DNA of 64,000 nt from Carpediemonas membranifera BICM (lineage: Eukaryota; Protista; Fornicata): positions 975,478-1,039,477 of the forward strand of contig JAHDYR010000038.1 in NCBI GenBank assembly GCA_019828565.1, in the 5' to 3' direction. Shown here piece by piece: positions 1-64,000 of the stretch (position 1 is the stretch's first letter; each line of letters opens with the position of its first letter). Made by a program: the position numbers and the translations under genes. A model generated the notes under the pieces. It saw nothing but the letters and a program-made list of their open reading frames with translations, was not told the origin of the DNA and searched no databases.

Positions 1-1570
1 AGCTCAGCTTCCTCCTCTTTCTCTCCCCGATATCAGAGTCGGAGTCAGAGTCGCTGAAGTCGAGAATCAAGTCGTTCTCCAGCTCATCCCCGGTGACATT
101 GTAAATCACAGCCGGAGGCAGGGCAAGCGCGGCTCTCTCCTTGGCGTGTGCGACCATGCTGCTGCGGGCATTCGCTGACTGGGCACACTGATCGAGGAGC
201 GTCGCCCAATTCTCGACCGAGCGAACTCTGCTCTCGTTACAGGCCTCAGCAGCCTCCTTGAACGACCGCACCCGCTTATAAACGCCGACTGGGTCGACCC
301 GAATCAGCCGATGGAGGGCCTTGGCGGCTGGTTTGGCCAAGCCCTCGTTCCAGTGGGCTAGAATCACGTATGCAAGGGGGTGGACGAGCCGGTCGAGCAT
401 CGGGCCAGGGAACAATGCGAGCACACGCGTGAGGAAGAGGTCTTCGCTATTCAAAATCGCGATCGCGCGGTCAGAGATACGGAAATTATCGGATCTGATG
501 CACTCGGGGAGAATCTTGAGGAGCATGGGAGCGATGGCGGGATATACATCTGGTGCAACTACACCCGCGATACACTCGAGCTCGTCAAGGAAGAACACTG
601 CCTTGGCCGTGCAGGTTTGCGGGAAGACTCGGCAGAGATATGAGACAATGTCAACGCCCAGGAGTCCGCTGAACCTGGCCATCTGCACGGAGCACCGCAG
701 CAGCTGCTCACTGAATGAGGAGATGTTATCCGCCTTGTGCAGGGGCAGCAGGGTCTGCTTGAACAGACTCGCGTGCTCAGGCTTGAGAGGCATCGAAAAC
801 CCGTTGATTATTGAGCTATAGATCTCCAAAAACTCGGGAATACCGCTAAATGGTTGTGAGGTGGCCATGAAGGTATGTATGGCGGCGTTCATCTGGCGTC
901 TGATGAGGGGACGGTAGGCCGTCGCCTCGACGTAAATTCGATGGAGCGCGGTCTTCAGATAGTCCAGCTCGCGCGTATCTTCGGTGCTGAACTGGCCAAT
1001 GAGCTTGGATATGAAGGAGGGCGGGAGCATCCTGTGGAACTGCTTCCGATCCATCGGGGACACCAGCACGCGGAGGAAAATCTCATAAATGGGCTGAAGA
1101 ATCGGCCAGTTATGGTCAAGCTTGGGCTCATAGTAGGCCGGGTCAACTCCATCCGACTCTAGCCCGGACGCGGGCAGCGGTCTGAAGACGTTTGCCTGGA
1201 ACATTCGAAAGAACGCCACGAGGGCCTCGGGCGTCCACAAGGGCCTGTCTGAGCTGCTAGGGAGTTGGGGGTTCTCGATATATCGCAGTATATCCATCAA
1301 GGCTTGGCGCTTCATTTCGCAGTAGGCATAAGTTCGCGAATTGGAAGCTGCGTCGTCAACGATGGGATTGGCACAGGTGCACTGCTTTAGCTTGCGGATT
1401 AAGAGTACTGGACGCTCTGTGCGTGGAACAATATTGAAATTAGGTAGCAGAAACGTATCAGAGAGGACATTCGGCTTACCGCTCGTGTCAACACTGAAAA
1501 AGTTCGCCAGAATTGGTGGCTTTTCACTAAAACTGGAATGCCTTCGACGCTTGTATTCCATTGGTGTCAT
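1..1570 (-). CDS. Protein phosphatase 2A regulatory subunit B' (B56 family); 3' end runs off the window
   Basis: Absent from the ORF track because there is no stop in the window. Manual translation from ATG 1570 gives B56 motifs MFQANVFRPLP, EPKLDHNWPILQPIYEIFLR, FSTEDTRELDYLKTALHRIY and GIPEFLEIYSSIINGFSMPLKPEH. Confidence 0.9.
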   Translation of the reverse strand, partial: MTPMEYKRRRHSSFSEKPPILANFFSVDTSGKPNVLSDTFLLPNFNIVPRTERPVLLIRKLKQCTCANPIVDDAASNSRTYAYCEMKRQALMDILRYIENPQLPSSSDRPLWTPEALVAFFRMFQANVFRPLPASGLESDGVDPAYYEPKLDHNWPILQPIYEIFLRVLVSPMDRKQFHRMLPPSFISKLIGQFSTEDTRELDYLKTALHRIYVEATAYRPLIRRQMNAAIHTFMATSQPFSGIPEFLEIYSSIINGFSMPLKPEHASLFKQTLLPLHKADNISSFSEQLLRCSVQMARFSGLLGVDIVSYLCRVFPQTCTAKAVFFLDELECIAGVVAPDVYPAIAPMLLKILPECIRSDNFRISDRAIAILNSEDLFLTRVLALFPGPMLDRLVHPLAYVILAHWNEGLAKPAAKALHRLIRVDPVGVYKRVRSFKEAAEACNESRVRSVENWATLLDQCAQSANARSSMVAHAKERAALALPPAVIYNVTGDELENDLILDFSDSDSDSDIGERKRRKLS

Positions 1571-2094
1571 GCAACCGTCTAGCGGTACCAGAAGGCACCA
1601 TTCAGCTTTAGCTTCAATCTCAGCTTTTTTCTTGCACTCTCCCGGGCGGTCAAGAATCGAAATCCAGAAAGACTGGATCGCGACACCGGCTCTACTGCCC
1701 ACCGGGGCCGTATCGGATATTTGCTTGGCCGGCATTGCCATGGATTGCGGGGTTCATTTTTTGCGGGAGTGTGTCTTAAAGTGCGGTGACCATGGCGGAA
1801 CCACTGCCGTTGGAGTAGAAGTAGTTCTGCCGTTGAGGTGCTGATTGTAAACATCCATGTTGCTGGGCTTGGAATTTCAGGAGGTTCTTTGTAATCAAAA
1901 GATCACGGAGCTAAGCATCTGGAATATGCACGTTTCGGCCATTTGGTTGGCATCTGGCGGCGTGGTTAGGGTCCTGCTGCCACGAACAACCCATTGCCTC
2001 AGCGTGCCAGACATGCCTTATAATATTGTCGCGGATTATCTCAGGAACTCGGTCAATTCCGGTCAAAGTTACAGAATTTACCTCTTTCGTCGCT

Positions 2095-2973
2095 CTAGAC
2101 GTGGCATCCAGTGGCAAAGTGCGGCTTAAGGCCGAGTGCCCAGACAAGCAGCCACATGATAATGGACGAGTTGATCGGAATCATAAAATTGTCGTTGACG
2201 ATAAACAACGTGCCATTGCACCATAACTCAGTGAACCCGCACACGATGGCCCCCGCCAATGCGACGAGGACGGCGTAAAGAGGGCTGACCTTGAAGAGCA
2301 GGAGGCAGACCGTGCCGATGGTCGTGCAGATGCCGATGCAGCCAAGGAGCCCCTCGAGGGTCTTGGACTGGTAGATGCGGTGCCGACCAGCGATCATGCC
2401 GACCATTGCAGCGAATAGATCGCCGTACACTAGGTACAGGATGGCGATGCAGGCAAGGGGTGGCGGGAAGATGGCGAGAGTCGCTGCGCACCCAGAAAAG
2501 TAGTATGTTGTCCCGCTCACCTTGTTGTACTCCTTCTCGCGCATGATTGAGCCGAAGACGGAGATGAACCACTTGTTCACAGCCTCGGATGTGAAGCGGC
2601 TCAACTCGATACAAACGACAATCGTGGCCAAGAAAACGATGATGCCGACAAACAGGAGTCGCGGGAGGACGTTGAGGGAGGTGGAGCCGTAGTAGAGGAG
2701 GGGAATCGCTGTTCCCGCAAGGTGGAATTTCTTGCGGCGGAGCTCAAGTATTACCTTTGTTCTTTTGTCTGACGAAAGGCGGACATAGGTGATAAAGGAG
2801 TTGAAAGTGCCAAAATGCTTGGCCAGAAAGTACAGACCGGCGAAAAGAAAGGTCAGCGAAAGCGTCGTGTAGAAATACGGATCGCTCAGTGCTTTGAAGT
2901 TGATCGCCCACGGAATAAAATGGAACGTCGATCCCTCAAACCCTTGCGCTACCCAATCTATATCTATTTTCAT
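2095..2973 (-). CDS. CTP-dependent diacylglycerol/polyprenol kinase (DGK1/dolichol kinase-like membrane protein)
   Basis: Multi-TM protein with ELRRKKFHL, REKEYNKVSG, GDLFAAMVG, KTLEG and NDNFMIP motifs. Confidence 0.8.
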   Translation of the reverse strand: MKIDIDWVAQGFEGSTFHFIPWAINFKALSDPYFYTTLSLTFLFAGLYFLAKHFGTFNSFITYVRLSSDKRTKVILELRRKKFHLAGTAIPLLYYGSTSLNVLPRLLFVGIIVFLATIVVCIELSRFTSEAVNKWFISVFGSIMREKEYNKVSGTTYYFSGCAATLAIFPPPLACIAILYLVYGDLFAAMVGMIAGRHRIYQSKTLEGLLGCIGICTTIGTVCLLLFKVSPLYAVLVALAGAIVCGFTELWCNGTLFIVNDNFMIPINSSIIMWLLVWALGLKPHFATGCHV

Positions 2974-3020
2974 TCGATCGAAGACGGCGCGAAGCGGCGA
3001 GAAAAAAGCCTACCAAAGAC

Positions 3021-3031
3021 ATAAACTGCAC
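3021..3031 (-). promoter_or_regulatory. GTGCAGTTTAT motif (also 5395-5405 and 6026-6036 on -, 14477-14487 on +)
   Basis: Identical 11-mer 15-48 bp upstream of three consecutive start codons. Confidence 0.55.
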
Positions 3032-3100
3032 ACAACTCTCGAGCGGACTGCGCAGAACCAAGAGGGGCCGAGCTCAGCTGTTACAATACATGTTTTACAC

Positions 3101-5380
3101 CTACGCCTTGAGTGCCCGGAGCTCTGTACTGAGGACCTCCACGGCCTTGCTAAATGTCACCTTGTCGTGCTGCCGCGCCCCCGAGGCCTCAATAAATTTC
3201 AGCACTTCAGCCTGAGTCACGTCGGGCGACACGGTGCTGATAAAGTGGCCAAACTGATCAGTGGTCAGCGCACCATCGCCGTCCTGGTCGAACTGCCGGA
3301 ACAGAGTCCTGAACTTCATCAGGTACCTGTCATGGCCGAGCATCTGGAACTCCAGCACAGTCGAGATAAACTGGGCAAACGGAATGACGTGCTTCCCCTG
3401 GTTGGCAGGCCCCGTCGCCGCCTTGCTGCGACCCTTGAGCGTGGCAATGAGGGCGAGACAGTCGTCGTGCCCGTACATGGCCCGGACGACTTCCACCCAC
3501 TCGTCGTCGGGCACCAGGCCCTTGAGGCGGGACTGGAGCTTCGACTCGACTGCGGGATCGTGCCGGCCGCGGTGGTCGAACTTGTTGGCGATCACGTTCG
3601 CGAGGAGCTCGGCGATGGACTGCTTCAGATCCTGGACGACGGAGTAGAAGCTCTCGTCGATGTCGTTCCTGAGCATTTTAAGGAACAACTTGCACTCGAT
3701 GTCTGTCTTCTCGCGCTGCCTCAAGGCGTGTCTGAGCGACGCCGCCCAGTCCATCACCAGCTGTCTCAGGCCGTAGCGGTGGTTCAGATAGCTGAACAGG
3801 TGCTCCTGGAGCGTCTCTGGCGGCAGACCGTGCGTCTTGACCTTCTCGTCGTACTCCGTCTTCGACCTCATCACAGACTGGATGAAGTCGGTCACCTGTC
3901 GGTCCGAGAGGTAGCGGATCTGCCCAGGCTCCGTCGTGCCCTTCTGCTGGTCGTTAGTGCGAAGACCTCGGACAGATGGGGGCCGGGTCGAGTGCGGCGT
4001 CGGCTTGGGCTTGGCGCCGAGCGTCGTGGGCTTCGGCTTGGATTCAAGCGTCTTGATGCGGACTGAAAGCCGCTCGTTCTCGCTCTTCACTTTGCCGAGC
4101 TCTTCGATCATCTTGCGGCGGTCCTCCTCGTACTCCTCGACGATCCTGCGCTTCTCGGCGCCGTGGGTCTCGATCTCCTGCATCAGCAGCTCGCTGGCCC
4201 TCATCAACTCCTGGACCTGCGCCTGCCCGGCCTGCCTCGTCTCCCCGACGAGCTCGTGGAGTTCCATGGCGACATGGGACGAATGAAGGGCGAGACGCTC
4301 GATGAACAGGGCTAGCAGCGGGTCCGTCGGGTATATGTTGTGGGCCGCCACCCGCCCCAGGCGAGAGACTGTGGCTGCCTGGCCGGCGAGGATGGTCTCG
4401 GGCTGGGTGTCGATTGCGGCGTGTCGGGCGGCGGCGTGTTCCAGGGTCGACTCCGCCGTGTGTGGACCATCGGGCAGGATGGTGCCGATGTCCGAGATCT
4501 GGTCGATCGCGGCCTGGTGGGTCGCTACAGCCTCAGGGTCGGCTGGATCGTGGGCTTCCCAGTCGGAGAGGTCCAGCAGTTCGGGGAAGTCATCCGACTC
4601 GGCGTCGGAGTACAGGGCCTGCTCGGGCTCCTCGGTAGAGTCTGGCTCGGCTCTATCAGCGTTCACGCGGTCTCTGGTGAGGGGCTCGATGTCTTCCCGA
4701 CCCTCGCCCTCATATTCTCTCTTGAGATATTCATCGTATGCCGCCTCGTCCATCGCCTCAGGCTCGGGGATGCCTTTGAACCCGGGGCTACTGTCTTCAC
4801 CCTCCTCATCGCTGGCAAAGAAGCTGGCAGTCCCCTTGTAGTCGGGCGTCGCCATGAACTCCGGCTTTGAGTCGGCACCGAAGAATGACTTTGATAGCAT
4901 GGCTGTTCTATCCTGTGCATGATGATACAGGACCGTCCATTCATCGCCCACACATGCTCGGATGCGGCCAGGTTGGACTTCGGCCGAGGGCGGCGCGGAC
5001 TCTGGCTGGAAGCGGAAGCCCGGGACGAACTTGGTGCGGGGCTTGTCATTGAGTGTCTGGAGACCCGGCAGCTCCTGGAAGATGGTCTCTTCGTCGGTAG
5101 GATCGGCTATGGTTACTCGGAGATGCTTGAGGCGCGGTAGACGATTGAGACTGTCGGTGAGCTCGTCGATGTGCTCAATTGGAGTGCTCTGGTCCGAGAA
5201 ATCAACGACTTCGAGGCTCTCGAACTGGTTGAGATCCGGAATGGCTGTGATGTTGTTCTTCCGGGCATAGAGGGCCTTAAGAGAGGTCAAACCGACAAGT
5301 TCATCCAGATATTCCTGTGATATCTCATCCCATCCTTGTCCGTCGAACGCTATTGCCGACGTTGTGGAATGAAAGAGCAT
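3101..5380 (-). CDS. LRR + coiled-coil + EF-hand protein
   Basis: N-terminal LRRs (LTSLKALYARKNNI, LNRLPRLKHLRV), a central coiled coil, and a C-terminal EF-hand (FRQFDQDGDGALTTDQF). Confidence 0.75.
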   Translation of the reverse strand: MLFHSTTSAIAFDGQGWDEISQEYLDELVGLTSLKALYARKNNITAIPDLNQFESLEVVDFSDQSTPIEHIDELTDSLNRLPRLKHLRVTIADPTDEETIFQELPGLQTLNDKPRTKFVPGFRFQPESAPPSAEVQPGRIRACVGDEWTVLYHHAQDRTAMLSKSFFGADSKPEFMATPDYKGTASFFASDEEGEDSSPGFKGIPEPEAMDEAAYDEYLKREYEGEGREDIEPLTRDRVNADRAEPDSTEEPEQALYSDAESDDFPELLDLSDWEAHDPADPEAVATHQAAIDQISDIGTILPDGPHTAESTLEHAAARHAAIDTQPETILAGQAATVSRLGRVAAHNIYPTDPLLALFIERLALHSSHVAMELHELVGETRQAGQAQVQELMRASELLMQEIETHGAEKRRIVEEYEEDRRKMIEELGKVKSENERLSVRIKTLESKPKPTTLGAKPKPTPHSTRPPSVRGLRTNDQQKGTTEPGQIRYLSDRQVTDFIQSVMRSKTEYDEKVKTHGLPPETLQEHLFSYLNHRYGLRQLVMDWAASLRHALRQREKTDIECKLFLKMLRNDIDESFYSVVQDLKQSIAELLANVIANKFDHRGRHDPAVESKLQSRLKGLVPDDEWVEVVRAMYGHDDCLALIATLKGRSKAATGPANQGKHVIPFAQFISTVLEFQMLGHDRYLMKFRTLFRQFDQDGDGALTTDQFGHFISTVSPDVTQAEVLKFIEASGARQHDKVTFSKAVEVLSTELRALKA

Positions 5381-5751
5381 TCGATTTAATGACTATAAAC
5401 TGCACGGCCAAGAAAGTGATCAGCGCACGCGCCCTGAAGTACATACAGCGTAGATACACTGCCGCGATCACTGTCAGTGGCAAGAATCGTTCGAGTCATC
5501 GATACCCCGCATCCGAAACAACCAGGACGAGGGTTTACCATTAACAGACATCTGCAGCTCAGAGCTTGATCCTGACCTCGGGCCGCTCCATCTTCGTCCG
5601 GGCCACGTCCTTGTTCGACCCGGAGGCTCGTTCTGCAAAAAAAAGCACGAGATGGATTGCAAAATATGTAATAGAAACAGAAGGTAGAAGGGGGCTTGGG
5701 ATTTGGAGCGGTGGTTTGGCGCTGGCGTCTTCAAAACCTGCAGGCAAGTCA

Positions 5752-5992
5752 TCAGGATTTGAAGCACAAGCAGCCGCCCTTTGGTGCGAATGGGTTAGAA
5801 GAATCGCCTGGTGTCAGTAGAGGATCCTCTTTTCCAGAAATATAAGTGATGAGGCTGTGTAATAAGGGAAATTCTAACAAACACTTCTGATGCCTCACTA
5901 ACTTTCATGATTCGCTTTGAAGCCTCGCATTGGAGCTTAAGGCGCTCATTTTGAGTCAATTGCTGCTTCAGAAGCTGCTGGGAACGATCCAT
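5752..5992 (-). CDS. Heterotrimeric G-protein gamma subunit (GGL domain), 2 exons, 28-nt intron 5855-5882
   Basis: Removing GTTTGTTAG...ACACAG gives a 70-aa ORF ending KVSEASEVLITYISGKEDPLLTPGDSSNPFAPKGGCLCFKS*. It has DPLL/NPF and a CaaX-type end; exon lengths 110+103 = 213 nt. Confidence 0.8.
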
Positions 5993-6108
5993 CTCTTCAG
6001 TTTCGTGTTGTTCTGCATAAAAAAGATAAACTGCACAGGGATGAGCTCAGCATGACTGATCACAATTGGACTGCCAAGAATCATCAGACCCGGGGTCTAT
6101 TTACTGGC

Positions 6109-7077
6109 TTACTTGCCCATGGCGGGGTTGAGCTTCTTGCCGAAGGCGCGGTTCTTGAGGCCGTTGCGCTTGATCTGGAAGTACTTCTTGGTGCGAATGG
6201 GGGCGCGGAGAGCAGCCTTGACGGCGTCGTTCTCGAGAACGTTCTTGAGCTCAGTCTCGGTGGAGATGCCGCGGTGCATCTTGGCGGCGTAGATCTCGTC
6301 GAGCTTGGCGATGGCACCCTCAGTCCAGATGACGAAGCGGCCCATGTGGCCACCGGGGGCGAGGTCGAGGAGGTTAAGGGCATCAACCTTGGCGACAGTC
6401 ACGCCAGCGATGTTGCGGAAGGAGCGGGCGATGCCGTTGTCCTCAGCGTAGACAACCATAGGGCCCTTGCGCTGCTTGTAGCGACGGTTGCGCCACTTGC
6501 CGTGGCCAGCGCGGGTCTTCTTGGTGTCCTTGACCTTCCTGCAGTCAGCGTAAGCGCCGACCATCTCGAGGGCCTTGATGGCATCCTTGGTGCGGGTAAT
6601 GGACTCAACGGAGTTGTCGAGGATCAGAGGAACCTGGGGAACGTTCTCAACAAGGTGGCCGCGGCCAAGAAGGAAAGAGGGGTTGGCGGTGGCAGCGATA
6701 GCGGAGGTGACGGCGTAGCGCTTGACGGGGAGGTTCACCTTGCGGTAAAGGCGACGGGTGACGCGAACGGGGGAGAACATACGGCCACCACGGCACATGT
6801 TGCCGCCGTGAGCCTGGCCGGAGCGAGCGGTACCAGAGCCAGAGACACGGGGAACACGGGCAAGGGCGCGGCCAACACCCCAGGAGTGGGAGGTGGTGTC
6901 CAGAGAAGCGTACTTGAAGCGGCCGTAAGCCTGGCGGTGGTTCTTGTTCAGCTGAGTGTGAGCAAACTGGATGATGTCAGCTCTGACGGGGGCGCTGAAA
7001 ACAGCGGGAGTATCAACCTCCTTGGTGGCCTTCTTCTCGGCATCGATGGCGTAAACGGACAGCTTAGCAACGTGCAT
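6109..7077 (-). CDS. RPL4: 60S ribosomal protein uL4
   Basis: Motifs SWGVGRALARVPRVSGSG, GNMCRGGRMF, RAGHGKWRNRRY and LLDLAPGGHMGRFVIWTE. Start placed at ATG 7077 (MHVAK). Confidence 0.97.
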   Translation of the reverse strand: MHVAKLSVYAIDAEKKATKEVDTPAVFSAPVRADIIQFAHTQLNKNHRQAYGRFKYASLDTTSHSWGVGRALARVPRVSGSGTARSGQAHGGNMCRGGRMFSPVRVTRRLYRKVNLPVKRYAVTSAIAATANPSFLLGRGHLVENVPQVPLILDNSVESITRTKDAIKALEMVGAYADCRKVKDTKKTRAGHGKWRNRRYKQRKGPMVVYAEDNGIARSFRNIAGVTVAKVDALNLLDLAPGGHMGRFVIWTEGAIAKLDEIYAAKMHRGISTETELKNVLENDAVKAALRAPIRTKKYFQIKRNGLKNRAFGKKLNPAMGK

Positions 7078-7287
7078 TGCTTCGGTACTACTTCTGACTT
7101 TTTCGTAAAAAAGTTGCAAGAAAAAAGTAACAGCCACTTGTGCAGTGTCTGGATGGGTTACGGCCCTCAAACCCTGCCTCTAGACTTGTAAACTTCTTGT
7201 TTACAGTGTATTACTCGATCCTGGAGCTCCGAGCTAGGCTCAGCGATCAAGCTGCAAAACATGATGACGACAAAGGAACGGCATGCA

Positions 7288-7881
7288 CTAATCCACTATG
7301 GGTCCTATAGTCCAGTTAAGCCCAGGGAAACATGCTAATACCTCCAAGGCGAGTCGGCATACTCTAAGTGACGCGAACCGGAACCAGATCAGCGCCATAA
7401 CCGCCCCAATAGCCACCCCGCCGTAAACCTGAGTCTCGCTATGTACCCCAAGGGCAAGCCGGGACAGCGGCGTGGCGACACAAAGTGCGACAACCAGCAC
7501 GGCTCCGAGCCGATGGACGCAGGTGAGTCGACGCCACGGAATGTGTGCGAGAGTGATCAGGAGAAAGACGGCGGAGTACCCGCACCACTGGGAGTGTGAG
7601 GATGGGAAGCCAAAGTCGGTCTTGGCCGAGCCTGGGGGGCGGGCATCTTGGAAGTAGTTCTTCAAGAGGTGGTTCACTAGTTCGTTGAAGAGCTGGCCAC
7701 TACCGAAAACACAGATCCAAAGCTCGCCGGTGGTGAAAAAGGCGACGAGGAGGCCAATACCAATAAAGAAGGGCCAAAAAGTCAAAAGGGCTGCAACATA
7801 TGATGTTATACTGCTTGGATCGTACACTACATAGGCAAACTCAAGCGGCACCGCGTTGGTGATGATATCGCTTCGAACCAT
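7288..7881 (-). CDS. DOLPP1: Dolichyldiphosphatase (PAP2 superfamily)
   Basis: PAP2 motifs KNYFQDARP, FPSSHSQ and SRLALGVHSETQV; N-terminal VVYDP. Confidence 0.85.
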   Translation of the reverse strand: MVRSDIITNAVPLEFAYVVYDPSSITSYVAALLTFWPFFIGIGLLVAFFTTGELWICVFGSGQLFNELVNHLLKNYFQDARPPGSAKTDFGFPSSHSQWCGYSAVFLLITLAHIPWRRLTCVHRLGAVLVVALCVATPLSRLALGVHSETQVYGGVAIGAVMALIWFRFASLRVCRLALEVLACFPGLNWTIGPIVD

Positions 7882-8133
7882 GTCAAATGGAGGCACGTGG
7901 GGACCGTTCTTACGGCTTCTTACCCCGAACCAGCGCTCCCGGCCACGGATGAAAAAGAAAATTAACGAGAAAAATCAAACCACCCCTCAGCCCCCCCGTT
8001 CTAAGCGCACATACCTCCCGCCCGCCTCGGTTGCCGTTGCGTGGACGCGCGTTTTGCTTGAATAAAATGGGCTGAGGGAAAAATAATGCCGACCTGACAG
8101 TCATCGCCCAACACATAAGATACAACAAATAAA

Positions 8134-9534
8134 TCACCGCCCTGAACCGCGAGTTCCACTGGCAATCCTGCTAATGAACTGAGGACATTCAATCGTCTTG
8201 GGGCGGAACGAACAGCTCTCCAGCTCCTTCTCAAGCTCCGCGGCTCGGGCCTTCTTCAACCGCCGTTCCCTGCGTCGCACGTCGCACTGGGTCCGCTCTA
8301 TGATGGAAACATGGTCGCCGGCGGGCCGCTGGGACTGGAGAATTGGCTTGAACGTGACGCCATCAAGCTGCTTGCGCTCTTGCACTACCCGCGCCCGCTC
8401 TCTCGCCAGCTGGGCACGCTCCTGGTCGCCGTAGCACAGCTCCTCCGCAGTTTTCGCCCTCATCCGCTTGCTGCGGGCGTTAATCCTCGGCGCCGTGTTC
8501 TCCACTGGCGTGCGCTGAGCCCGTTCCATCCTCTGCTGCCGCCGTTCCAAATTCCCCTTCGCCCGCTCGGCTTGGGAGGACTTCGGCGTGATGGCCTGGC
8601 TGTGCACGTTAGTCTCAGGCTCAAAGCTGTACTGGTGGAGGCGCCGGTCTAGTGCCTTGATCTTCGCAGAATGGCGCTGTGTTGCTTGCAGTTGTCGGGC
8701 GATAAATGCGTCAAAAGCGCGGTCCGCAGCTGCAGATCTGGGTCTAGATTTGGACCTTGTCACACTAAGATCCGAGTCAATCACAGCAGACTTGGGTCGT
8801 ATCCTCGACAATCTCTCGTGTGCCGGATCAGCGAGATACAGGTCAAGTGTATCTCCCCTCATTTGTTTCGACACGAGCCCGGGTTCGAATGTGCACTCTA
8901 GGTCAGTCTGCATGGGTGACCTTGTCTCCTGGGTCTGCGCGTACCTTGGGGCGACCGTGCTGTTGTCAGTGATGAGGGTTGGGTTGAACGGATGGCTCGA
9001 CTCAAACACCGCCTCTGCCTCGGCCTCTATGCGCTCTTGTGCTTGTCTGCGGCGATCCTGGCTGCCATTGAAGAGTCGGTTGACCACATCAGCGGACTTG
9101 ACGACCACAGTCCTCGGGGTCGCGCCAATGGTCGGCGCGAAAGAACACTCGGCAGTTTCTGCGCTCATGAAATCTTCCCGCTTCTTCTCGCGCTCCTTGT
9201 CCTTCTGAGCCTTCCACTTCACGGCCCGGTCGTAGACGCCAGTGTCTGCATGCCGCTTGGGGATCGATTGAGAGGAAGACTGCATGTCGAGGGCGTCTTC
9301 GGGTTCTAGGACATCTATAGGCTCAAGATCATTGAGCTGTAGTGATCTTAAGGTCCGAGTACCCCTGGTTTCCCGGGAAGCACGTTGTTGACAGTATTTC
9401 CGGTCATTGTTGGGAGATTGATGCATTGAATGCGATTGAATGCTAGCCATTGACTCATCTAAAAAGATCTGACGAGCTTTCAGCTCTTTAAAGATGCTGC
9501 TTTGCACCATTCCGCTTTGATAGCGATCGTTCAA
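8134..9534 (-). CDS. Hypothetical protein with repeated (E)C(S/T)FxP motifs, possibly cytoskeletal/flagellar; start uncertain
   Basis: Long ORF with ECSFAP, HPFNP, ECTFEP, YSFEP, VTFKP and SCSFRP repeats between charged helices. Confidence 0.65.
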   Translation of the reverse strand: MNDRYQSGMVQSSIFKELKARQIFLDESMASIQSHSMHQSPNNDRKYCQQRASRETRGTRTLRSLQLNDLEPIDVLEPEDALDMQSSSQSIPKRHADTGVYDRAVKWKAQKDKEREKKREDFMSAETAECSFAPTIGATPRTVVVKSADVVNRLFNGSQDRRRQAQERIEAEAEAVFESSHPFNPTLITDNSTVAPRYAQTQETRSPMQTDLECTFEPGLVSKQMRGDTLDLYLADPAHERLSRIRPKSAVIDSDLSVTRSKSRPRSAAADRAFDAFIARQLQATQRHSAKIKALDRRLHQYSFEPETNVHSQAITPKSSQAERAKGNLERRQQRMERAQRTPVENTAPRINARSKRMRAKTAEELCYGDQERAQLARERARVVQERKQLDGVTFKPILQSQRPAGDHVSIIERTQCDVRRRERRLKKARAAELEKELESCSFRPKTIECPQFISRIASGTRGSGR

Positions 9535-10029
9535 ATTTTCAACTCGGGTTCGAGTTGCTCCAGACCGAGGACCCGAGTCAGAGTTTGATGTATCGTCTCC
9601 TCCTCCCGGTGACGCAGTGGTGTCGCTCTGGCTGTGGACTTGAATTAGTCGGACGTGCCGGCCTACATGCTTCCTTGCGGTGTATGTAGATGTGTGGTCA
9701 GTTAGCCTGTTGCTCGGGTGGTTAAGTTGAGTTTGGAAGCCTGTGGTCGAATGTAAGGCCTAGCTCGTCGACACTGCTGGTGTGGCCGCCTCCTTTTCTT
9801 CTCGGGTTTTCGACCGTCTTCGAACAGAGTGGCTCGACCCAGCAGCCATCGAATCACCTCACCTGTTTATACCAAGTTACGCTTGCCAGAGTTCAAGCGG
9901 CGCGCCCAGTAGACGCCCGCACGCAGTTCGATGGATACCATCACGCACTCCGGAGATGTCTCCTCTGTTCAACGAGGTAACCTTGTGCTGCCTTACACTG
10001 AAGCATGTTCATTCATATCATTCAATGGA

Positions 10030-11844
10030 TCAGGTCAGTATCTTGCACACGATATATAGCCCCACGACTGTCAGCAAAAAGTACACAATCTGTCCGTATC
10101 TCGCGATAAATCTAAAATCGACGGGAAAATCTGTCCATACTTCAGGCAGAACACCTCTCATGCACAGCCGCTCAATCAACTGATTAGTAGCATCAGTCAG
10201 CATCACTGCAGGCCTGACGAGGCTCGCCGTCTCACCATACCGGGGGGCAAACCGGTCCCGGAACTCGTCGAGACCGTGCTTGGAGAACTGCCCCTCGCCA
10301 GCAAGGAACGCGTCCCGTTGCTCGGCGGTTGAGCGCTTACCCTGCACCTGGACTGGCGACATGCTCGAGATCTCGGGCGATGGCTCATCAGGCACGATAT
10401 TGAGCCCTATGGCGAGTGAATCTGCCACTTTCTGGGCCACAGTGGCGCCGTCGCTCCGTACAAGTTTGGTGAGGGCAACGGGCATCTTCCACCGAGGTCT
10501 CGCGAGCAGCACGCAGTGGTTGTGGGTCTTCACTGCACCGAGCATCAGTGCCGCGTCCGTAAAGGTCGGGAGGCGGCCGGTGATGACAGCGGCAGAGGCC
10601 TTCTGGGCCTCAGCACCAAGACTGTGGGGAAGCGGCGAGGTTTCGAGCTCGCGGGCGATGTCCCTGGCTATCTCGAGACAGTCTGACCCTAGCATCGTCG
10701 TGGCCACGAGGTACGCCGCCTTCAAGGGCAGCGTGCTCTCCTCGGGCGAGGGGTATGTCCCGATCCCGCCGAGCTGGGTGTCCAGGTACTGGATGAACAG
10801 GGGCACGAACAGTGGGTAGACCCTCGCCAGATGATGGGCATACTGCTCCGTGCCGAGGTTGCCGCGGGGCCGCAGTGCCGCGAGCCACACCCTGAGGGCC
10901 CGAGAGTGGGTCCGGCGGTACCTGGCGTACTCGACCCCGCTGGCCTTGATGTACGCGGAGAGCAGGGAGAAGGCGGAGGGGAGCACGGAGGTCTCGGCGG
11001 CCTTGGACAGAGGCTTGCCGGGGCCCAGGGTGACTGCGACGAGGAGGTGGGAGCACTGGAGCACCTTGGCGCGGGGCGGACGCTCCATTGTCGGGTCTGT
11101 GACCGACGCCTGCATCATCCAGAGCGTGGACATGATGGCCACGACGAGACCGCCCAGCCCCCCGGTCGACCCGAGGGCCCCGTACGAGGTGGACGTCGGC
11201 GCTGCATCAGGGGCGAAGAAGTCGAGCAGGGAGGCTACAATTGAGAGGTATGGGTCCTCGCCTTTGAGCACACGGGCCATGGCCCTCTGCCGGGCGGAAG
11301 GGCGGGCCCGACCCCGGACCATGAGGCCGCGGACGGAGGCGAGGGAGGAGGAGACAGACTGGGAGACCGCACGGGCGTCGTAGGCCCACATGCAGAGGGA
11401 TATGACGAAGTACTCCAGGGCTGTGGCGACGAGGAAGTCCGCCTCGTCGTCGGGGCCGAGCAGAGAGTAGGCAAGCTCCTCAATGACGCTTGATGCGTAG
11501 GCGTCGGGAGTTCGGATGGGAAGTGCGTCACGAATCCACGCTGCGCTTGCGGGAATGTCGTTGCGGCGGATTGCTTCGGCCACGGCCATTGGCAGCCGGC
11601 GAACTGGATAACGGAAGCGAATATCGGGTTGAGAATGCATGGCTATCAGTTTGGCAATGAATGGCTCTTCAGGGTCGAAGAGAGATAACAAATGATCAAT
11701 CTGCTGGACATATTTCTTCGAAATTGACAAGAACTGGCGGCGGGCAATGATGTAGGGCGTCGTGCTGCAACGAGGAGCACCAAATAGCTGATCACACACA
11801 GTGGGAAGCTCAATGTGAAGCTGCGCCAGATTAATCCGGAGCAT
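10030..11844 (-). CDS. Sphingomyelin phosphodiesterase 4 (nSMase3)-like tail-anchored protein
   Basis: RFRYPVRRLP, RVWLAALRP, YGETASLVR and VDFRFIARY plus a C-terminal TM resemble conserved SMPD4 blocks (recalled, not searched). Confidence 0.55.
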   Translation of the reverse strand: MLRINLAQLHIELPTVCDQLFGAPRCSTTPYIIARRQFLSISKKYVQQIDHLLSLFDPEEPFIAKLIAMHSQPDIRFRYPVRRLPMAVAEAIRRNDIPASAAWIRDALPIRTPDAYASSVIEELAYSLLGPDDEADFLVATALEYFVISLCMWAYDARAVSQSVSSSLASVRGLMVRGRARPSARQRAMARVLKGEDPYLSIVASLLDFFAPDAAPTSTSYGALGSTGGLGGLVVAIMSTLWMMQASVTDPTMERPPRAKVLQCSHLLVAVTLGPGKPLSKAAETSVLPSAFSLLSAYIKASGVEYARYRRTHSRALRVWLAALRPRGNLGTEQYAHHLARVYPLFVPLFIQYLDTQLGGIGTYPSPEESTLPLKAAYLVATTMLGSDCLEIARDIARELETSPLPHSLGAEAQKASAAVITGRLPTFTDAALMLGAVKTHNHCVLLARPRWKMPVALTKLVRSDGATVAQKVADSLAIGLNIVPDEPSPEISSMSPVQVQGKRSTAEQRDAFLAGEGQFSKHGLDEFRDRFAPRYGETASLVRPAVMLTDATNQLIERLCMRGVLPEVWTDFPVDFRFIARYGQIVYFLLTVVGLYIVCKILT

Positions 11845-11997
11845 TGACAGGAGAACGGTGCAGCATTAAGCGCATGAAAGTTGCCGACGTTGTCGAAAGT
11901 GACGGTAAATCATCTGAGTCACGCTTGGGCCCTTCTAGCATTGTCCAAGTCCTGGCTGTTATGGGCAGATGAGTTGGCCTTCAGCGAAGTTCCCCAT

Positions 11998-13188
11998 TCA
12001 CCATTTATCCAAGGGCAGACCTGCATTAAGACCCTTCTCGTGATCATACGCCTCAGCCCGACCGCTCAGACCCGACTCCAGCGTCACCACACCCTCCACT
12101 GTGGGGATCCAGGTAACAGGCTTGACCACAGCCCTTGTCACGGCCCACTCACTCGACTCTAGGGCCTTGATCGTGGTCGACATGTTGCGGAGGTCGGTCT
12201 GATATCGCGTGGTGAACCAGTCGACCGAGTCGATCGATGCCAGGAGCTCCATCACGGTGGCGACTGGGTAGGGCACGGTGGAGCGGTCGAAGAAGGCGTT
12301 GGCCTGCCACTGGGGGACCGCGGTGTTTGGGCACTCGGTGACAACGACCCAGCCGTCGATCTCGGGGAAGTTGGTCATCTTATCCGGGGTCGGGTCCGCG
12401 AGGTAGCAGACGCGTGTCGGCAGCCCGCGAGAAACCAAATGACGCTCAAGCGTGTCGAGCGTGCGATTTAGCGCGTCGCTCGGGGCATGTAGGATGGGCA
12501 GGAGGCCGATGCAGGTGCACTGCTTCAGCCTGTTCATGACGCCGTAACGACGCCTCGTGGGCACCATGCCTGCGACATAAACGCCTGGGCACGAGCAGTG
12601 GATGATCTTAGAGTCCATTCTGAGGTGGGTTTCAAGGGCCGACTCGGCGCCAACGTAGACAGGGGTCGCATCGGCCGGGACGAACCTGCCATGGATCGAC
12701 TTGAGCTCGCCGGTCGGGTCTTCCATTTGCTGGATCGATGCATCAAGGCCCAGGCCGGCTAGAGCGTCTGCGAGGGCTGGCAGGAGGCACCAGTTGGAGT
12801 ACTCCGCGACGAGGACAACCTTGCCCCAGCCCTCACTCTGGCACGCTTCCACGATGGCCTTGGCATCGGCCATCATGTCAGTAACGTCTGGGATCGAGGG
12901 CAGGACAAGGTGCGGGAGAGACGAGGGAGCGAAGCAGGTGTTCCCGATGTAGATGATCGCCTCGCAGTTAGCGCGCATCGCTGTGAGGTCGTCAACACAG
13001 CAACGCGCAACATGGTCACCGTGGAAGATCACAGAAGTCACGGGGAGCTTCTCTGTGAGCTGCCTGAAGATCTCCATACTGTCCTCGAGCGTGTGCTTGC
13101 CGGGGCCGCTCTGAAGCATCACAGTGCCATAATCACGCGCAAAGTCAACGCCCCGCGCTACTATCCGTTCCAAAAACTCCTTATCCAT
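11998..13188 (-). CDS. DPH2: Diphthamide biosynthesis protein 2
   Basis: CCVDDLTA, YIGNTCF, PDKMTNFPEIDGWVVVTECP and C-terminal GLSGRAEAYDHE. Confidence 0.88.
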   Translation of the reverse strand: MDKEFLERIVARGVDFARDYGTVMLQSGPGKHTLEDSMEIFRQLTEKLPVTSVIFHGDHVARCCVDDLTAMRANCEAIIYIGNTCFAPSSLPHLVLPSIPDVTDMMADAKAIVEACQSEGWGKVVLVAEYSNWCLLPALADALAGLGLDASIQQMEDPTGELKSIHGRFVPADATPVYVGAESALETHLRMDSKIIHCSCPGVYVAGMVPTRRRYGVMNRLKQCTCIGLLPILHAPSDALNRTLDTLERHLVSRGLPTRVCYLADPTPDKMTNFPEIDGWVVVTECPNTAVPQWQANAFFDRSTVPYPVATVMELLASIDSVDWFTTRYQTDLRNMSTTIKALESSEWAVTRAVVKPVTWIPTVEGVVTLESGLSGRAEAYDHEKGLNAGLPLDKW

Positions 13189-13330
13189 GTTTCAGCAATC
13201 CGGCGCGGTTTCAACAACAAGGACGCATGTGCCCGATCGCATGGATTATGCGAAATCCTCCCGGCATCCCGCCAGCACCAGGTCACGGTTTAACACTAAT
13301 AATAAAACAATAAGAAACAACACACACTCT

Positions 13331-14434
13331 CTACAACGCCGGAACCTGCACCCTCGCCGCCTCAGCCAGCGCCCTCAACCACCCCGCGGCCCGCCTCAGC
13401 CCAGCCCTGTCCTCCTCCCCAGGCTCGTCCATATCGACCCACCGGCCCGCACACACCCCCTCTACCAGCCTGAGGACGGTGCCCAAGTCCCCGATGAACT
13501 GGCGTGGGTCATGGTGCTCGTCAATCGCAGACTGTGTGAACTGCCGCAAAGAGGTGGGGCTGGGCAGCGGACCAAAGCTGTTGGAGAGATACAGGCTGGC
13601 CGGGTCGAGTGAGCCGACGCCCACGGCAACGTCAGAGACTCCCTCAAAGGAGGGGATGGAGGTAGCTGCATGAAGACCAGGCCCCATGGCCGCCGGGTCC
13701 GGCTGGGCCTTTCCGTCGTTCGCACTCTTGGTCTTCCGGGCCGCCTTCTTCTCTCCTGCAGCCCGCGGCGGCTCCTCTGCCACCTGGCCCGGGGTCAGCT
13801 CCGATAAGCCACAGACCCTCTCCCGGACCCGGATCACGGCCTTCCTGAAGGTAGACAGCGACCCCAGCGACTGCTCGGGGAATGCCTGGCAGTAAATCTC
13901 CTTCAGCGTCACTAGGAGGTCGGCACTGATCGGTTCAGTAGGCTTGACCCCCTGGGACTCGAGGAGAGTGAGCACTGAGTGGTCCCTGTCTGCCCTGGGC
14001 TTGGGACCGCGCTTAACTTTCTTCAACTCTCCGTTGCGTCGGCTGGAAATCCACCGCACAAGCGATTCCTTGCGGAGCTGGGGGTTCTCGGCCAGCACCT
14101 TATCCATGCCGTGATTCTCGCACTCTAGGATGTACCGCATCTTGTCCTCATACGTGTATACGCGCCGCTTGGCCTTGGGTCCCTTCTTTTCCTTCGTCCT
14201 CTTGGAAAGCATACGTGTTTGGGCCAGTGCAGGAGGCGAGATGGCTGCATTATGCTCGATTAGAGTTGTACCAGGAACTTTTGTTAGGACGTGAGACTGA
14301 TGCTTGGATGACCGGTCTGATTGTCGCGAAATGTCGTCGTCAAAACCTGCAGACGCTTCCGGCCTCTCAAACTGAACTTCGGGTATGTCAGACGGTGGCT
14401 GCCGTAAATCTTGCCTGATGCCTGATGTCACCAT
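13331..14434 (-). CDS. Hypothetical protein with putative HTH (Brinker/psq-like) DNA-binding segment
   Basis: RRVYTYEDKMRYI...LRKESLVRWI followed by the basic KRGPKPR. Confidence 0.55.
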   Translation of the reverse strand: MVTSGIRQDLRQPPSDIPEVQFERPEASAGFDDDISRQSDRSSKHQSHVLTKVPGTTLIEHNAAISPPALAQTRMLSKRTKEKKGPKAKRRVYTYEDKMRYILECENHGMDKVLAENPQLRKESLVRWISSRRNGELKKVKRGPKPRADRDHSVLTLLESQGVKPTEPISADLLVTLKEIYCQAFPEQSLGSLSTFRKAVIRVRERVCGLSELTPGQVAEEPPRAAGEKKAARKTKSANDGKAQPDPAAMGPGLHAATSIPSFEGVSDVAVGVGSLDPASLYLSNSFGPLPSPTSLRQFTQSAIDEHHDPRQFIGDLGTVLRLVEGVCAGRWVDMDEPGEEDRAGLRRAAGWLRALAEAARVQVPAL

Positions 14435-14568
14435 GCTGATCGTCTCGACGTTGGTCCACAGTTTCGATTCTCTGGTGTGCAGTTTATGTCAAGTCCAATG
14501 TGGTTTAGAGGGTTTATGTGGAGGATTCATGTAAAGGTGACTTAGGCTGTCGACCCCCCTGGGATTTA

Positions 14569-14598
14569 GACTCAACAATTCTAATCCTACGCGGCACA
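14569..14598 (+). repeat. 30-bp direct repeat, copy 1
   Basis: GACTCAACAATTCTAATCCT[A/G]CGCGGCACA, 29/30 identical to 15428-15457. Confidence 0.95.
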
Positions 14599-14958
14599 CT
14601 ACCTCCACTCACCCACTTCAGCCCTCGTCTGTACAATCGGGCTTTCGTGCTTTCAGTCGTCGGTCTGCACGAAAAGATGCGTCGTCCATCGTCTGTGTCG
14701 AACGCTGCTGTCTTCTTTCGCATCTGTGCTCGTCTGTTACGCGCTCATCTGTCGTCCATTGCCGGCGTCTGAAGCTCATGACGTCGTCGTCTTCGTCGTC
14801 TTCGTCTGTTGTGAGAGAAACTAGTGGTGGAAAGCGGTTGTAGCTAGTAGTAAAGACGCTTTGTGTTGTATGATGCTGGTTTCTTGTGTTTTGAGGGATG
14901 CTGCTAGCTGATGAACCCTGAAAAGAAATGATCGATGCAGGCAGCTCAATAGACTCCG

Positions 14959-15312
14959 ATGCCTTCCAAGATATTCACAATGCTCCGGCACAACGTCGTC
15001 GTGAGTGTCACGATGGTCTCGGAATTCCGCACTTCCATCGTGTGCCCATACTGCAAAGCACACTTCAGACGTGTGGTGCACACACGCCGTACCATGCTCT
15101 GCCAGAATCCCGCGTGCGAGGGAGCTCCATGGCGCGTTGAACGGCTACGTCGGCATCCCGAGCAGAGAGACATACTTCTCAATCTCTCTCACCGAGATAA
15201 GAGCGCCAGCGAGAACATCCTTTGGTGCACCTTCGATGCAACTTCAGATCAGATAGAGCAATCTCCTTTCCACTACGACTCCCAGAGAGGTGCTCTTCCT
15301 CGCTATCATTAA
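14959..15312 (+). pseudogene. Fanzor/TnpB C-terminal fragment (RuvC-II, Zn ribbon, RuvC-III)
   Basis: VSEFRTSIVCPYC...LCQNPAC...HRDKSASENIL matches the TnpB/Fanzor pattern vxExxTSxxCxxC...CxxC...RDxxAAxNI. RuvC-I and the N-terminus are missing. Confidence 0.8.
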
Positions 15313-15427
15313 CTTGCTAAGTTGAGCAAACACGCGCTGCAGCACGCGTGATATGCTGCGCACGATTGATAGAGTATGATGAACCACACTGCGATCCTGA
15401 TGCTGCTTGGATTCACTGTGTGTTTTG

Positions 15428-15457
15428 GACTCAACAATTCTAATCCTGCGCGGCACA
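15428..15457 (+). repeat. 30-bp direct repeat, copy 2
   Basis: See copy 1. Confidence 0.95.
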
Positions 15458-15548
15458 TCCAATCAGCAACTCAGTCAGTTGATGGATTTAGGGGGACTCC
15501 GCGCCTGTGCGTATAGTCCATTATGCGCCCTGATGATTCAGGCAGACA

Positions 15549-16412
15549 TTAGTCCAGAACATCCCAACTCGCGTTTTCAAGGGGCGCCCATCTTCGAAAA
15601 TGGACCCGACCCAGCATCATATTTATCGAACGGCGAGGGGGACAGACATGGGAACGCGTGCTAGACAAATACATAACAATCGCGTGTTGGGCGGGGTGGT
15701 GTCTGACACTTGGGTCCAATAAATGGTCCGTCGGGGGGATGGGAAGCCGGAGAATTATTGAAGCTCTATCTCTGCCTCCCCTTCTGAATCGCGTTACAAG
15801 ACAGAGTCTAGCGTCGTCTGACGGAGCTGCTTCAGCCCGAATGGCAGACGCTTGTTCGGCACGGCGACGTAAAAGAGCAAAAAAGAACAGCCCCGCGATA
15901 GGTCGACTCTCCAGGTCTGTCTCGCCCACCTGCTGCACTACAGGGACTCCTTTGTCGTCAATACCGAAGTCGTAGACAGCTGGTACCATCTTGTCGTCCA
16001 CCTTGATCGTGAAGGAGGGGGCGACGCGGATCGTCCCCGTGACCCTGCCGAGCGTCCAGAGTGCCAGCATGATGACCTCCATGTTAGTGTAGCTTGTGTT
16101 CTCGATGCCCTTGGCCAAGTTCTCGAGATTGGTCGACCCGTCTGGTCCCGTCGAGGGGCTTCGGAAGGTGTGGAAAGCACATGATCCGTCCATCGGCACC
16201 GAGAAGACAAGCGCATTGCAGCGCTGTGCCAGCGTGTCTAGCCTCCCCAGGGTCGACTTACGCGGCTTGTTAAGGCCGGTCAGGTCCTTAACCTGCGTGA
16301 CGGTGTCTCCGGCAACTCGCTTCAGGACGCGACTGCTCGGAGGGACGAAGTCGTGCTTGGGCTGCACTGAGGGCAATCTTGTGATGTTAGGCTCCTCCTT
16401 ACGTGCGACCAC
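15549..16412 (-). CDS. ORF downstream of the RLE with an OTU-like catalytic motif
   Basis: VFSVPMDGSCAFHTF resembles the OTU motif VxxDGxCxF; no His motif identified. Confidence 0.4.
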   Translation of the reverse strand: MVARKEEPNITRLPSVQPKHDFVPPSSRVLKRVAGDTVTQVKDLTGLNKPRKSTLGRLDTLAQRCNALVFSVPMDGSCAFHTFRSPSTGPDGSTNLENLAKGIENTSYTNMEVIMLALWTLGRVTGTIRVAPSFTIKVDDKMVPAVYDFGIDDKGVPVVQQVGETDLESRPIAGLFFFALLRRRAEQASAIRAEAAPSDDARLCLVTRFRRGGRDRASIILRLPIPPTDHLLDPSVRHHPAQHAIVMYLSSTRSHVCPPRRSINMMLGRVHFRRWAPLENASWDVLD

Positions 16413-17772
16413 AGGCTCGGCTTGCTCGACATCGGGGGGCGAATGGGTTGTTTTGGGCTCCCCCTGAGATGATGTCGCGGACTCGGCCTACGTGGATGAT
16501 GAGGTACTGCGACCGTTGTCTGTGTCGCGTGCAGAGTCGAGCTGCTCTATTGAGGCAATTGAGCAGCCGCGGAGGCAGTCGGCGACCATCGACTTGGCCC
16601 CCCTAAAGAGTGTGCACTGCAGACCCGCGAGTACAAACGAGGCCTGCTTCGCAGAGAAGATGTCTGTGATCAGCGTCCGGAAGGCCCGGTCGATGACGCC
16701 GTTGGAGGCCAACATCAGGGGTTTGACGTCAGCGCCGGCGTGCTGCCTGGCCTTGTCCCTGGAGCGTCTGGCGAAGCTGCACTCCTCTAGGCGATGCACC
16801 ACTGTGAGATCGAAGTGCTCTGGCTTCAGTGGGGTCGCGTTTCGCCGCAGGGTGAAGTCGATCCGGGGTGTCCCGTAGACTGTGTGCGGCTCGTAGTTCA
16901 GCACCTCGGCTGACTTCGGCAGCAGTGATAGGAAGACGCGGTTGAGCTGGTCGTGCATCTTAGTCCGAGCCGACATCGAGTTTCTGCAGTTGATGTGGTG
17001 GTCGTAGGACGTGACACAGTTGCATCTTGAGCAAAACAGCTTGGCCTCGCCCGCGAAGTCAGCGTAGCGGCTCTGGATCGCTGCGCGGAAGACTGCGTTG
17101 TCCATCTCGGTCAGCTTGGACGTTGGATAGGCGCTGAGCCAGGCTCCGGAACCATGCTCCTGCAGTTGCTTAACGACGCTTCGCACCCTCTCCGGCATCT
17201 TGCGGATCTTCAGCCGGTAGTGGTCCTCGCCTATACGGCTCAGAACAGCTGTCAGGTCGGCCTGCTTGAGGCCGATGCCCGACTCGTCAAGCCGCGCGAG
17301 GCTTATCGCGTGCACGTCCCGAACGTCAGGGATGCCGAGCCCGCCATGGCGGATCGGCAGGGGGATGACATGGCACGCGACATCAACCGAAAGGCCACAC
17401 GCCTCAGCGATCAGGCGGTTCTTGGCGGCGTCGAAGTTCTGGAGGATGTGCGCGGCCTTGCGTCCGACGAACGCGTTGTGCTCTCTCGGCATCCGGAGCG
17501 CGTGCACTAACCTGGGCATGATGCAGTCGCGGATCAGGGTGACGGCTGCCTGGAGAGGGAGGTTACGCAGTAGGTCGCGTATCGCGTCCAGCTGCTTCTG
17601 GAAAAGCCCGTTCAGCTTCATGCAGCGCTCGTCAGCGTCGGCGCCCGGGAAGTGACCCATGATATTCGTCGTCGTAAAGGTCGTGAGGCCATGATCCGGG
17701 TGGACGATCGACTCTTTCCCGGCCAGCCAGAAGCTCTTCGCCTCCTTGTGCAGCATGGCGAACCGATGGGAT

Positions 17773-17889
17773 TGTCACGTTGTGTTAGCTGTCCCAATCA
17801 GTTCTTTTATGATTGGTCAATGATCATCAAAGTCAATTTAAAGTTAGTTCATCGTTTCCCTTCGGTGTTCCTGTCCCCTGCCCGTCACA
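17773..17889 (+). repeat. Solo LTR (117 bp), same family as the Gypsy C 5' LTR
   Basis: TG...CA ends, identical to 25063-25179, flanked by the 5-bp TSD GGGAT (17768-17772 / 17890-17894). Confidence 0.95.
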
Positions 17890-18844
17890 GGGATCTGTCG
17901 GTATCCGAGTCAGCCAACGTGATATCGTCCATATACATGGTCTCACTTGGCACACGCGACCCGAACTCGTTCTTTGCCTGCGTCACGGGTGTGACCAACA
18001 CCAGACAGAAGAGGAGTGGCGAGAGGGGTCGCCCTGGCGGACGCCCTGCTTAGCCTCAAGCACGTGGTCACCGAATGCTCTGAGATCTTCGTCGTAGAGA
18101 TGAAGCATATACGACTTGAGACTGGCGTCGGCGTTGAGTGCCTCGATCGTGGCCCGGATGGCTGGTCTAGAAACGCTGTTGAAGGCGTTCTCCAGGTCGA
18201 CAGAGAGCACATCCTTGCCCTGCTCGATGGCCTCTTGGATCCGAATTGCGGTGCGGGTGGACCCCTCGGGGAGGAAGGCCGCCTGATTCGGGCCCGTGGC
18301 CTGGGCTAGCTGCGGGATAAGCTGTCTGGCGACGATGCCGTTCAGCATTCGCAGCAGCGCCGAGCATACGACTATGGGTCGCCACGTGTTGTCACCCTTC
18401 GGGAGCAGTGAGAGTCGACCGGTGAGGCAGACTCTTGGAATCCGCTCCGGCGACTTCAGCCAGACGTTAATAGGGCTGCAATCGTCTTGATGGTTGCGGG
18501 GTCGTCGCGTACCAGGTGCTTTATACACTCGGGACGGATCCAGTCAGGGCCACTGCTGGAGGTGTCGTCGATGCGCATAGCGGCCTGGCAGACCATATCC
18601 TCGCTCACCTTAGGGAGGGAGACGTGGAGGTGGTCTGGTAGCTCGATCGTCGGGCATGGCGGGGCGTCGGTTGGGTGGAGGGCCTGGGCGTGGGCGAGGG
18701 TCGGGGTGCGTCGCGTGTGCTCTGAAGCGAACGCGGCCATGGCCTTGCCCGGCCGACCATTGCGGAGGAAGAAGAGAGCCCGGTTGTTCTTGTGAACGTT
18801 GTGGTCGGCCTTGGAGATCATCACTGGCGAGGTTCGGTCCCGAC

Positions 18845-19935
18845 TGTAGTGTCGCGTATACATTATATATTGGGTCTCGTTTAGTCATGTCGACACCCAT
18901 TGTGTCGACTCTATAAATCACTCTCCTTGCCATTTGTGTTTTCCAACACCACAGTAATTACTGCGCAGTCATGTTTAATGCAAATGCTCTGGATCTGTTT
19001 TCAGCCCCTTATCTCGATGGAATGACCGCCTCCCAATGGCAGACTTTCCGAGAGGCTTATTATGCATATCGCTCCCGCGGTGGTACTATCCCCGTCCGTA
19101 ACTTAATCTCCCGTACGACGTGGGAACTCATGTGCCTCCGTGATCCCGGCCTTCTCCTCGTTCCACGCCCCGTTGACGTCCAAGAAGCCCACGATCTCGC
19201 TGTCGTCGATGAAGATGATGTGGACGATGACGCTTCTTCTTCTTCGTCGGACAGTTCCTCTGACGACGAAGCTCCCGAGGAGGCGCCGCTTCCTTGCCTC
19301 CAAGGAGATCAAGAAACCTGCCGTATCATCAGCCGCATCAACGCCATCTACCAACCCATGGACCGGCGCGAAGCCATGGACCGCTTCGAGCGCATCCACT
19401 GCGCCCAGAAAGGTTCGATCCACGACAACGTGCTTCGTTACGTTTTCGCATACCAACAGCAGCTCGAGAACTGCGCCTCCGTCCGGCCCAAGGTCAAACA
19501 ACTAGTTAAGACCTTTGTGACCAACTTGCAGCCTGAACGCCTGCGTGACCGCGTGCTGACATTTGCTCAGCCGCACGACCTGATGGTCACGTTCGCGGCC
19601 GCGATCGAACAGTCACGCCACCTCGAGCAGGTGAGCCGCGAGGGCCCTCACCTGAATCCTCGGGCCGAAGTCCGCGCCGCGCCCGACCACAAGAAGGTCA
19701 AGTTGTGCCGTATGCTAGGCAAAAAGGTAAAGGTGGTTTTATCTGGCAAAACTCAATGACTCGGCAGCAAGGAGACAGGAAACGCCACAAAGTGCGCCTT
19801 TTGCGGAAAGGCTGGACACACGCAGGAGAAGTGCTTTAAGCGGGAGAGGGAGTTGAAGAAGGGCGGCAATAAAAGCCGTGCCTATTCAGAGTTTCTTACA
19901 GCAGTCACAGTAGCCCCAGTGCGCGAGAGTCGGGT
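18845..19935 (+). mobile_element. Gypsy A: 5' LTR (18845-18953) + gag (from 18971) with CCHC knuckle; 3' part lost
   Basis: TGTAGT...CCACA. The gag is homologous to Gypsy C gag (RPK..LV..F.TN....RLR.R), with KCAFCGKAGHTQEKC at about 19790-19835. Confidence 0.75.
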
Positions 19936-22900
19936 GAAGGCTGCCGAATTAACCGTTCACCCCGCCTGGGAGAATCATGTGTTACCTTACCTCACGCAGG
20001 ACCGAACCAAGTCCACAATCGAGGCCGTATCTCGTCTCATGGCTGAGACCGAGGAGCTGCGCTCCCACGCCCATGCCCTTCTCAACTCCGAGCTCGGCGC
20101 CAAGCCAGAGCCCGAGCCCGCCGAGGTGGATGAAGACGAGGCCGCCCTCAGCAAGGTCATCACCCAGAAGCCAGACAGCACGCCGAGTGAGCAGGACACC
20201 CCGAGAAAAGCCAGCCCCACCCGCGGACTCGATAAGATCATCGCCAAAGCTTTTATCGCCGCCCTTCGCCCGGTCTCACTTGCCAACCGTATTCAGCAAA
20301 AGTGGGACCTCTCTGGCGCCCGGGACATCGATAGCTTATTTGTGCACACGCGCGAGCTCATACTGCACGCCATTGACGCCCGCGAAGTCCTCGGAAGCGT
20401 GATTCAAGACATATCCATCACATCCTCCAGCACGAGCTCCAGCACGAGCTCCAGCACTGGCCCGAAACATAGCCAGAACGCCAACACCAGATCCCGCCGC
20501 GAGCGCCGGCGCCCTCCTCCATACGCGTGCTCGTGTGGAGGCATGCACTGGAAGGCTGATTGCCCGCACCGCGGCAGCACGCCCGGACAGCCCCAGGCTA
20601 CCAAAGGCCACCCCGCCGCGGCCCGCGACGCCAGACCGGCACCTCAGCCGCAACGCCAGCCCCAAGCGGCCAACAAACCGGCTCAGCCACAGCCGGCACC
20701 AGCTGCTCAGAAGCAGCAGCAACAGTCATCCCAGCAGCCACAGCCTCGCCCCGACGAGAGACGCGCTGGGAACATGGTGCTCCGGGACAGATCCAAGCTG
20801 ATCAACTCTCGTCCAGGAGTCCACGAAGTCGAAGTCGCACACAATGCTTGTGATGATGCCTTTATCGAAGAAGTTGCCGCTTCAACTGCATTCTCAGTTA
20901 AGGGAGCTGTGAATGACCAAGAACAGGTGATATTGATCGATAGCGGCTCCGCAATCACGATCATCTCCACAACCTCCGTTAAGACGCTCCAACTCGTCAC
21001 ACATGAGCTTGAAAAGCCATTTACTGTTCAGTCCGTTACCAATGAGCCCATCCTCATCACTCACTACGTCCAAGCGCGGATCACGTTGCCCAGCACATCT
21101 GGAAACGTCATCATCGATCTCATCCTCTACATCATGACGCGCGCCACTGAACGTGTGCTCATTGGATGCGACGTGCTTCGCACACTCGGTTATCTCTCCG
21201 AGAGTGGCCTCCACATCGCACTTCTTCCGGATTCACGCCCGGAGGACGCCACCGATGGCCTCCCACTCCACAAGTACCTCGACGCCCCCGTCGAGGCCGT
21301 CTCCTCAAGCGAGTTTCACACCGACGCGTGTGAGATACACGAGCTCTCCACCAAGGCCCAGACCGACGAGCTACATTCGATCCTCCGTCGGTTCGATCAC
21401 CTATTCGACCCCGTCATAAGCAAACAGCCGTGCTCGTTTGCCCCTATGCGCATCCCGCTTTACGACAACGCCCCTCCGATCCGTCTTCGCCCGCGCAACC
21501 TACACCCGAAGAAGCTGGAGTGGCTGTTGCCATACGTCGAGCGCCTGCGCCAGGACGAGATCACACAGCCCTCTGAGGGGCCTTACGCAAGCCCCATCGT
21601 CCTGGTCGCAAAGGGCGACGCCTACCGTCTCTGTATCGACTACGGCCGCCTCAACTCTTGGACAGTACCCGACCGGCACCCGATCCCCAACATGCGAGAA
21701 CTCCTCAACCTCGCGTCGGGCTGCACACGCTTTGCGACGCTAGACCTGACGTCGGGCTACTGGCAGGTGGCCATGCACCCAGACGACGTGCCTAAGACGG
21801 CCTTCACCGCCCCGGGCGTCTACGAGGAATTCCTCAGGATGCCGTTCGGCCTTTTGCAACGCGCCTTCTCACTTCCAGCGGGAGATCGAAGGCATGCTCG
21901 CCCCACTGTTGTACAAGGGCGCCAACCCCTACATCGACGACATATTCATCTACGCCCGTGACGATGACTCCTTCCTACGCATTCTCCGCGACCTGCTCAC
22001 ACGCGCGGACGCTGCAGGCGTTCAGTTCAGTGCCAAGAAGGGAGTCTTCGGCACCACCAGCGCCAAGATTGTCGGCTTTACGGTCGACCAGGCCGGAGTA
22101 CACGTCGACCCAGCCAGGACCCAAGCCCTACGCGATCTACCTGCACCCACCAACGTCCACGAGCTTCGCGTAGTCCTCGGACAGTTCCAGTACCTCGCAT
22201 CATTCGTTCCCCATACACGACACGAGTACATGAGACCTCTCAACGATCTTCTGCAAAAGGACCGTCTGTGGGAATGGACAGCGGAGCACGACGCCGCTTT
22301 CGACGGCCTGAAGACCCTGTTCACTGACGATCTCTTTATCGCACATCCGGACGCCGACGCCGACTGGACGCTCAAGACAGACGCTAGCAACATCGGAGCA
22401 GGCGGCATACTATGGCAGACAAAGGACGACAAGACACAGATCCTCGCCTACTTCTCTCACACATTCACGTCAACCCAGTCGCGCTGGGCCACGTGTGAGC
22501 AGGAGCTATTTGCCATTGTCTTTTGCCTCACACACCCGACCCTGTCACCCCTCCTACGCCTGAAGAGGTTCCTCCTACGGACCGACCACCGTAATCTTAT
22601 TTACATGATCGCCAAGTCATCCGAGAACGACAAGATCAACCGGTGGAGACTGACATTAGCAGACTACAAGTTCGATGTCGAGCACGTTCCCGGCCTACAG
22701 AACGCAGTCGCAGACGCGCTGAGCCGCTGCGGTCACTCGACCTCGCCCACTGTCGCAGCCATCACGACTGACTCCCGCTACCATGACACACTCATCAAAC
22801 ACCAGACAGACGACTCGACCGTCTCCAAGCTGACCGTAGACAGCGACGGTCTTCGCCGCAAGGACGGCCTCGTCGTCATCCCTACTTCAACCGTGTGCAG

Positions 22901-24228
22901 ACCCCTCCGAAAGGAGCTGATACAGATCGCCCACAGAGGACACCACGGCGCCAAGGCTACCATCGAACGCCTGAGAGCAGACGGCTATACCTGGACAGGC
23001 TGCACAGCAGATGTCGAGGAGTTCGTCGCCTCATGTGACGAGTGCCAGAAAGCTCGCCTACGCAACTTCGCCGAGGCAGAGCTCCGCACAACAGCAGTGT
23101 ACAAACCGTTCCACACTGTCGCAGTGGATACTATTGGTCCAATCCCGGCAGACGCAGTCGGCTCCAGATACATCACTGTTATGGTCGATATGTTTACTCG
23201 CTACACTGAGTTGGCCGCGACGGACGAGAACACAGCTGATGCAGCGTCAGAGGCCCTCTGGCGCCAGGTGATTACACGTCATGGGACTCCCCTGTTCATC
23301 AAGTCCGACAACGGGCCTGAGTTCACCGGCAACGTCGTCAAGGCCCTGCTCGAAAGCGCGGACATCACCCAGCATTCACCCTCCCCTACCACCCTCAGTC
23401 GAATGGGCTGGTAGAGCGTCGTAACGCGGAGGTCATGAAGCATCTTCGCTGTTTGATCCTCCAATTCGACAAGTTCTCCCGTTGGAGCGACCTCCTTCCG
23501 GTAGTTCAGCTGCTGCTGAACACAACCACCTGCAGCGCCACTGGGGTCACACCCCACGCCATGCTGTATGGAGACCAACTCGACCCCAGCTCCACAGTCG
23601 CTAGAATCCTCCGACCGAGCGAAAATGACTCGCCCCTTGCCTCAGCCTCAGCCTACATCACTTTACTTCGAGCACACCTCTCCAAGTTGACCTCTAGGGC
23701 GGCCGAGAAGCAGCGCGAGACTGTAGACAAGCGCCTCGCCAAGGCTAACGCCGACCGCCAGCCGACTAGCTTCAAGGAAGGCGACCTCGTCCTGCTCAAC
23801 CGGACGAAGACCCCAAAGCTGCATGGCTTCGCCGGCCCGTTCAAGATTCTCGCCATCAAGGACAACAACACCCTTCAGCTGGTCGACCTTTTCGAGAGCG
23901 CCCCCTTCATGGCTCACGTAGACCAGGTCCTTCCTTTCAACACCAAGTCGGGGCTCAGCCGCCTGAAGAACCTCGCCGCCTCCGACGAGCAGACGTACGT
24001 CGTGCAAGGCATCGAGAAGCACCGTCGCCGTAACGGCACACTGCAGCTCCTCGTCTGCTGGGAGGGCGACTACGATCCCACATGGGAACCCGCTGACGGG
24101 CTCCGCCACGTCACTGCGGCACGTGACTACCTCAAGTCCCACAAGCTCAAGCTTAAGGGGGGTAGGATGTCATAAGGCATCCACGTCCGCAGTTTATGTA
24201 AATGTTCCAATCTCTTCGCCCCGGCACA
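19936..24228 (+). mobile_element. Gypsy B chromovirus: partial gag, PR, RT, RH, IN, chromodomain, PPT and 3' LTR (24168-24228); frameshifted
   Basis: LIDSGS, LDLTSGYWQ, YIDD, TDAS, TDH, HHCC, SDNGPEF, GPF and chromodomain YVV...WEG...TWEP; PPT AAGGGGGGTAGGA. Confidence 0.92.
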
Positions 24229-25062
24229 ACCGGCAACCAGCAGTGAGGCCCCGACAGTGGCCCCAGGGCCCGGAGGGGAGAAGACGATCACCATGGTGCC
24301 GAAGCGGAAGAAGAAGACCAAGGCCAAGAAGCAAAGGATGGCCACCCAACCCAACCCGATGATGGACGCCATGGCCCAGTTCATGAACATGATGGCGAGC
24401 ATGCAGAGCCAGATGGGCCTACAGGAACAGGGCACAGGCGACAGTGACAGTGATAGCCAAATGGAGAGCGAGTAATCAGGGTAAAGCAGTATTCTTTCAG
24501 TGACAGGTAACAGTTGTTTTTCTTCTATAATAATAAGCCCTGGCTCCCACCCAGGGCCTGGCATTAGTTTATGGACACTGCCAGTAGGCTGCGACGGCGG
24601 CCAAAGGGGGGGTCACGCCATTGCGCCCCCTCCTAAATGCGCCTGCCTGACGATGGAAGGTCACCAGGAATTGCGGAAGCTGGCCTACCCAGGGACACTG
24701 AGGCCGGCACTGAGGGGCCCAGGGTAGGACAGGGACTTACACAGACAAAATTTTCCGAAATTCGCAGAATAAGGGGAACGGAGTACAGCAAATGGAAACA
24801 TTCAGAATAGTCAGTATGAACACGCAGGGACACATCGGACGCGGAAAAGACTTCACAGCGTCAATAGCTACCGCACTACAAACAAGACTAGGAGATATCG
24901 AAGCCATATGCATACAGGAGACCTGGAGAACGGCAAACACAAGAGTACACCACTTCATCGACTTTGACTATGCGCTAGCAGGGAAAGAAACAGAGGAAGA
25001 ACTGGCAACAAGGAACGAAAAGCGGAAGAAGGATGTCCTAAGTCAACACCGCATTAACAGAC
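24229..25062 (+). mobile_element. APE-type LINE: ORF1 C-terminus (to 24475) and ORF2 endonuclease start (24792); continues at 29035-29128 and 35660-35826
   Basis: IVSMNTQG...ICIQETW. Reading across the Gypsy C and E insertions gives TDMMRRHGL...TTPDFAAVT|AGIRG...GVWGSAH. Confidence 0.8.
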
Positions 25063-28000
25063 TGTCACGTTGTGTTAGCTGTCCCAATCAGTTCTTTTAT
25101 GATTGGTCAATGATCATCAAAGTCAATTTAAAGTTAGTTCATCGTTTCCCTTCGGTGTTCCTGTCCCCTGCCCGTCACAGTTATATATCTTTCGATTAAG
25201 GCTACTTTCCCGATGAACATTGACGCCCTGTCTAACTTTTTGGCCCCATGGTTGAATTCGGCTAAGCCGAAATCATGGTACTCGTTCCGAGACAAGTACC
25301 GTTCTTTTAACGCCCGCACGAACTCCGAAATTCCGATCTTCAGTCTCATTAGCCCCATTGTTATTCAGCTCCTGGAGCTGAGTGATCCTGAGCTCCATGC
25401 CTTCATCGCAGAAGCGCGCGCGGCACTTGAATCTCCTCGTGTGCCTGAAGTGGCCGAGGAGAATGTAGGCCAGATCGCTATGGTCGCCGCCGCGCCTGCA
25501 GAAGAAGAAGAGGACGAAGACACGTCTGACGACTCCGACTCATCCTCTTCCGATGATGACGATGAGCTGGCTCCCCCTCCCGAAGACTGGAATGAGGCTT
25601 TTATTGATCGCGTGAACCGCATCTTCGCCCCCCTTGATAAGCAAGATGCTCTCGACCGGTTCGACGATATCAAGTTCCCCGACGGTAACCTCTACGAGTC
25701 CATGCTAACCTACGTGTTCCTTTACTCGCGGATGATTATGAACTGCGCGCATGTCCGTCCGAAGGAGTCTTCGTTAGTTCAGAAGTTCCTGACCAACGTG
25801 CGCGGAGATCGTCTACGTGAGCGCTGCGCCACCTACAAGGACAAGCGATCGTTTGAACGAACGGCTCAGGCAGCTATTGCGCAAGCCAGAAAGGCTGAGC
25901 AAGCGGAGAGAGAAGGTCGCCGGTCCAAGAGTAAAGGTAAAGGGCAGGCATACGTTGACTTTCTCCTCGCAGCTCTGACCCAAGGTAAGCCTAGCCAAGC
26001 CTCTGCTCGTCCCCTGTTCCCGATCCGCCTCCTGCAGTGCCCCTCATCTGCGTTGTACGACACTGGCGCCACGGCCAACTTTATCTCAGAAGAGCTAGCT
26101 TCCTCGCTGCCCATTGAGCCTTCACTCGAGTCCCATCAGGTCCAGTTGTTCACTGGACAGAAGGTTAATACGACGCATGTAATGACGGCTGACTGTGAGT
26201 TCCCCTCCGCCACTGGCCACAAGCTCACGATCAAGACAAAGTTCATTATCATGCGCGAAAAGCTCCCAGCTCCCACAGTCATTGGGTTCCCCTTGCTCGT
26301 GTCCGCCGGATTGATCCAATTCCCCGCTGACGACCTCATTGTGGAGGTTGGGGATGATTACGACGACATGTTCGATGTGGATGCCCTACATGACGCAACT
26401 GAGACCACCACACTTACGATCATGAAGTTCGAGGAGCAGATATCGCGAATCTTGCAAGATCTACCTGGCCTCTTCGAGGAAGATCTGTCCGTGACATCAA
26501 CTCTGCCCCCTTCAAGGTCAAGACCGAAGACCCAGACAAAGTCATTAACGTCTACCCCTACCGCTATTCCACACCTGTACGGACCGAGATTGTGCGCCAA
26601 GTCCATGAACTAGAGGCCCAGGGTATCATCCGGAGATCCACATCGGCATTCAACAACCCGATAGTCATGGCTAAGAAGCGGGGCGGAGCCCTACGACTAT
26701 GCCTAGATTTCCGAGCCCTCAATCTCATCACCTCGCCCGACAGTCACCTCCTGCCACTGATAGACAACCTCCTGGATCACCTCGAGGGAGCAAAATTCTT
26801 CGCGGCTTTAGACCTGAAATCGGCTTTTCATCAAGTTCCCATGGCTAGTGATAGTTGCAGGTATACTGCCTTCACAGTGGATGGCCTGGGGAAATTTGAG
26901 TACTGCCGCATGCCGTTTGGAATGAAGAATGCCCCTATCCAGTGTCAACGGGCTCTCGAAGCCGTTCTCAGTGACAGCCTGTACACTCAGGCCTTAGCGT
27001 ACGTGGACGACGTCATGGTTATGGGAAGGATAGGAACACCTTCTTGAAGAACCTCCGGGACGTTCTGCACAAGCTTCACGCGGCGGGTCTCCGCCTTAAC
27101 GCTGCCAAGACAGTCCTCGGTGTCGAAGAAATCGACTACTTAGGATGGAGACTCAATGCACGAGGCCGCAGGATCGCTCCTGATCGCCTCCAGGCGATTC
27201 GCGACATCAAGCCCCCCACCAACCTGACTGAAGCCCGCTCGGTGCTAGGCCTGGCAAACTACTTCCGCCCCATCATCGAGAGGTATGCCGACATCACAGA
27301 GCCAATCACTGTGCTCACCAGAGCCACCAGTGCTGGGAGTATGGGGGTCGGCCCATGAAGGGATCGAGTTATCATGGGAGGAGCCCCGCAACAGAGACTC
27401 GAGAGAAGAGGACAGAGGCCTGGAACTGCCAGGAGTGCACACCTGGAATATGAAAGAGAGGGAGGGCCGCACAACAATCAAGGAGCTAAACAGAAACAGA
27501 ACAATAGACCAGTGGGAGGAGACAATCAGAGCGTGCCTTGGAAAACCAGTGGAAAAGAGGAAGGCAAAAGGAAGGGAACAGATAATACAGGGCAGTGCAT
27601 GGGCTGAACTCCAGCGAACGGAGTGGACGGAAGCCGGCAACAAGGAGAGGGCGAGGATAATGAACAGAGAACTGAAGAAGCATTGGGACAAACGCAGAGA
27701 AGAGTGGATAGCCGACCTCAGCAAAAGCAAAGGGATGCCTGGCAGCCTGCTCAAGGACGAAATGATCACCACGGACAAGACCACGATCAGCGAAATCCTG
27801 CTCAAGCAGTATGTCAAGGTAAGCAGAGGCAGAGAACCAGAGTGGAAGGAATGGCCTGGCAAAGGAGGGGACGAATTCTCCAAGGACGAAGTGAAGTCAG
27901 CCATCAGTAAGATCAAGAGGGACACAGCCCCGGGTCCAGAGAACACAACAGGGACAATGCTAAGAGAGCTGGATGGTGAAGGCCTTAAGGAGCAAACAAA

Positions 28001-29034
28001 GTTTATGAACAGAGTGTACAGTGAAGGGAAGATCCCGGAATCGTGGAAGTTCGCAACAGTGTCAGCATTCATCCAGTTCGCCGGCCACTACGGATTCCCT
28101 CAGACCGTCCGCACTGATGGCGGCTCCCAGTTCACTGCCAAGCTCTTCAAGGAGATCTTGGCCTCCCTGCACGTGGCCCACACCGTCACGCTGCCCTACC
28201 ACCACCGCGCGAACGGCCTAGTCGAGAGGGTCAACCGCGAGGTGAACCGTCATCTCGTCGCCTTGACCTCTGAACTCAGACTCTCCTCCAAGTGGTCTCT
28301 GTACCTGCCCATGGTCCAACGCCTTCTTAACGCTACCACCAACTCTAGCATTGGCATGTCACCCGCTGCCCTCGTCTTCGGCACCGCCGTCAACCTCGAC
28401 CGCAGCATCATCGACGTAGTGTCACAGGGAGAGGGAGAGCACCCAGACATCGTCCAAATCCAGGAGATCCTCGTTCAAGCAGCCCGCCTTAACCAGGATC
28501 AGACCTTCAACCCCGGCCCTTCAACCTCGGACGTCTTTGCCATCGGCGACCAGGTCTTAGTAACCTACCCGACGCGTCCCGACAGCAAGTTGACCCCCAA
28601 GCTCATGGGCCCCTACACCATAACTTCCCGCTCGAACGACATTTACGAGGTTATCAATCCTGCGACTCGTCGCACCCAGACCTATCACGCCACACGCCTC
28701 CGCCGCTTCGTCTCCAATGGCCTCCTCACTGACATCGAGCTCGTCGCCATGGACGAGGACTCCTACCTTGTACAAGAGATCCTGGCCCACCGTGGCGGCC
28801 CCAACAAGACCTCCTTCGAGTTTCTCATCCGCTGGGATGGCTATGGTGCCGAGGACGACCAATGGCTTCCCTACCTCGAGGTCCCTGACCTCGAGGCTCT
28901 CGACTATTATCTCGAGTGTCACCCACTCTTCTAAGAGAGAGAAGTGTTGGGCAATTTTAGTTATAACCATTTTTGCCCTTGATCGGGTTTCGAATAAACC
29001 TCACTTCGTCATTAGTTCTCTTTATTTGGCCACA
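25063..29034 (+). mobile_element. Gypsy C composite: 5' LTR 25063-25179, gag-PR-RT, LINE fragment, IN-chromodomain, PPT, unrelated 3' LTR 28945-29034
   Basis: YDTGA, LDLKSAFHQ, YVDD, TDGGSQF, GPY and a chromodomain; PPT AAGAGAGAGAAG. Confidence 0.85.
27320..28063 (+). mobile_element. Internal fragment of a related APE-LINE ORF2, replacing Gypsy RNase H and the IN N-terminus
   Basis: LGVWGSAH...PGVHTW is homologous to 35700-35826; pre-RT motifs EVKSAI, TAPGPE and IPESWK; purine-rich like the other LINE pieces. Confidence 0.8.
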
Positions 29035-29232
29035 GACATGATGAGGAGACACGGGCTAAGGGCTATCAAACCAGGGACAAGCACCCTCACGACAGGAACA
29101 ACGACACCGGACTTCGCGGCGGTCACAGTGTCAGTCAGTACAATTTAAGAACATTTATGGATTGACTTCGACACCCCTGTGTCGAAGTCTATTCTCCCAG
29201 TAAAACAGGTATAGTCAAACCACTTACTTCAA

Positions 29233-30207
29233 ATGACTGAAAACGGCCCGTCAGTGAACGAGCCAAGCATTAGTGCCATTCTGGCATTTCACGAAAAGCT
29301 AACGAGACATGTTCAGGCCGGTGGAAAGCGCCGCCTCATTAAGCGCTTAGGCCCTGCAGTTCTAACATTCTGCAGTTCATCGGGTGTTGATGTTAAGCAG
29401 GTGTACCGCCGCGCGAGGAGACAGAAGACATCATCCTCCCTTATTTTTCGCGCACCGCAAGTCCGTATGAAAAAGTCCGGAGCGGAAGACCTAGCTTTCC
29501 AGGCCGTCGTTGACGCCATCAAACCTCAATCAGCTATCCTACAGCGCCAACTATTCCAGCTCTCTGTGAAGGGCGTCCATTCGGGGCGCTTCACACAGTA
29601 CTTGGACAAGTTCCGTACAAGGTACCGCATCATCAAGCCTGATCTGGCGCCTGCTACGATCCGCCAGATGTTCCTGAACGGAATCCTGGACGAGTTCCTC
29701 CGCGAGGAGGTCAAAGACGCCGTAGTAGGAATGTCGCTCGATGAGACCTTCATTACCTCTCTTATGATCTGCAAGAAGCTCGAGGAAGCTCGTCTCATCT
29801 CTGAATCATACGCATCCCTCCATCCAGTGTCGTCAACACATCCTGGAAGCCGCGTCAAGTCTAGCAGAGCCCGTCCGGGCCGCCAAGAACGTCAACAGGC
29901 AAGACCTGACCAGCCTCCCCTCCAACGCCAAGCTCCTGAGCCACCGCACGCGTACAACCACTCCAGTTTCCAGCCTGATACGAGACGGCCCGACAGAGCC
30001 AGTAAGCAGTGTCAGAACTGCGGCAAGCAAGGTCACTTCGCCCGGGACTGTAAGAGAGATAAGATCAAGTGCGCAAAGTGTGGAAAGCTGGGCCACATGG
30101 CCAAGTTCTGCCGGTCGACAGGCCCAGTTCCTGTAAACGACCGTAAGTACACCAATTACTCGACACCGGCGCGCGTTTGGACTATGGCTGGCGAGACAAC
30201 TCCATGA
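29233..30207 (+). CDS. gag: Gag with two CCHC zinc knuckles
   Basis: CQNCGKQGHFARDC and CAKCGKLGHMAKFC. Confidence 0.92.
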   Translation: MTENGPSVNEPSISAILAFHEKLTRHVQAGGKRRLIKRLGPAVLTFCSSSGVDVKQVYRRARRQKTSSSLIFRAPQVRMKKSGAEDLAFQAVVDAIKPQSAILQRQLFQLSVKGVHSGRFTQYLDKFRTRYRIIKPDLAPATIRQMFLNGILDEFLREEVKDAVVGMSLDETFITSLMICKKLEEARLISESYASLHPVSSTHPGSRVKSSRARPGRQERQQARPDQPPLQRQAPEPPHAYNHSSFQPDTRRPDRASKQCQNCGKQGHFARDCKRDKIKCAKCGKLGHMAKFCRSTGPVPVNDRKYTNYSTPARVWTMAGETTP

Positions 30208-33200
30208 TTGCCTGTGGTATCGGGTGCAGTGGACGGCTGCGCATGGGGACGCATATTATTCGATTGTGGTGCGGACATCCCGCTCGTTAACCCCGCCTCA
30301 GCTCAGGAAGCGGGACTGAACGCGACGAAGCTAGCCAGCCCGATACACATCAAGACACCCGGAGGCAGAATCCAGACAGACACGACCTATGAGGTCCCAG
30401 TAACCATGGACAAGTCGCCGATGACCCCGAAGGGCGTCGAGGCGACGGTGACCGCGTATGCAGTTGAGATGGAGTATGACATGCTCTTGAACTATGCAGT
30501 CATGGTGGACTGGGGCATTCTTCCACATGTTGGAGCTAGGTCGAGCGACTCGTCGATCGAAGAGGACGCCCAGCTCCCATCGACACTCGAGCGTCTTGAG
30601 AGACGACTCTACAATTTGCGAGCGGATATGAACGATAAGCAGAGTCGGATATTGGCCCGCTATGACCACTGTTTCCACGACCGGCAAGGTTTCAGCAATC
30701 TAGAACCATATGACCTTGTGCTCAAGTCGGACAGGGTGATCGCGTCACGGTCTAACTACGTCCCATACCAGCGCGAGCACTTATTCGACCAACATCTCGC
30801 CGAGCTAATCGAGAAGAAGTACGTCGAGCAGTCTTTCAGCCCATATGCTTCGCCGGTGCTCCTGGTTCCGAAGGGTCCGGACAAGACACGCATGGTCGTA
30901 GATTTCCGTAAGATCAACGACGAGACGGAGCCGTTCGAGTACCCTATCCCTGAGATACAGACGTGTTTAGCGAAGTTAGGCGCATCCAAGGTGTTCGCCA
31001 CCCTAGATTTATCGGCAGGGTACCACCAGATTCAGATGTCCGAACGTTCGCGCCAGTACACGGCGTTCAATACGCCGAGGGGCAAGTTCCAGTATACGGG
31101 CATGCCGTTTGGTTTGAAGAACGCGGGTGCTCACTTTCAGTACTCGATGGAGCGGGCGTTCGCAGATTTACTAGGAGCCAGTTGCCTGATTTATATCGAT
31201 GACATCGTAGTCTTCGGAAGAACAGAGGCAGAGTATATCGTCAACCTGACGAAGGTCCTCAAGCGAGCGGATGAACTGAATCTTCGCCTCAATGCCGAGA
31301 AGTCACATTTCGGCCAGTCTACAGTCGAGTTCCTTGGCTGGACAGTTTCAGGTGAAGGCTACGGTATTGCTGCCGACCGGGTACATGACATCCAAGAGCT
31401 CAAGCTACCCAAGTCCCGAAAGGCGGCCCAGGCACTCATGGGATTTCTGAACTTCGTCCGTGACTTCGTGCCACACTTTTCCATGGTCACGCGACCATTG
31501 GCACTCGCGGCAGCCGGTAAGATTGGGCTAGGCACCCCAGAGCAGACCAAAGCCTTGGCCCTGGTGAAGGATCTACTGTGTTCCGCACCCATCTTACAAC
31601 ACTTCGACGTGACAAAGCGCCACGTGGTGATGACCGACGCGTCGGACGTAGGGATCGGAGGTGTCCTCCTGCAGGATGGCAAGCCTGTCAGTTATATGTC
31701 GAAGGCCTTCACCGATGTGCAGACAAGATGGAGCACGATAGAACAGGAGGCATATGCTATCGTCTCTGCGCTTCAACGCTGGCGCCGTTTCCTGGTCTGG
31801 ACCCCTTTCACGCTGCTGACCGACCACCGTAATCTCATTTATATGGCCCGTTCATCAAACGCTAAGGTCCAAAGGTGGTATGAATCGATCGCAGACCTCC
31901 CCTTCACAATACGACACGTCCCTGGAGTAGATAATGGAGCAGCGGATGGATTGAGCAGAGTCTTTGCTGCGTCCAAGACCCCGACCGCGACAGAGAATGA
32001 GATCCATGACGCTCACCTCCACGGTCAAGCCCATCTCCCCCTTTATACGACAGTCGAGCTGTTGAAGGCGGGAGGGAAGCGAGCCCCCATTGACCAAGTC
32101 GCAGAGGTAATTAACAAGTGCCCAGTCTGTCAGCTCACGGCGAAGCCAGAGGACGCCAAGCGGTCGTACTTGCACACAGCGAGTGTAACTCCGTTTGATA
32201 AGGTAGCGATTGACACGATTGGCCCGCTACCAGAGGTCAACGGTTTCAGCTATATCTTGGTAATGGTTGACACGGCCTCAAGGTGGACAGAGCTGGTACC
32301 CCTACGGACTACGAAGGCCCTTGAAGCAGTAAGAGCATTTACGAATACGTGGCTACTACGGTACGGGGCGCCTAGAGTTCTCCAGTCAGACGGAGGGCGC
32401 CAGTTTGCAAACCGTTTGTTCGAGGATCTTGCTGGTCGAGTCGGGTTCTCGACCCATATCACAACTCCGTATCACCCGCAGTCCAATGGGATTGTAGAGC
32501 GGGCGAACTCTCGAATCGAACGAATCTTGCGCTCCAGGAAGTATGAGCTCCAGACCGAGGATTGGGTCGACTGTTTACCAGTGGCACAATTTATTGTTAA
32601 CTCAACACCCAGAGCGGCCCATCACCTCACGCCGGCTGAGATTATCTTTGGAAGCGACATGCGAGTGCCGAGTGAGATTGTCTTCACGAGCCAAGATGAC
32701 AGCGCGGATTATCCGGCAGATAATGGCGAGGCGGTGAAACTCGCGAGACAGATGGCCGCGGCACGCATCCGAGCCATGCAAGAGGACGCGCGCAACCGGG
32801 TTGGGTCCCCGCCGGTTATTGATTCAGAGTGGGTGCTGGTGAAGTATCCGACTAAGCCACCTTCCAAGCTTGCGGCAGGTTGGCGAGGCCCAATGCAGCT
32901 AGTGAGCCCGGTTATCGTCGACAACCTACCGGTAGCATACAATGTGAGAGACGTGAACTCGGGTAAGGAGTTCAGGGTAGCATCCGAGCGCGTGAGGTCT
33001 TTCGAGGGTGACTTGTCACGCGACTCAGCACAGGCCTTGGCAGCGACCACTGATGCCGAGTACGTTGTCGAGTGCATTTACGATTCATCCAATGAGAAGT
33101 CGATCAAGAATAGGAAGTTCCACGTGCACTGGAAAGGGTATGAGCCATGCGAGGACACTTGGGAGCCTTACGAGAACGTCAAGGACTGCGAAGCGTTAGA

Positions 33201-33222
33201 TATATTTCTCGGAAAAGCATAA
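30208..33222 (+). CDS. pol: Pol (PR-RT-RH-IN-chromodomain), in frame after the gag UGA
   Basis: FDCGA, LDLSAGYHQ, YIDD, TDAS, TDH, SDGGRQF, NGIVER and WKGY...TWEP. Confidence 0.95.
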   Translation: MPVVSGAVDGCAWGRILFDCGADIPLVNPASAQEAGLNATKLASPIHIKTPGGRIQTDTTYEVPVTMDKSPMTPKGVEATVTAYAVEMEYDMLLNYAVMVDWGILPHVGARSSDSSIEEDAQLPSTLERLERRLYNLRADMNDKQSRILARYDHCFHDRQGFSNLEPYDLVLKSDRVIASRSNYVPYQREHLFDQHLAELIEKKYVEQSFSPYASPVLLVPKGPDKTRMVVDFRKINDETEPFEYPIPEIQTCLAKLGASKVFATLDLSAGYHQIQMSERSRQYTAFNTPRGKFQYTGMPFGLKNAGAHFQYSMERAFADLLGASCLIYIDDIVVFGRTEAEYIVNLTKVLKRADELNLRLNAEKSHFGQSTVEFLGWTVSGEGYGIAADRVHDIQELKLPKSRKAAQALMGFLNFVRDFVPHFSMVTRPLALAAAGKIGLGTPEQTKALALVKDLLCSAPILQHFDVTKRHVVMTDASDVGIGGVLLQDGKPVSYMSKAFTDVQTRWSTIEQEAYAIVSALQRWRRFLVWTPFTLLTDHRNLIYMARSSNAKVQRWYESIADLPFTIRHVPGVDNGAADGLSRVFAASKTPTATENEIHDAHLHGQAHLPLYTTVELLKAGGKRAPIDQVAEVINKCPVCQLTAKPEDAKRSYLHTASVTPFDKVAIDTIGPLPEVNGFSYILVMVDTASRWTELVPLRTTKALEAVRAFTNTWLLRYGAPRVLQSDGGRQFANRLFEDLAGRVGFSTHITTPYHPQSNGIVERANSRIERILRSRKYELQTEDWVDCLPVAQFIVNSTPRAAHHLTPAEIIFGSDMRVPSEIVFTSQDDSADYPADNGEAVKLARQMAAARIRAMQEDARNRVGSPPVIDSEWVLVKYPTKPPSKLAAGWRGPMQLVSPVIVDNLPVAYNVRDVNSGKEFRVASERVRSFEGDLSRDSAQALAATTDAEYVVECIYDSSNEKSIKNRKFHVHWKGYEPCEDTWEPYENVKDCEALDIFLGKA

Positions 33223-33274
33223 GCCTACCACTTATACGTACCTGTAAAAGGCAGGGTAAGGCAGCCAACAGAAT

Positions 33275-34609
33275 TTATTCTTCGTCGATCGCACCAGCAG
33301 ACTCGCGCAGCCGGGCCAGGAGCAGCTCAGGGTGCCACTCAGGGCGAACACGCGGCCAAAGACGGGCATTGGTGAGGTAGTTGGTGATCGGGAGGCAAGT
33401 GCACATGGATTGCGTGAGCTGAGTGAGTCCAGGCACGGCGTAATTCTGATACTTAACCACAAGGGTGAAGCTTTCGCGGAACTGTTCGTTGTACAGCTCA
33501 ATGTGCCTGAGGCACTCGACGATCACATAGTCGAGTGACGGGTCAGACACCTGCGGCACGAGCTCGGCAGCGCTGATCGTGGTCTCGATCCGTGCGATGC
33601 GATCGTTTGTGAGCAGGGCATAGTAGTCCGTCACAAACCGTGTCGCCTCGTGAGCAGACAGACGGTCGACGCGACGGGCCTGGGCCACCATCCAACAGCA
33701 GTACAAGGAAGGGTGCGAAGAGATCATGATGATCCGCATCAGGGACTGGTTCGCCAGGGTTCGGAGATAGGATGGCTGGCGATCAGCGAGATCGGGAGTG
33801 ATGCGGGTCAGGGTCGCTACCACGACGTCGACCGTAGATCGGGAGAAACAGCCGGACGTGACACCGTCAGAGGCGAGCAGAGCCTCGGCGAGGGCAACAT
33901 CGGCAGGTGAGTCGATCTCAAAGTGGGACCGCAGTGCACGGCCCACGACGGCGTCGGTGACGAAGTCCGTCAGGAGCAAGAGGGACTGACGCGTCATGAG
34001 GTCCCCAGCCTCATCGCCAGCGCTGAAGACCTGTCCGGTCCTCAGACGGGACAGCATGCCCTGGAGGGGCAGCTCGAAGCAGTTCGAGACGCGACCAGAG
34101 ACCGAAGCGATTACGGTCTGGAAACGGGCTTCCCGCTCCGCCAGGTCCGCCCGATGAGATCCTTGGAGGTGCCCGCGGAGCACCTGGCGGGTGACGGGGC
34201 GGTTGGAGGTCCGGCGCTGGGCGGCCTCAACCGTGCTGACAGCATGACCAGCTTGGGCAGAACAAGTGGCGACAGCCACGACGCGTCCGGTCAAGGTGCG
34301 ACGCGTACCTTCATCGTCGACGACAACACCCGTTACGCGGCGGATATCCTCAGGTGGGTGCCGGCGGGTGATCGCGCGAGCCGCAGGAACCTCGATGACG
34401 ACGTCCTGTGGCGATGACGGCTCAACAATGGGTGCTGAGGAAGATTCCTCGGGACGAGCACGTCTCTGGGGCATATCGGTGCTGTCCGGCACGAGCACGG
34501 ACTGGTGTTTGCGCTTCAGAGCGCGGAGACGTTCAGCAACGGGCAGATTGCCGTCATTGCCAGCAAGATCAGCGATCAGTGCGTCCAAATCATGCACAAG
34601 GTTCTCCAT
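33275..34609 (-). CDS. Antisense accessory ORF of Gypsy E, unknown function (444 aa)
   Basis: ATG-initiated 1335-bp ORF lying inside the LTRs and convergent with pol. Confidence 0.75.
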   Translation of the reverse strand: MENLVHDLDALIADLAGNDGNLPVAERLRALKRKHQSVLVPDSTDMPQRRARPEESSSAPIVEPSSPQDVVIEVPAARAITRRHPPEDIRRVTGVVVDDEGTRRTLTGRVVAVATCSAQAGHAVSTVEAAQRRTSNRPVTRQVLRGHLQGSHRADLAEREARFQTVIASVSGRVSNCFELPLQGMLSRLRTGQVFSAGDEAGDLMTRQSLLLLTDFVTDAVVGRALRSHFEIDSPADVALAEALLASDGVTSGCFSRSTVDVVVATLTRITPDLADRQPSYLRTLANQSLMRIIMISSHPSLYCCWMVAQARRVDRLSAHEATRFVTDYYALLTNDRIARIETTISAAELVPQVSDPSLDYVIVECLRHIELYNEQFRESFTLVVKYQNYAVPGLTQLTQSMCTCLPITNYLTNARLWPRVRPEWHPELLLARLRESAGAIDEE

Positions 34610-35019
34610 TAGGCCGTATGGAAGTATTAACCGCGGTCAAAACTTCATTTACGTGTTACATGATACAAAAACGTAGGACCTGGGTCATGACCAGGACTCC
34701 ACACAGCTAAGTCAGGACGCTGAATAGCATGGTGCAACGCGTAATTTACGAAAGCAGACGGGTTAGGCAGAATTCGCCGACCGAGAAAGGGTCCGTTTGG
34801 TGAACCCCGATGAACGCTTGTTGAGGACGATAAGTCCGCAAAATCACGATATTTATACGTCTATGAGACGAATACTGATGTTGTTAGTGTTATAGAGCAA
34901 TATTCGCGGCGTCCCAACTGTCGACGAACGAGAAAAGCAAAAAAAAGGCCATATCTCGGCAACGAAGAGGCTTTGAGGCCTCTAGAGGCGTTATTCGAAC
35001 GCTATGTAAGAATGAGGGC

Positions 35020-35553
35020 TTTCAAGGCCGCATACCATGGTGGTTTCGAACTGAAGCCATTTGTGCATTTTAAGGATCCGAATGAACTAATCGACGACCA
35101 TACGGCCCAGTAATGGCCCGTGGGAGGGCGGTAAGCCCGGGTAAGACTAACCCTTGAGCGTATGACGCAATACTTACACAGTGGACACTTGCGAGTCGAA
35201 GGGTGTAAAACCCATGGGCGTAATGAAAGTAAGTGGTGCCAAGCCGCAAGGCCGCAGCACCGGCCGCTAGATGACACGAAATTCTGAGTCAATCAATTTG
35301 GAGATACGTCACCACAGAACAACTACGGTTGTACCGGACACCCTTACGTGGCAGTAAGAGTGTGTCAACGGTGTTCCGGCTGCTGTGCTACCCACAGTTA
35401 GCGACGGTGAAGCAAGGGTTACCGAGCTAAGGCAGAGTACCCTTCCCGGGCACTGGGCTATTCCCCAGCCGCCAACGGTGAAGTAGGTTAGCACAGGCTT
35501 TCCCCTGTGAGGCCTACCGGCACAAGTTATTCATACTCAAGTCAGTTGAGCAT
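35020..35553 (+). ncRNA. Putative structured RNA in the Gypsy E 3' region with an LSU-rRNA-like module at 35190-35272
   Basis: Dense hairpins (GCC-GCAA-GGC, CAAC-TACG-GTTG, GGGC-GGTAA-GCCC, CACAGG-CTTTCC-CCTGTG, CTCAA-GTCAG-TTGAG) and the segment TGCGAGTCGAAGGGTGTAAAACCCATGGGCGTAATGAAAGT. Confidence 0.55.
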
Positions 35554-35826
35554 GGAGGGGCAGTGTCAGTCAGTACAATTTAAGAACATTTATGGATTGA
35601 CTTCGACACCCCTGTGTCGAAGTCTATTCTCCCAGTAAAACAGGTATAGTCAAACCACAACAGCAGGAATCAGGGGAGCAAGGATAGAAGTCCTAGAGTC
35701 TACCGAGCTTGGCGTATGGGGGTCGGCCCATAACGGTATCAGACTAGAATGGGAAGAAGCAGGGACCGATGGGAACACAACCTACGAGGAAGACCTAACA
35801 ATGCCGGGCACTCACACATGGAGAAT

Positions 35827-35963
35827 TGTCATGACGAACTCATTTAATGATCAGTCTTATTGGGTCAGTTTATGTAAAAAGACCACAACAACATGGCACA
35901 CCAAGCCTACACCGACGAGCAAGATGATGACGAGATCGAGATTCCGGACGTGTACAATGACGT
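35827..35963 (+). mobile_element. Gypsy G stub: probable 5' LTR (35827 to about 35887) and gag start, interrupted by F
   Basis: The LINE ORF breaks at TGTCATG; ...GACCACA end; CAGTTTATGTAAA shared with the B LTR; then MAHQAYTDEQDDD. Confidence 0.5.
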
Positions 35964-38900
35964 TGTCGGTGGGAAACATTTTAATTACGACACAATGGTG
36001 TCGTAATCATCAACTGATTAAATGATAAGGAGTCTACGACATCCTGCTCCTCCCCCGCTCCGAGGTGTTCAACGGCTTCCATCGAATCCTATGTTGCCGG
36101 AGGTAGTCGGAAATTGGGCCGACCTTGGCATTGTCGCGTGTCAGTGGTTCCCATGTCGTCTGGGTGTAGCCCTCCCACTTAATGAGTAGGGTGTGGTCTC
36201 GAGTGTTGTGCTCAAGTACTTGTTCTACAATGTATCTCTCGTCGTCGGAGGCGGCATACTGTCTCGCCAACTCCAGGGAGATGTCAGGGCAGAGGGCAAT
36301 CTTGTCCAGATGCGTGAATTGCCTCTCGTCATTGAGTAGGGACGCTACTTCAACAGCGTTGTTGCTGTGGATTGCGTGAACCTTGAATGGGCCGAGTAGG
36401 CCGTGCAGCTTGTGCTTGACAGCTGGTTTGATGAACACTAGGTCACCTGACCTAATAGCTGGGCGTGTTGGGGCAGGGCCCAGCCTCTCCTCCCTCTTGT
36501 TGCACTGAGTTATAACCTTGTCCAGATTGTCCTGGACGTGAGCTAGTCGATCGAGATATTGCGCGATATCGGGTCTCTCTAGCGCCGCTTGTTGATTTCT
36601 GACCAGACCGATCTCTGCTCGGCGGCCGTAGACGACCTCGTGCGGCGATACGCCGAGCTTCGTGTGTGTTGATGTGTTCAAGATGTGTTGGACGAAGGGG
36701 AGGAGTTGGCTCCACTCTCCATAGCCGTCCATAGCCAGCGCCAGCCATCTGAGGTGACGTCCGACTTCCGCGTTCCGGCGCTCGACCACCCCGTTACTTT
36801 GAGGATGGTATGGCAACGTCCGCTGGTGGTGCGCTCCGAGCTGTTCAATCAGGAGGCTCACGACCTGATTAACATACTCTGTTCCGTTGTCACTCTTGAT
36901 GTAGCTTGGGATGCCGTGGCGGGTGACGGCCAGCCATAGGGCGTCGACCGCGCTCTGGGCATTGTTTGCGGTTGCCGCATGCAGCTCTGTGTAGCGTGTG
37001 TAGAGGTCCGTGATGACGTAGATGTACTTGGCCCCATACGCGTCCTCCGACAGCGGTCCCACCGTGTCGATGGCTATGGTGTTCCAGAACGAGTCTTGAA
37101 TGGTGCGCCCCTCTGGGGCTGACAAGAACTGCTTGAGCCTTGTCTTGGCACAGGTGGGGCACTGCTGGACGAAGTTGCTCACGTCTCTAGCGCGGCCGGG
37201 CCACCAGGCGACCTCGGCTACCCGTTGAAGCGTATCAGCTCTGCCGCCATGTCTGCTGTGGGCGGCTTTGATCAGCTTGTGTCGTAGCGCTCTGGCGTCT
37301 TTGGGGAGGACGGGGACGGCATCCTTCACCCAGGTGTTGTTGTTGATGGTGGCACCAGCGCGTCGCCAAGAATCCTTCTCCTCTTGGGAGGTGTTCTTTT
37401 GAGCAGAACTAATCTCATCGTTCCAATCTGTAAGCTCCACGGCTAGTGCGTCGATGCGGGACATCAAGTCCGCGGTCTCGTTATCAAGACCGGTGATATG
37501 TTCGATTGTATACTGATAATCCGATAGTAACAGCGACCAACGGAGGATCTTATCGTTCTTAAGCTTCTTCTGATCAAGATACACAAGGTTCTTGTGATCA
37601 GTCTGAATTGTCAGATTTGGGTGAATCCTGAAGAGCTGGCCAAGATCTGGTCTGGTCAGGCAGTGTATGATTGCGAACAGCTCCTGTTCGTAGGTACTCC
37701 ACCTTGTCTGAGTCTTGTTGAAGGATCCCGAGAAGAACGAGACTATCTCTTGGCGTCCGTCGTCCCCCTCCTGAGTGAGGATGCCACCGAATCCTATATC
37801 TGAGGCGTCCGTCTGGAGCACCCACTTCTTGTTGAGGTCCGGATGGACCAGTACTAGGTACTTCTCGAGGCGTCTCTTGAACTCGTCAAGTGCCTCATCA
37901 TGAATCGATGACCAAATGAAATCGGCGCCATCGGTGGCCGACCGCAAGTCATTGATGGGAGATAGTACTCTACTAGCGTCAGGAACAAATTTCGCTACGT
38001 AGTTCAGCGAACCACACATTGAAAGAAGTCCTTTCTTCGTCGTTGGCGTTTTCAGGGCATGGATTCCCTCCACGCGTTCCTTGCTTAGCTTTAGGCCCTC
38101 TGCATTACAGATGAAGCCTAGCATCTCCACCTCCTCCACGCCAATCTTGCATTTCGGCGCTTTGAGCCGGAGGCGTTGTTCCTTGCAGATATCAAGGACG
38201 TTGTGCAGCCGTTCTAGGAACTCCTCCTTCGTGCGGCCATATATCATGACATCGTCGATGTAGATAGCCACGCCGTGGTGTAGCTCCTTCGCGAAGGCCT
38301 TCTCCATACATCTCTGAAAGTGTGATGGGGCGTTGCAGAGGCCAAACGGGAGTCTCTCGAACTCCTCGTACGCATCCGGGGTGATAAAGGCGGTCTTGGG
38401 GATGTCCTCCTCCTTAACTTTGACTTGATAGTAACCTTGTCTCAGGTCGAGACTGGCGTAGTACTCTGCGCCTGCGGCTTCCCGCAGGTACGCCCTGATG
38501 TCAGGTAGCGGGTACCTATCCCGCTTCGTGTGACGGTTGATGACGGTGTAGTCTACACATAGGCGAATCTTGGTCGACCCCTTGTGCCCGTTCGAAACCA
38601 CCACTACGGGCGAGGCATATGGCCCGTGACTGTGGCGGATAATGTGCTGGAGGTGCATCTGCGTGACCTCCTGGCGCACCTTCTCTCGCTTTTCCTCCGA
38701 GAGGTGTCTCGGTTTTTGGTTGAACTCATTCACCCAGTCGTCGGAAATGAAATCAATAGACATCGGTTCAAGCTTGCTGCCTTCTGTAGGGAGCTCTTCC
38801 TCGAACACTTCTTCGTATGCAGCGCAGATCTCTCGTGCTGCTGCGCCGGTTTCGTTCTCGCCGAACTCGATCTTATCGATTTCGGTCTTGATGCTCCTAT

Positions 38901-39663
38901 TATCAGCGTGTTCCGCCGATAAGTAGCTGTGGTTGTAAGGGATGATGTCATCTTCCTTCTCCGGGCCTTCTGGCGACGGGAAAGGGAGGAAGATTCCTCT
39001 GTCGCTGATGAACCCGAGGGCTCTCAGCTGATCTACGCCCAATAGGAGCTTCTCCACAGGACCAGGGAGTACTCTGAAGCTGATGTTCTTGACTATGGGT
39101 CTCGTGGTCAGGTGTGGGAGCTCGACGCGGAGCTCAACCATCTCATTACCCTTGACGGTGCTACCTCCCGCCAGCGAGACGATAAACGGTTGGCACTTCT
39201 TCGGCTTGATGGAGTTGTCACGCTCTCTCAGAGTGTGAAGCAGTCGGCTGCTAATGAATGAGACCCCGGCTCCCGTGTCAACCGTAGCAGAATAGGAGGA
39301 GTGATTTATGACAGCCTCCGTGTGGAGAGCTTCAGCATCACCCTCCTCTGCCGCGTGCGCCTCGAAGGGCGTCTTCTTCGGGGGGTTAGGGCGGAGCTGG
39401 CCGCTCTCGCGGGTCCGGCCCCCGAGCTTAGGGCAATCCGAGTCCCAGTGCTCGCCTCCGCAAAGGCGGCACGGTCTTGTACGCTGCTTACGCGAGGACT
39501 GGGCGGCATTGGTGGTCTTAGCAGCCTGGGGAGGCGCCTGACGGTGCTCCCGGTGGTCGTTGGCCTGCGAGGCGCCTGCAGAGGTGCTGGAGGCGGTCGT
39601 GGTCGTGGAGTTAGACGCATCCTCGAGCTTGGCGACGGTGCGTGCGATGTTGATGAGGTCCTT
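35964..39663 (-). mobile_element. Gypsy F chromovirus: gag end-PR-RT-RH-IN-chromodomain in one ORF, PPT, 3' LTR 35964-36041; 5' part cut by D
   Basis: ORF 36034-39774 with CRLCGGEHWDSDC, VDTGA, YIDD, TDAS, SDNGTEY and KWEGY...WEP; PPT GGGGGAGGAGCAGGA. Confidence 0.92.
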
Positions 39664-41956
39664 TGTCACAGCATCTCCCTCACTCCCAGTGCACTTTAAG
39701 GTAAATGGATTTCCCCGTTTTCTGCTGCCATCCGGCACAGTGATCACTCCTGGAAAATGGTAACGCAGAATCATCTGTTCCTATCTGATCTAGAATCTGT
39801 TACGATCAGAACCTTCACTCGGCACTTCCGAGTCCTCAAAGCCCAATTTCCAACTCTTTCGCCATCCGACTGTATTTCAGAAGAGATTCTTGATGTCCTT
39901 GAGCTTCGATATGAAGTTGATCTCTCTTCCGCAACCATTGAAGATATCGAGGCTTCTCTCCTCACGCACCTCCTACCTCCAACACTCAATGGATGCCTCC
40001 GAGCAATGCGTGCCCTCCAGATGCCTAATCACGACAACAAGCTTCACTCGATCCTCTTGTACGTCCGAGAGCTCCGTGCGCTCTACAAGCACGCTCTAAC
40101 GTTCATCCCCGACCACGACCCGCCCAAGCCTGAAGCTGATGATGACGACCCCGACGTAGACGCTCTCGCTGAGCTACTGGGCTCCTCGCCATCCGGGCCT
40201 AGCCCCGCTCATCGGGGGCCTGAGCAAGGTCGCCGCCCGTGTACTCCTCGCCGCCATCAGGCCAAGTGAGCTTCAAGCTCGCCTCAAGACCGAGGTTGAG
40301 CTACAAGGCGCTCGCCTGTTCGAGGATACCGTTCAGATCGTGAAGACCGAGGTCGAGCGCCTCCAGGCGCTGGCAAGCGATCTGGCAGGCCTCGACATCT
40401 CGTCTTTGACACCGTCCACCACGTCAGCTGCCGTGTTGACCTCCGTTGACCGCCCTCGCCAAGGTGGCGGGCAGAGCCGCCAAGGCCGCCCCGCCATAGG
40501 CCGAACACATGGGCTCCCGGCCACACCCTCCAAGACCCCCTGCCCATTCTGTGGTGGTTGGCATTGGAGGTGGCAGTGCCCTAAGGCCGACGCCGCCCAG
40601 CGAGGCTCCACCCAGCAGTCCAACCAGTCGCCGCACCCGGCACAACCGACCGGCCAGCATGACAAGCAACAGCCACATACCCAAGCCCGACATACTTCGG
40701 GCAACGCCAACCGCCAGCTGCCAGTGCCTCAACCAAATGCGGATCCCACTCAGCAGTCCGACCGCCGCGCTGGTAGGATGAACCTCCGCCCCAGCAGCAC
40801 CCTCAAGAAGGGAAGACCAGTGCATGAGACCGCCCATGCCCAGCCGGTGCAGTCTGTCGACGAACCACAGCCCGACTCATCCTACTTCACCGTCCAAGGG
40901 AAAGTCAACGGCGAGACGCAGACAATCCTGATTGATTCCGGTTCCGCCCCAAGCTGTATTTCGCAGTTGTTGGCCGAGCGCCTCAAGGCCACGATCGACA
41001 CATCCGTCTCAATTGCTCTGTTGGACGTCAATAAGCAGCTTTTTTATGACGAAGGGCGTAGCAAAGGTGAGTCTGAGCCTTCCATCTGCGGGCAACGCCA
41101 TGGTCACTACCGAGGCCACCTTCCACGTAATCGAACGCGACGATGATCACATACTCGTTGGTTGTGATATCCTCAGAGCTCTTGGCTTCCTCAGCGCCAA
41201 GGGCCTCTTCGTCCCTACAGGCGTCGACTGCAACGAAGACCCCCAGACCACCGAAGGGCTCCCTCCCCACAAGTACCTAGACCCAGTCCCTGTCGCTGAA
41301 GCCTCAGCTGCTCCACAGTTCTTCAGCGATGAAGTGGACGTATGTCCTGATCAACTACACGACCCTATCCGTGAGATCCTCCGCAAGCATGACGCCGTGT
41401 TCGATCCAAACCTCCCCGAAGAGCCGGCAGCCTTCCCCCCCATGACCATCCCGACCGACGGCTACATTGTCAACATGAAGCCACGCCCTCTGGCATACTG
41501 TAAGAATGGCTAGAGTCTCCCGGGAGATACCCTGGAGATACTCCAAAAAGTGCAAGAAAAAATGAGATTCACTAGAATCTGTTTCACATTTCACATATTT
41601 CACAAGAATATGTGAAATGAGAAGCAAAGCTAGTGAATGTCATTTTTACTTGTCCCTCATCGTCTGTATGGCATCTATAAACAAATCGCGTATCTCTTGC
41701 AGCAGAAACTCTGTGTCATTCACCTTTTTGTTGATTTCTTCTTCCTTTCGCAAGCCCTGAGCAGTTTTTCGGATTATTTGGTAAGAATCTTGTACTTTGG
41801 CAACTTCCACGAGCCCTGAAGTTACCGTTTCTACCTTTTGGTGGCTAGTTGCTCGAATCATGATCGACAAATGTCGCAGTTTTAGGTATTGTCAATGCCA
41901 GGAGTCTACGTAAATAGACAAATGTAACAACGTAAACAGCTTGGATAGAAATTCTC

Positions 41957-43180
41957 ATGAATTCAGAAGTGTCTGTACCAGAACCTATTGCTGCTACGCC
42001 CCCCATCAGACAGTATGGCAACAGTAAGCTCGCAAATCTCCGTCGTTCATTTGTTACAGCCGTTGTTTCTTCAGTATTTGAGGACGACGAGGCAACTGAC
42101 CTCGGCTTGAGTGCACGCGACATCCATAAGGTACTTCTGGAGGTCCAGCGCAGGGTCGCCGCCGAATGCCCTGGGTTCAAGTCAATTGAACTCCGGGAAC
42201 AGGTCAGGCGGACGACTGTTGTCGGCGTTACTACGTTTATAACAGCAGTTAGACCCTCTGCGGAGTACAATGGCTCTGTCATGCAGCACATTGCTGTCCG
42301 TAGTCAGCCCTGCCATGCCGAGTTCCGCCAGATGCTCTCAGAAGTTCTCTCAGATGCTGGACTGAACGATGTTTCCGACTCAATCAGCCTTGAGAACTTG
42401 CCTGTGATCAACCGGGTGAGATATAAGCCTGTCAAGCAAAAGGCAACGGTCAAATCGACCCCCGACTACGATGATCAAGGCAGAGATCCCACCGATACGG
42501 TCGACTACGCAACTGTCTTCACTTGGTGTTGGTGATGAAGCAGACACACCTCAGTCAACGACAGATCGATCGGTGCCGGTTCGGAAGAAGATCGTCTTTG
42601 ACGACGAGGAAGCCAAGCGACCCAGGCTTGGTGACGACGATCTGCAGCAGGTGTCTAACAACGTGTCCGATGCTGTTGTTGACCGTATTAAGGTCCTGAT
42701 CAACGACGTTGTCTCAGAGACCCGTGTGAGAGACCCGCCTACCGAACCCGAGACATGTAAGACGACTTTCCTTAGCCTTCATCAGCGCAAAATGCTATTT
42801 GGATGTCTTGTGTGTGGTACCCCCGAGTGGTTCTTCAATCCAGACGGCACTACGTTCAGGAGATGCTGTGCTTGCAAAGGTTTCCTGCACGAGCAATGTG
42901 TCAGGACGAAGGGCAAGAAGGACTACTGTCCCGCGTGCTATATTACCGGCTCTAGCAACAAGTGCCAGGCGTGCAAAAAGGGCCTAAGATCAAGAACACG
43001 AAGAAAGCAGAAGAACAGGCTTCTACTCTTCTTTGCTGCCGAGGCTGTCACTGGTGGTACTGTGAGCATTGCTCTGAGGAAGTGCAGTACACCATTGATG
43101 GCAAGTTGTACATCGTTCCCCTCTGCAGCAAATGTAAGGTTGTCTATAAGCGAGTAGAGGGCATGAGACCGATTGTTTAG
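41957..43180 (+). CDS. T1 cargo: PHD finger + FYVE/ADD-like C4C4 finger protein (spread over three frames)
   Basis: C4HC3 finger CLVC...CCAC....HEQC...CPAC, then CQAC...LLCCRGC...YCEHC...LCSKC. Confidence 0.75.
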
Positions 43181-43223
43181 TGTTTTGTGAGAGATGATCA
43201 TAAATTGTATATATATCTGTTTA

Positions 43224-44230
43224 CTACACGTCTCTCTCAAGCGCACGGGTCATCATGCTTATGTATCGATCATTCATAAGTCTTCTCTGGTCGGTTCTTA
43301 ACGGGTCATACTCGTTGACATCAGAAACGATGTCTTGCATTTCAGGAAGAGGAATGGGCCGGGCATAGCTAGTCTCAGACATGATGACCCTGGCCTCGTT
43401 GGGAAATGACAAGGAACCATTGGCTATAATCCGTCTTCCTGCTGAGCCAGGCGCGAAACGATAGCCAGAGAAGTACTTCGTCAGAAAGAAAAGAGGATTG
43501 TCGAGGCATGTCACGCGGTAGAGCCAATAGGCGTCCTGGAGAACAAGCTCATGCGCCAGAACCTTCTCAGGAGTGAGGATAATGCATGTGTTCTTGTACT
43601 TGGCTGTCGAAATAGCACTGCACAGCTGAGACTCCTCAGATCTGTCGAGTCCGGAGCAGGTGGCAAAGTAAATCAGACGCACACGCGTCGATCTCACCAA
43701 GGAAGGGCTCTCGAATGACCTGAGGATGAGCTGGACCAGATCATGGTGATACAGAAACTCGTTCGTAGACGTATCAATGATCATACGCGACGTTTCTGTA
43801 TCAGAATGACCCGATATCACCCAGTAAGTGTCGAAGTTAGAGTACTGCGACGCCAACTCCTCAAGTACCTCGGCCAGATGGGACGTAGACTTAAAAGGTG
43901 CGGGCAACGGCAGTCAGCCACTCATCATCAACGAGCTCTAGAGCCGTCTTGAGCTTGAAATGATAGCCAGATGAGTTGGCAAGACTTTCCACGCGGAAGA
44001 CGGGGTAGGGCTGAGTCGGGGTCTCGAAACCATGCAGCGGCTCGATGGTGATTAGCACCCGTCGGTTAATCAACTTCTCTGTTGTAAAAAGGACACTCGT
44101 GAGAGGAAGAAGACTTGAAACCGATCCCGCGATGTCCACGCCTGAGCTGAACCTTACCACAGACACATTCAAAGACTTCTTGGTCCTTACTGATGCGTCG
44201 CGTGCCGAATTCTCCGTATTTCTCGTCCAT
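43224..44230 (-). CDS. T1 cargo: CHAT/caspase-fold-like protease (two apparent +1 homopolymer shifts near 44085 and 43895)
   Basis: YWVISGHSD and VRLIYFATCSG match the clan CD His-Cys strand motifs (hhhxGHG / hhhhxAC). Confidence 0.6.
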
Positions 44231-44234
44231 TTGC

Positions 44235-44267
44235 AATGTGCCATTTTTTTTTCATGAATGGCACATT
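44235..44267. promoter_or_regulatory. Inverted repeat AATGTGCCATT-N11-AATGGCACATT; near-identical reverse-complement copy at 49237-49268
   Basis: Seen directly; both copies lie just upstream of cargo start codons. Confidence 0.6.
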
Positions 44268-44424
44268 TTGATTTGAAGCAAAGGACAAGCTTTTTGATCC
44301 AAGTAAAGAGGTATACCTTCATTGCTACACTATTTATGCATGCTACTGCAGTATTGTTCGGATCTGATCAGCGATGCGCCTGTTCTTCGGATCGGGAGTT
44401 GCGAGAAAAAAAAGAGAACGAAGA

Positions 44425-45428
44425 TATGGCGAGAAGAAAGATGCCCGCAAGGAAGCAGCAACCGGTAGGTAAGAGAAGGACTCAAAATCCACCCAACAAG
44501 ACTTTTGAGTCATCTGCTTCTCCGCAGGATCAACGTCCTGCGGAAACGACTGTAACGGCAGCATCACCTCCTCCTCCGCCTCCCAAGTCGCCCGAGGATG
44601 GTAAGGAGCAAGATTCTCCTCCTCCTCCGCCTCCCGAGTCGCCTTCCCATTCATCCAGCTCGTCTGAAGCCGAGGGAGGACTCCGTCGAGGGGTCCGTCA
44701 TGCACGTCCACCCTAGGTGGACGCATGTTTACCCGGGTTCAGACCTGCAGGACGTCAAGCGGCTGATTTCGGATGAGATAAGCCTTCAGGCCATTCCTGC
44801 TCCGGCCTGGATCTCATCCGAGACCCGTTGCGACCCCCGTCTGACCCAGGAGCCCGACCATCCGGCCCTCAATCGGACGCAGAGCGTCGGCCGAGGCATG
44901 ATTGCCACTGAGGATATCTCAGCTGGCACATGTCTCGGCATATACCTCGGGAAGCTGATTCCCGATGCTGAGACGGCCAGCAACAACGGCCAGATGGTGT
45001 TTGTTTCGCATATTCCATTACCATTACACAGCATGTCATTCGCTGACAGTCAGGTCGCCGTCGATGCCATGTCGGCCGCAGCGGGTGTCCACCTGATTAA
45101 CCACAGCCCTGACGATGTCAACTGTGAGTTCGTGGACGTCTTGGTGGATGGCCTGCCAGTGATATCGGTCAGGGCCACTGCCAACATCGTTCGCGGCGAG
45201 TTCTTGCGCATCGATTATGGCGAGACCTACTTTGAGGCCGATGAAGAGGAGCACCCGGTTGCTCGCTTCAAGAGTCTCGCCATAGATGACCCTCACTACC
45301 TCGCTCGAAAGGTGGAGCAGTTCAAAATACTGCAGGTCAAGCCGCAGCCCCGCAAGCGGAAGACCAAGTCCAACCCCGCCCGTAAGCGCTTCCACACTGC
45401 GCGCATGACTCAAGGCAAGAGTGAATAA
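44425..45428 (+). CDS. T1 cargo: SET-domain lysine methyltransferase (intron or frameshift near 44620-44715)
   Basis: GRGMIATEDI..G..LGIYLG, LINHS, VNC and ATANIVRGEFLRIDYGETYF. Confidence 0.9.
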
Positions 45429-45458
45429 ACTTGAAGAGATATCAATTCAATCAATCAT

Positions 45459-46834
45459 TTATGAGCGGGTGACATCCTCCGGACGAGTAGCACGCTTCTC
45501 GGGCTCTGCGGCAGCTGCCTTGCGCTTGCGGTCCGGAAGACTGTAGACACAGGCATGACGATTCTCGATGACGATGAACTGAGTGAGCTTCATGCTCTCA
45601 CAAAGACCTAAGATCTTGTCCAGCGTCGCATCCTGGATGGGCAAGAACTCTGAATCTTCCCAACCTTTGTGGACCCAGAGGCAGGTAAGGTCCTCGTCGA
45701 TCTGGGTGATGATTACCGGAGTGTGACTCAGCTCTACACTGGCCTGGATGGCCTCATGGTCTGCCCAGGGGAAAGGGGAGCCAGGCATCTCAGAGAACGG
45801 GTCGCCCTCGAACCCCTTGCCCTCACAGAAGGATCGGATGTCCTCGTACAGCTGAAGCTTCTCACCAACAGTAGGCTGGGACCCAGTCCTGATGAGATGC
45901 ATGGCGCTGAGAATGCATGAGCCATCCCCAGGCACCTCAGACCGCTTCAGAGAGCTTGTATCGTTCTTAAACTTCTTAGCGGTCTTCTCCATGATGGTTT
46001 GGACGTCATCTTTGGGGTCTGCGGCCACCAAAGCCTCCCGATCCAGGTCTATGACCTCAGCCTCCTTCTTCAAGGGCACAAGCTTCTCCGTCTCGAGCTT
46101 TTTCAATCTTGGCCCGGGCTCGCCAAAGCTCCCTCTTCAAATCACGGATCGCACCGTTGTGTTCCACGGCAAGATGGCGGCGCAGGAGGCGCGATGTGCC
46201 ACTCAGGGTACTTCTGTGGACGGGAGAGTCCATCAGAAGCGCGTCCAGGTGCCTTATCCGGTCGAACTGCACGTCGACCGGGTCCGACAGCTCAGGCTCG
46301 GCGTTGTTCTTGAACGAACGGACGACCCCCCGACCTTCCTGGCTTCACCTTGCGCATTATGCGCTCACGGAGCAGCGAAAGGACTGAATAAGCAGGAGTT
46401 ATTTGGAGTACTTACCTCCAACGTCGTGCTCGTGATCCGAAGACACTTCTCGGCGGACCTTCTGGACAAGGCTGTCGTAGGCATGATCTCCCATGACCTT
46501 CTTCAGCTCAGCCGATGTCGTGATCAGCTCAAGCTGAGCCTCGGCAGTTTCTCTTAGGTGCAGGATAAGGTGAGGCGACCTGAAGAGCTTGCGAAGCGTT
46601 TTCCAGCCAATATCTGTGTAAAAAGGTATGGGGAAAGTACTTACGATCACGAAGAAGGGCGGTGAGGATCTTGTCATCGGGCAGAAGGAACTTACGAAGA
46701 AGTGAGCACTTGATCATCTCCTGCGCGTTTGATGAGGCCTGACTGATCTCAGCGCTGTCATAGAAGATAAAGAACTGCTTACCAAACGTTTTCGAACGCT
46801 TCAAGAGCATGTAGAAGTCGAAAACCGATTGCAT
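45459..46834 (-). CDS. T1 cargo: OTU-family cysteine protease with N-terminal extension; introns 46614-46644 and 46384-46415
   Basis: VPGDGSCILSA, WADHEAIQA and ENRHA. Both introns are GTAAGTAC...CAG and link adjacent ORFs; two further frameshifts are needed. Confidence 0.75.
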
Positions 46835-46871
46835 GATTATAAGGCTCTCAGGACCTAATGAAAAATTCATA

Positions 46872-47000
46872 AGGCTCTGAGAGCCTAATAAACTCATGCG
46901 GAAAAATGACCAGTATCAGTAGGCAACGGCGCGGGAGATTCATTAGGCTCTGAGAGCCTTATACACGATTTCGAATTGGTGTATAAGGCTCTGAGAGCCT
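46872..47000. repeat. Three copies of the palindrome AGGCTCT-G-AGAGCCT
   Basis: Copies at 46872-46886, 46945-46959 and 46986-47000; a half copy at 46842. Confidence 0.9.
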
Positions 47001-47651
47001 ATGAACTCAGAGAGGTCCTCGGGGCACTTCGGTGCAGAATTTTTGATTGGGCATCTGATTGGACCATGGGGCGGATGCTCAGAGGGATGAATGCGAGCTC
47101 AATGGAGACCATTGGACATGTCAGAGATGGCATGTCCAGGTGAAGAGTCCATCATGGAAGGAGCCATTCACGATAAGTCTTCTAAATGTTGTGTTGCGAG
47201 CGTCTGAAGGGCTTTCTCTGGATACCGACCAAGATGGAGGTCACGTGGATCAACGGACGATAATTGCGGTATTCTGGCCTTGTATGCCACTCTTAAATCC
47301 ATTGTTTGATCCATTCCCGCGTTTATAGTTCATCTCAACGCTTCCTCGACGAGTTACAATTGTTGATGTTGTTTAGGTTCTATTACAGGCCATTCGAGGC
47401 CACAGAGCTCTCATGATGTTGTTTTTAGTGATATACACATGCTTGCCAGCGTTTGAGGATCGATACTCTTCTCCTTTCTTCGTTTGGTTTTCTAATTTCG
47501 TTGCGAGCATAAAGTGCACCTTGAAGAAACGTTATGCCTCCGAAACGGAGTAATACTGCTAAGAGCAAGGGCAGAAAGCGTCTAAACGCTGTGGAAATGA
47601 TTTCTACTTACTTAGAGAAGGAGCACGCTGCTGGAAGCATCTCCGCTGCCG

Positions 47652-48221
47652 ATGTCGCCACCGGAAACCGCATTTGCAATGAGGGTGGTTGACAGACGCC
47701 CCAATGACCTCCCCACATTCGTTCCGGAGGATCTTAGGGATGAAGCGGAGTTCCGTTCTCTCGATAGCATTGAGCAGATCATGGCGCAGTACAAGGGCGA
47801 GTCTTCTGAGGCCAAGGAGAAGCGCTTCAGGGCCCTCATCAGCCTGGACGCCGAAGGAGATGAGGTCGACCATGGCAGCCCTCTCTTGGCAACTGTCCGT
47901 GAGTACCGCGAGCTGTTCCACGGCATCCCTCAGTCGGTCCGCCCCCGCGCTTACGCCTTCGTCGCCCAGAGGCTTGGTATCTCTGTCGACAAGGTCAGAG
48001 AGGTCCTTCTGGAGAGTGTGTGCCGCAAGGACTCTAAGCTCATCTTCGAGCGTCCGCAGCTTGTCCTCAAGAAGCACTCGAAGACCTTCAAGGACCTCGC
48101 CGCTGTGATTGAGAAGAGGAACGCTGCCCGTGCCGCTGCAGAGGCTCGTGATGTTCTGCGTATACCCGTTTACGCGAGCCTCCTGCTCTTCCACGCAGCT
48201 AACGTCAACTCAAATGAGTAA
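47652..48221 (+). CDS. T1 cargo: unknown helical protein (189 aa)
   Basis: ATG-initiated, protein-like ORF between AT-rich spacers; no motif recognised. Confidence 0.55.
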   Translation: MSPPETAFAMRVVDRRPNDLPTFVPEDLRDEAEFRSLDSIEQIMAQYKGESSEAKEKRFRALISLDAEGDEVDHGSPLLATVREYRELFHGIPQSVRPRAYAFVAQRLGISVDKVREVLLESVCRKDSKLIFERPQLVLKKHSKTFKDLAAVIEKRNAARAAAEARDVLRIPVYASLLLFHAANVNSNE

Positions 48222-48344
48222 TAAATCGACTGCTTCTTCATTTAATCTTCATTCTCTTCCTCATCTTCCTTCTCAGACAGCAGATGGTACCACTCTTCCT
48301 CGAAATAGTTCTCTTTCTGGTAATCCTTACGCATCTTTGATCTC

Positions 48345-49200
48345 TTATCCACGATCTTTTTGGACCAAATCCCTTCGGTTGCTGTCGTAAAGGGCGATGA
48401 TTATCTCACGTTGCTTCTTGCGCGTCGGGTGCGGGGTAACACTCTTCCTCAGACGCTTAATGTAGCGGTTGAGCTTGTCCGAGGGCTTGGTGGGCAGGGT
48501 GGGTTGGGTGGCTTGGGTTCTCTTTGGGGGAGGCTGGACCTGGTCCACAGAAGTGAAAGCCGTACCGTAGTCGACGGACGGGGGAGCCCTCCAGGACTTC
48601 ATGGCATATCCATGGCAAGCAACGAGACTCTCACCGAGCTTCGTCCACTTGTTCGGGCCGTATGTTGCCTCCATGGTCACCAGTTTCGCATCATCCAGGT
48701 ACTCCATCGTGGACTTTTGCTTGGAGATGGACATCCCCATACGCTGGTAGGCTGGCACAAGAGAACTTACACACTGCAGGCGGATCCTCTGTCCGGCAGA
48801 GGCAACCGAAAGAAGAATCGTGGCGAGACCATTGCCCCTGGCATAGAATGCCGTGCGAATAACCACAACATATAAGTCCTGGCGCAGCTCGGAAGGGGTT
48901 TCATCAGTAGCTTCGGTGTTGTATGACTCCTTCGTGAGCAACAAGGCCGAAATGATGGAATCAGTCTTGCAGTCACGAATCGCAACCAATCTGGGTAAAT
49001 ACCTGGGCAACACTGGGTGAACAAACATGAAGAAGCGATGATCGATGTCATCAACTCCTCTCGTGGCAACGTCCTGCTTAAAAAAACGTACGGACACTGG
49101 GGATGATGTCTGACTTATCAGAAAGTCTTACGTACTGTATATAAGCCTTATGGGCTGCAAGAGTATCCTCTGTCCAAGATTCTTTCCCCGTTTGGTTCAT
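48345..49200 (-). CDS. T1 cargo: GNAT acetyltransferase (probable short first exon from ATG 49200)
   Basis: Motif A LYVVVIRT...ARGNGLATILL and motif B LVPAYQRMGM. Confidence 0.75.
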
Positions 49201-49330
49201 TTTCACAAACTTTTTGTGAAACCTGCGAAATGTGAAATGTGCCATTCATGAAAAAAAAAGTGGCACATATGAAAAATGAATGAATTTATCACGGAACCAT
49301 CTTACATCACTTTTATATCACGCGGATGCC

Positions 49331-51883
49331 TCAATTCTGTCTGCTACACTCTCCACACAGGCAGCAAACTAACTCTATGCCATGGTCCGCCAGACTGCAT
49401 GACATCGTGCCCTCCTCACCCCACGTCAGCGTCGTATGCTCTTCTACAAACTCCCACACTTCATCAACAGTCTCCTGAAAGGTCTGGATCATCTCACGAG
49501 TTGGCTCGAAGGTCACGGTGGTCAGTGTGCGGACACCAAACCAATGCTTCGCATCCTTACAGCAGTCGTGAACTCGCACACACTTGAGTCGCTGGAGCTG
49601 GGGGACAGAGTAGTCCTGCCGACCAAAAGAACGCATGCCCGTCAGGAAGGAACACGCGAGAGTTGTCTGCTCGATCAAGCAAATGCCCTCAAGGACTGCC
49701 TTCCTGTGCAACTTGGCTGCTACCTCCTGGTTCTTGATGAACTCTCGCTCAAAAGTACTCCTCTAGGATATAGAACAGCGGCACCTTGAGATGCTTGTGG
49801 CACAGGGGGCTGCGTCGTGAGTCTGCTGATGCTGTAGAGGTTCTCAGCGCACGGTTTTCTCCTTCGTCTTCGCTTCGCTGCTTGATAGCAGGGATATGGA
49901 AGTCTTATCCTTGTTAGGAATGAACGCAATCGTGACGTGAATGAGGTGGGCCACTGCGGCAGCCATGAAGTGAAACGCGACAGCCGCGTCAGTCACAGGT
50001 TCGGACGAGTAGTACATGGCCTGGAGGTAGCCAATGAGCCGAATGATATCTTGAATGCACTCAGGGAGAGCAACGTAGTCCTCTTGGTCGTGGCAGCCAT
50101 CCTTACACGTGCGGACGACTGCTCGTTACAACCTACGGTCCTATCGATGCTTCGCATGGACGACATACGGCCAAGCTTGAGGTTGAGGAGCTTATTCTGG
50201 ATGATCTCCTCGCGGGACCCGCGGGTGGTGGGATGCTTCTTGAAAGAACCACAGATATGGGCAACCTGCTCGAGTAAACGGTGCGAGTCGTGCATGAATG
50301 GAGGGCATATGACGATCTTCTCAAGAGGGATGACACTACAATTCTCGAATACCATGCGTTCATTGGTGAAATCGCCATAGATTGCAAGTACATCTTGAAC
50401 TCGGTTCGGGTCGTCGACTTCAGCCTGGTATGCTGTCTTATCGTCCAGGTTGTCCTTGATGGTGAGACGATGGCGGCCTGCTATCGGGTGGAGCGCCTTA
50501 CTTTTTGTGGTAAATCGTGTTGCAAGGGTGTGGATAGTTGGGCCGGCCCGACTTTCTGGACAGCATGTGGCGGAGGGCGGCATGATCGCCCATGACGATG
50601 ACATGGTCGAAGATCGTGACCTCACCAGTGTCTCTGATGGGTATCTGACTCGTGTATAGGCGCTCAATCTCCTTCTCGACGCGAGAAAGAGACTCTTCCA
50701 TCAACAAATCACCCTCGCTACCCATATACTCGACTATACGGAAAGGTGGAGTAATCTTGTTGGGGAATGTGAAGCCTGTGGGGTCGTAGATGCGGAGCTT
50801 GAAGGCAGCAGAACCCCCTTTCCACCCGTCAAGCCATAGTAGGATCTTCATGGGGCTAAACGTGACTCCAACCCTGTTGCCAAGGGCGTTCTTGCATCGA
50901 ACGTAGTTGGGCTGGTCCGACTCGAGCCATTCCGGGTGGCGAACAGCTTGCTTGAGGTAACGAACGGCATCAAACCAGACTCGATCAACCTTGTCCCATG
51001 TGGAGCTGTTGAGCCGCTTGCCGAGGGTGACTCCCTGGGTCTGCTTGAGCTCAGGGCGATGACTTGTGGCCTCATCGCTCGTCTCGTAGTGAAGATCAAG
51101 CATTGGCTTCTCCCACTTGAAGTCAATGACGTTCTCCGCGTCCGTCAGGGGCTGGATATCGACACCCTCGTCCACCGTTAGGCGATTGGTGCACTCGAGT
51201 CTCGACTTTGTGCCATTTCTGCCCCACCGCCAGGTCGTGTTGACTGTGACAGACTCCACAGGGACGAGATGACCCAAGAAAGCAACCTCTGGTCTAGTCA
51301 GCGCTGCAACCAGGCCGTTGATCTTGGTGATATTGACCTGCAACTGCTTCACGAAGATATCAGCAGCCTTGCTGGAGATGATTGGCATATGAAGTCGCGC
51401 AGAAAGACTACGGATGAGCTTAAAGAGCTCATGGGTTGCGTTACAACCCGACTTGATGTACATCAGGATAGAAACAAGCTCCAAAATCTGCTTGTAGTTG
51501 TCAGTTTCCTCAGTTGAGACCTCGTGCTGTCTCCGCAAGCGTTCGTGGGTGACAGCAATACGCGCGTGGTCACGTACGAAGACATCGAAGGTCGGGGCGA
51601 CTCCTCTATGGGAACGTACTGCACGCAAGAAGGGTCGAGAGTCGTGCGGGTCGGCGAAAAATCTCGGATCGACCTCCATGTCCGCAAATAGGCCCTGGTT
51701 AGCCATTTCCAAGATGAGTTCACGGAATTCTCGGCGCTGGCGGCCTCGATCCTGTGTATTTCCGCCAATACCAACAAGGGAGAGGTATGTATGAGCGAGA
51801 ATGTAGTTCATACGCTCTGCAGTCCTTGGAGGGCCAGTATTGTCGTAGACAGTGCCAATGAAGGTCTGTATGACAATGTGCAT
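49331..51883 (-). pseudogene. T1 transposase, CMC/Transposase_21-like DDE, with several frameshifts
   Basis: ILLWLDGW, PPFRIVEY, VMGDHAAL and PPFMHDSH; the C-terminal blocks are collinear with the 871-aa T2 protein. Confidence 0.75.
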
Positions 51884-52398
51884 GCTCAGGAATTTTTGCT
51901 GAAGTCACTTTCACATTTCACAAGTTTCACAAGAGTTTGTGAAAGATTTTTGGTTTGGGGCTTCCGCTGCTCTGTTTCCTCCAAAAAGTTGTGAGCAGCA
52001 ACTACACTGAGTTTTATACGTATTCTATGCTTCTCATACCCATTGATGCGTTATTGCGCAATTCTGCTTTGCCCTCAAAGGAAAAGTGAATTTGAATTTC
52101 CCCCTGAATCTTGCAAGATACTGCGGAAGTAACGGTAAGAAAAAATGAAACTCGCCAACGAAAGCAGCTGGAAGAAAATGGTAAAAAGTATTGGAACTAG
52201 GACAATATGGTGTACACTCTGAGCAACTTCATTTCTTTCTGGCGTTCACCTGTGTCACGAGCTCTTTGGGCACTGTTTCGGGCGTTAGGACAAACCAAGG
52301 GTTCCATGATCCTTTGTTGATCTAGTTACACCTCTGTTGTTAGCACAATCTTCCAAGACCATCTCATCGTTGATAAAATTTTGCAGATTTTCGAATGC

Positions 52399-52504
52399 GA
52401 GAAAATGAAGACTTCCCCACAGAACCTGAGTATGTACGGATAGTACTTGACCCCCATGGATTATCCCCCCATGTTTGGTTTTTGTGGGGAAGTCTTCATT
52501 TCTC
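52399..52504. repeat. Subterminal inverted repeat with 28-bp arms
   Basis: Arms 52399-52426 and 52477-52504 share the perfect 19-bp core AAATGAAGACTTCCCCACA. Confidence 0.9.
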
Positions 52505-54111
52505 AATCTCTGATTCAATCATTAATTCATACGGAAGTAGAAGATACTGGAGGCTGAAAACTTCAGAGGGCATTGCTATTAGCTATAAAACACCGCTGTT
52601 AAGATCCCATGTTCGAACGAGCACTTCACATTTACAACATAAAATGCGTTATCCTCTTTTATCAACACTGACACCATGTGATACTTCAAGACGCCAGACA
52701 TGTCTTTTATGCTTCTATAACTACCTTCTAGATGTTCTGGAGGTGCCTGAGATCGCCTGGATCGCGAGGTTTGACCAGCGTTGACACATGAGTATCTCCA
52801 GAGTATCTCCCGGGAGACTCTAGCCATTCTTACAGTATGGGCTCCAGCCAAGACGGAGTGGCTGCACGATCATGTCTCAGACTTACGCGACAAGGGCATC
52901 ACCGAGGCCAACACCGGCCCATATGCCAGTCCAGTAGTCCTCGTGCGAAAGGGGGACGCTTGGCGGCTTTGCATCAACTATGTCCTACTCAACAGCCACA
53001 CCACCCGTCATCGACACCCCCTCCCCAACATGCGCGAGTTCCTTCGCCGAGCAAGTGGGTGCGACCGATTTGCCGCCCTGGACCTGACCTCAGGCTATTG
53101 GCAGGTGCCTATGGCTGACGAGGACAAGGAGAAGACCGCGTTCATCGCCCCTGGCGTGCATGAACAGTTCACCAGGATGCCTTTTGGGCTTGCCAATGCC
53201 CCGTCGCATTTCCAGCGAGGTATCGAGACTATCCTTGGGCCCATCCTCCATAAGGGGGTTGACCCGTACATCGATGACCTCTTCATGTACTCCTCCGAGG
53301 AACTTTTCCTCAAGCTTCTCGATGACACCCTCACTCGCCTGGAAGAAGCCAACGTCCGCCTAGGCGCAAAGAAGTGCCGAATAGGCTATTCCGAGGCCCC
53401 CATAGTTGGTTTCATTGTCGACAAGGCTGGAGTTCACGTAGACCCTGAGCGCACCCGCGCCCTACGAGAGCTTCCCCTCCCCACTGATGTCCACGGGCTC
53501 AGGACCGTGCTCGGCAAGTTCCAGTTCTTAGCCTCATTCATCTCAGAGAAACGCCATGAGCTGTTCAAGCCCCTTACCGCTCTCCTAGAGAAGGACGCCG
53601 TCTTCAGCTTCGGCCCAGCCGAGACTGAGGCTTTCAACACCCTTAAGTCCCTCTTCACCGATGACCTCTTCATCGCTCACCCAGACTTGTCCCTTCCTTG
53701 GACCCTCGAGACCGACGCTTCCAATGTCGGAGCCGGAGGTGTACTCTACCAGACTCCCAACGACAACTCGGGCAGACAAGTGCTGGCCTATTTCTCTCAT
53801 ACGTTCACCCCCACCCAGACCAGATGGGCTACCTGCGAACAGGAACTTTTCGCCATCGTATACGCCTTCACGCACCCCTCCCTCACCCACCTTCTGCGCG
53901 TGAAGCATGTAACCCTCAGAACAGACCACCGTAATCTGATCTACATGATCTACAAGTCCGCGACGAACGACAAGATCCTCCGCTGGCGTCTGACGCTAGC
54001 CGACTTCGACTTTGAAATCACACACGTTCCCGGGAAGGATAACGTCATAGCTGATTCGCTCAGCCGGTATGGCCACGGCCAGACTACAGCCCAACCCGTC
54101 GCCGCCATATC

Positions 54112-56796
54112 TGTCGATGCCCGTGACGCATCACCTGATTAAAACGAATTCTCGAATACCCGTCGTTTACGCCACAGTGATTAATCACTCCCTATGGCTA
54201 CGAAATTCGACGTAAGTTCCCTTCCACTGCTCAACTCCGCCGCGAAGGAATACAAGCGGGAACTTCCTCATGCAAGATTTCCTACATCGTTCCTCAGATG
54301 CCTAAGCATCAGCTCGCAGGAGTTCTTACGGGCCAATTGGAGACCCACCTCTGATTATAAGACCTTCGAGGACCTAGAAGACGATGTATGTCCCGATGCG
54401 GTAATCCGCAGCGCCATTAGGCGCGAGATGAAGCTCTCACTTCCCATCACGCCCCCAAGCACCTCCACGCCACCCCCCAAGCAGGCAGTAGCCCGTCTAA
54501 CCGCCGCTCTCGAAGAAGACCTGTTTATGCTCGCTGAAGCGGCGGCCGCGGCCTTTCCTGAAGGCCCGATGGCCGCGGCTGCACAGCGCCGCGCAGAAGC
54601 CGTATTCACGGCTGCAGTAGCCGAGATCGACCACAACGCCCCGGTTTATGTGCCCCTCATCAACAAGTTCAACCCAGATGTCCCCCTCCGCGACGACGAG
54701 TACGTCGCCGAGGTCAACGCAGCCCTGGCCCCACCCAAGCCGGCCGATGACGAGGCTGCCGCCACCAACAACTCCGACACGTCCAGTGACGAGTCCGACT
54801 GGGACGACGTCACCGACATTCGCGCCTACCTCCATGACGAGGCCGACTACATCGTAGCCGCCTGCTCCGTCACACTCATGCCGTCCCTGGACGTCGGCGC
54901 GCGCATCAAGTCCATCAACCTTCCCGGTGCACTCTATGGCAAAGCATCCAAACATCGCTCAACTATTGCCGCTTTGCGCGAGTTCATCGATCTCGTGAAC
55001 ACTGATGCTTCTGCTCCTGCACTGCAAGCCATTCCTTGGAAGGTTCTCGCCGCAAGAGTCAGAGAGCTTGCACTTAAGGGATTCTCCGCCGAAGCAAAGG
55101 ACTATTTCGACTTCTACATCATAGATGATGCAGAGGACATCGATGACGTCCTTGATAACCTTAGGGACCTCAAAGAGGACCACGACGGTTACATCGTCGT
55201 TCCTTGGAGAGCATTCCGCACCGGCCAGCCCCCGCAACCCCACGGTGAGCAAGCGACAGGCGGATCCCGCACACGCAAACCCATAGCCCGCAAGATCAGC
55301 GGCCCAGACCCGTATGTCCAGCTGAAAGACAAGGCGAACTACTACATCAACCCCACCTTCCGCCACTTCTGCGACTACCACGGATACAACTCGTCCCACG
55401 TCACTCAGGCGTGCCCTCATCTGAAGACACAGCGCAGTGCCGCCCCCCAACCATCGCGTCCTATTCAACCAGCTGTTGTGGGTGCCAAGCCCAAGAAGGC
55501 CCCTGGCCACCACAACAACCCTGACCGACCTGCAACAACGACCACCCAAACGCCCAAACGCAACGCGAGAGCCCCTAACCCAGCGGCAGGCTGGACGCGA
55601 AACAAGGAGACGAACCGGATCGAGCGCCTCAGTCAATCCATCAACGAGGTCGACATAGACGCCGAGTCCGACACCGATGAGTCAATCGACGAAGTCGACA
55701 CGTCAGCGCAGCGCGAAAACATCGGTAAGCCGATCTACCACGACATCCTCGTCAACGGCACGAGACTGCGGGCGAAGCTCGACCCGGCAGCCGCCAAGAC
55801 CTGTATCTCGGAGGCCACGTTCGCCACGCTGAAGGAGGCCGGCCCGGTAATGATCACAAATCATGCTTACACGCTGAAGATGGCCGACCAGCGACCTTGC
55901 GAGGACACCACCGCCGTCATAGCCGAGCTCGTTATCGACGGCATCGTACCAAACGCTGTCGAGCTGACGTGGACCGTACCAGTCATCTCCGGGGAGGCCC
56001 ACAAGTTCCTGTTCGGGGCAGACCTCCTCCGGCACCTAGGCCTCATGTCGGACACGGGCATCAACATTCAGCTACCACCGTCAGCGGAGGACCCCGCCGA
56101 CGATGTCACACCGGCCCAGAATCAATACATCGACGAGGTTGACTCGGAGACTGACGACCTGCCGGATGACGTCTCGTCCTTCGCCACGCCAACCTTCGAC
56201 ATTGACCCCTCGTTCCCTCTACACGACGAGCTACTCGCTGTGCTCCAGGCCAACGCCGACGTCTTCGACCCCAAGCTGCCTCTCGGCGGCGCCGACATCG
56301 CGGAAGCCACCATTGACCTGAAGCCGGACGCCATTCTGCCACAAGCCAACCCACGCGGCATCCGCGCCGACTGGCTTCCCGAGATCAAGCGACAGCTCCA
56401 TGAAATGTACGAAGCCCAGCTCATCCGCGACGCACACGGCCCAGTCTCTAGCCCGGCTGTGATTGTCCAGAAGAAGCCCGACGCGGACGGACGCCGCCCA
56501 CTACGACTTTGCGCAGACTACAGGGCCCTCAACGAGGCAACTGTGACTGACGCTTTCCCCATGACAGATACCCGCACGCTCATCCAGGACCTCGTCGGCA
56601 GCAAGTACTTCTTCGGTCTAGACCTTCGCCAAGGGTTTCACCAGATGCCATTGAAGGATTCCCACCGTTACCTGTCCGCGGTGCGGGTCCCGGGCGAGTT
56701 TTTCGAATATATGGTCGCCCCGTTTGGCCTAAAGAACCTCCCCGCACAATTCCAGCGGGCCATCGCCAACGTCCTGCGCCCGGTATACTCAGAGGG
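54112..56796 (+). mobile_element. Gypsy H: 5' LTR 54112-54176, gag-PR-partial RT (ORF from 54194), cut by I
   Basis: TGTCG...CCACA; CDYH...H....C; KLDPAA; LRLCADYR, LDLRQGFHQ and PFGLKN. Confidence 0.88.
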
Positions 56797-57208
56797 TGTC
56801 ATGGGTCTCACCCAAGATTACACAGATTTATATATGATATTAGTTAGTCAAGGAGTTTCTCCTCGACACCATTGTGTCGAGTCTTCTCCTCTTGTAAACA
56901 TAGTTCGTCAAACGAACCACAATACTAGTATTCCACGTTTTGATGACGCTCTATAACAATATGCCTATGCTAAAGAAGACGACCATTGAGTCGTTAGTCC
57001 GATTCGCCGAGGATTTGTCCGAGTACCGAGCCAAAGGCGGTGATGCCGACGTTGCCGACATGATTGACACCGAAGTCCAACGGTACGCTGACGCTCTCGG
57101 CTTTAACCTCTTCGCCAAGGCCTCTGAAGCCATCCCCTCGGCTGAGGCCTCTGTCCCCGTGAACGATGAAGGTTCACCAGTAGCCGGAACGCCTAAAGAC
57201 GACGAGCA
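56797..57208 (+). mobile_element. Gypsy I: 5' LTR 56797-56921 and gag start, cut by T2
   Basis: TGTCA...ACCACA with the shared hairpin and palindrome; gag-like YRAKGG (A has YRSRGG). Confidence 0.75.
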
Positions 57209-58354
57209 CATACTGTGAAAGTCGGCAGATAATCTACGATTTTTTCTAGATAATCTAGGGCCTAAAAACCCTAGATTATCTATTTCTTCCGGACCGAAAA
57301 TGAAGTATTCATTGAATTTAAACAATTTACGGGAAAATGAATACCTTCATTGCATACTAAAGCGCGTATGCAGAGAGCCTGCAAGAGGTCCAGTGCGGTC
57401 TAACCACTGATTTCGACTTCTTTGCGACGCAGGTTAAGGCAAAAGGATGAAACGAGCAATATCTCAAAATTGACACGTTGGAATCGGTACGAGAGTGATT
57501 TTGCAGACTGCTGACGGGATGTACATATGCGCAAAATCACTCTGGTACCGATTCCAACGTGTAGATTTCGAGATATGGTCGTTTTTTCGTTTTTCGACTT
57601 GATCAGAGTCAAATTCGCGAAAGAGAAGGCGAATATCTCTGTGAATATTGCAGACCACGAATCCAGACTGGGGGACACGTAGAATGTCAGGGGGAAGAAT
57701 ATGATGGTGTTGGTGACATCGCGTAAGGACGACCGGTCTTGCGCGGTCAACGCCGACAAAACTTGACGATTCAGAGAAATAAATGGCGCCACCGTATTCA
57801 GCACAAGACAGTGAACTCAGCTATATGGTTTTTTCTCAGTATATTTACCCAGCGGCTGATCCCACAGTTTAAGGACGGGTATTAGCCTGCACTTTGCACG
57901 AAAAAATTCTGCCTGAACACGACCAATTGTCCAAAACACAGCATTTAGCATGCAACATGAGCTGGAAGTAGCTGCAACATCTATTCTAGACCATTCAACA
58001 ACGATTACGCAGGAAATTGACGCAATAGAGGCCATTCAGTCCCATTACTTCATAGATTCACGCTTGAACGATATTACGAGCAGTATCAGGCGAGAAACAA
58101 GTAAGCTGAACGCGATTGGTGACTCCTTTCTCGCTGCGACATTTGCAGCATACTGACAGCCACGACACGCCATTAAGCTTATGTCAGGAGCGCCATCGCC
58201 AAACACGTAAATAGACCTGTACGACAACCAGAGACGGACGTGAGTCAGAACGGTGTGCTACCGGAATACGCAGGGTGTTTTATGCCCTGTTGATTCCAGG
58301 AGCACGCTGCTCTGGGCCACGTGAGATTGACCGCGAGACTAAATCCGATCTTTA

Positions 58355-60970
58355 CTATCTCTTGCATATGCAAACATCAAGAGTGTGTCCCTGCTCGTGA
58401 ATGGGAACATCCAGCCAGTCTGAGTCAAAGCTACAGTCTGCTTTCGACAAGACAGTGCGCCATAGGCCGTTGACTTCCTTCGTAAACACCATGTGCAGCT
58501 TTTGGCACTCAGTCGCTGTCAGCGTCTTAGAATGCACACTCCGGATACGAAGCCACCAATTGGCATCCTTACAACACTTATGAATGCGCATAAGTTTCAG
58601 GGGTGACTGGGGTGGGACATCTGTTTCGCGTCTTCCGTAGGAAATCACTCCACGAAGGCATCTGAACAGCAACTCAACCTGCTCCTTCAGAATAGTGCTC
58701 TCAAGAACCGTCTGGTTCTGACGCAATCGCACTCGACTCTCCTGATTCCCAATGAAATCACGTTCAAAGCACTCTTCGATGACTCGACCAAAGGAGGGCC
58801 GAGTCTTCGCTTGTATCTCCGGCAGCGCGGCAATACGCGCCAATCCGTGAAGTGTATCAACACACGGCGCCGTATCGGGAGTCGCAGATGGTTGACGGAT
58901 CGGAATGTCTGGGGCAACCGTGTTAGATGTGCTAAGACACATGGTCACAGAGAAGAGGTGCACGAGAAGTGCTGTCAAGCGATGCCACACGACCATGTTC
59001 TCAGTTACATCCTCGTGGGAATAGTAGTGCTCCTGGAGGTATGCAGCGAGTATGAATAATGACTGCACGGGTGGCGGGAACGCACGATGCAGCTTAAGTC
59101 CAATCGATGCTATCATCTTTCTCCCCTTGACTTGCTCGTTGCAGCCCGTCGTACGGCTGGGTGGCTCAAACGACGCCAGATTCGCTAGCATCGCGTTCCT
59201 TGCCTTCACCTCCTTAATTTGACGAGGGTCGCTGTCTGGGTCAATTGGCTCTGGCTTGAACATGCGGCACATGGCATGAATCAACGACACAAAGTCATGA
59301 CTGACATGCATGATCGGAGGGAATAAGAAGACGCAGTCTCTGGGCAGCGATGCAGTCGACGTCTCAAACAAAGTGGGAGCGATGCACTTCTTCTGATGGT
59401 TATAGAAGGATCCCCATTTGGCCTCTCTGTCCATAACAGTGTCGAACTGTGACTTATGCTTCGCCAGCAGGATATCTGCCAAGGTGCAGCGCGGGGTGCG
59501 ACCAAAGGGACTCCAGCCCTTGTTCTTCGAATGAACGGAACTGAATGGCGAGGGGTAATTGCCTCCAATGAGTGCCCCGCAAACCTTGGACATGGCTGGA
59601 TGGTCTGCGATAATAAAGACACGCGTTACTCGGCAGAGGAGACCCGTGTTCCTGACTTCCAGCACCTCGCGGTGTGTGCTCTCGATGGATTGTTCAATGA
59701 AGGCAAAGTGCTCAGTGATGAGACTTTCTGGGCCGTTGTATTCAAGAATCCGGAAAGGAGGAGTCGCACCAGACGGAAAGACTTTGTGGGAGTCGTCGAG
59801 GAAACGAATCTTAACAGCGGTTGTCAGACCTCTCCACGCATCGACCCACACCTCTAACACGAGTGGGATCGTCCCCGTCTCAGCGGAATGACTCTGTCGT
59901 CTTAATGTCCGAGCTGCACTCTTGCGCCCGGATCGTGACGTCTCCAGCGATACGGGGAATGCAACCGCTTGGCGATAATACTCCATGATATCAAATGATG
60001 CATGATATACATGGGTATATCTTGTACTCGTCTGCATCCGAGGGGTGAGGCCTTGCTCTTTCATGATGCTATAGTGAGTCTCACGGTCCTGCTCTGAGTC
60101 ATAGAAGACGACGATTTTTCCTGCAACGTGCTCTGCATGGGCCGAGTCGCCCTGAATAGATGATCGTACAACATCAAGAGGAGCTTCGACATGGGTGATG
60201 AGGTCGAGCTCATATTCCTGATTGGCCTGATCAGACCTTCTCGCCGTTACCCTGTGCTGAATGTTGGCGGGAACGTGACTGCGGATAAATCTCCTCCAAG
60301 CGGTGTCAGATTGGAGAAGTGATTCTATCTCCTCCATATTCTGGATATTACACGCGAGAGACTTGATCTTCGAGGTAACAGGAGATATCCGCACAATATC
60401 AAGGTTAAGCCTACCTGCAAGAGAGTTCATTATGCGGATCTCGTCGTTAACGGCATTGTATCCGTTTGTGATGGACTTGAGCTGGTTCGTTAGTTGAATC
60501 AGGCGCTCCGTGTCGGCCAGACGCTTCCGTAGACACTCATTCTCGGCTGCGAGAGTGTCAACTGCGGATGTATGCTTCACGTAGGCTCTTGGGTAAGTCG
60601 TGTGATTCCTCTTCTCCGCAGCGATAGATGTGGCAGTCGGAGAGGGGTACAGCTGCTTTGAAACATCCTGGCGACATATATATCCTGCACTGAGCAACTC
60701 TTGAACAACCTGGACGAACTCACGGCGTTGGGGAGCTTTGGAAACACGAAACCGATGTGTGCTGACGTTATCTGAGTCAATGGAAAGGTACACGCTGCAT
60801 AGAATGGTGTTGATGCCAGTATCCTCTTGAGGAGCATAAATAGTGCCGTGTAATAGCGTCCACTTCGGTATTAGCATCCTCTTTGAAAGGTTAAGGATTA
60901 GCTCAGAAGACAATTGCCCAGCCTCATGTTTAACTCGTCTCTGTCGACGTCTGATGCGAACCTGAGTCAC
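58355..60970 (-). CDS. T2 transposase, intact 871-aa ORF, CMC/Transposase_21-like DDE
   Basis: LEVWVDAW (D1), FIIADHPAMSKVCG (D2), PPIMH, and LHGLARI...EECFER (E) follow the CACTA-type motif order. Confidence 0.75.
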   Translation of the reverse strand: MTQVRIRRRQRRVKHEAGQLSSELILNLSKRMLIPKWTLLHGTIYAPQEDTGINTILCSVYLSIDSDNVSTHRFRVSKAPQRREFVQVVQELLSAGYICRQDVSKQLYPSPTATSIAAEKRNHTTYPRAYVKHTSAVDTLAAENECLRKRLADTERLIQLTNQLKSITNGYNAVNDEIRIMNSLAGRLNLDIVRISPVTSKIKSLACNIQNMEEIESLLQSDTAWRRFIRSHVPANIQHRVTARRSDQANQEYELDLITHVEAPLDVVRSSIQGDSAHAEHVAGKIVVFYDSEQDRETHYSIMKEQGLTPRMQTSTRYTHVYHASFDIMEYYRQAVAFPVSLETSRSGRKSAARTLRRQSHSAETGTIPLVLEVWVDAWRGLTTAVKIRFLDDSHKVFPSGATPPFRILEYNGPESLITEHFAFIEQSIESTHREVLEVRNTGLLCRVTRVFIIADHPAMSKVCGALIGGNYPSPFSSVHSKNKGWSPFGRTPRCTLADILLAKHKSQFDTVMDREAKWGSFYNHQKKCIAPTLFETSTASLPRDCVFLFPPIMHVSHDFVSLIHAMCRMFKPEPIDPDSDPRQIKEVKARNAMLANLASFEPPSRTTGCNEQVKGRKMIASIGLKLHRAFPPPVQSLFILAAYLQEHYYSHEDVTENMVVWHRLTALLVHLFSVTMCLSTSNTVAPDIPIRQPSATPDTAPCVDTLHGLARIAALPEIQAKTRPSFGRVIEECFERDFIGNQESRVRLRQNQTVLESTILKEQVELLFRCLRGVISYGRRETDVPPQSPLKLMRIHKCCKDANWWLRIRSVHSKTLTATECQKLHMVFTKEVNGLWRTVLSKADCSFDSDWLDVPIHEQGHTLDVCICKR

Positions 60971-61067
60971 GATTGGCCGCGGGCTGGTGAGTCTTTATTC
61001 TCCTTCTCTATTAATGTTAATGATTGGTTGTAACAATACCAATTTTTAGTAGAAAATCTACTCTGGA

Positions 61068-62349
61068 ATGACAGAAACGGAGCTAGAAACGAAGCGCGCG
61101 GCCGTAAATGAGAACATGGCGGACGATCATGCAGTTAAGGCTGTTTCTAAGAGATCGAGACCGATGACGAAGTGGAACACAACCGCTTTGAGTACTTGCC
61201 GGTCAATTCTCATGATGGGCATGCTTAAGGCCTTCTTCACGTTTGCGTTTGACGTCTTTGACTCAGACCCAACTGGCCTGTCCATCAAAAAGCTCGGAAA
61301 TGCGTTCAACCACATCATCGTGTCGTTTCTTCAGCCGTGCTCCGAAACACCGGACTTCCTCGATGAGCTGAAGTTGAAACCTGGCGTCTCGATGGGAAGG
61401 GTTGTTGCGAAGAACGTCCGAGATTGGGCTGAGACGATGGGGGTTACTGTGGCCATATCTGACGGGAAACCCAAGGTTGTCCATGCTCTCTGCAAGAGCT
61501 CCTCGCCCAGTCCGTTCGGAGCTAACCAGCGCGATCAGATCCGTCCTGTCGAGACTCATTATTCCTGTGCCAGATAATCTCGACTCCCGAGACTTTAATC
61601 TCTGTGTGCCCGATATCAATGACCCGGAGAGATTTGTGGGCAAGTGCAGAACAGTTGAAATCCCCAACCCTGCCACCCCCGCCCTTACACACGTGAAGCA
61701 AGAGCTTTGCGTGAAAAGTGAGCCTTTCCTGCACTCATCGTCCGGTCCCACTTCGGTTCCCTCTCCAGCTTCCCCTCAAGCGCCTCGCGAGTCGATTGTG
61801 CTGCACGATGTTCACCGTGTCGCGATGAGTGTCGATCAGAGGCTCGCCACCGTGGAGGCACGTCTGGCCAGCCAAGGGGACAACGATGACGATGTGTCTG
61901 AGGTCGGTGATGATTCTTTCTCGATTCTCGACATTCAGAATAGGCTGCTTTGTTTCTGTTGCGGCCATTGCCACAGTCTGGACTGGATCGACAATCGCGT
62001 GACGTCAAAGTTTGTGACTTGCCAGGAATGCAAAGTGAACTTCCACGACAACTCACGCTGTGTCCCTCCCCGGCCTAAGACTGGAAAGAACAAGAACTGG
62101 GCCGAGTCCACTAAGGGTCGCTGGAAATACACGTGTAGCTATTGCCTCAATGAGAAGAAGTGTTACGCATGCCGACGCAACGACTCAGCCGTGCACTGTA
62201 GGCAGTGCGGGCACTGGTTCTGTAACTCTGCCAACTGCGTACAGATGGAGCTGCTGAAGATTGTCATCTGTGGCAAGTCGATTCCCAAGATTCGGCTCTG
62301 TCCCGACTGTTACTCGTCGTACGAATTGGTGATCCAGAACAGTGAGTAA
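61068..62349 (+). CDS. T2 cargo: PHD + FYVE-like finger protein (two overlapping frames)
   Basis: CCGHC...CQEC....H....C...CSYC, then CYAC...HCRQCGHWFC....C...RLCPDC. Confidence 0.75.
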
Positions 62350-62929
62350 ATGAAGACATTGCTTGTTATTGAGTTGACCACTGTGGCAATGTTGATGCCA
62401 CATGATGACAGATGTGTGTACCATGCGCCCGGCTGCTCTTCCCCGCCGTTCTTCCTCACCGTTCTCCAGGCGCTCTTCTCGGGCTCCTGTCCCCATGCCT
62501 TCGTTTCCCTGCCGCTCTCCCTGCATCTTGCTCCCCGCCGTCTCTTTAAACAATCTTCTTGATGCCACCGTCACCACGCGATGTACTCCTGCAGCTTCGG
62601 AATCATCCTCAGTAGCGCTTCAAACATCATGCTGGCGTATCCTGCTGAATCCTTCGCCCCAGAGCTCATATCGGTTTCTTCAGAACGAAATTCTAAAGAA
62701 ATGTTCGGTGGTAAGTGAGATCACTGCGCGTCTAGAGACAGCAGAAACGTAACCTACAGCCCATATTGATGTGGGCTGGGCGTTGCTTCAACTGATAAAT
62801 GCCACATTTCTCTGTTTACATGGTAAGGTAACACGTGAGTGCTTTGTACTGGCATACTTAAAGGCAAGGTAAGGTTGGCGGACGTAGTATCACCCGTGGC
62901 GCTTGACTATCACTCAATCAGACAGATAT

Positions 62930-63585
62930 TTATTTCTTCGTGGATACCTTGTCGAAGAACTGCAATGCCAAGGTCAACTTGCCTTCCTTCGTCATCTCTT
63001 TGTCGGTCAGCAGTGTCTCGAAGTCAGCGACAACGAGAGGCCGGCAAGCAAAGGGGTCAGCCCAATAGTCATCTTCGTAGGCGACCGAGAGGAACTCAAA
63101 CGGACGAATGTCAACGCTTGCTTCATATACAATGACAGGCAAGACTGCATCCTCCACACAAACATGGCACAGAAGAGCACTGACATTGTGGTACTAAATA
63201 ATTGGGGGAGAGGCATGTTACAAACAGCAGAGTTGTCGTTCACCGTGTGGACTCCAAGCTTGCCCATCAGTGAAGACGCATCCATAGCGAACTTCGTCGT
63301 GCCAACGCGAGTGCAGTACGTGGGGTCATCCGGCTGGAAGTCGATCAGTCGGCCGCAGTACAGGCCGATGATGCTCTTCGCAGGGATTTCGGCACGAGAC
63401 GCGATGCCCTTGCCAGCGGTGCCTCCATATAGCGTGCGCTGATCAGTCATGTACAGCTGTACGCTCTTGGAGACACCGTTGGCCGCTATCGTGATGTCCC
63501 GGTCCAGGAACGAGCTACCCTCCTGCTTCCAGTCAATATCCTTCAAGTCTGCCGGTATTTTTGTCAAACAGCAGCTCATAGTCAT
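62930..63585 (-). CDS. T2 cargo: SET-domain protein with 32-nt intron 63194-63225
   Basis: GKGIASRAEI...IGLYCG and GVHTVND; splicing joins in frame to LPVIVYEASVDIRPFEFLSVAYEDDYW. Confidence 0.8.
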
Positions 63586-64000
63586 GACGAGACATGCTAG
63601 AACCCTCCGAGGGGATTACGATCGTTTCTTCCGACATCGTTCTCAGAATTCGACCCGTTTATAAATCAATAATAAGCAAGCTAAGCTGCAGCTCAGGCAC
63701 CCTCCATGCGCTCGTTCCCTGGCATCTTGGCCCGCGGCCTCTTCAGCGGCGTTTCGACCCCTCTCGTAAATCGAGAGGTCTTCTTGATGTTGTTACTGTC
63801 TCTGTGCTCCCATTGCTTGCCAGTCTCATTGTAGTGTTAAGTTAGTGCCAAATGGTCTTTATTGCTGTTCGCTCGCATTAATACGGAAGAGAAAGAATGA
63901 TGATGTTGATTAGCTTGCGGGGAAAGGCATTACCAAGCATTTGACGCGCACAACCTGCTTAATACTGCATAAAAAGCATCGCTGATCGCTTTTTCTCTCT

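Follow-up and report, generated by a model that had tools for sequence, protein, structure and literature searches.

T1, a recently active cut-and-paste transposon of Carpediemonas membranifera with a RAG1/Transib-like predicted transposase and a conserved set of accessory genes

Organisation and mobility of T1

T1 is a DNA transposon of the metamonad protist Carpediemonas membranifera that was analysed in a 64,000-nucleotide stretch of contig JAHDYR010000038.1, here called the window. It carries seven genes, named A to G (Table 1). The termini of the element read 5'-CA...TG-3' and its two 50-nt terminal inverted repeats (TIRs), already noted in the original prediction, pair with 98% complementarity over their whole length. 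The GG found on both sides of the window copy had been taken for a 2-bp target-site duplication, and this reading is borne out by a perfect 2-bp direct repeat flanking 13 of the 15 informative copies (the window copy and 14 fetched copies, one copy having an N in its flank), where matching flanks have a chance of 1/16 per copy; in the remaining two the repeat is mismatched at one base. The duplications vary between copies (GG, TC, CC, CA, AA, TT, GC and CT), and T1 duplicates 2 bp of any sequence. The proposed empty site was found in four uninterrupted paralogues of the interrupted Gypsy element (L056-L059), in which the two flanks of the window copy are joined by a single GG.

At least 27 copies of T1, approximately 99.8% identical, are dispersed over many contigs of the C. 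membranifera genome, and T1 is a recently active, autonomous element. The reading frames of the window copy are interrupted by 1-bp indels, and a full-length, uninterrupted transposase frame is present in none of the copies of the assembly. Since 49 of 71 indel sites are located in homopolymer runs of at least four bases, which make up 4.5% of the bases of the element, the indels are probably long-read assembly errors, and the broken transposase frames would be homopolymer errors of this kind.

Table 1. Features of T1 and its target site (positions in the window)
Feature	Position	Strand	Remarks
T1 element	41494-52839		11.3 kb; complete cut-and-paste DNA transposon
Left target-site duplication copy, GG	41492..41493	.	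single GG in empty site of four paralogous Gypsy copies
Left TIR, starts CATACTGT	41494..41543	.	50 nt, identical in at least 27 genomic copies
Subterminal TTTCACATTTCACA-type motif pair	41582..41624	.	recurs upstream of genes F and A
Gene B, ~408-aa protein, candidate C-terminal C4HC3 PHD-type finger and second Cys-rich finger	41957..43180	+	
Gene C, ~334-aa putative caspase/CHAT-like (clan CD) protein	43224..44230	-	invariant Gly-His and Ala-x-Cys (alignments A4/A5)
25-nt element, C/D divergent spacer	44244..44268	.	perfect inverted copy (100%) at 49235-49259, upstream of F
Gene D, stand-alone SET-domain lysine methyltransferase	44425..45428	+	
Gene E exon 2, coiled-coil region and OTU-like cysteine protease domain	45459..46383	-	
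Gene E spliceosomal intron	46384..46415	-	32 nt, GTAAGT...CAG on minus strand
Gene E exon 1	46416..46834	-	start codon approximate; upper limit that of the original prediction
E/G spacer with three AGGCTCTGAGAGCCT-type palindromes	46838..47001	.	
Gene G, ~227-aa basic protein	47534..48221	+	seventh conserved gene
Gene F, putative GNAT-type acetyltransferase	48242..49202	-	start approximate
Gene A, ~850-aa DDE transposase, RAG1/Transib-like predicted fold	49331..51883	-	
Right TIR, last letters ACAGTATG	52790..52839	.	50 nt, pairs with left TIR
Right target-site duplication copy, GG	52840..52841	.	

The transposase

At the sequence level the product of gene A matches no Pfam family at E values up to 1, and a profile built from an alignment of 19 proteins (A3) retrieves neither RAG1 nor Transib from the PDB sequences. 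Its AlphaFold model (pLDDT 84, pTM 0.82) resembles both: all 48 Foldseek matches with an E value of 0.001 or lower are RAG1, BbRAGL or HzTransib (best 1e-9). In VIA comparisons RAG1 is matched with a Z score of 13.4 over 434 residues, a region of the RAG1 core that begins with the dimerisation/DNA-binding domain and runs through to the C-terminal domain, followed by BbRAGL (12.4), the P element (11.7) and HzTransib (8.7). The large open reading frame, initially proposed to be the transposase, is thus predicted to adopt the RNase H-like DDE fold whose absence would have spoken against that proposal.

In alignment A3 residues W205, D207 and D288 (numbered according to L031:207-2318:-) and a PPxMHxS motif are invariant, and a LLEExFER motif is conserved. 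D207 lies within strand 200-209 of the model and D288 just after strand 280-287, so that each of these invariant Asp takes a canonical RNase H position in the predicted fold. The catalytic residues are likely to be D207, D288 and E562/E563, the Glu being positioned by conservation and alignment span alone. The block following D288 in the 19 proteins reads GxxxGGxYPxPF and has no conserved Cys pair; the PPxMHxS block, a candidate counterpart of H937/H942 of RAG1, is located approximately 170 residues before the LLEE block, and the next His (H-x2-H) is a Phe in some members.

The accessory genes

Gene D encodes the best supported of the accessory proteins and is a SET-domain protein. Its Pfam SET match (4.9e-11) reaches 43.4 bits compared to a gathering score of 22.4, its matches among PDB sequences include LegAS4, KMT5A, KMT2A and ASH1L (down to 2e-7), and the aligned segment holds GRG, INHS and IDYG, corresponding to the SET GxG, NHS and C-terminal Tyr motifs. 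The original prediction listed PHD, SET, GNAT, OTU and CHAT-like genes, and this list holds with unequal strength: SET passes the Pfam cut-off, and the others are weaker but concordant.

The window copy of gene B contains 1-bp indels and its frame is open in L006:543-1784. All eight ligands of the candidate PHD finger (C290, C293, C310, C313, H318, C321, C331 and C334, spacing 2-16-2-4-2-9-2) are invariant in T1 and its sister families T3 and T4 (alignment A9), as are seven additional Cys. In Pfam the T3 and T4 orthologues match PHD or PHD_4 with E values of 0.005-0.006 and the T1 protein matches the Rubicon-homology family (2e-4), in each case below the cut-off, which together with the motifs is weak but concordant evidence for a PHD finger. 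The same searches give no kelch match and no recognisable domain in the N-terminal part.

The product of gene C is predicted with medium confidence to be caspase-like, on the basis of the modelled fold and an invariant His/Cys pair. Its model (pLDDT 61) matches caspase-11/-4, SAVED-CHAT and MALT1 in Foldseek with an E value of 5e-4, and 13 of its best 14 VIA matches are clan CD-fold chains with Z scores of 8.0-9.4, compared to values of up to 7.9 for unrelated alpha/beta folds. The Gly-His pair (H103) follows strand 95-100 and C153 is located at the end of strand 145-154.

Gene E combines a DGxC Cys loop with a following His loop, and the D, G, C and H residues of these loops do not vary between the three families (alignment A7). 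All 30 named language-model neighbours belong to PF02338 OTU (score 0.90), and the best PDB match, to OTUD3 over the Cys loop, is weak (E 0.54); the T1 protein does not reach the Pfam OTU threshold and the A7 profile has no match in the PDB. Motifs and weak but concordant matches suggest that the protein is OTU-like. One family fuses the caspase-like and OTU-like domains in a single open reading frame of 561 aa. Contigs from public runs, presumed at a guess to be RNA, cover exon 1 of gene E at 46416-46527 and 46615-46770 and omit exactly the 32 nt of the intron; X1 and X2 among these data are apparently a single data set. Such contigs cover genes E and G at least, with the GT-AG intron removed in E.

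In gene F the motif A/B residues (RGxGxA and a RLQC...Y...G block) are invariant in T1, T3 and T4 (alignment A8) and the language-model neighbours are GNAT families throughout (0.92-0.94). GNAT matches in the PDB are weak (E 0.3-0.9) and those of the T1 protein in Pfam are below the threshold, so that motifs and weak but concordant matches point to a GNAT protein. In related elements elsewhere a GNAT gene that Pfam recognises (Acetyltransf_7 or Acetyltransf_1) lies near the transposase gene; among these genes only that of L052 is linked to gene F by sequence (5.8e-5). Gene G, a conserved gene beyond the original gene list, is covered by a run contig at 47609-48232, has only sub-threshold helix-turn-helix matches in Pfam and shares 30-36% identity with syntenic open reading frames of T3 and T4.

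Conservation in sister families and other organisms

The gene order and orientation of T1 are alike in T3 and T4, whose transposases are 56% and 46% identical to that of T1. The corresponding identities are 59 and 49% for C, about 44 and 41% for D, about 38 and 28% for F, 36 and 30% for G, and 31 and 27% for B, and dN is lower than dS wherever dS is computable. In the ~80-bp termini of T3 and T4, the sole non-coding region compared, DNA similarity is limited to a 17-bp terminal motif common to T3 and T1. The ends of T1, T2 and T3 are CATACTGT...ACAGTATG, and the right end of T4 is also ACAGTATG. T3 has 48-bp TIRs, and 2-bp duplications flank two of its copies.

A related 11.6 kb element, L051 (GCA_002919055.1), has 74-bp TIRs, the termini CATACTGC..GCAGTATG and a GC/GC duplication. 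It encodes a transposase, a caspase-like protein (8e-16) and an OTU-like protein (1e-4), with weaker SET-like (E 0.02) and PHD-like (E 0.008) matches. L052, L055 and L062 contain subsets of T1-type cargo, and relatives with cargo subsets come from another assembly and a sediment metagenome. Synteny in T3 and T4 together with the cargo subsets of relatives elsewhere argues that the element has long carried this cargo under selection.

Relationship to known transposons

The predicted RAG1/Transib fold, the CA..TG termini and the 2-bp duplication place T1, as far as a modelled fold allows, in a very divergent lineage of the CACTA/Mirage/Chapaev/Transib (CMCT) clade, and the original description of a CMC-like cut-and-paste element holds in this wider sense. 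Mirage is the member of the clade with 2-bp duplications, and Transib and RAG have 5-bp duplications and CACNNTG heptamer-like ends. With its 2-bp duplications and CATACTGT ends T1 falls outside the strict Transib superfamily. The clade as a whole is defined by CA..TG termini and duplications of 2-5 bp (PMC12730594), and T1 shares the former and falls within the range of the latter. It also shares a DDE transposase that by prediction is nearest to RAG1/Transib structures and in which a long insertion separates the second Asp from the Glu. In contrast, GGxYPxPF takes the position of the C(2)C motif that other members have after the second Asp, PPxMHxS is invariant where H(3-4)H would be expected, a zinc-binding C2/H2 pair appears not to be conserved, and there is no sequence similarity to members of the clade that is detectable with Pfam or PDB profiles. 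Members of the clade have one or two genes whereas T1, which also stands apart in having a metamonad protist as its host, has seven. Like RAG1, which in RAG1/RAG2 (ProtoRAG) is paired with RAG2, the T1 transposase is accompanied by a separate protein with a candidate PHD finger, but gene B has no Pfam kelch match, which leaves a link by descent to RAG2 unsupported.

Some cut-and-paste transposons carry a single accessory gene, including VANC in VANDAL and Ulp1 in some MULEs and CACTAs. Single epigenetic cargo genes are likewise described, namely SET in HarbingerS and MuDR elements of Phytophthora and TET/JBP in fungal KDZ, EnSpm, Plavaka and hAT elements, and such transposon-borne chromatin modifiers are thought to counter silencing (PMC12730594). 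T1 resembles these elements in pairing cut-and-paste transposition with enzymes or regulators that would be able to act on chromatin marks. It differs in that T1 and its relatives have not one such gene but a constant set in which five can be recognised (a reader, two writers and two proteases), plus a sixth, with the gene order maintained between deeply diverged families. The open-access literature searched agrees with the earlier statement that no known element combines these functions.

Possible roles of the accessory proteins

T1 is proposed to move by binding of the transposase to its CATACTGT ends, followed by excision and by reinsertion at cuts with a 2-bp stagger. The accessory proteins would be long-standing, selected parts of the element, and their targets are most likely host chromatin and marks of the ubiquitin type: the PHD protein may read histone tails, the SET and GNAT proteins may write marks, and the OTU-like and caspase-like proteases may remove or cleave proteins of the host or of the element. 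Together they could keep T1 copies transcribable or guide integration, and they may form the anti-silencing module for operation within heterochromatin that was initially proposed. Taken as a whole, this picture of an autonomous, recently active transposon with old, selected and probably chromatin-directed cargo is the likely one.

The accessory proteins may instead act away from host chromatin, on the machinery of the element itself or on another host defence, for example by processing or stabilising the transposase, by limiting copy number or by countering ubiquitin- or protease-based immunity. SET and GNAT enzymes are known to modify non-histone proteins too, the caspase-like/OTU-like fusion fits a proteolytic or deconjugating unit equally well, and neither protein G nor the N-terminal region of protein B contains a recognisable domain. 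This reading is nevertheless rather unlikely, as a PHD-type finger, a SET domain nearest to histone methyltransferases such as KMT5A, KMT2A and ASH1L and a GNAT protein are most simply seen as a histone-directed set, and individual modifiers of chromatin or DNA are established transposon cargo (PMC12730594).

Host gene fragments are often captured by CACTA elements, Pack-MULEs and other DNA transposons, and the cargo could accordingly be a set of passively acquired, neutral host genes, the possibility of recent capture having been raised together with the original prediction. This is very improbable and already contradicted: the genes are syntenic in T3 and T4 at protein identities of 27-59%, although the transposases are only 46-56% identical; the compared termini share nothing past a short terminal motif; catalytic and metal-binding residues are invariant and dN is below dS; genes of the same kinds are found in relatives of the element from another assembly and a metagenome; and one cargo gene is covered by run contigs and has an intron that is spliced. 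Slighter still is the chance that T1 is mobile or repeated DNA of a different type, be it a virus-like element, an element moved by a tyrosine recombinase or a segmental duplication. Its length is considerable for a cut-and-paste element, it has seven genes and its transposase has no sequence-level family, but the TIRs, 2-bp duplications, exact empty site and dispersed near-identical copies, along with the RAG1/Transib fold predicted for the large open reading frame, contradict this reading, and capsid, polymerase, integrase and tyrosine recombinase genes are all absent among the open reading frames scanned.

Intergenic elements

The non-coding parts of T1 contain several repeated motifs. The TTTCACATTTCACA-type motif has five matches in the window, compared to 0.42 expected, and all of them are located within T1. 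The 25-nt element in the spacer between the divergent genes C and D and its inverted copy are possibly a shared promoter element.

Ends, copies and insertion site of T1

T1, the cut-and-paste transposon at window 41494-52839, is bounded by 50-nt inverted repeats which are 98% complementary and start with CATACTGT, and in the window it carries GG on each side. In the genome assembly (24.2 Mb, 69 contigs) its left 200 bp have at least 27 matches with 98-100% identity, and its right 200 bp have at least 22. Fifteen paired copies were fetched, of which 13 measure 11.30-11.35 kb, one has an 874-bp deletion and one reaches 15.7 kb. Perfect 2-bp direct repeats, whose sequence differs from site to site, flank 13 of 15 informative copies, the window copy included, while the flanking dinucleotides of the other two mismatch at one base. 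Four other copies of the interrupted Gypsy element represent the empty site, in which the window flanks are joined exactly with a single GG. The inverted ends, the 2-bp GG duplication and the insertion into a Gypsy pol gene, all originally read from the sequence alone, are therefore real. Since only 120 of 11,481 columns vary in an alignment of the 15 copies, T1 has amplified very recently. With T1 at about 28 copies, its sibling T3 at more than 20 and the 20-kb elements of a further sibling, T2, this transposon family is recently active in a small 24-Mb genome.

The reading frames of the window copy are disrupted by 1-bp indels, and each gene was therefore analysed in a natural T1 copy with an open frame and not in a consensus sequence; on stop-to-stop pieces of the window copy Pfam recognises only SET and a weak Cys-rich match. 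The T1 copies contain 71 indel sites of one or two bases, which are taken for long-read assembly errors because 49 of them fall in homopolymer runs of at least four bases, and such runs make up 4.5% of T1 bases. Contigs of public sequencing runs show the alternative state at four such indel sites. In this assembly many frames of the T1 and T3 copies are interrupted at homopolymers, and this suggests that long-read errors in its repeats were left unpolished. Two publicly annotated C. membranifera proteins related to the transposase, P0001 and P0002, are truncated to 571 and 558 aa, the ORFs of the best copies being 860 and 866 aa long. The T1 family is thus a practical warning, as public annotation lists shortened, 'hypothetical' proteins for it and its frames are disrupted by homopolymer errors.

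Transposase and placement of T1

In Pfam the product of gene A matches nothing at E up to 1, and a word-indexed protein search with it returns two proteins only, both from C. membranifera. When 1.84 billion representative proteins are searched exhaustively with a profile, only 18 relatives emerge, mostly from C. membranifera with a few from GCA_002919055.1 and from metagenome or read assemblies. None of the 18 carries a name other than 'hypothetical', and the named relatives of this large ORF are all C. membranifera hypothetical proteins. Across an alignment of 19 of the transposase proteins W205, D207, D288 and a PPxMHxS block are invariant, and the blocks RTTGCNEQ and LLEExFER are conserved. 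A profile search of PDB sequences with the transposase alignment finds neither RAG1 nor Transib.

An AlphaFold model built on the 19-protein alignment (mean pLDDT 84, pTM 0.82) gives 48 Foldseek matches in the PDB at E <=0.001, the best at 1e-9, and all 48 are RAG1 from mouse or zebrafish, amphioxus RAG-like or Helicoverpa Transib. An independent all-against-all structure aligner places model residues 1-607 on RAG1 residues ~473-1028 with Z scores of 13.0-13.4 over 420-440 residues, followed by BbRAGL (12.4), the P element transposase (11.7) and HzTransib (8.7). In the model D207 is part of strand 200-209 and D288 comes immediately after strand 280-287, where the first two catalytic residues of an RNase H-like fold are expected. 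The third is most likely E562 or E563 of the LLEE block, judging from conservation and the extent of the alignment. The predicted fold, with a Foldseek E of 1e-9 and a Z of 13.4, bears out the original reading of the large ORF as a transposase with an RNase H-like DDE fold.

T1 shares with the CMCT clade (CACTA/EnSpm-Mirage-Chapaev-Transib and allies) its CA...TG termini, its short target duplication and, according to the predicted structure, its fold. The C(2)C motif of the clade is absent from the T1 transposase, and the candidate His motif is the PPxMHxS block, invariant in the 19 proteins, whose match to the H(3-4)H of the clade is uncertain. Pfam and PDB profile searches detect no sequence-level similarity to known members. 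Transib proper is defined by a 5-bp duplication and heptamer-like ends, whereas T1 has neither. The early label 'CMC-like' is therefore right in a broad sense, and the best description of T1 is that of a very divergent CMCT-clade lineage; the data contradict the view that it is some other kind of mobile element. The kind of element, a CMCT-clade cut-and-paste transposon, is known, while the lineage, the host group and the fixed multi-enzyme cargo are new. The RAG1/Transib structural class would thereby gain a metamonad form so divergent that sequence methods miss it, and the T1 transposase would bear on the age and variety of V(D)J recombinase ancestors.

Accessory genes

Genes and candidate regulatory motifs of T1 (window coordinates)
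Feature	Position	Strand	Description
Gene B	41957-43180	plus	PHD finger and second Cys-rich finger (putative)
Gene C	43224-44230	minus	caspase/CHAT-like (predicted fold)
Gene D	44425-45428	plus	SET methyltransferase; Pfam 4.9e-11
Gene E	45459-46834	minus	OTU-like protease (putative)
Gene G	~47534-48221	plus	no recognised domain; seventh conserved gene
Gene F	~48242-49202	minus	GNAT acetyltransferase (putative)
Gene A	49331-51883	minus	~850 aa; DDE transposase, RAG1/Transib-like predicted fold
TTTCACATTTCACA-type motif	41582-41624, 49224-49244, 51909-51922		near left end of T1; upstream of gene F; 26 bp upstream of transposase start
25-nt inverted pair	44244-44268, 49235-49259		divergent C/D spacer; upstream of gene F
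AGGCTCTGAGAGCCT-type palindrome, three copies	46838-47001		spacer of divergent genes E and G

The original prediction listed reader, writer and protease genes within T1, and these calls stand with differing firmness. The SET assignment of gene D is firm by sequence, with PDB sequence matches to LegAS4, KMT5A, KMT2A and ASH1L down to 2e-7 and with the GRG, NHS and Tyr motifs present. The PHD, OTU and GNAT calls are supported by motifs together with concordant weak matches. Gene B has eight C4HC3 ligands spaced as in PHD fingers plus another seven Cys, all without variation among three families, and its orthologues in T3 and in the sibling family T4 give weak Pfam PHD matches; a profile search of its fingers against PDB sequences returns chance-level zinc-ribbon matches only. 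In gene E, whose exons were searched separately, the Cys and His loops are invariant in three families, the best PDB match is a weak one to OTUD3 across the Cys loop (E 0.54) and all 30 of the 30 named language-model neighbours are OTU proteins, with nothing useful from a profile search of the OTU alignment against PDB sequences. GNAT motifs A and B are invariant in gene F, whose language-model neighbours are all GNAT and for which profile searches of PDB sequences give only marginal GNAT matches.

The caspase-like call for gene C draws on a predicted fold of medium quality and a putative catalytic dyad. An invariant Gly-His and an invariant Ala-x-Cys follow consecutive core strands of the model (pLDDT 61), which resembles caspases, SAVED-CHAT and MALT1 (Foldseek 5e-4; Z 8.0-9.4), with generic alpha/beta folds scoring close behind; a profile search of PDB sequences with protein C finds nothing. 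Gene G is 30-36% identical to its T3 and T4 counterparts and gives only sub-threshold helix-turn-helix hints in Pfam.

Conservation of the gene set

Several families of T1-type transposase are present within the C. membranifera assembly. T3 (12.13 kb, more than 20 copies) has 48-bp inverted repeats and 2-bp duplications. Its transposase is 56% identical to that of T1, and the T4 transposase 46%; in both families the genes run B, C, D, E-slot, G, F, A as in T1, with their orientations unchanged. A comparison of termini finds no DNA similarity of T3 and T4 to other families except for a 17-bp terminal motif common to T3 and T1. Between families dN is below dS wherever dS is computable, although synonymous sites are saturated and these ratios are therefore unreliable. 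The E slot is variable, with an OTU-like domain behind differing N-terminal parts in T1 and T3 and no OTU-like domain detected in T4. The acidic coiled-coil C-terminal halves of the E-slot proteins of T3 (L040:4547-6055) and T4 (L038:4983-6665) are nearly identical despite transposases that are 47% identical, which points to a recent exchange of gene segments between the two families. In a putative further family, caspase-like and OTU-like domains are fused in a single 561-aa ORF (L047:420-2102, contig C68:697420-699102), with three copies including those on contigs C27 and C50. The fusion suggests that the two domains work together; a complex prediction for the caspase-like protein and the OTU domain, run without alignments (score 0.00), speaks neither for nor against this.

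The more distant T2 is weaker evidence for a heritable cargo than originally suggested. Intact copies of ~20.5-23 kb (e.g. contig C6:178016-198502) have 74-bp inverted repeats and the same CATACTGT terminus as T1, and encode a transposase 27% identical to that of T1, with a B-like finger protein (24% identity) and a weak SET-like stretch as the only detectable cargo. In the T2 copy next to T1, at window 57209-64000 and beyond (contig C26:1032686-1051877; loci L033-L035), two inverted left arms that share 99.6% identity over 4 kb enclose other repeats and a 100-N gap, and the dinucleotides flanking this copy are unequal; its structure may reflect a rearrangement or a fault of the assembly. A T3 copy on contig C42 has a T2-like element nested in it (locus L036, position 5726).

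Outside this genome, a contig of GCA_002919055.1 (L051) contains an 11.6-kb element that lies within a Gypsy element and has 74-bp inverted repeats, a GC/GC duplication and the termini CATACTGC..GCAGTATG. It encodes a transposase and caspase-like (8e-16) and OTU-like (1e-4) proteins and shows weaker SET-like (E 0.02) and PHD-like (E 0.008) matches, and its DNA is not found in the C. membranifera assembly. Both this element and T1 (window flanks 40932-41493 and 52840-54142) sit within Gypsy pol genes. Further GCA_002919055.1 contigs and one sediment-metagenome contig carry the transposase beside subsets of SET, GNAT, caspase-like, PHD-like and OTU-like genes, with GNAT recognised by Pfam on two of them; a metagenome scan with A10 matches PPCM01 contigs only. 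Across deeply diverged families, and in at least two other sources, the element stably carries this set of reader, writer and protease genes.

Possible role of the accessory proteins

Passive capture of host genes is contradicted by the gene order kept in T3 and T4 and by the subsets in other sources. Known cut-and-paste transposons carry, to our knowledge, at most one epigenetic helper gene, whereas T1 and its relatives carry a whole reader, writer and protease set. In agreement with the claim that no such element is known, open-access papers and preprints yielded no cut-and-paste element combining these genes and no account of Carpediemonas DNA transposons. Transposons with a single SET or TET/JBP gene have been described (PMC12730594). 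The stability of the set across families suggests that a transposon may bring its own chromatin and ubiquitin toolkit.

RAG1-RAG2 is the known coupling of a RAG1-type nuclease to a histone-tail reader. A tentative and rather unlikely explanation of T1-type elements is that they form an undescribed superfamily-level lineage of RAG1/Transib-fold transposons, in which the transposase works with a self-encoded chromatin system (PHD, SET, GNAT and proteases) as an independent or older counterpart of that coupling. The PHD reader would tether or license the transposase on marked nucleosomes, and the SET and GNAT writers with the OTU-like and caspase-like proteases would set or clear marks. If true, this counterpart of RAG1-RAG2 would be found in a free-living metamonad. 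The favoured reading is that the accessory proteins most likely act on host chromatin and ubiquitin-type marks. Its main rival, to which a low probability is given, is that they act on T1's own proteins or on another host defence and not on chromatin. Carpediemonas is culturable and T1 function may therefore be testable there.

Expression and candidate regulatory motifs

Contigs of three small public C. membranifera runs, guessed to be RNA and two of which seem to be the same data, overlie genes E and G and none of the other five, which says nothing about the expression of those. In one contig exactly 46384-46415 (32 nt) is missing, a stretch that reads GTAAGT...CAG on the strand of gene E; the loss of a GT-AG intron is a good sign that the contig comes from spliced RNA.

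The TTTCACATTTCACA-type motif has five matches in the 64-kb window, all within T1 (0.42 expected), and could serve as a promoter element or bind the transposase. A perfect 25-nt inverted pair, a T-run followed by CATGAATGGCACATTT, looks like a shared regulatory element. The spacer of the divergent genes E and G holds the three AGGCTCTGAGAGCCT-type palindromes, and one T1 copy (c11) is without 41 bp in this spacer.
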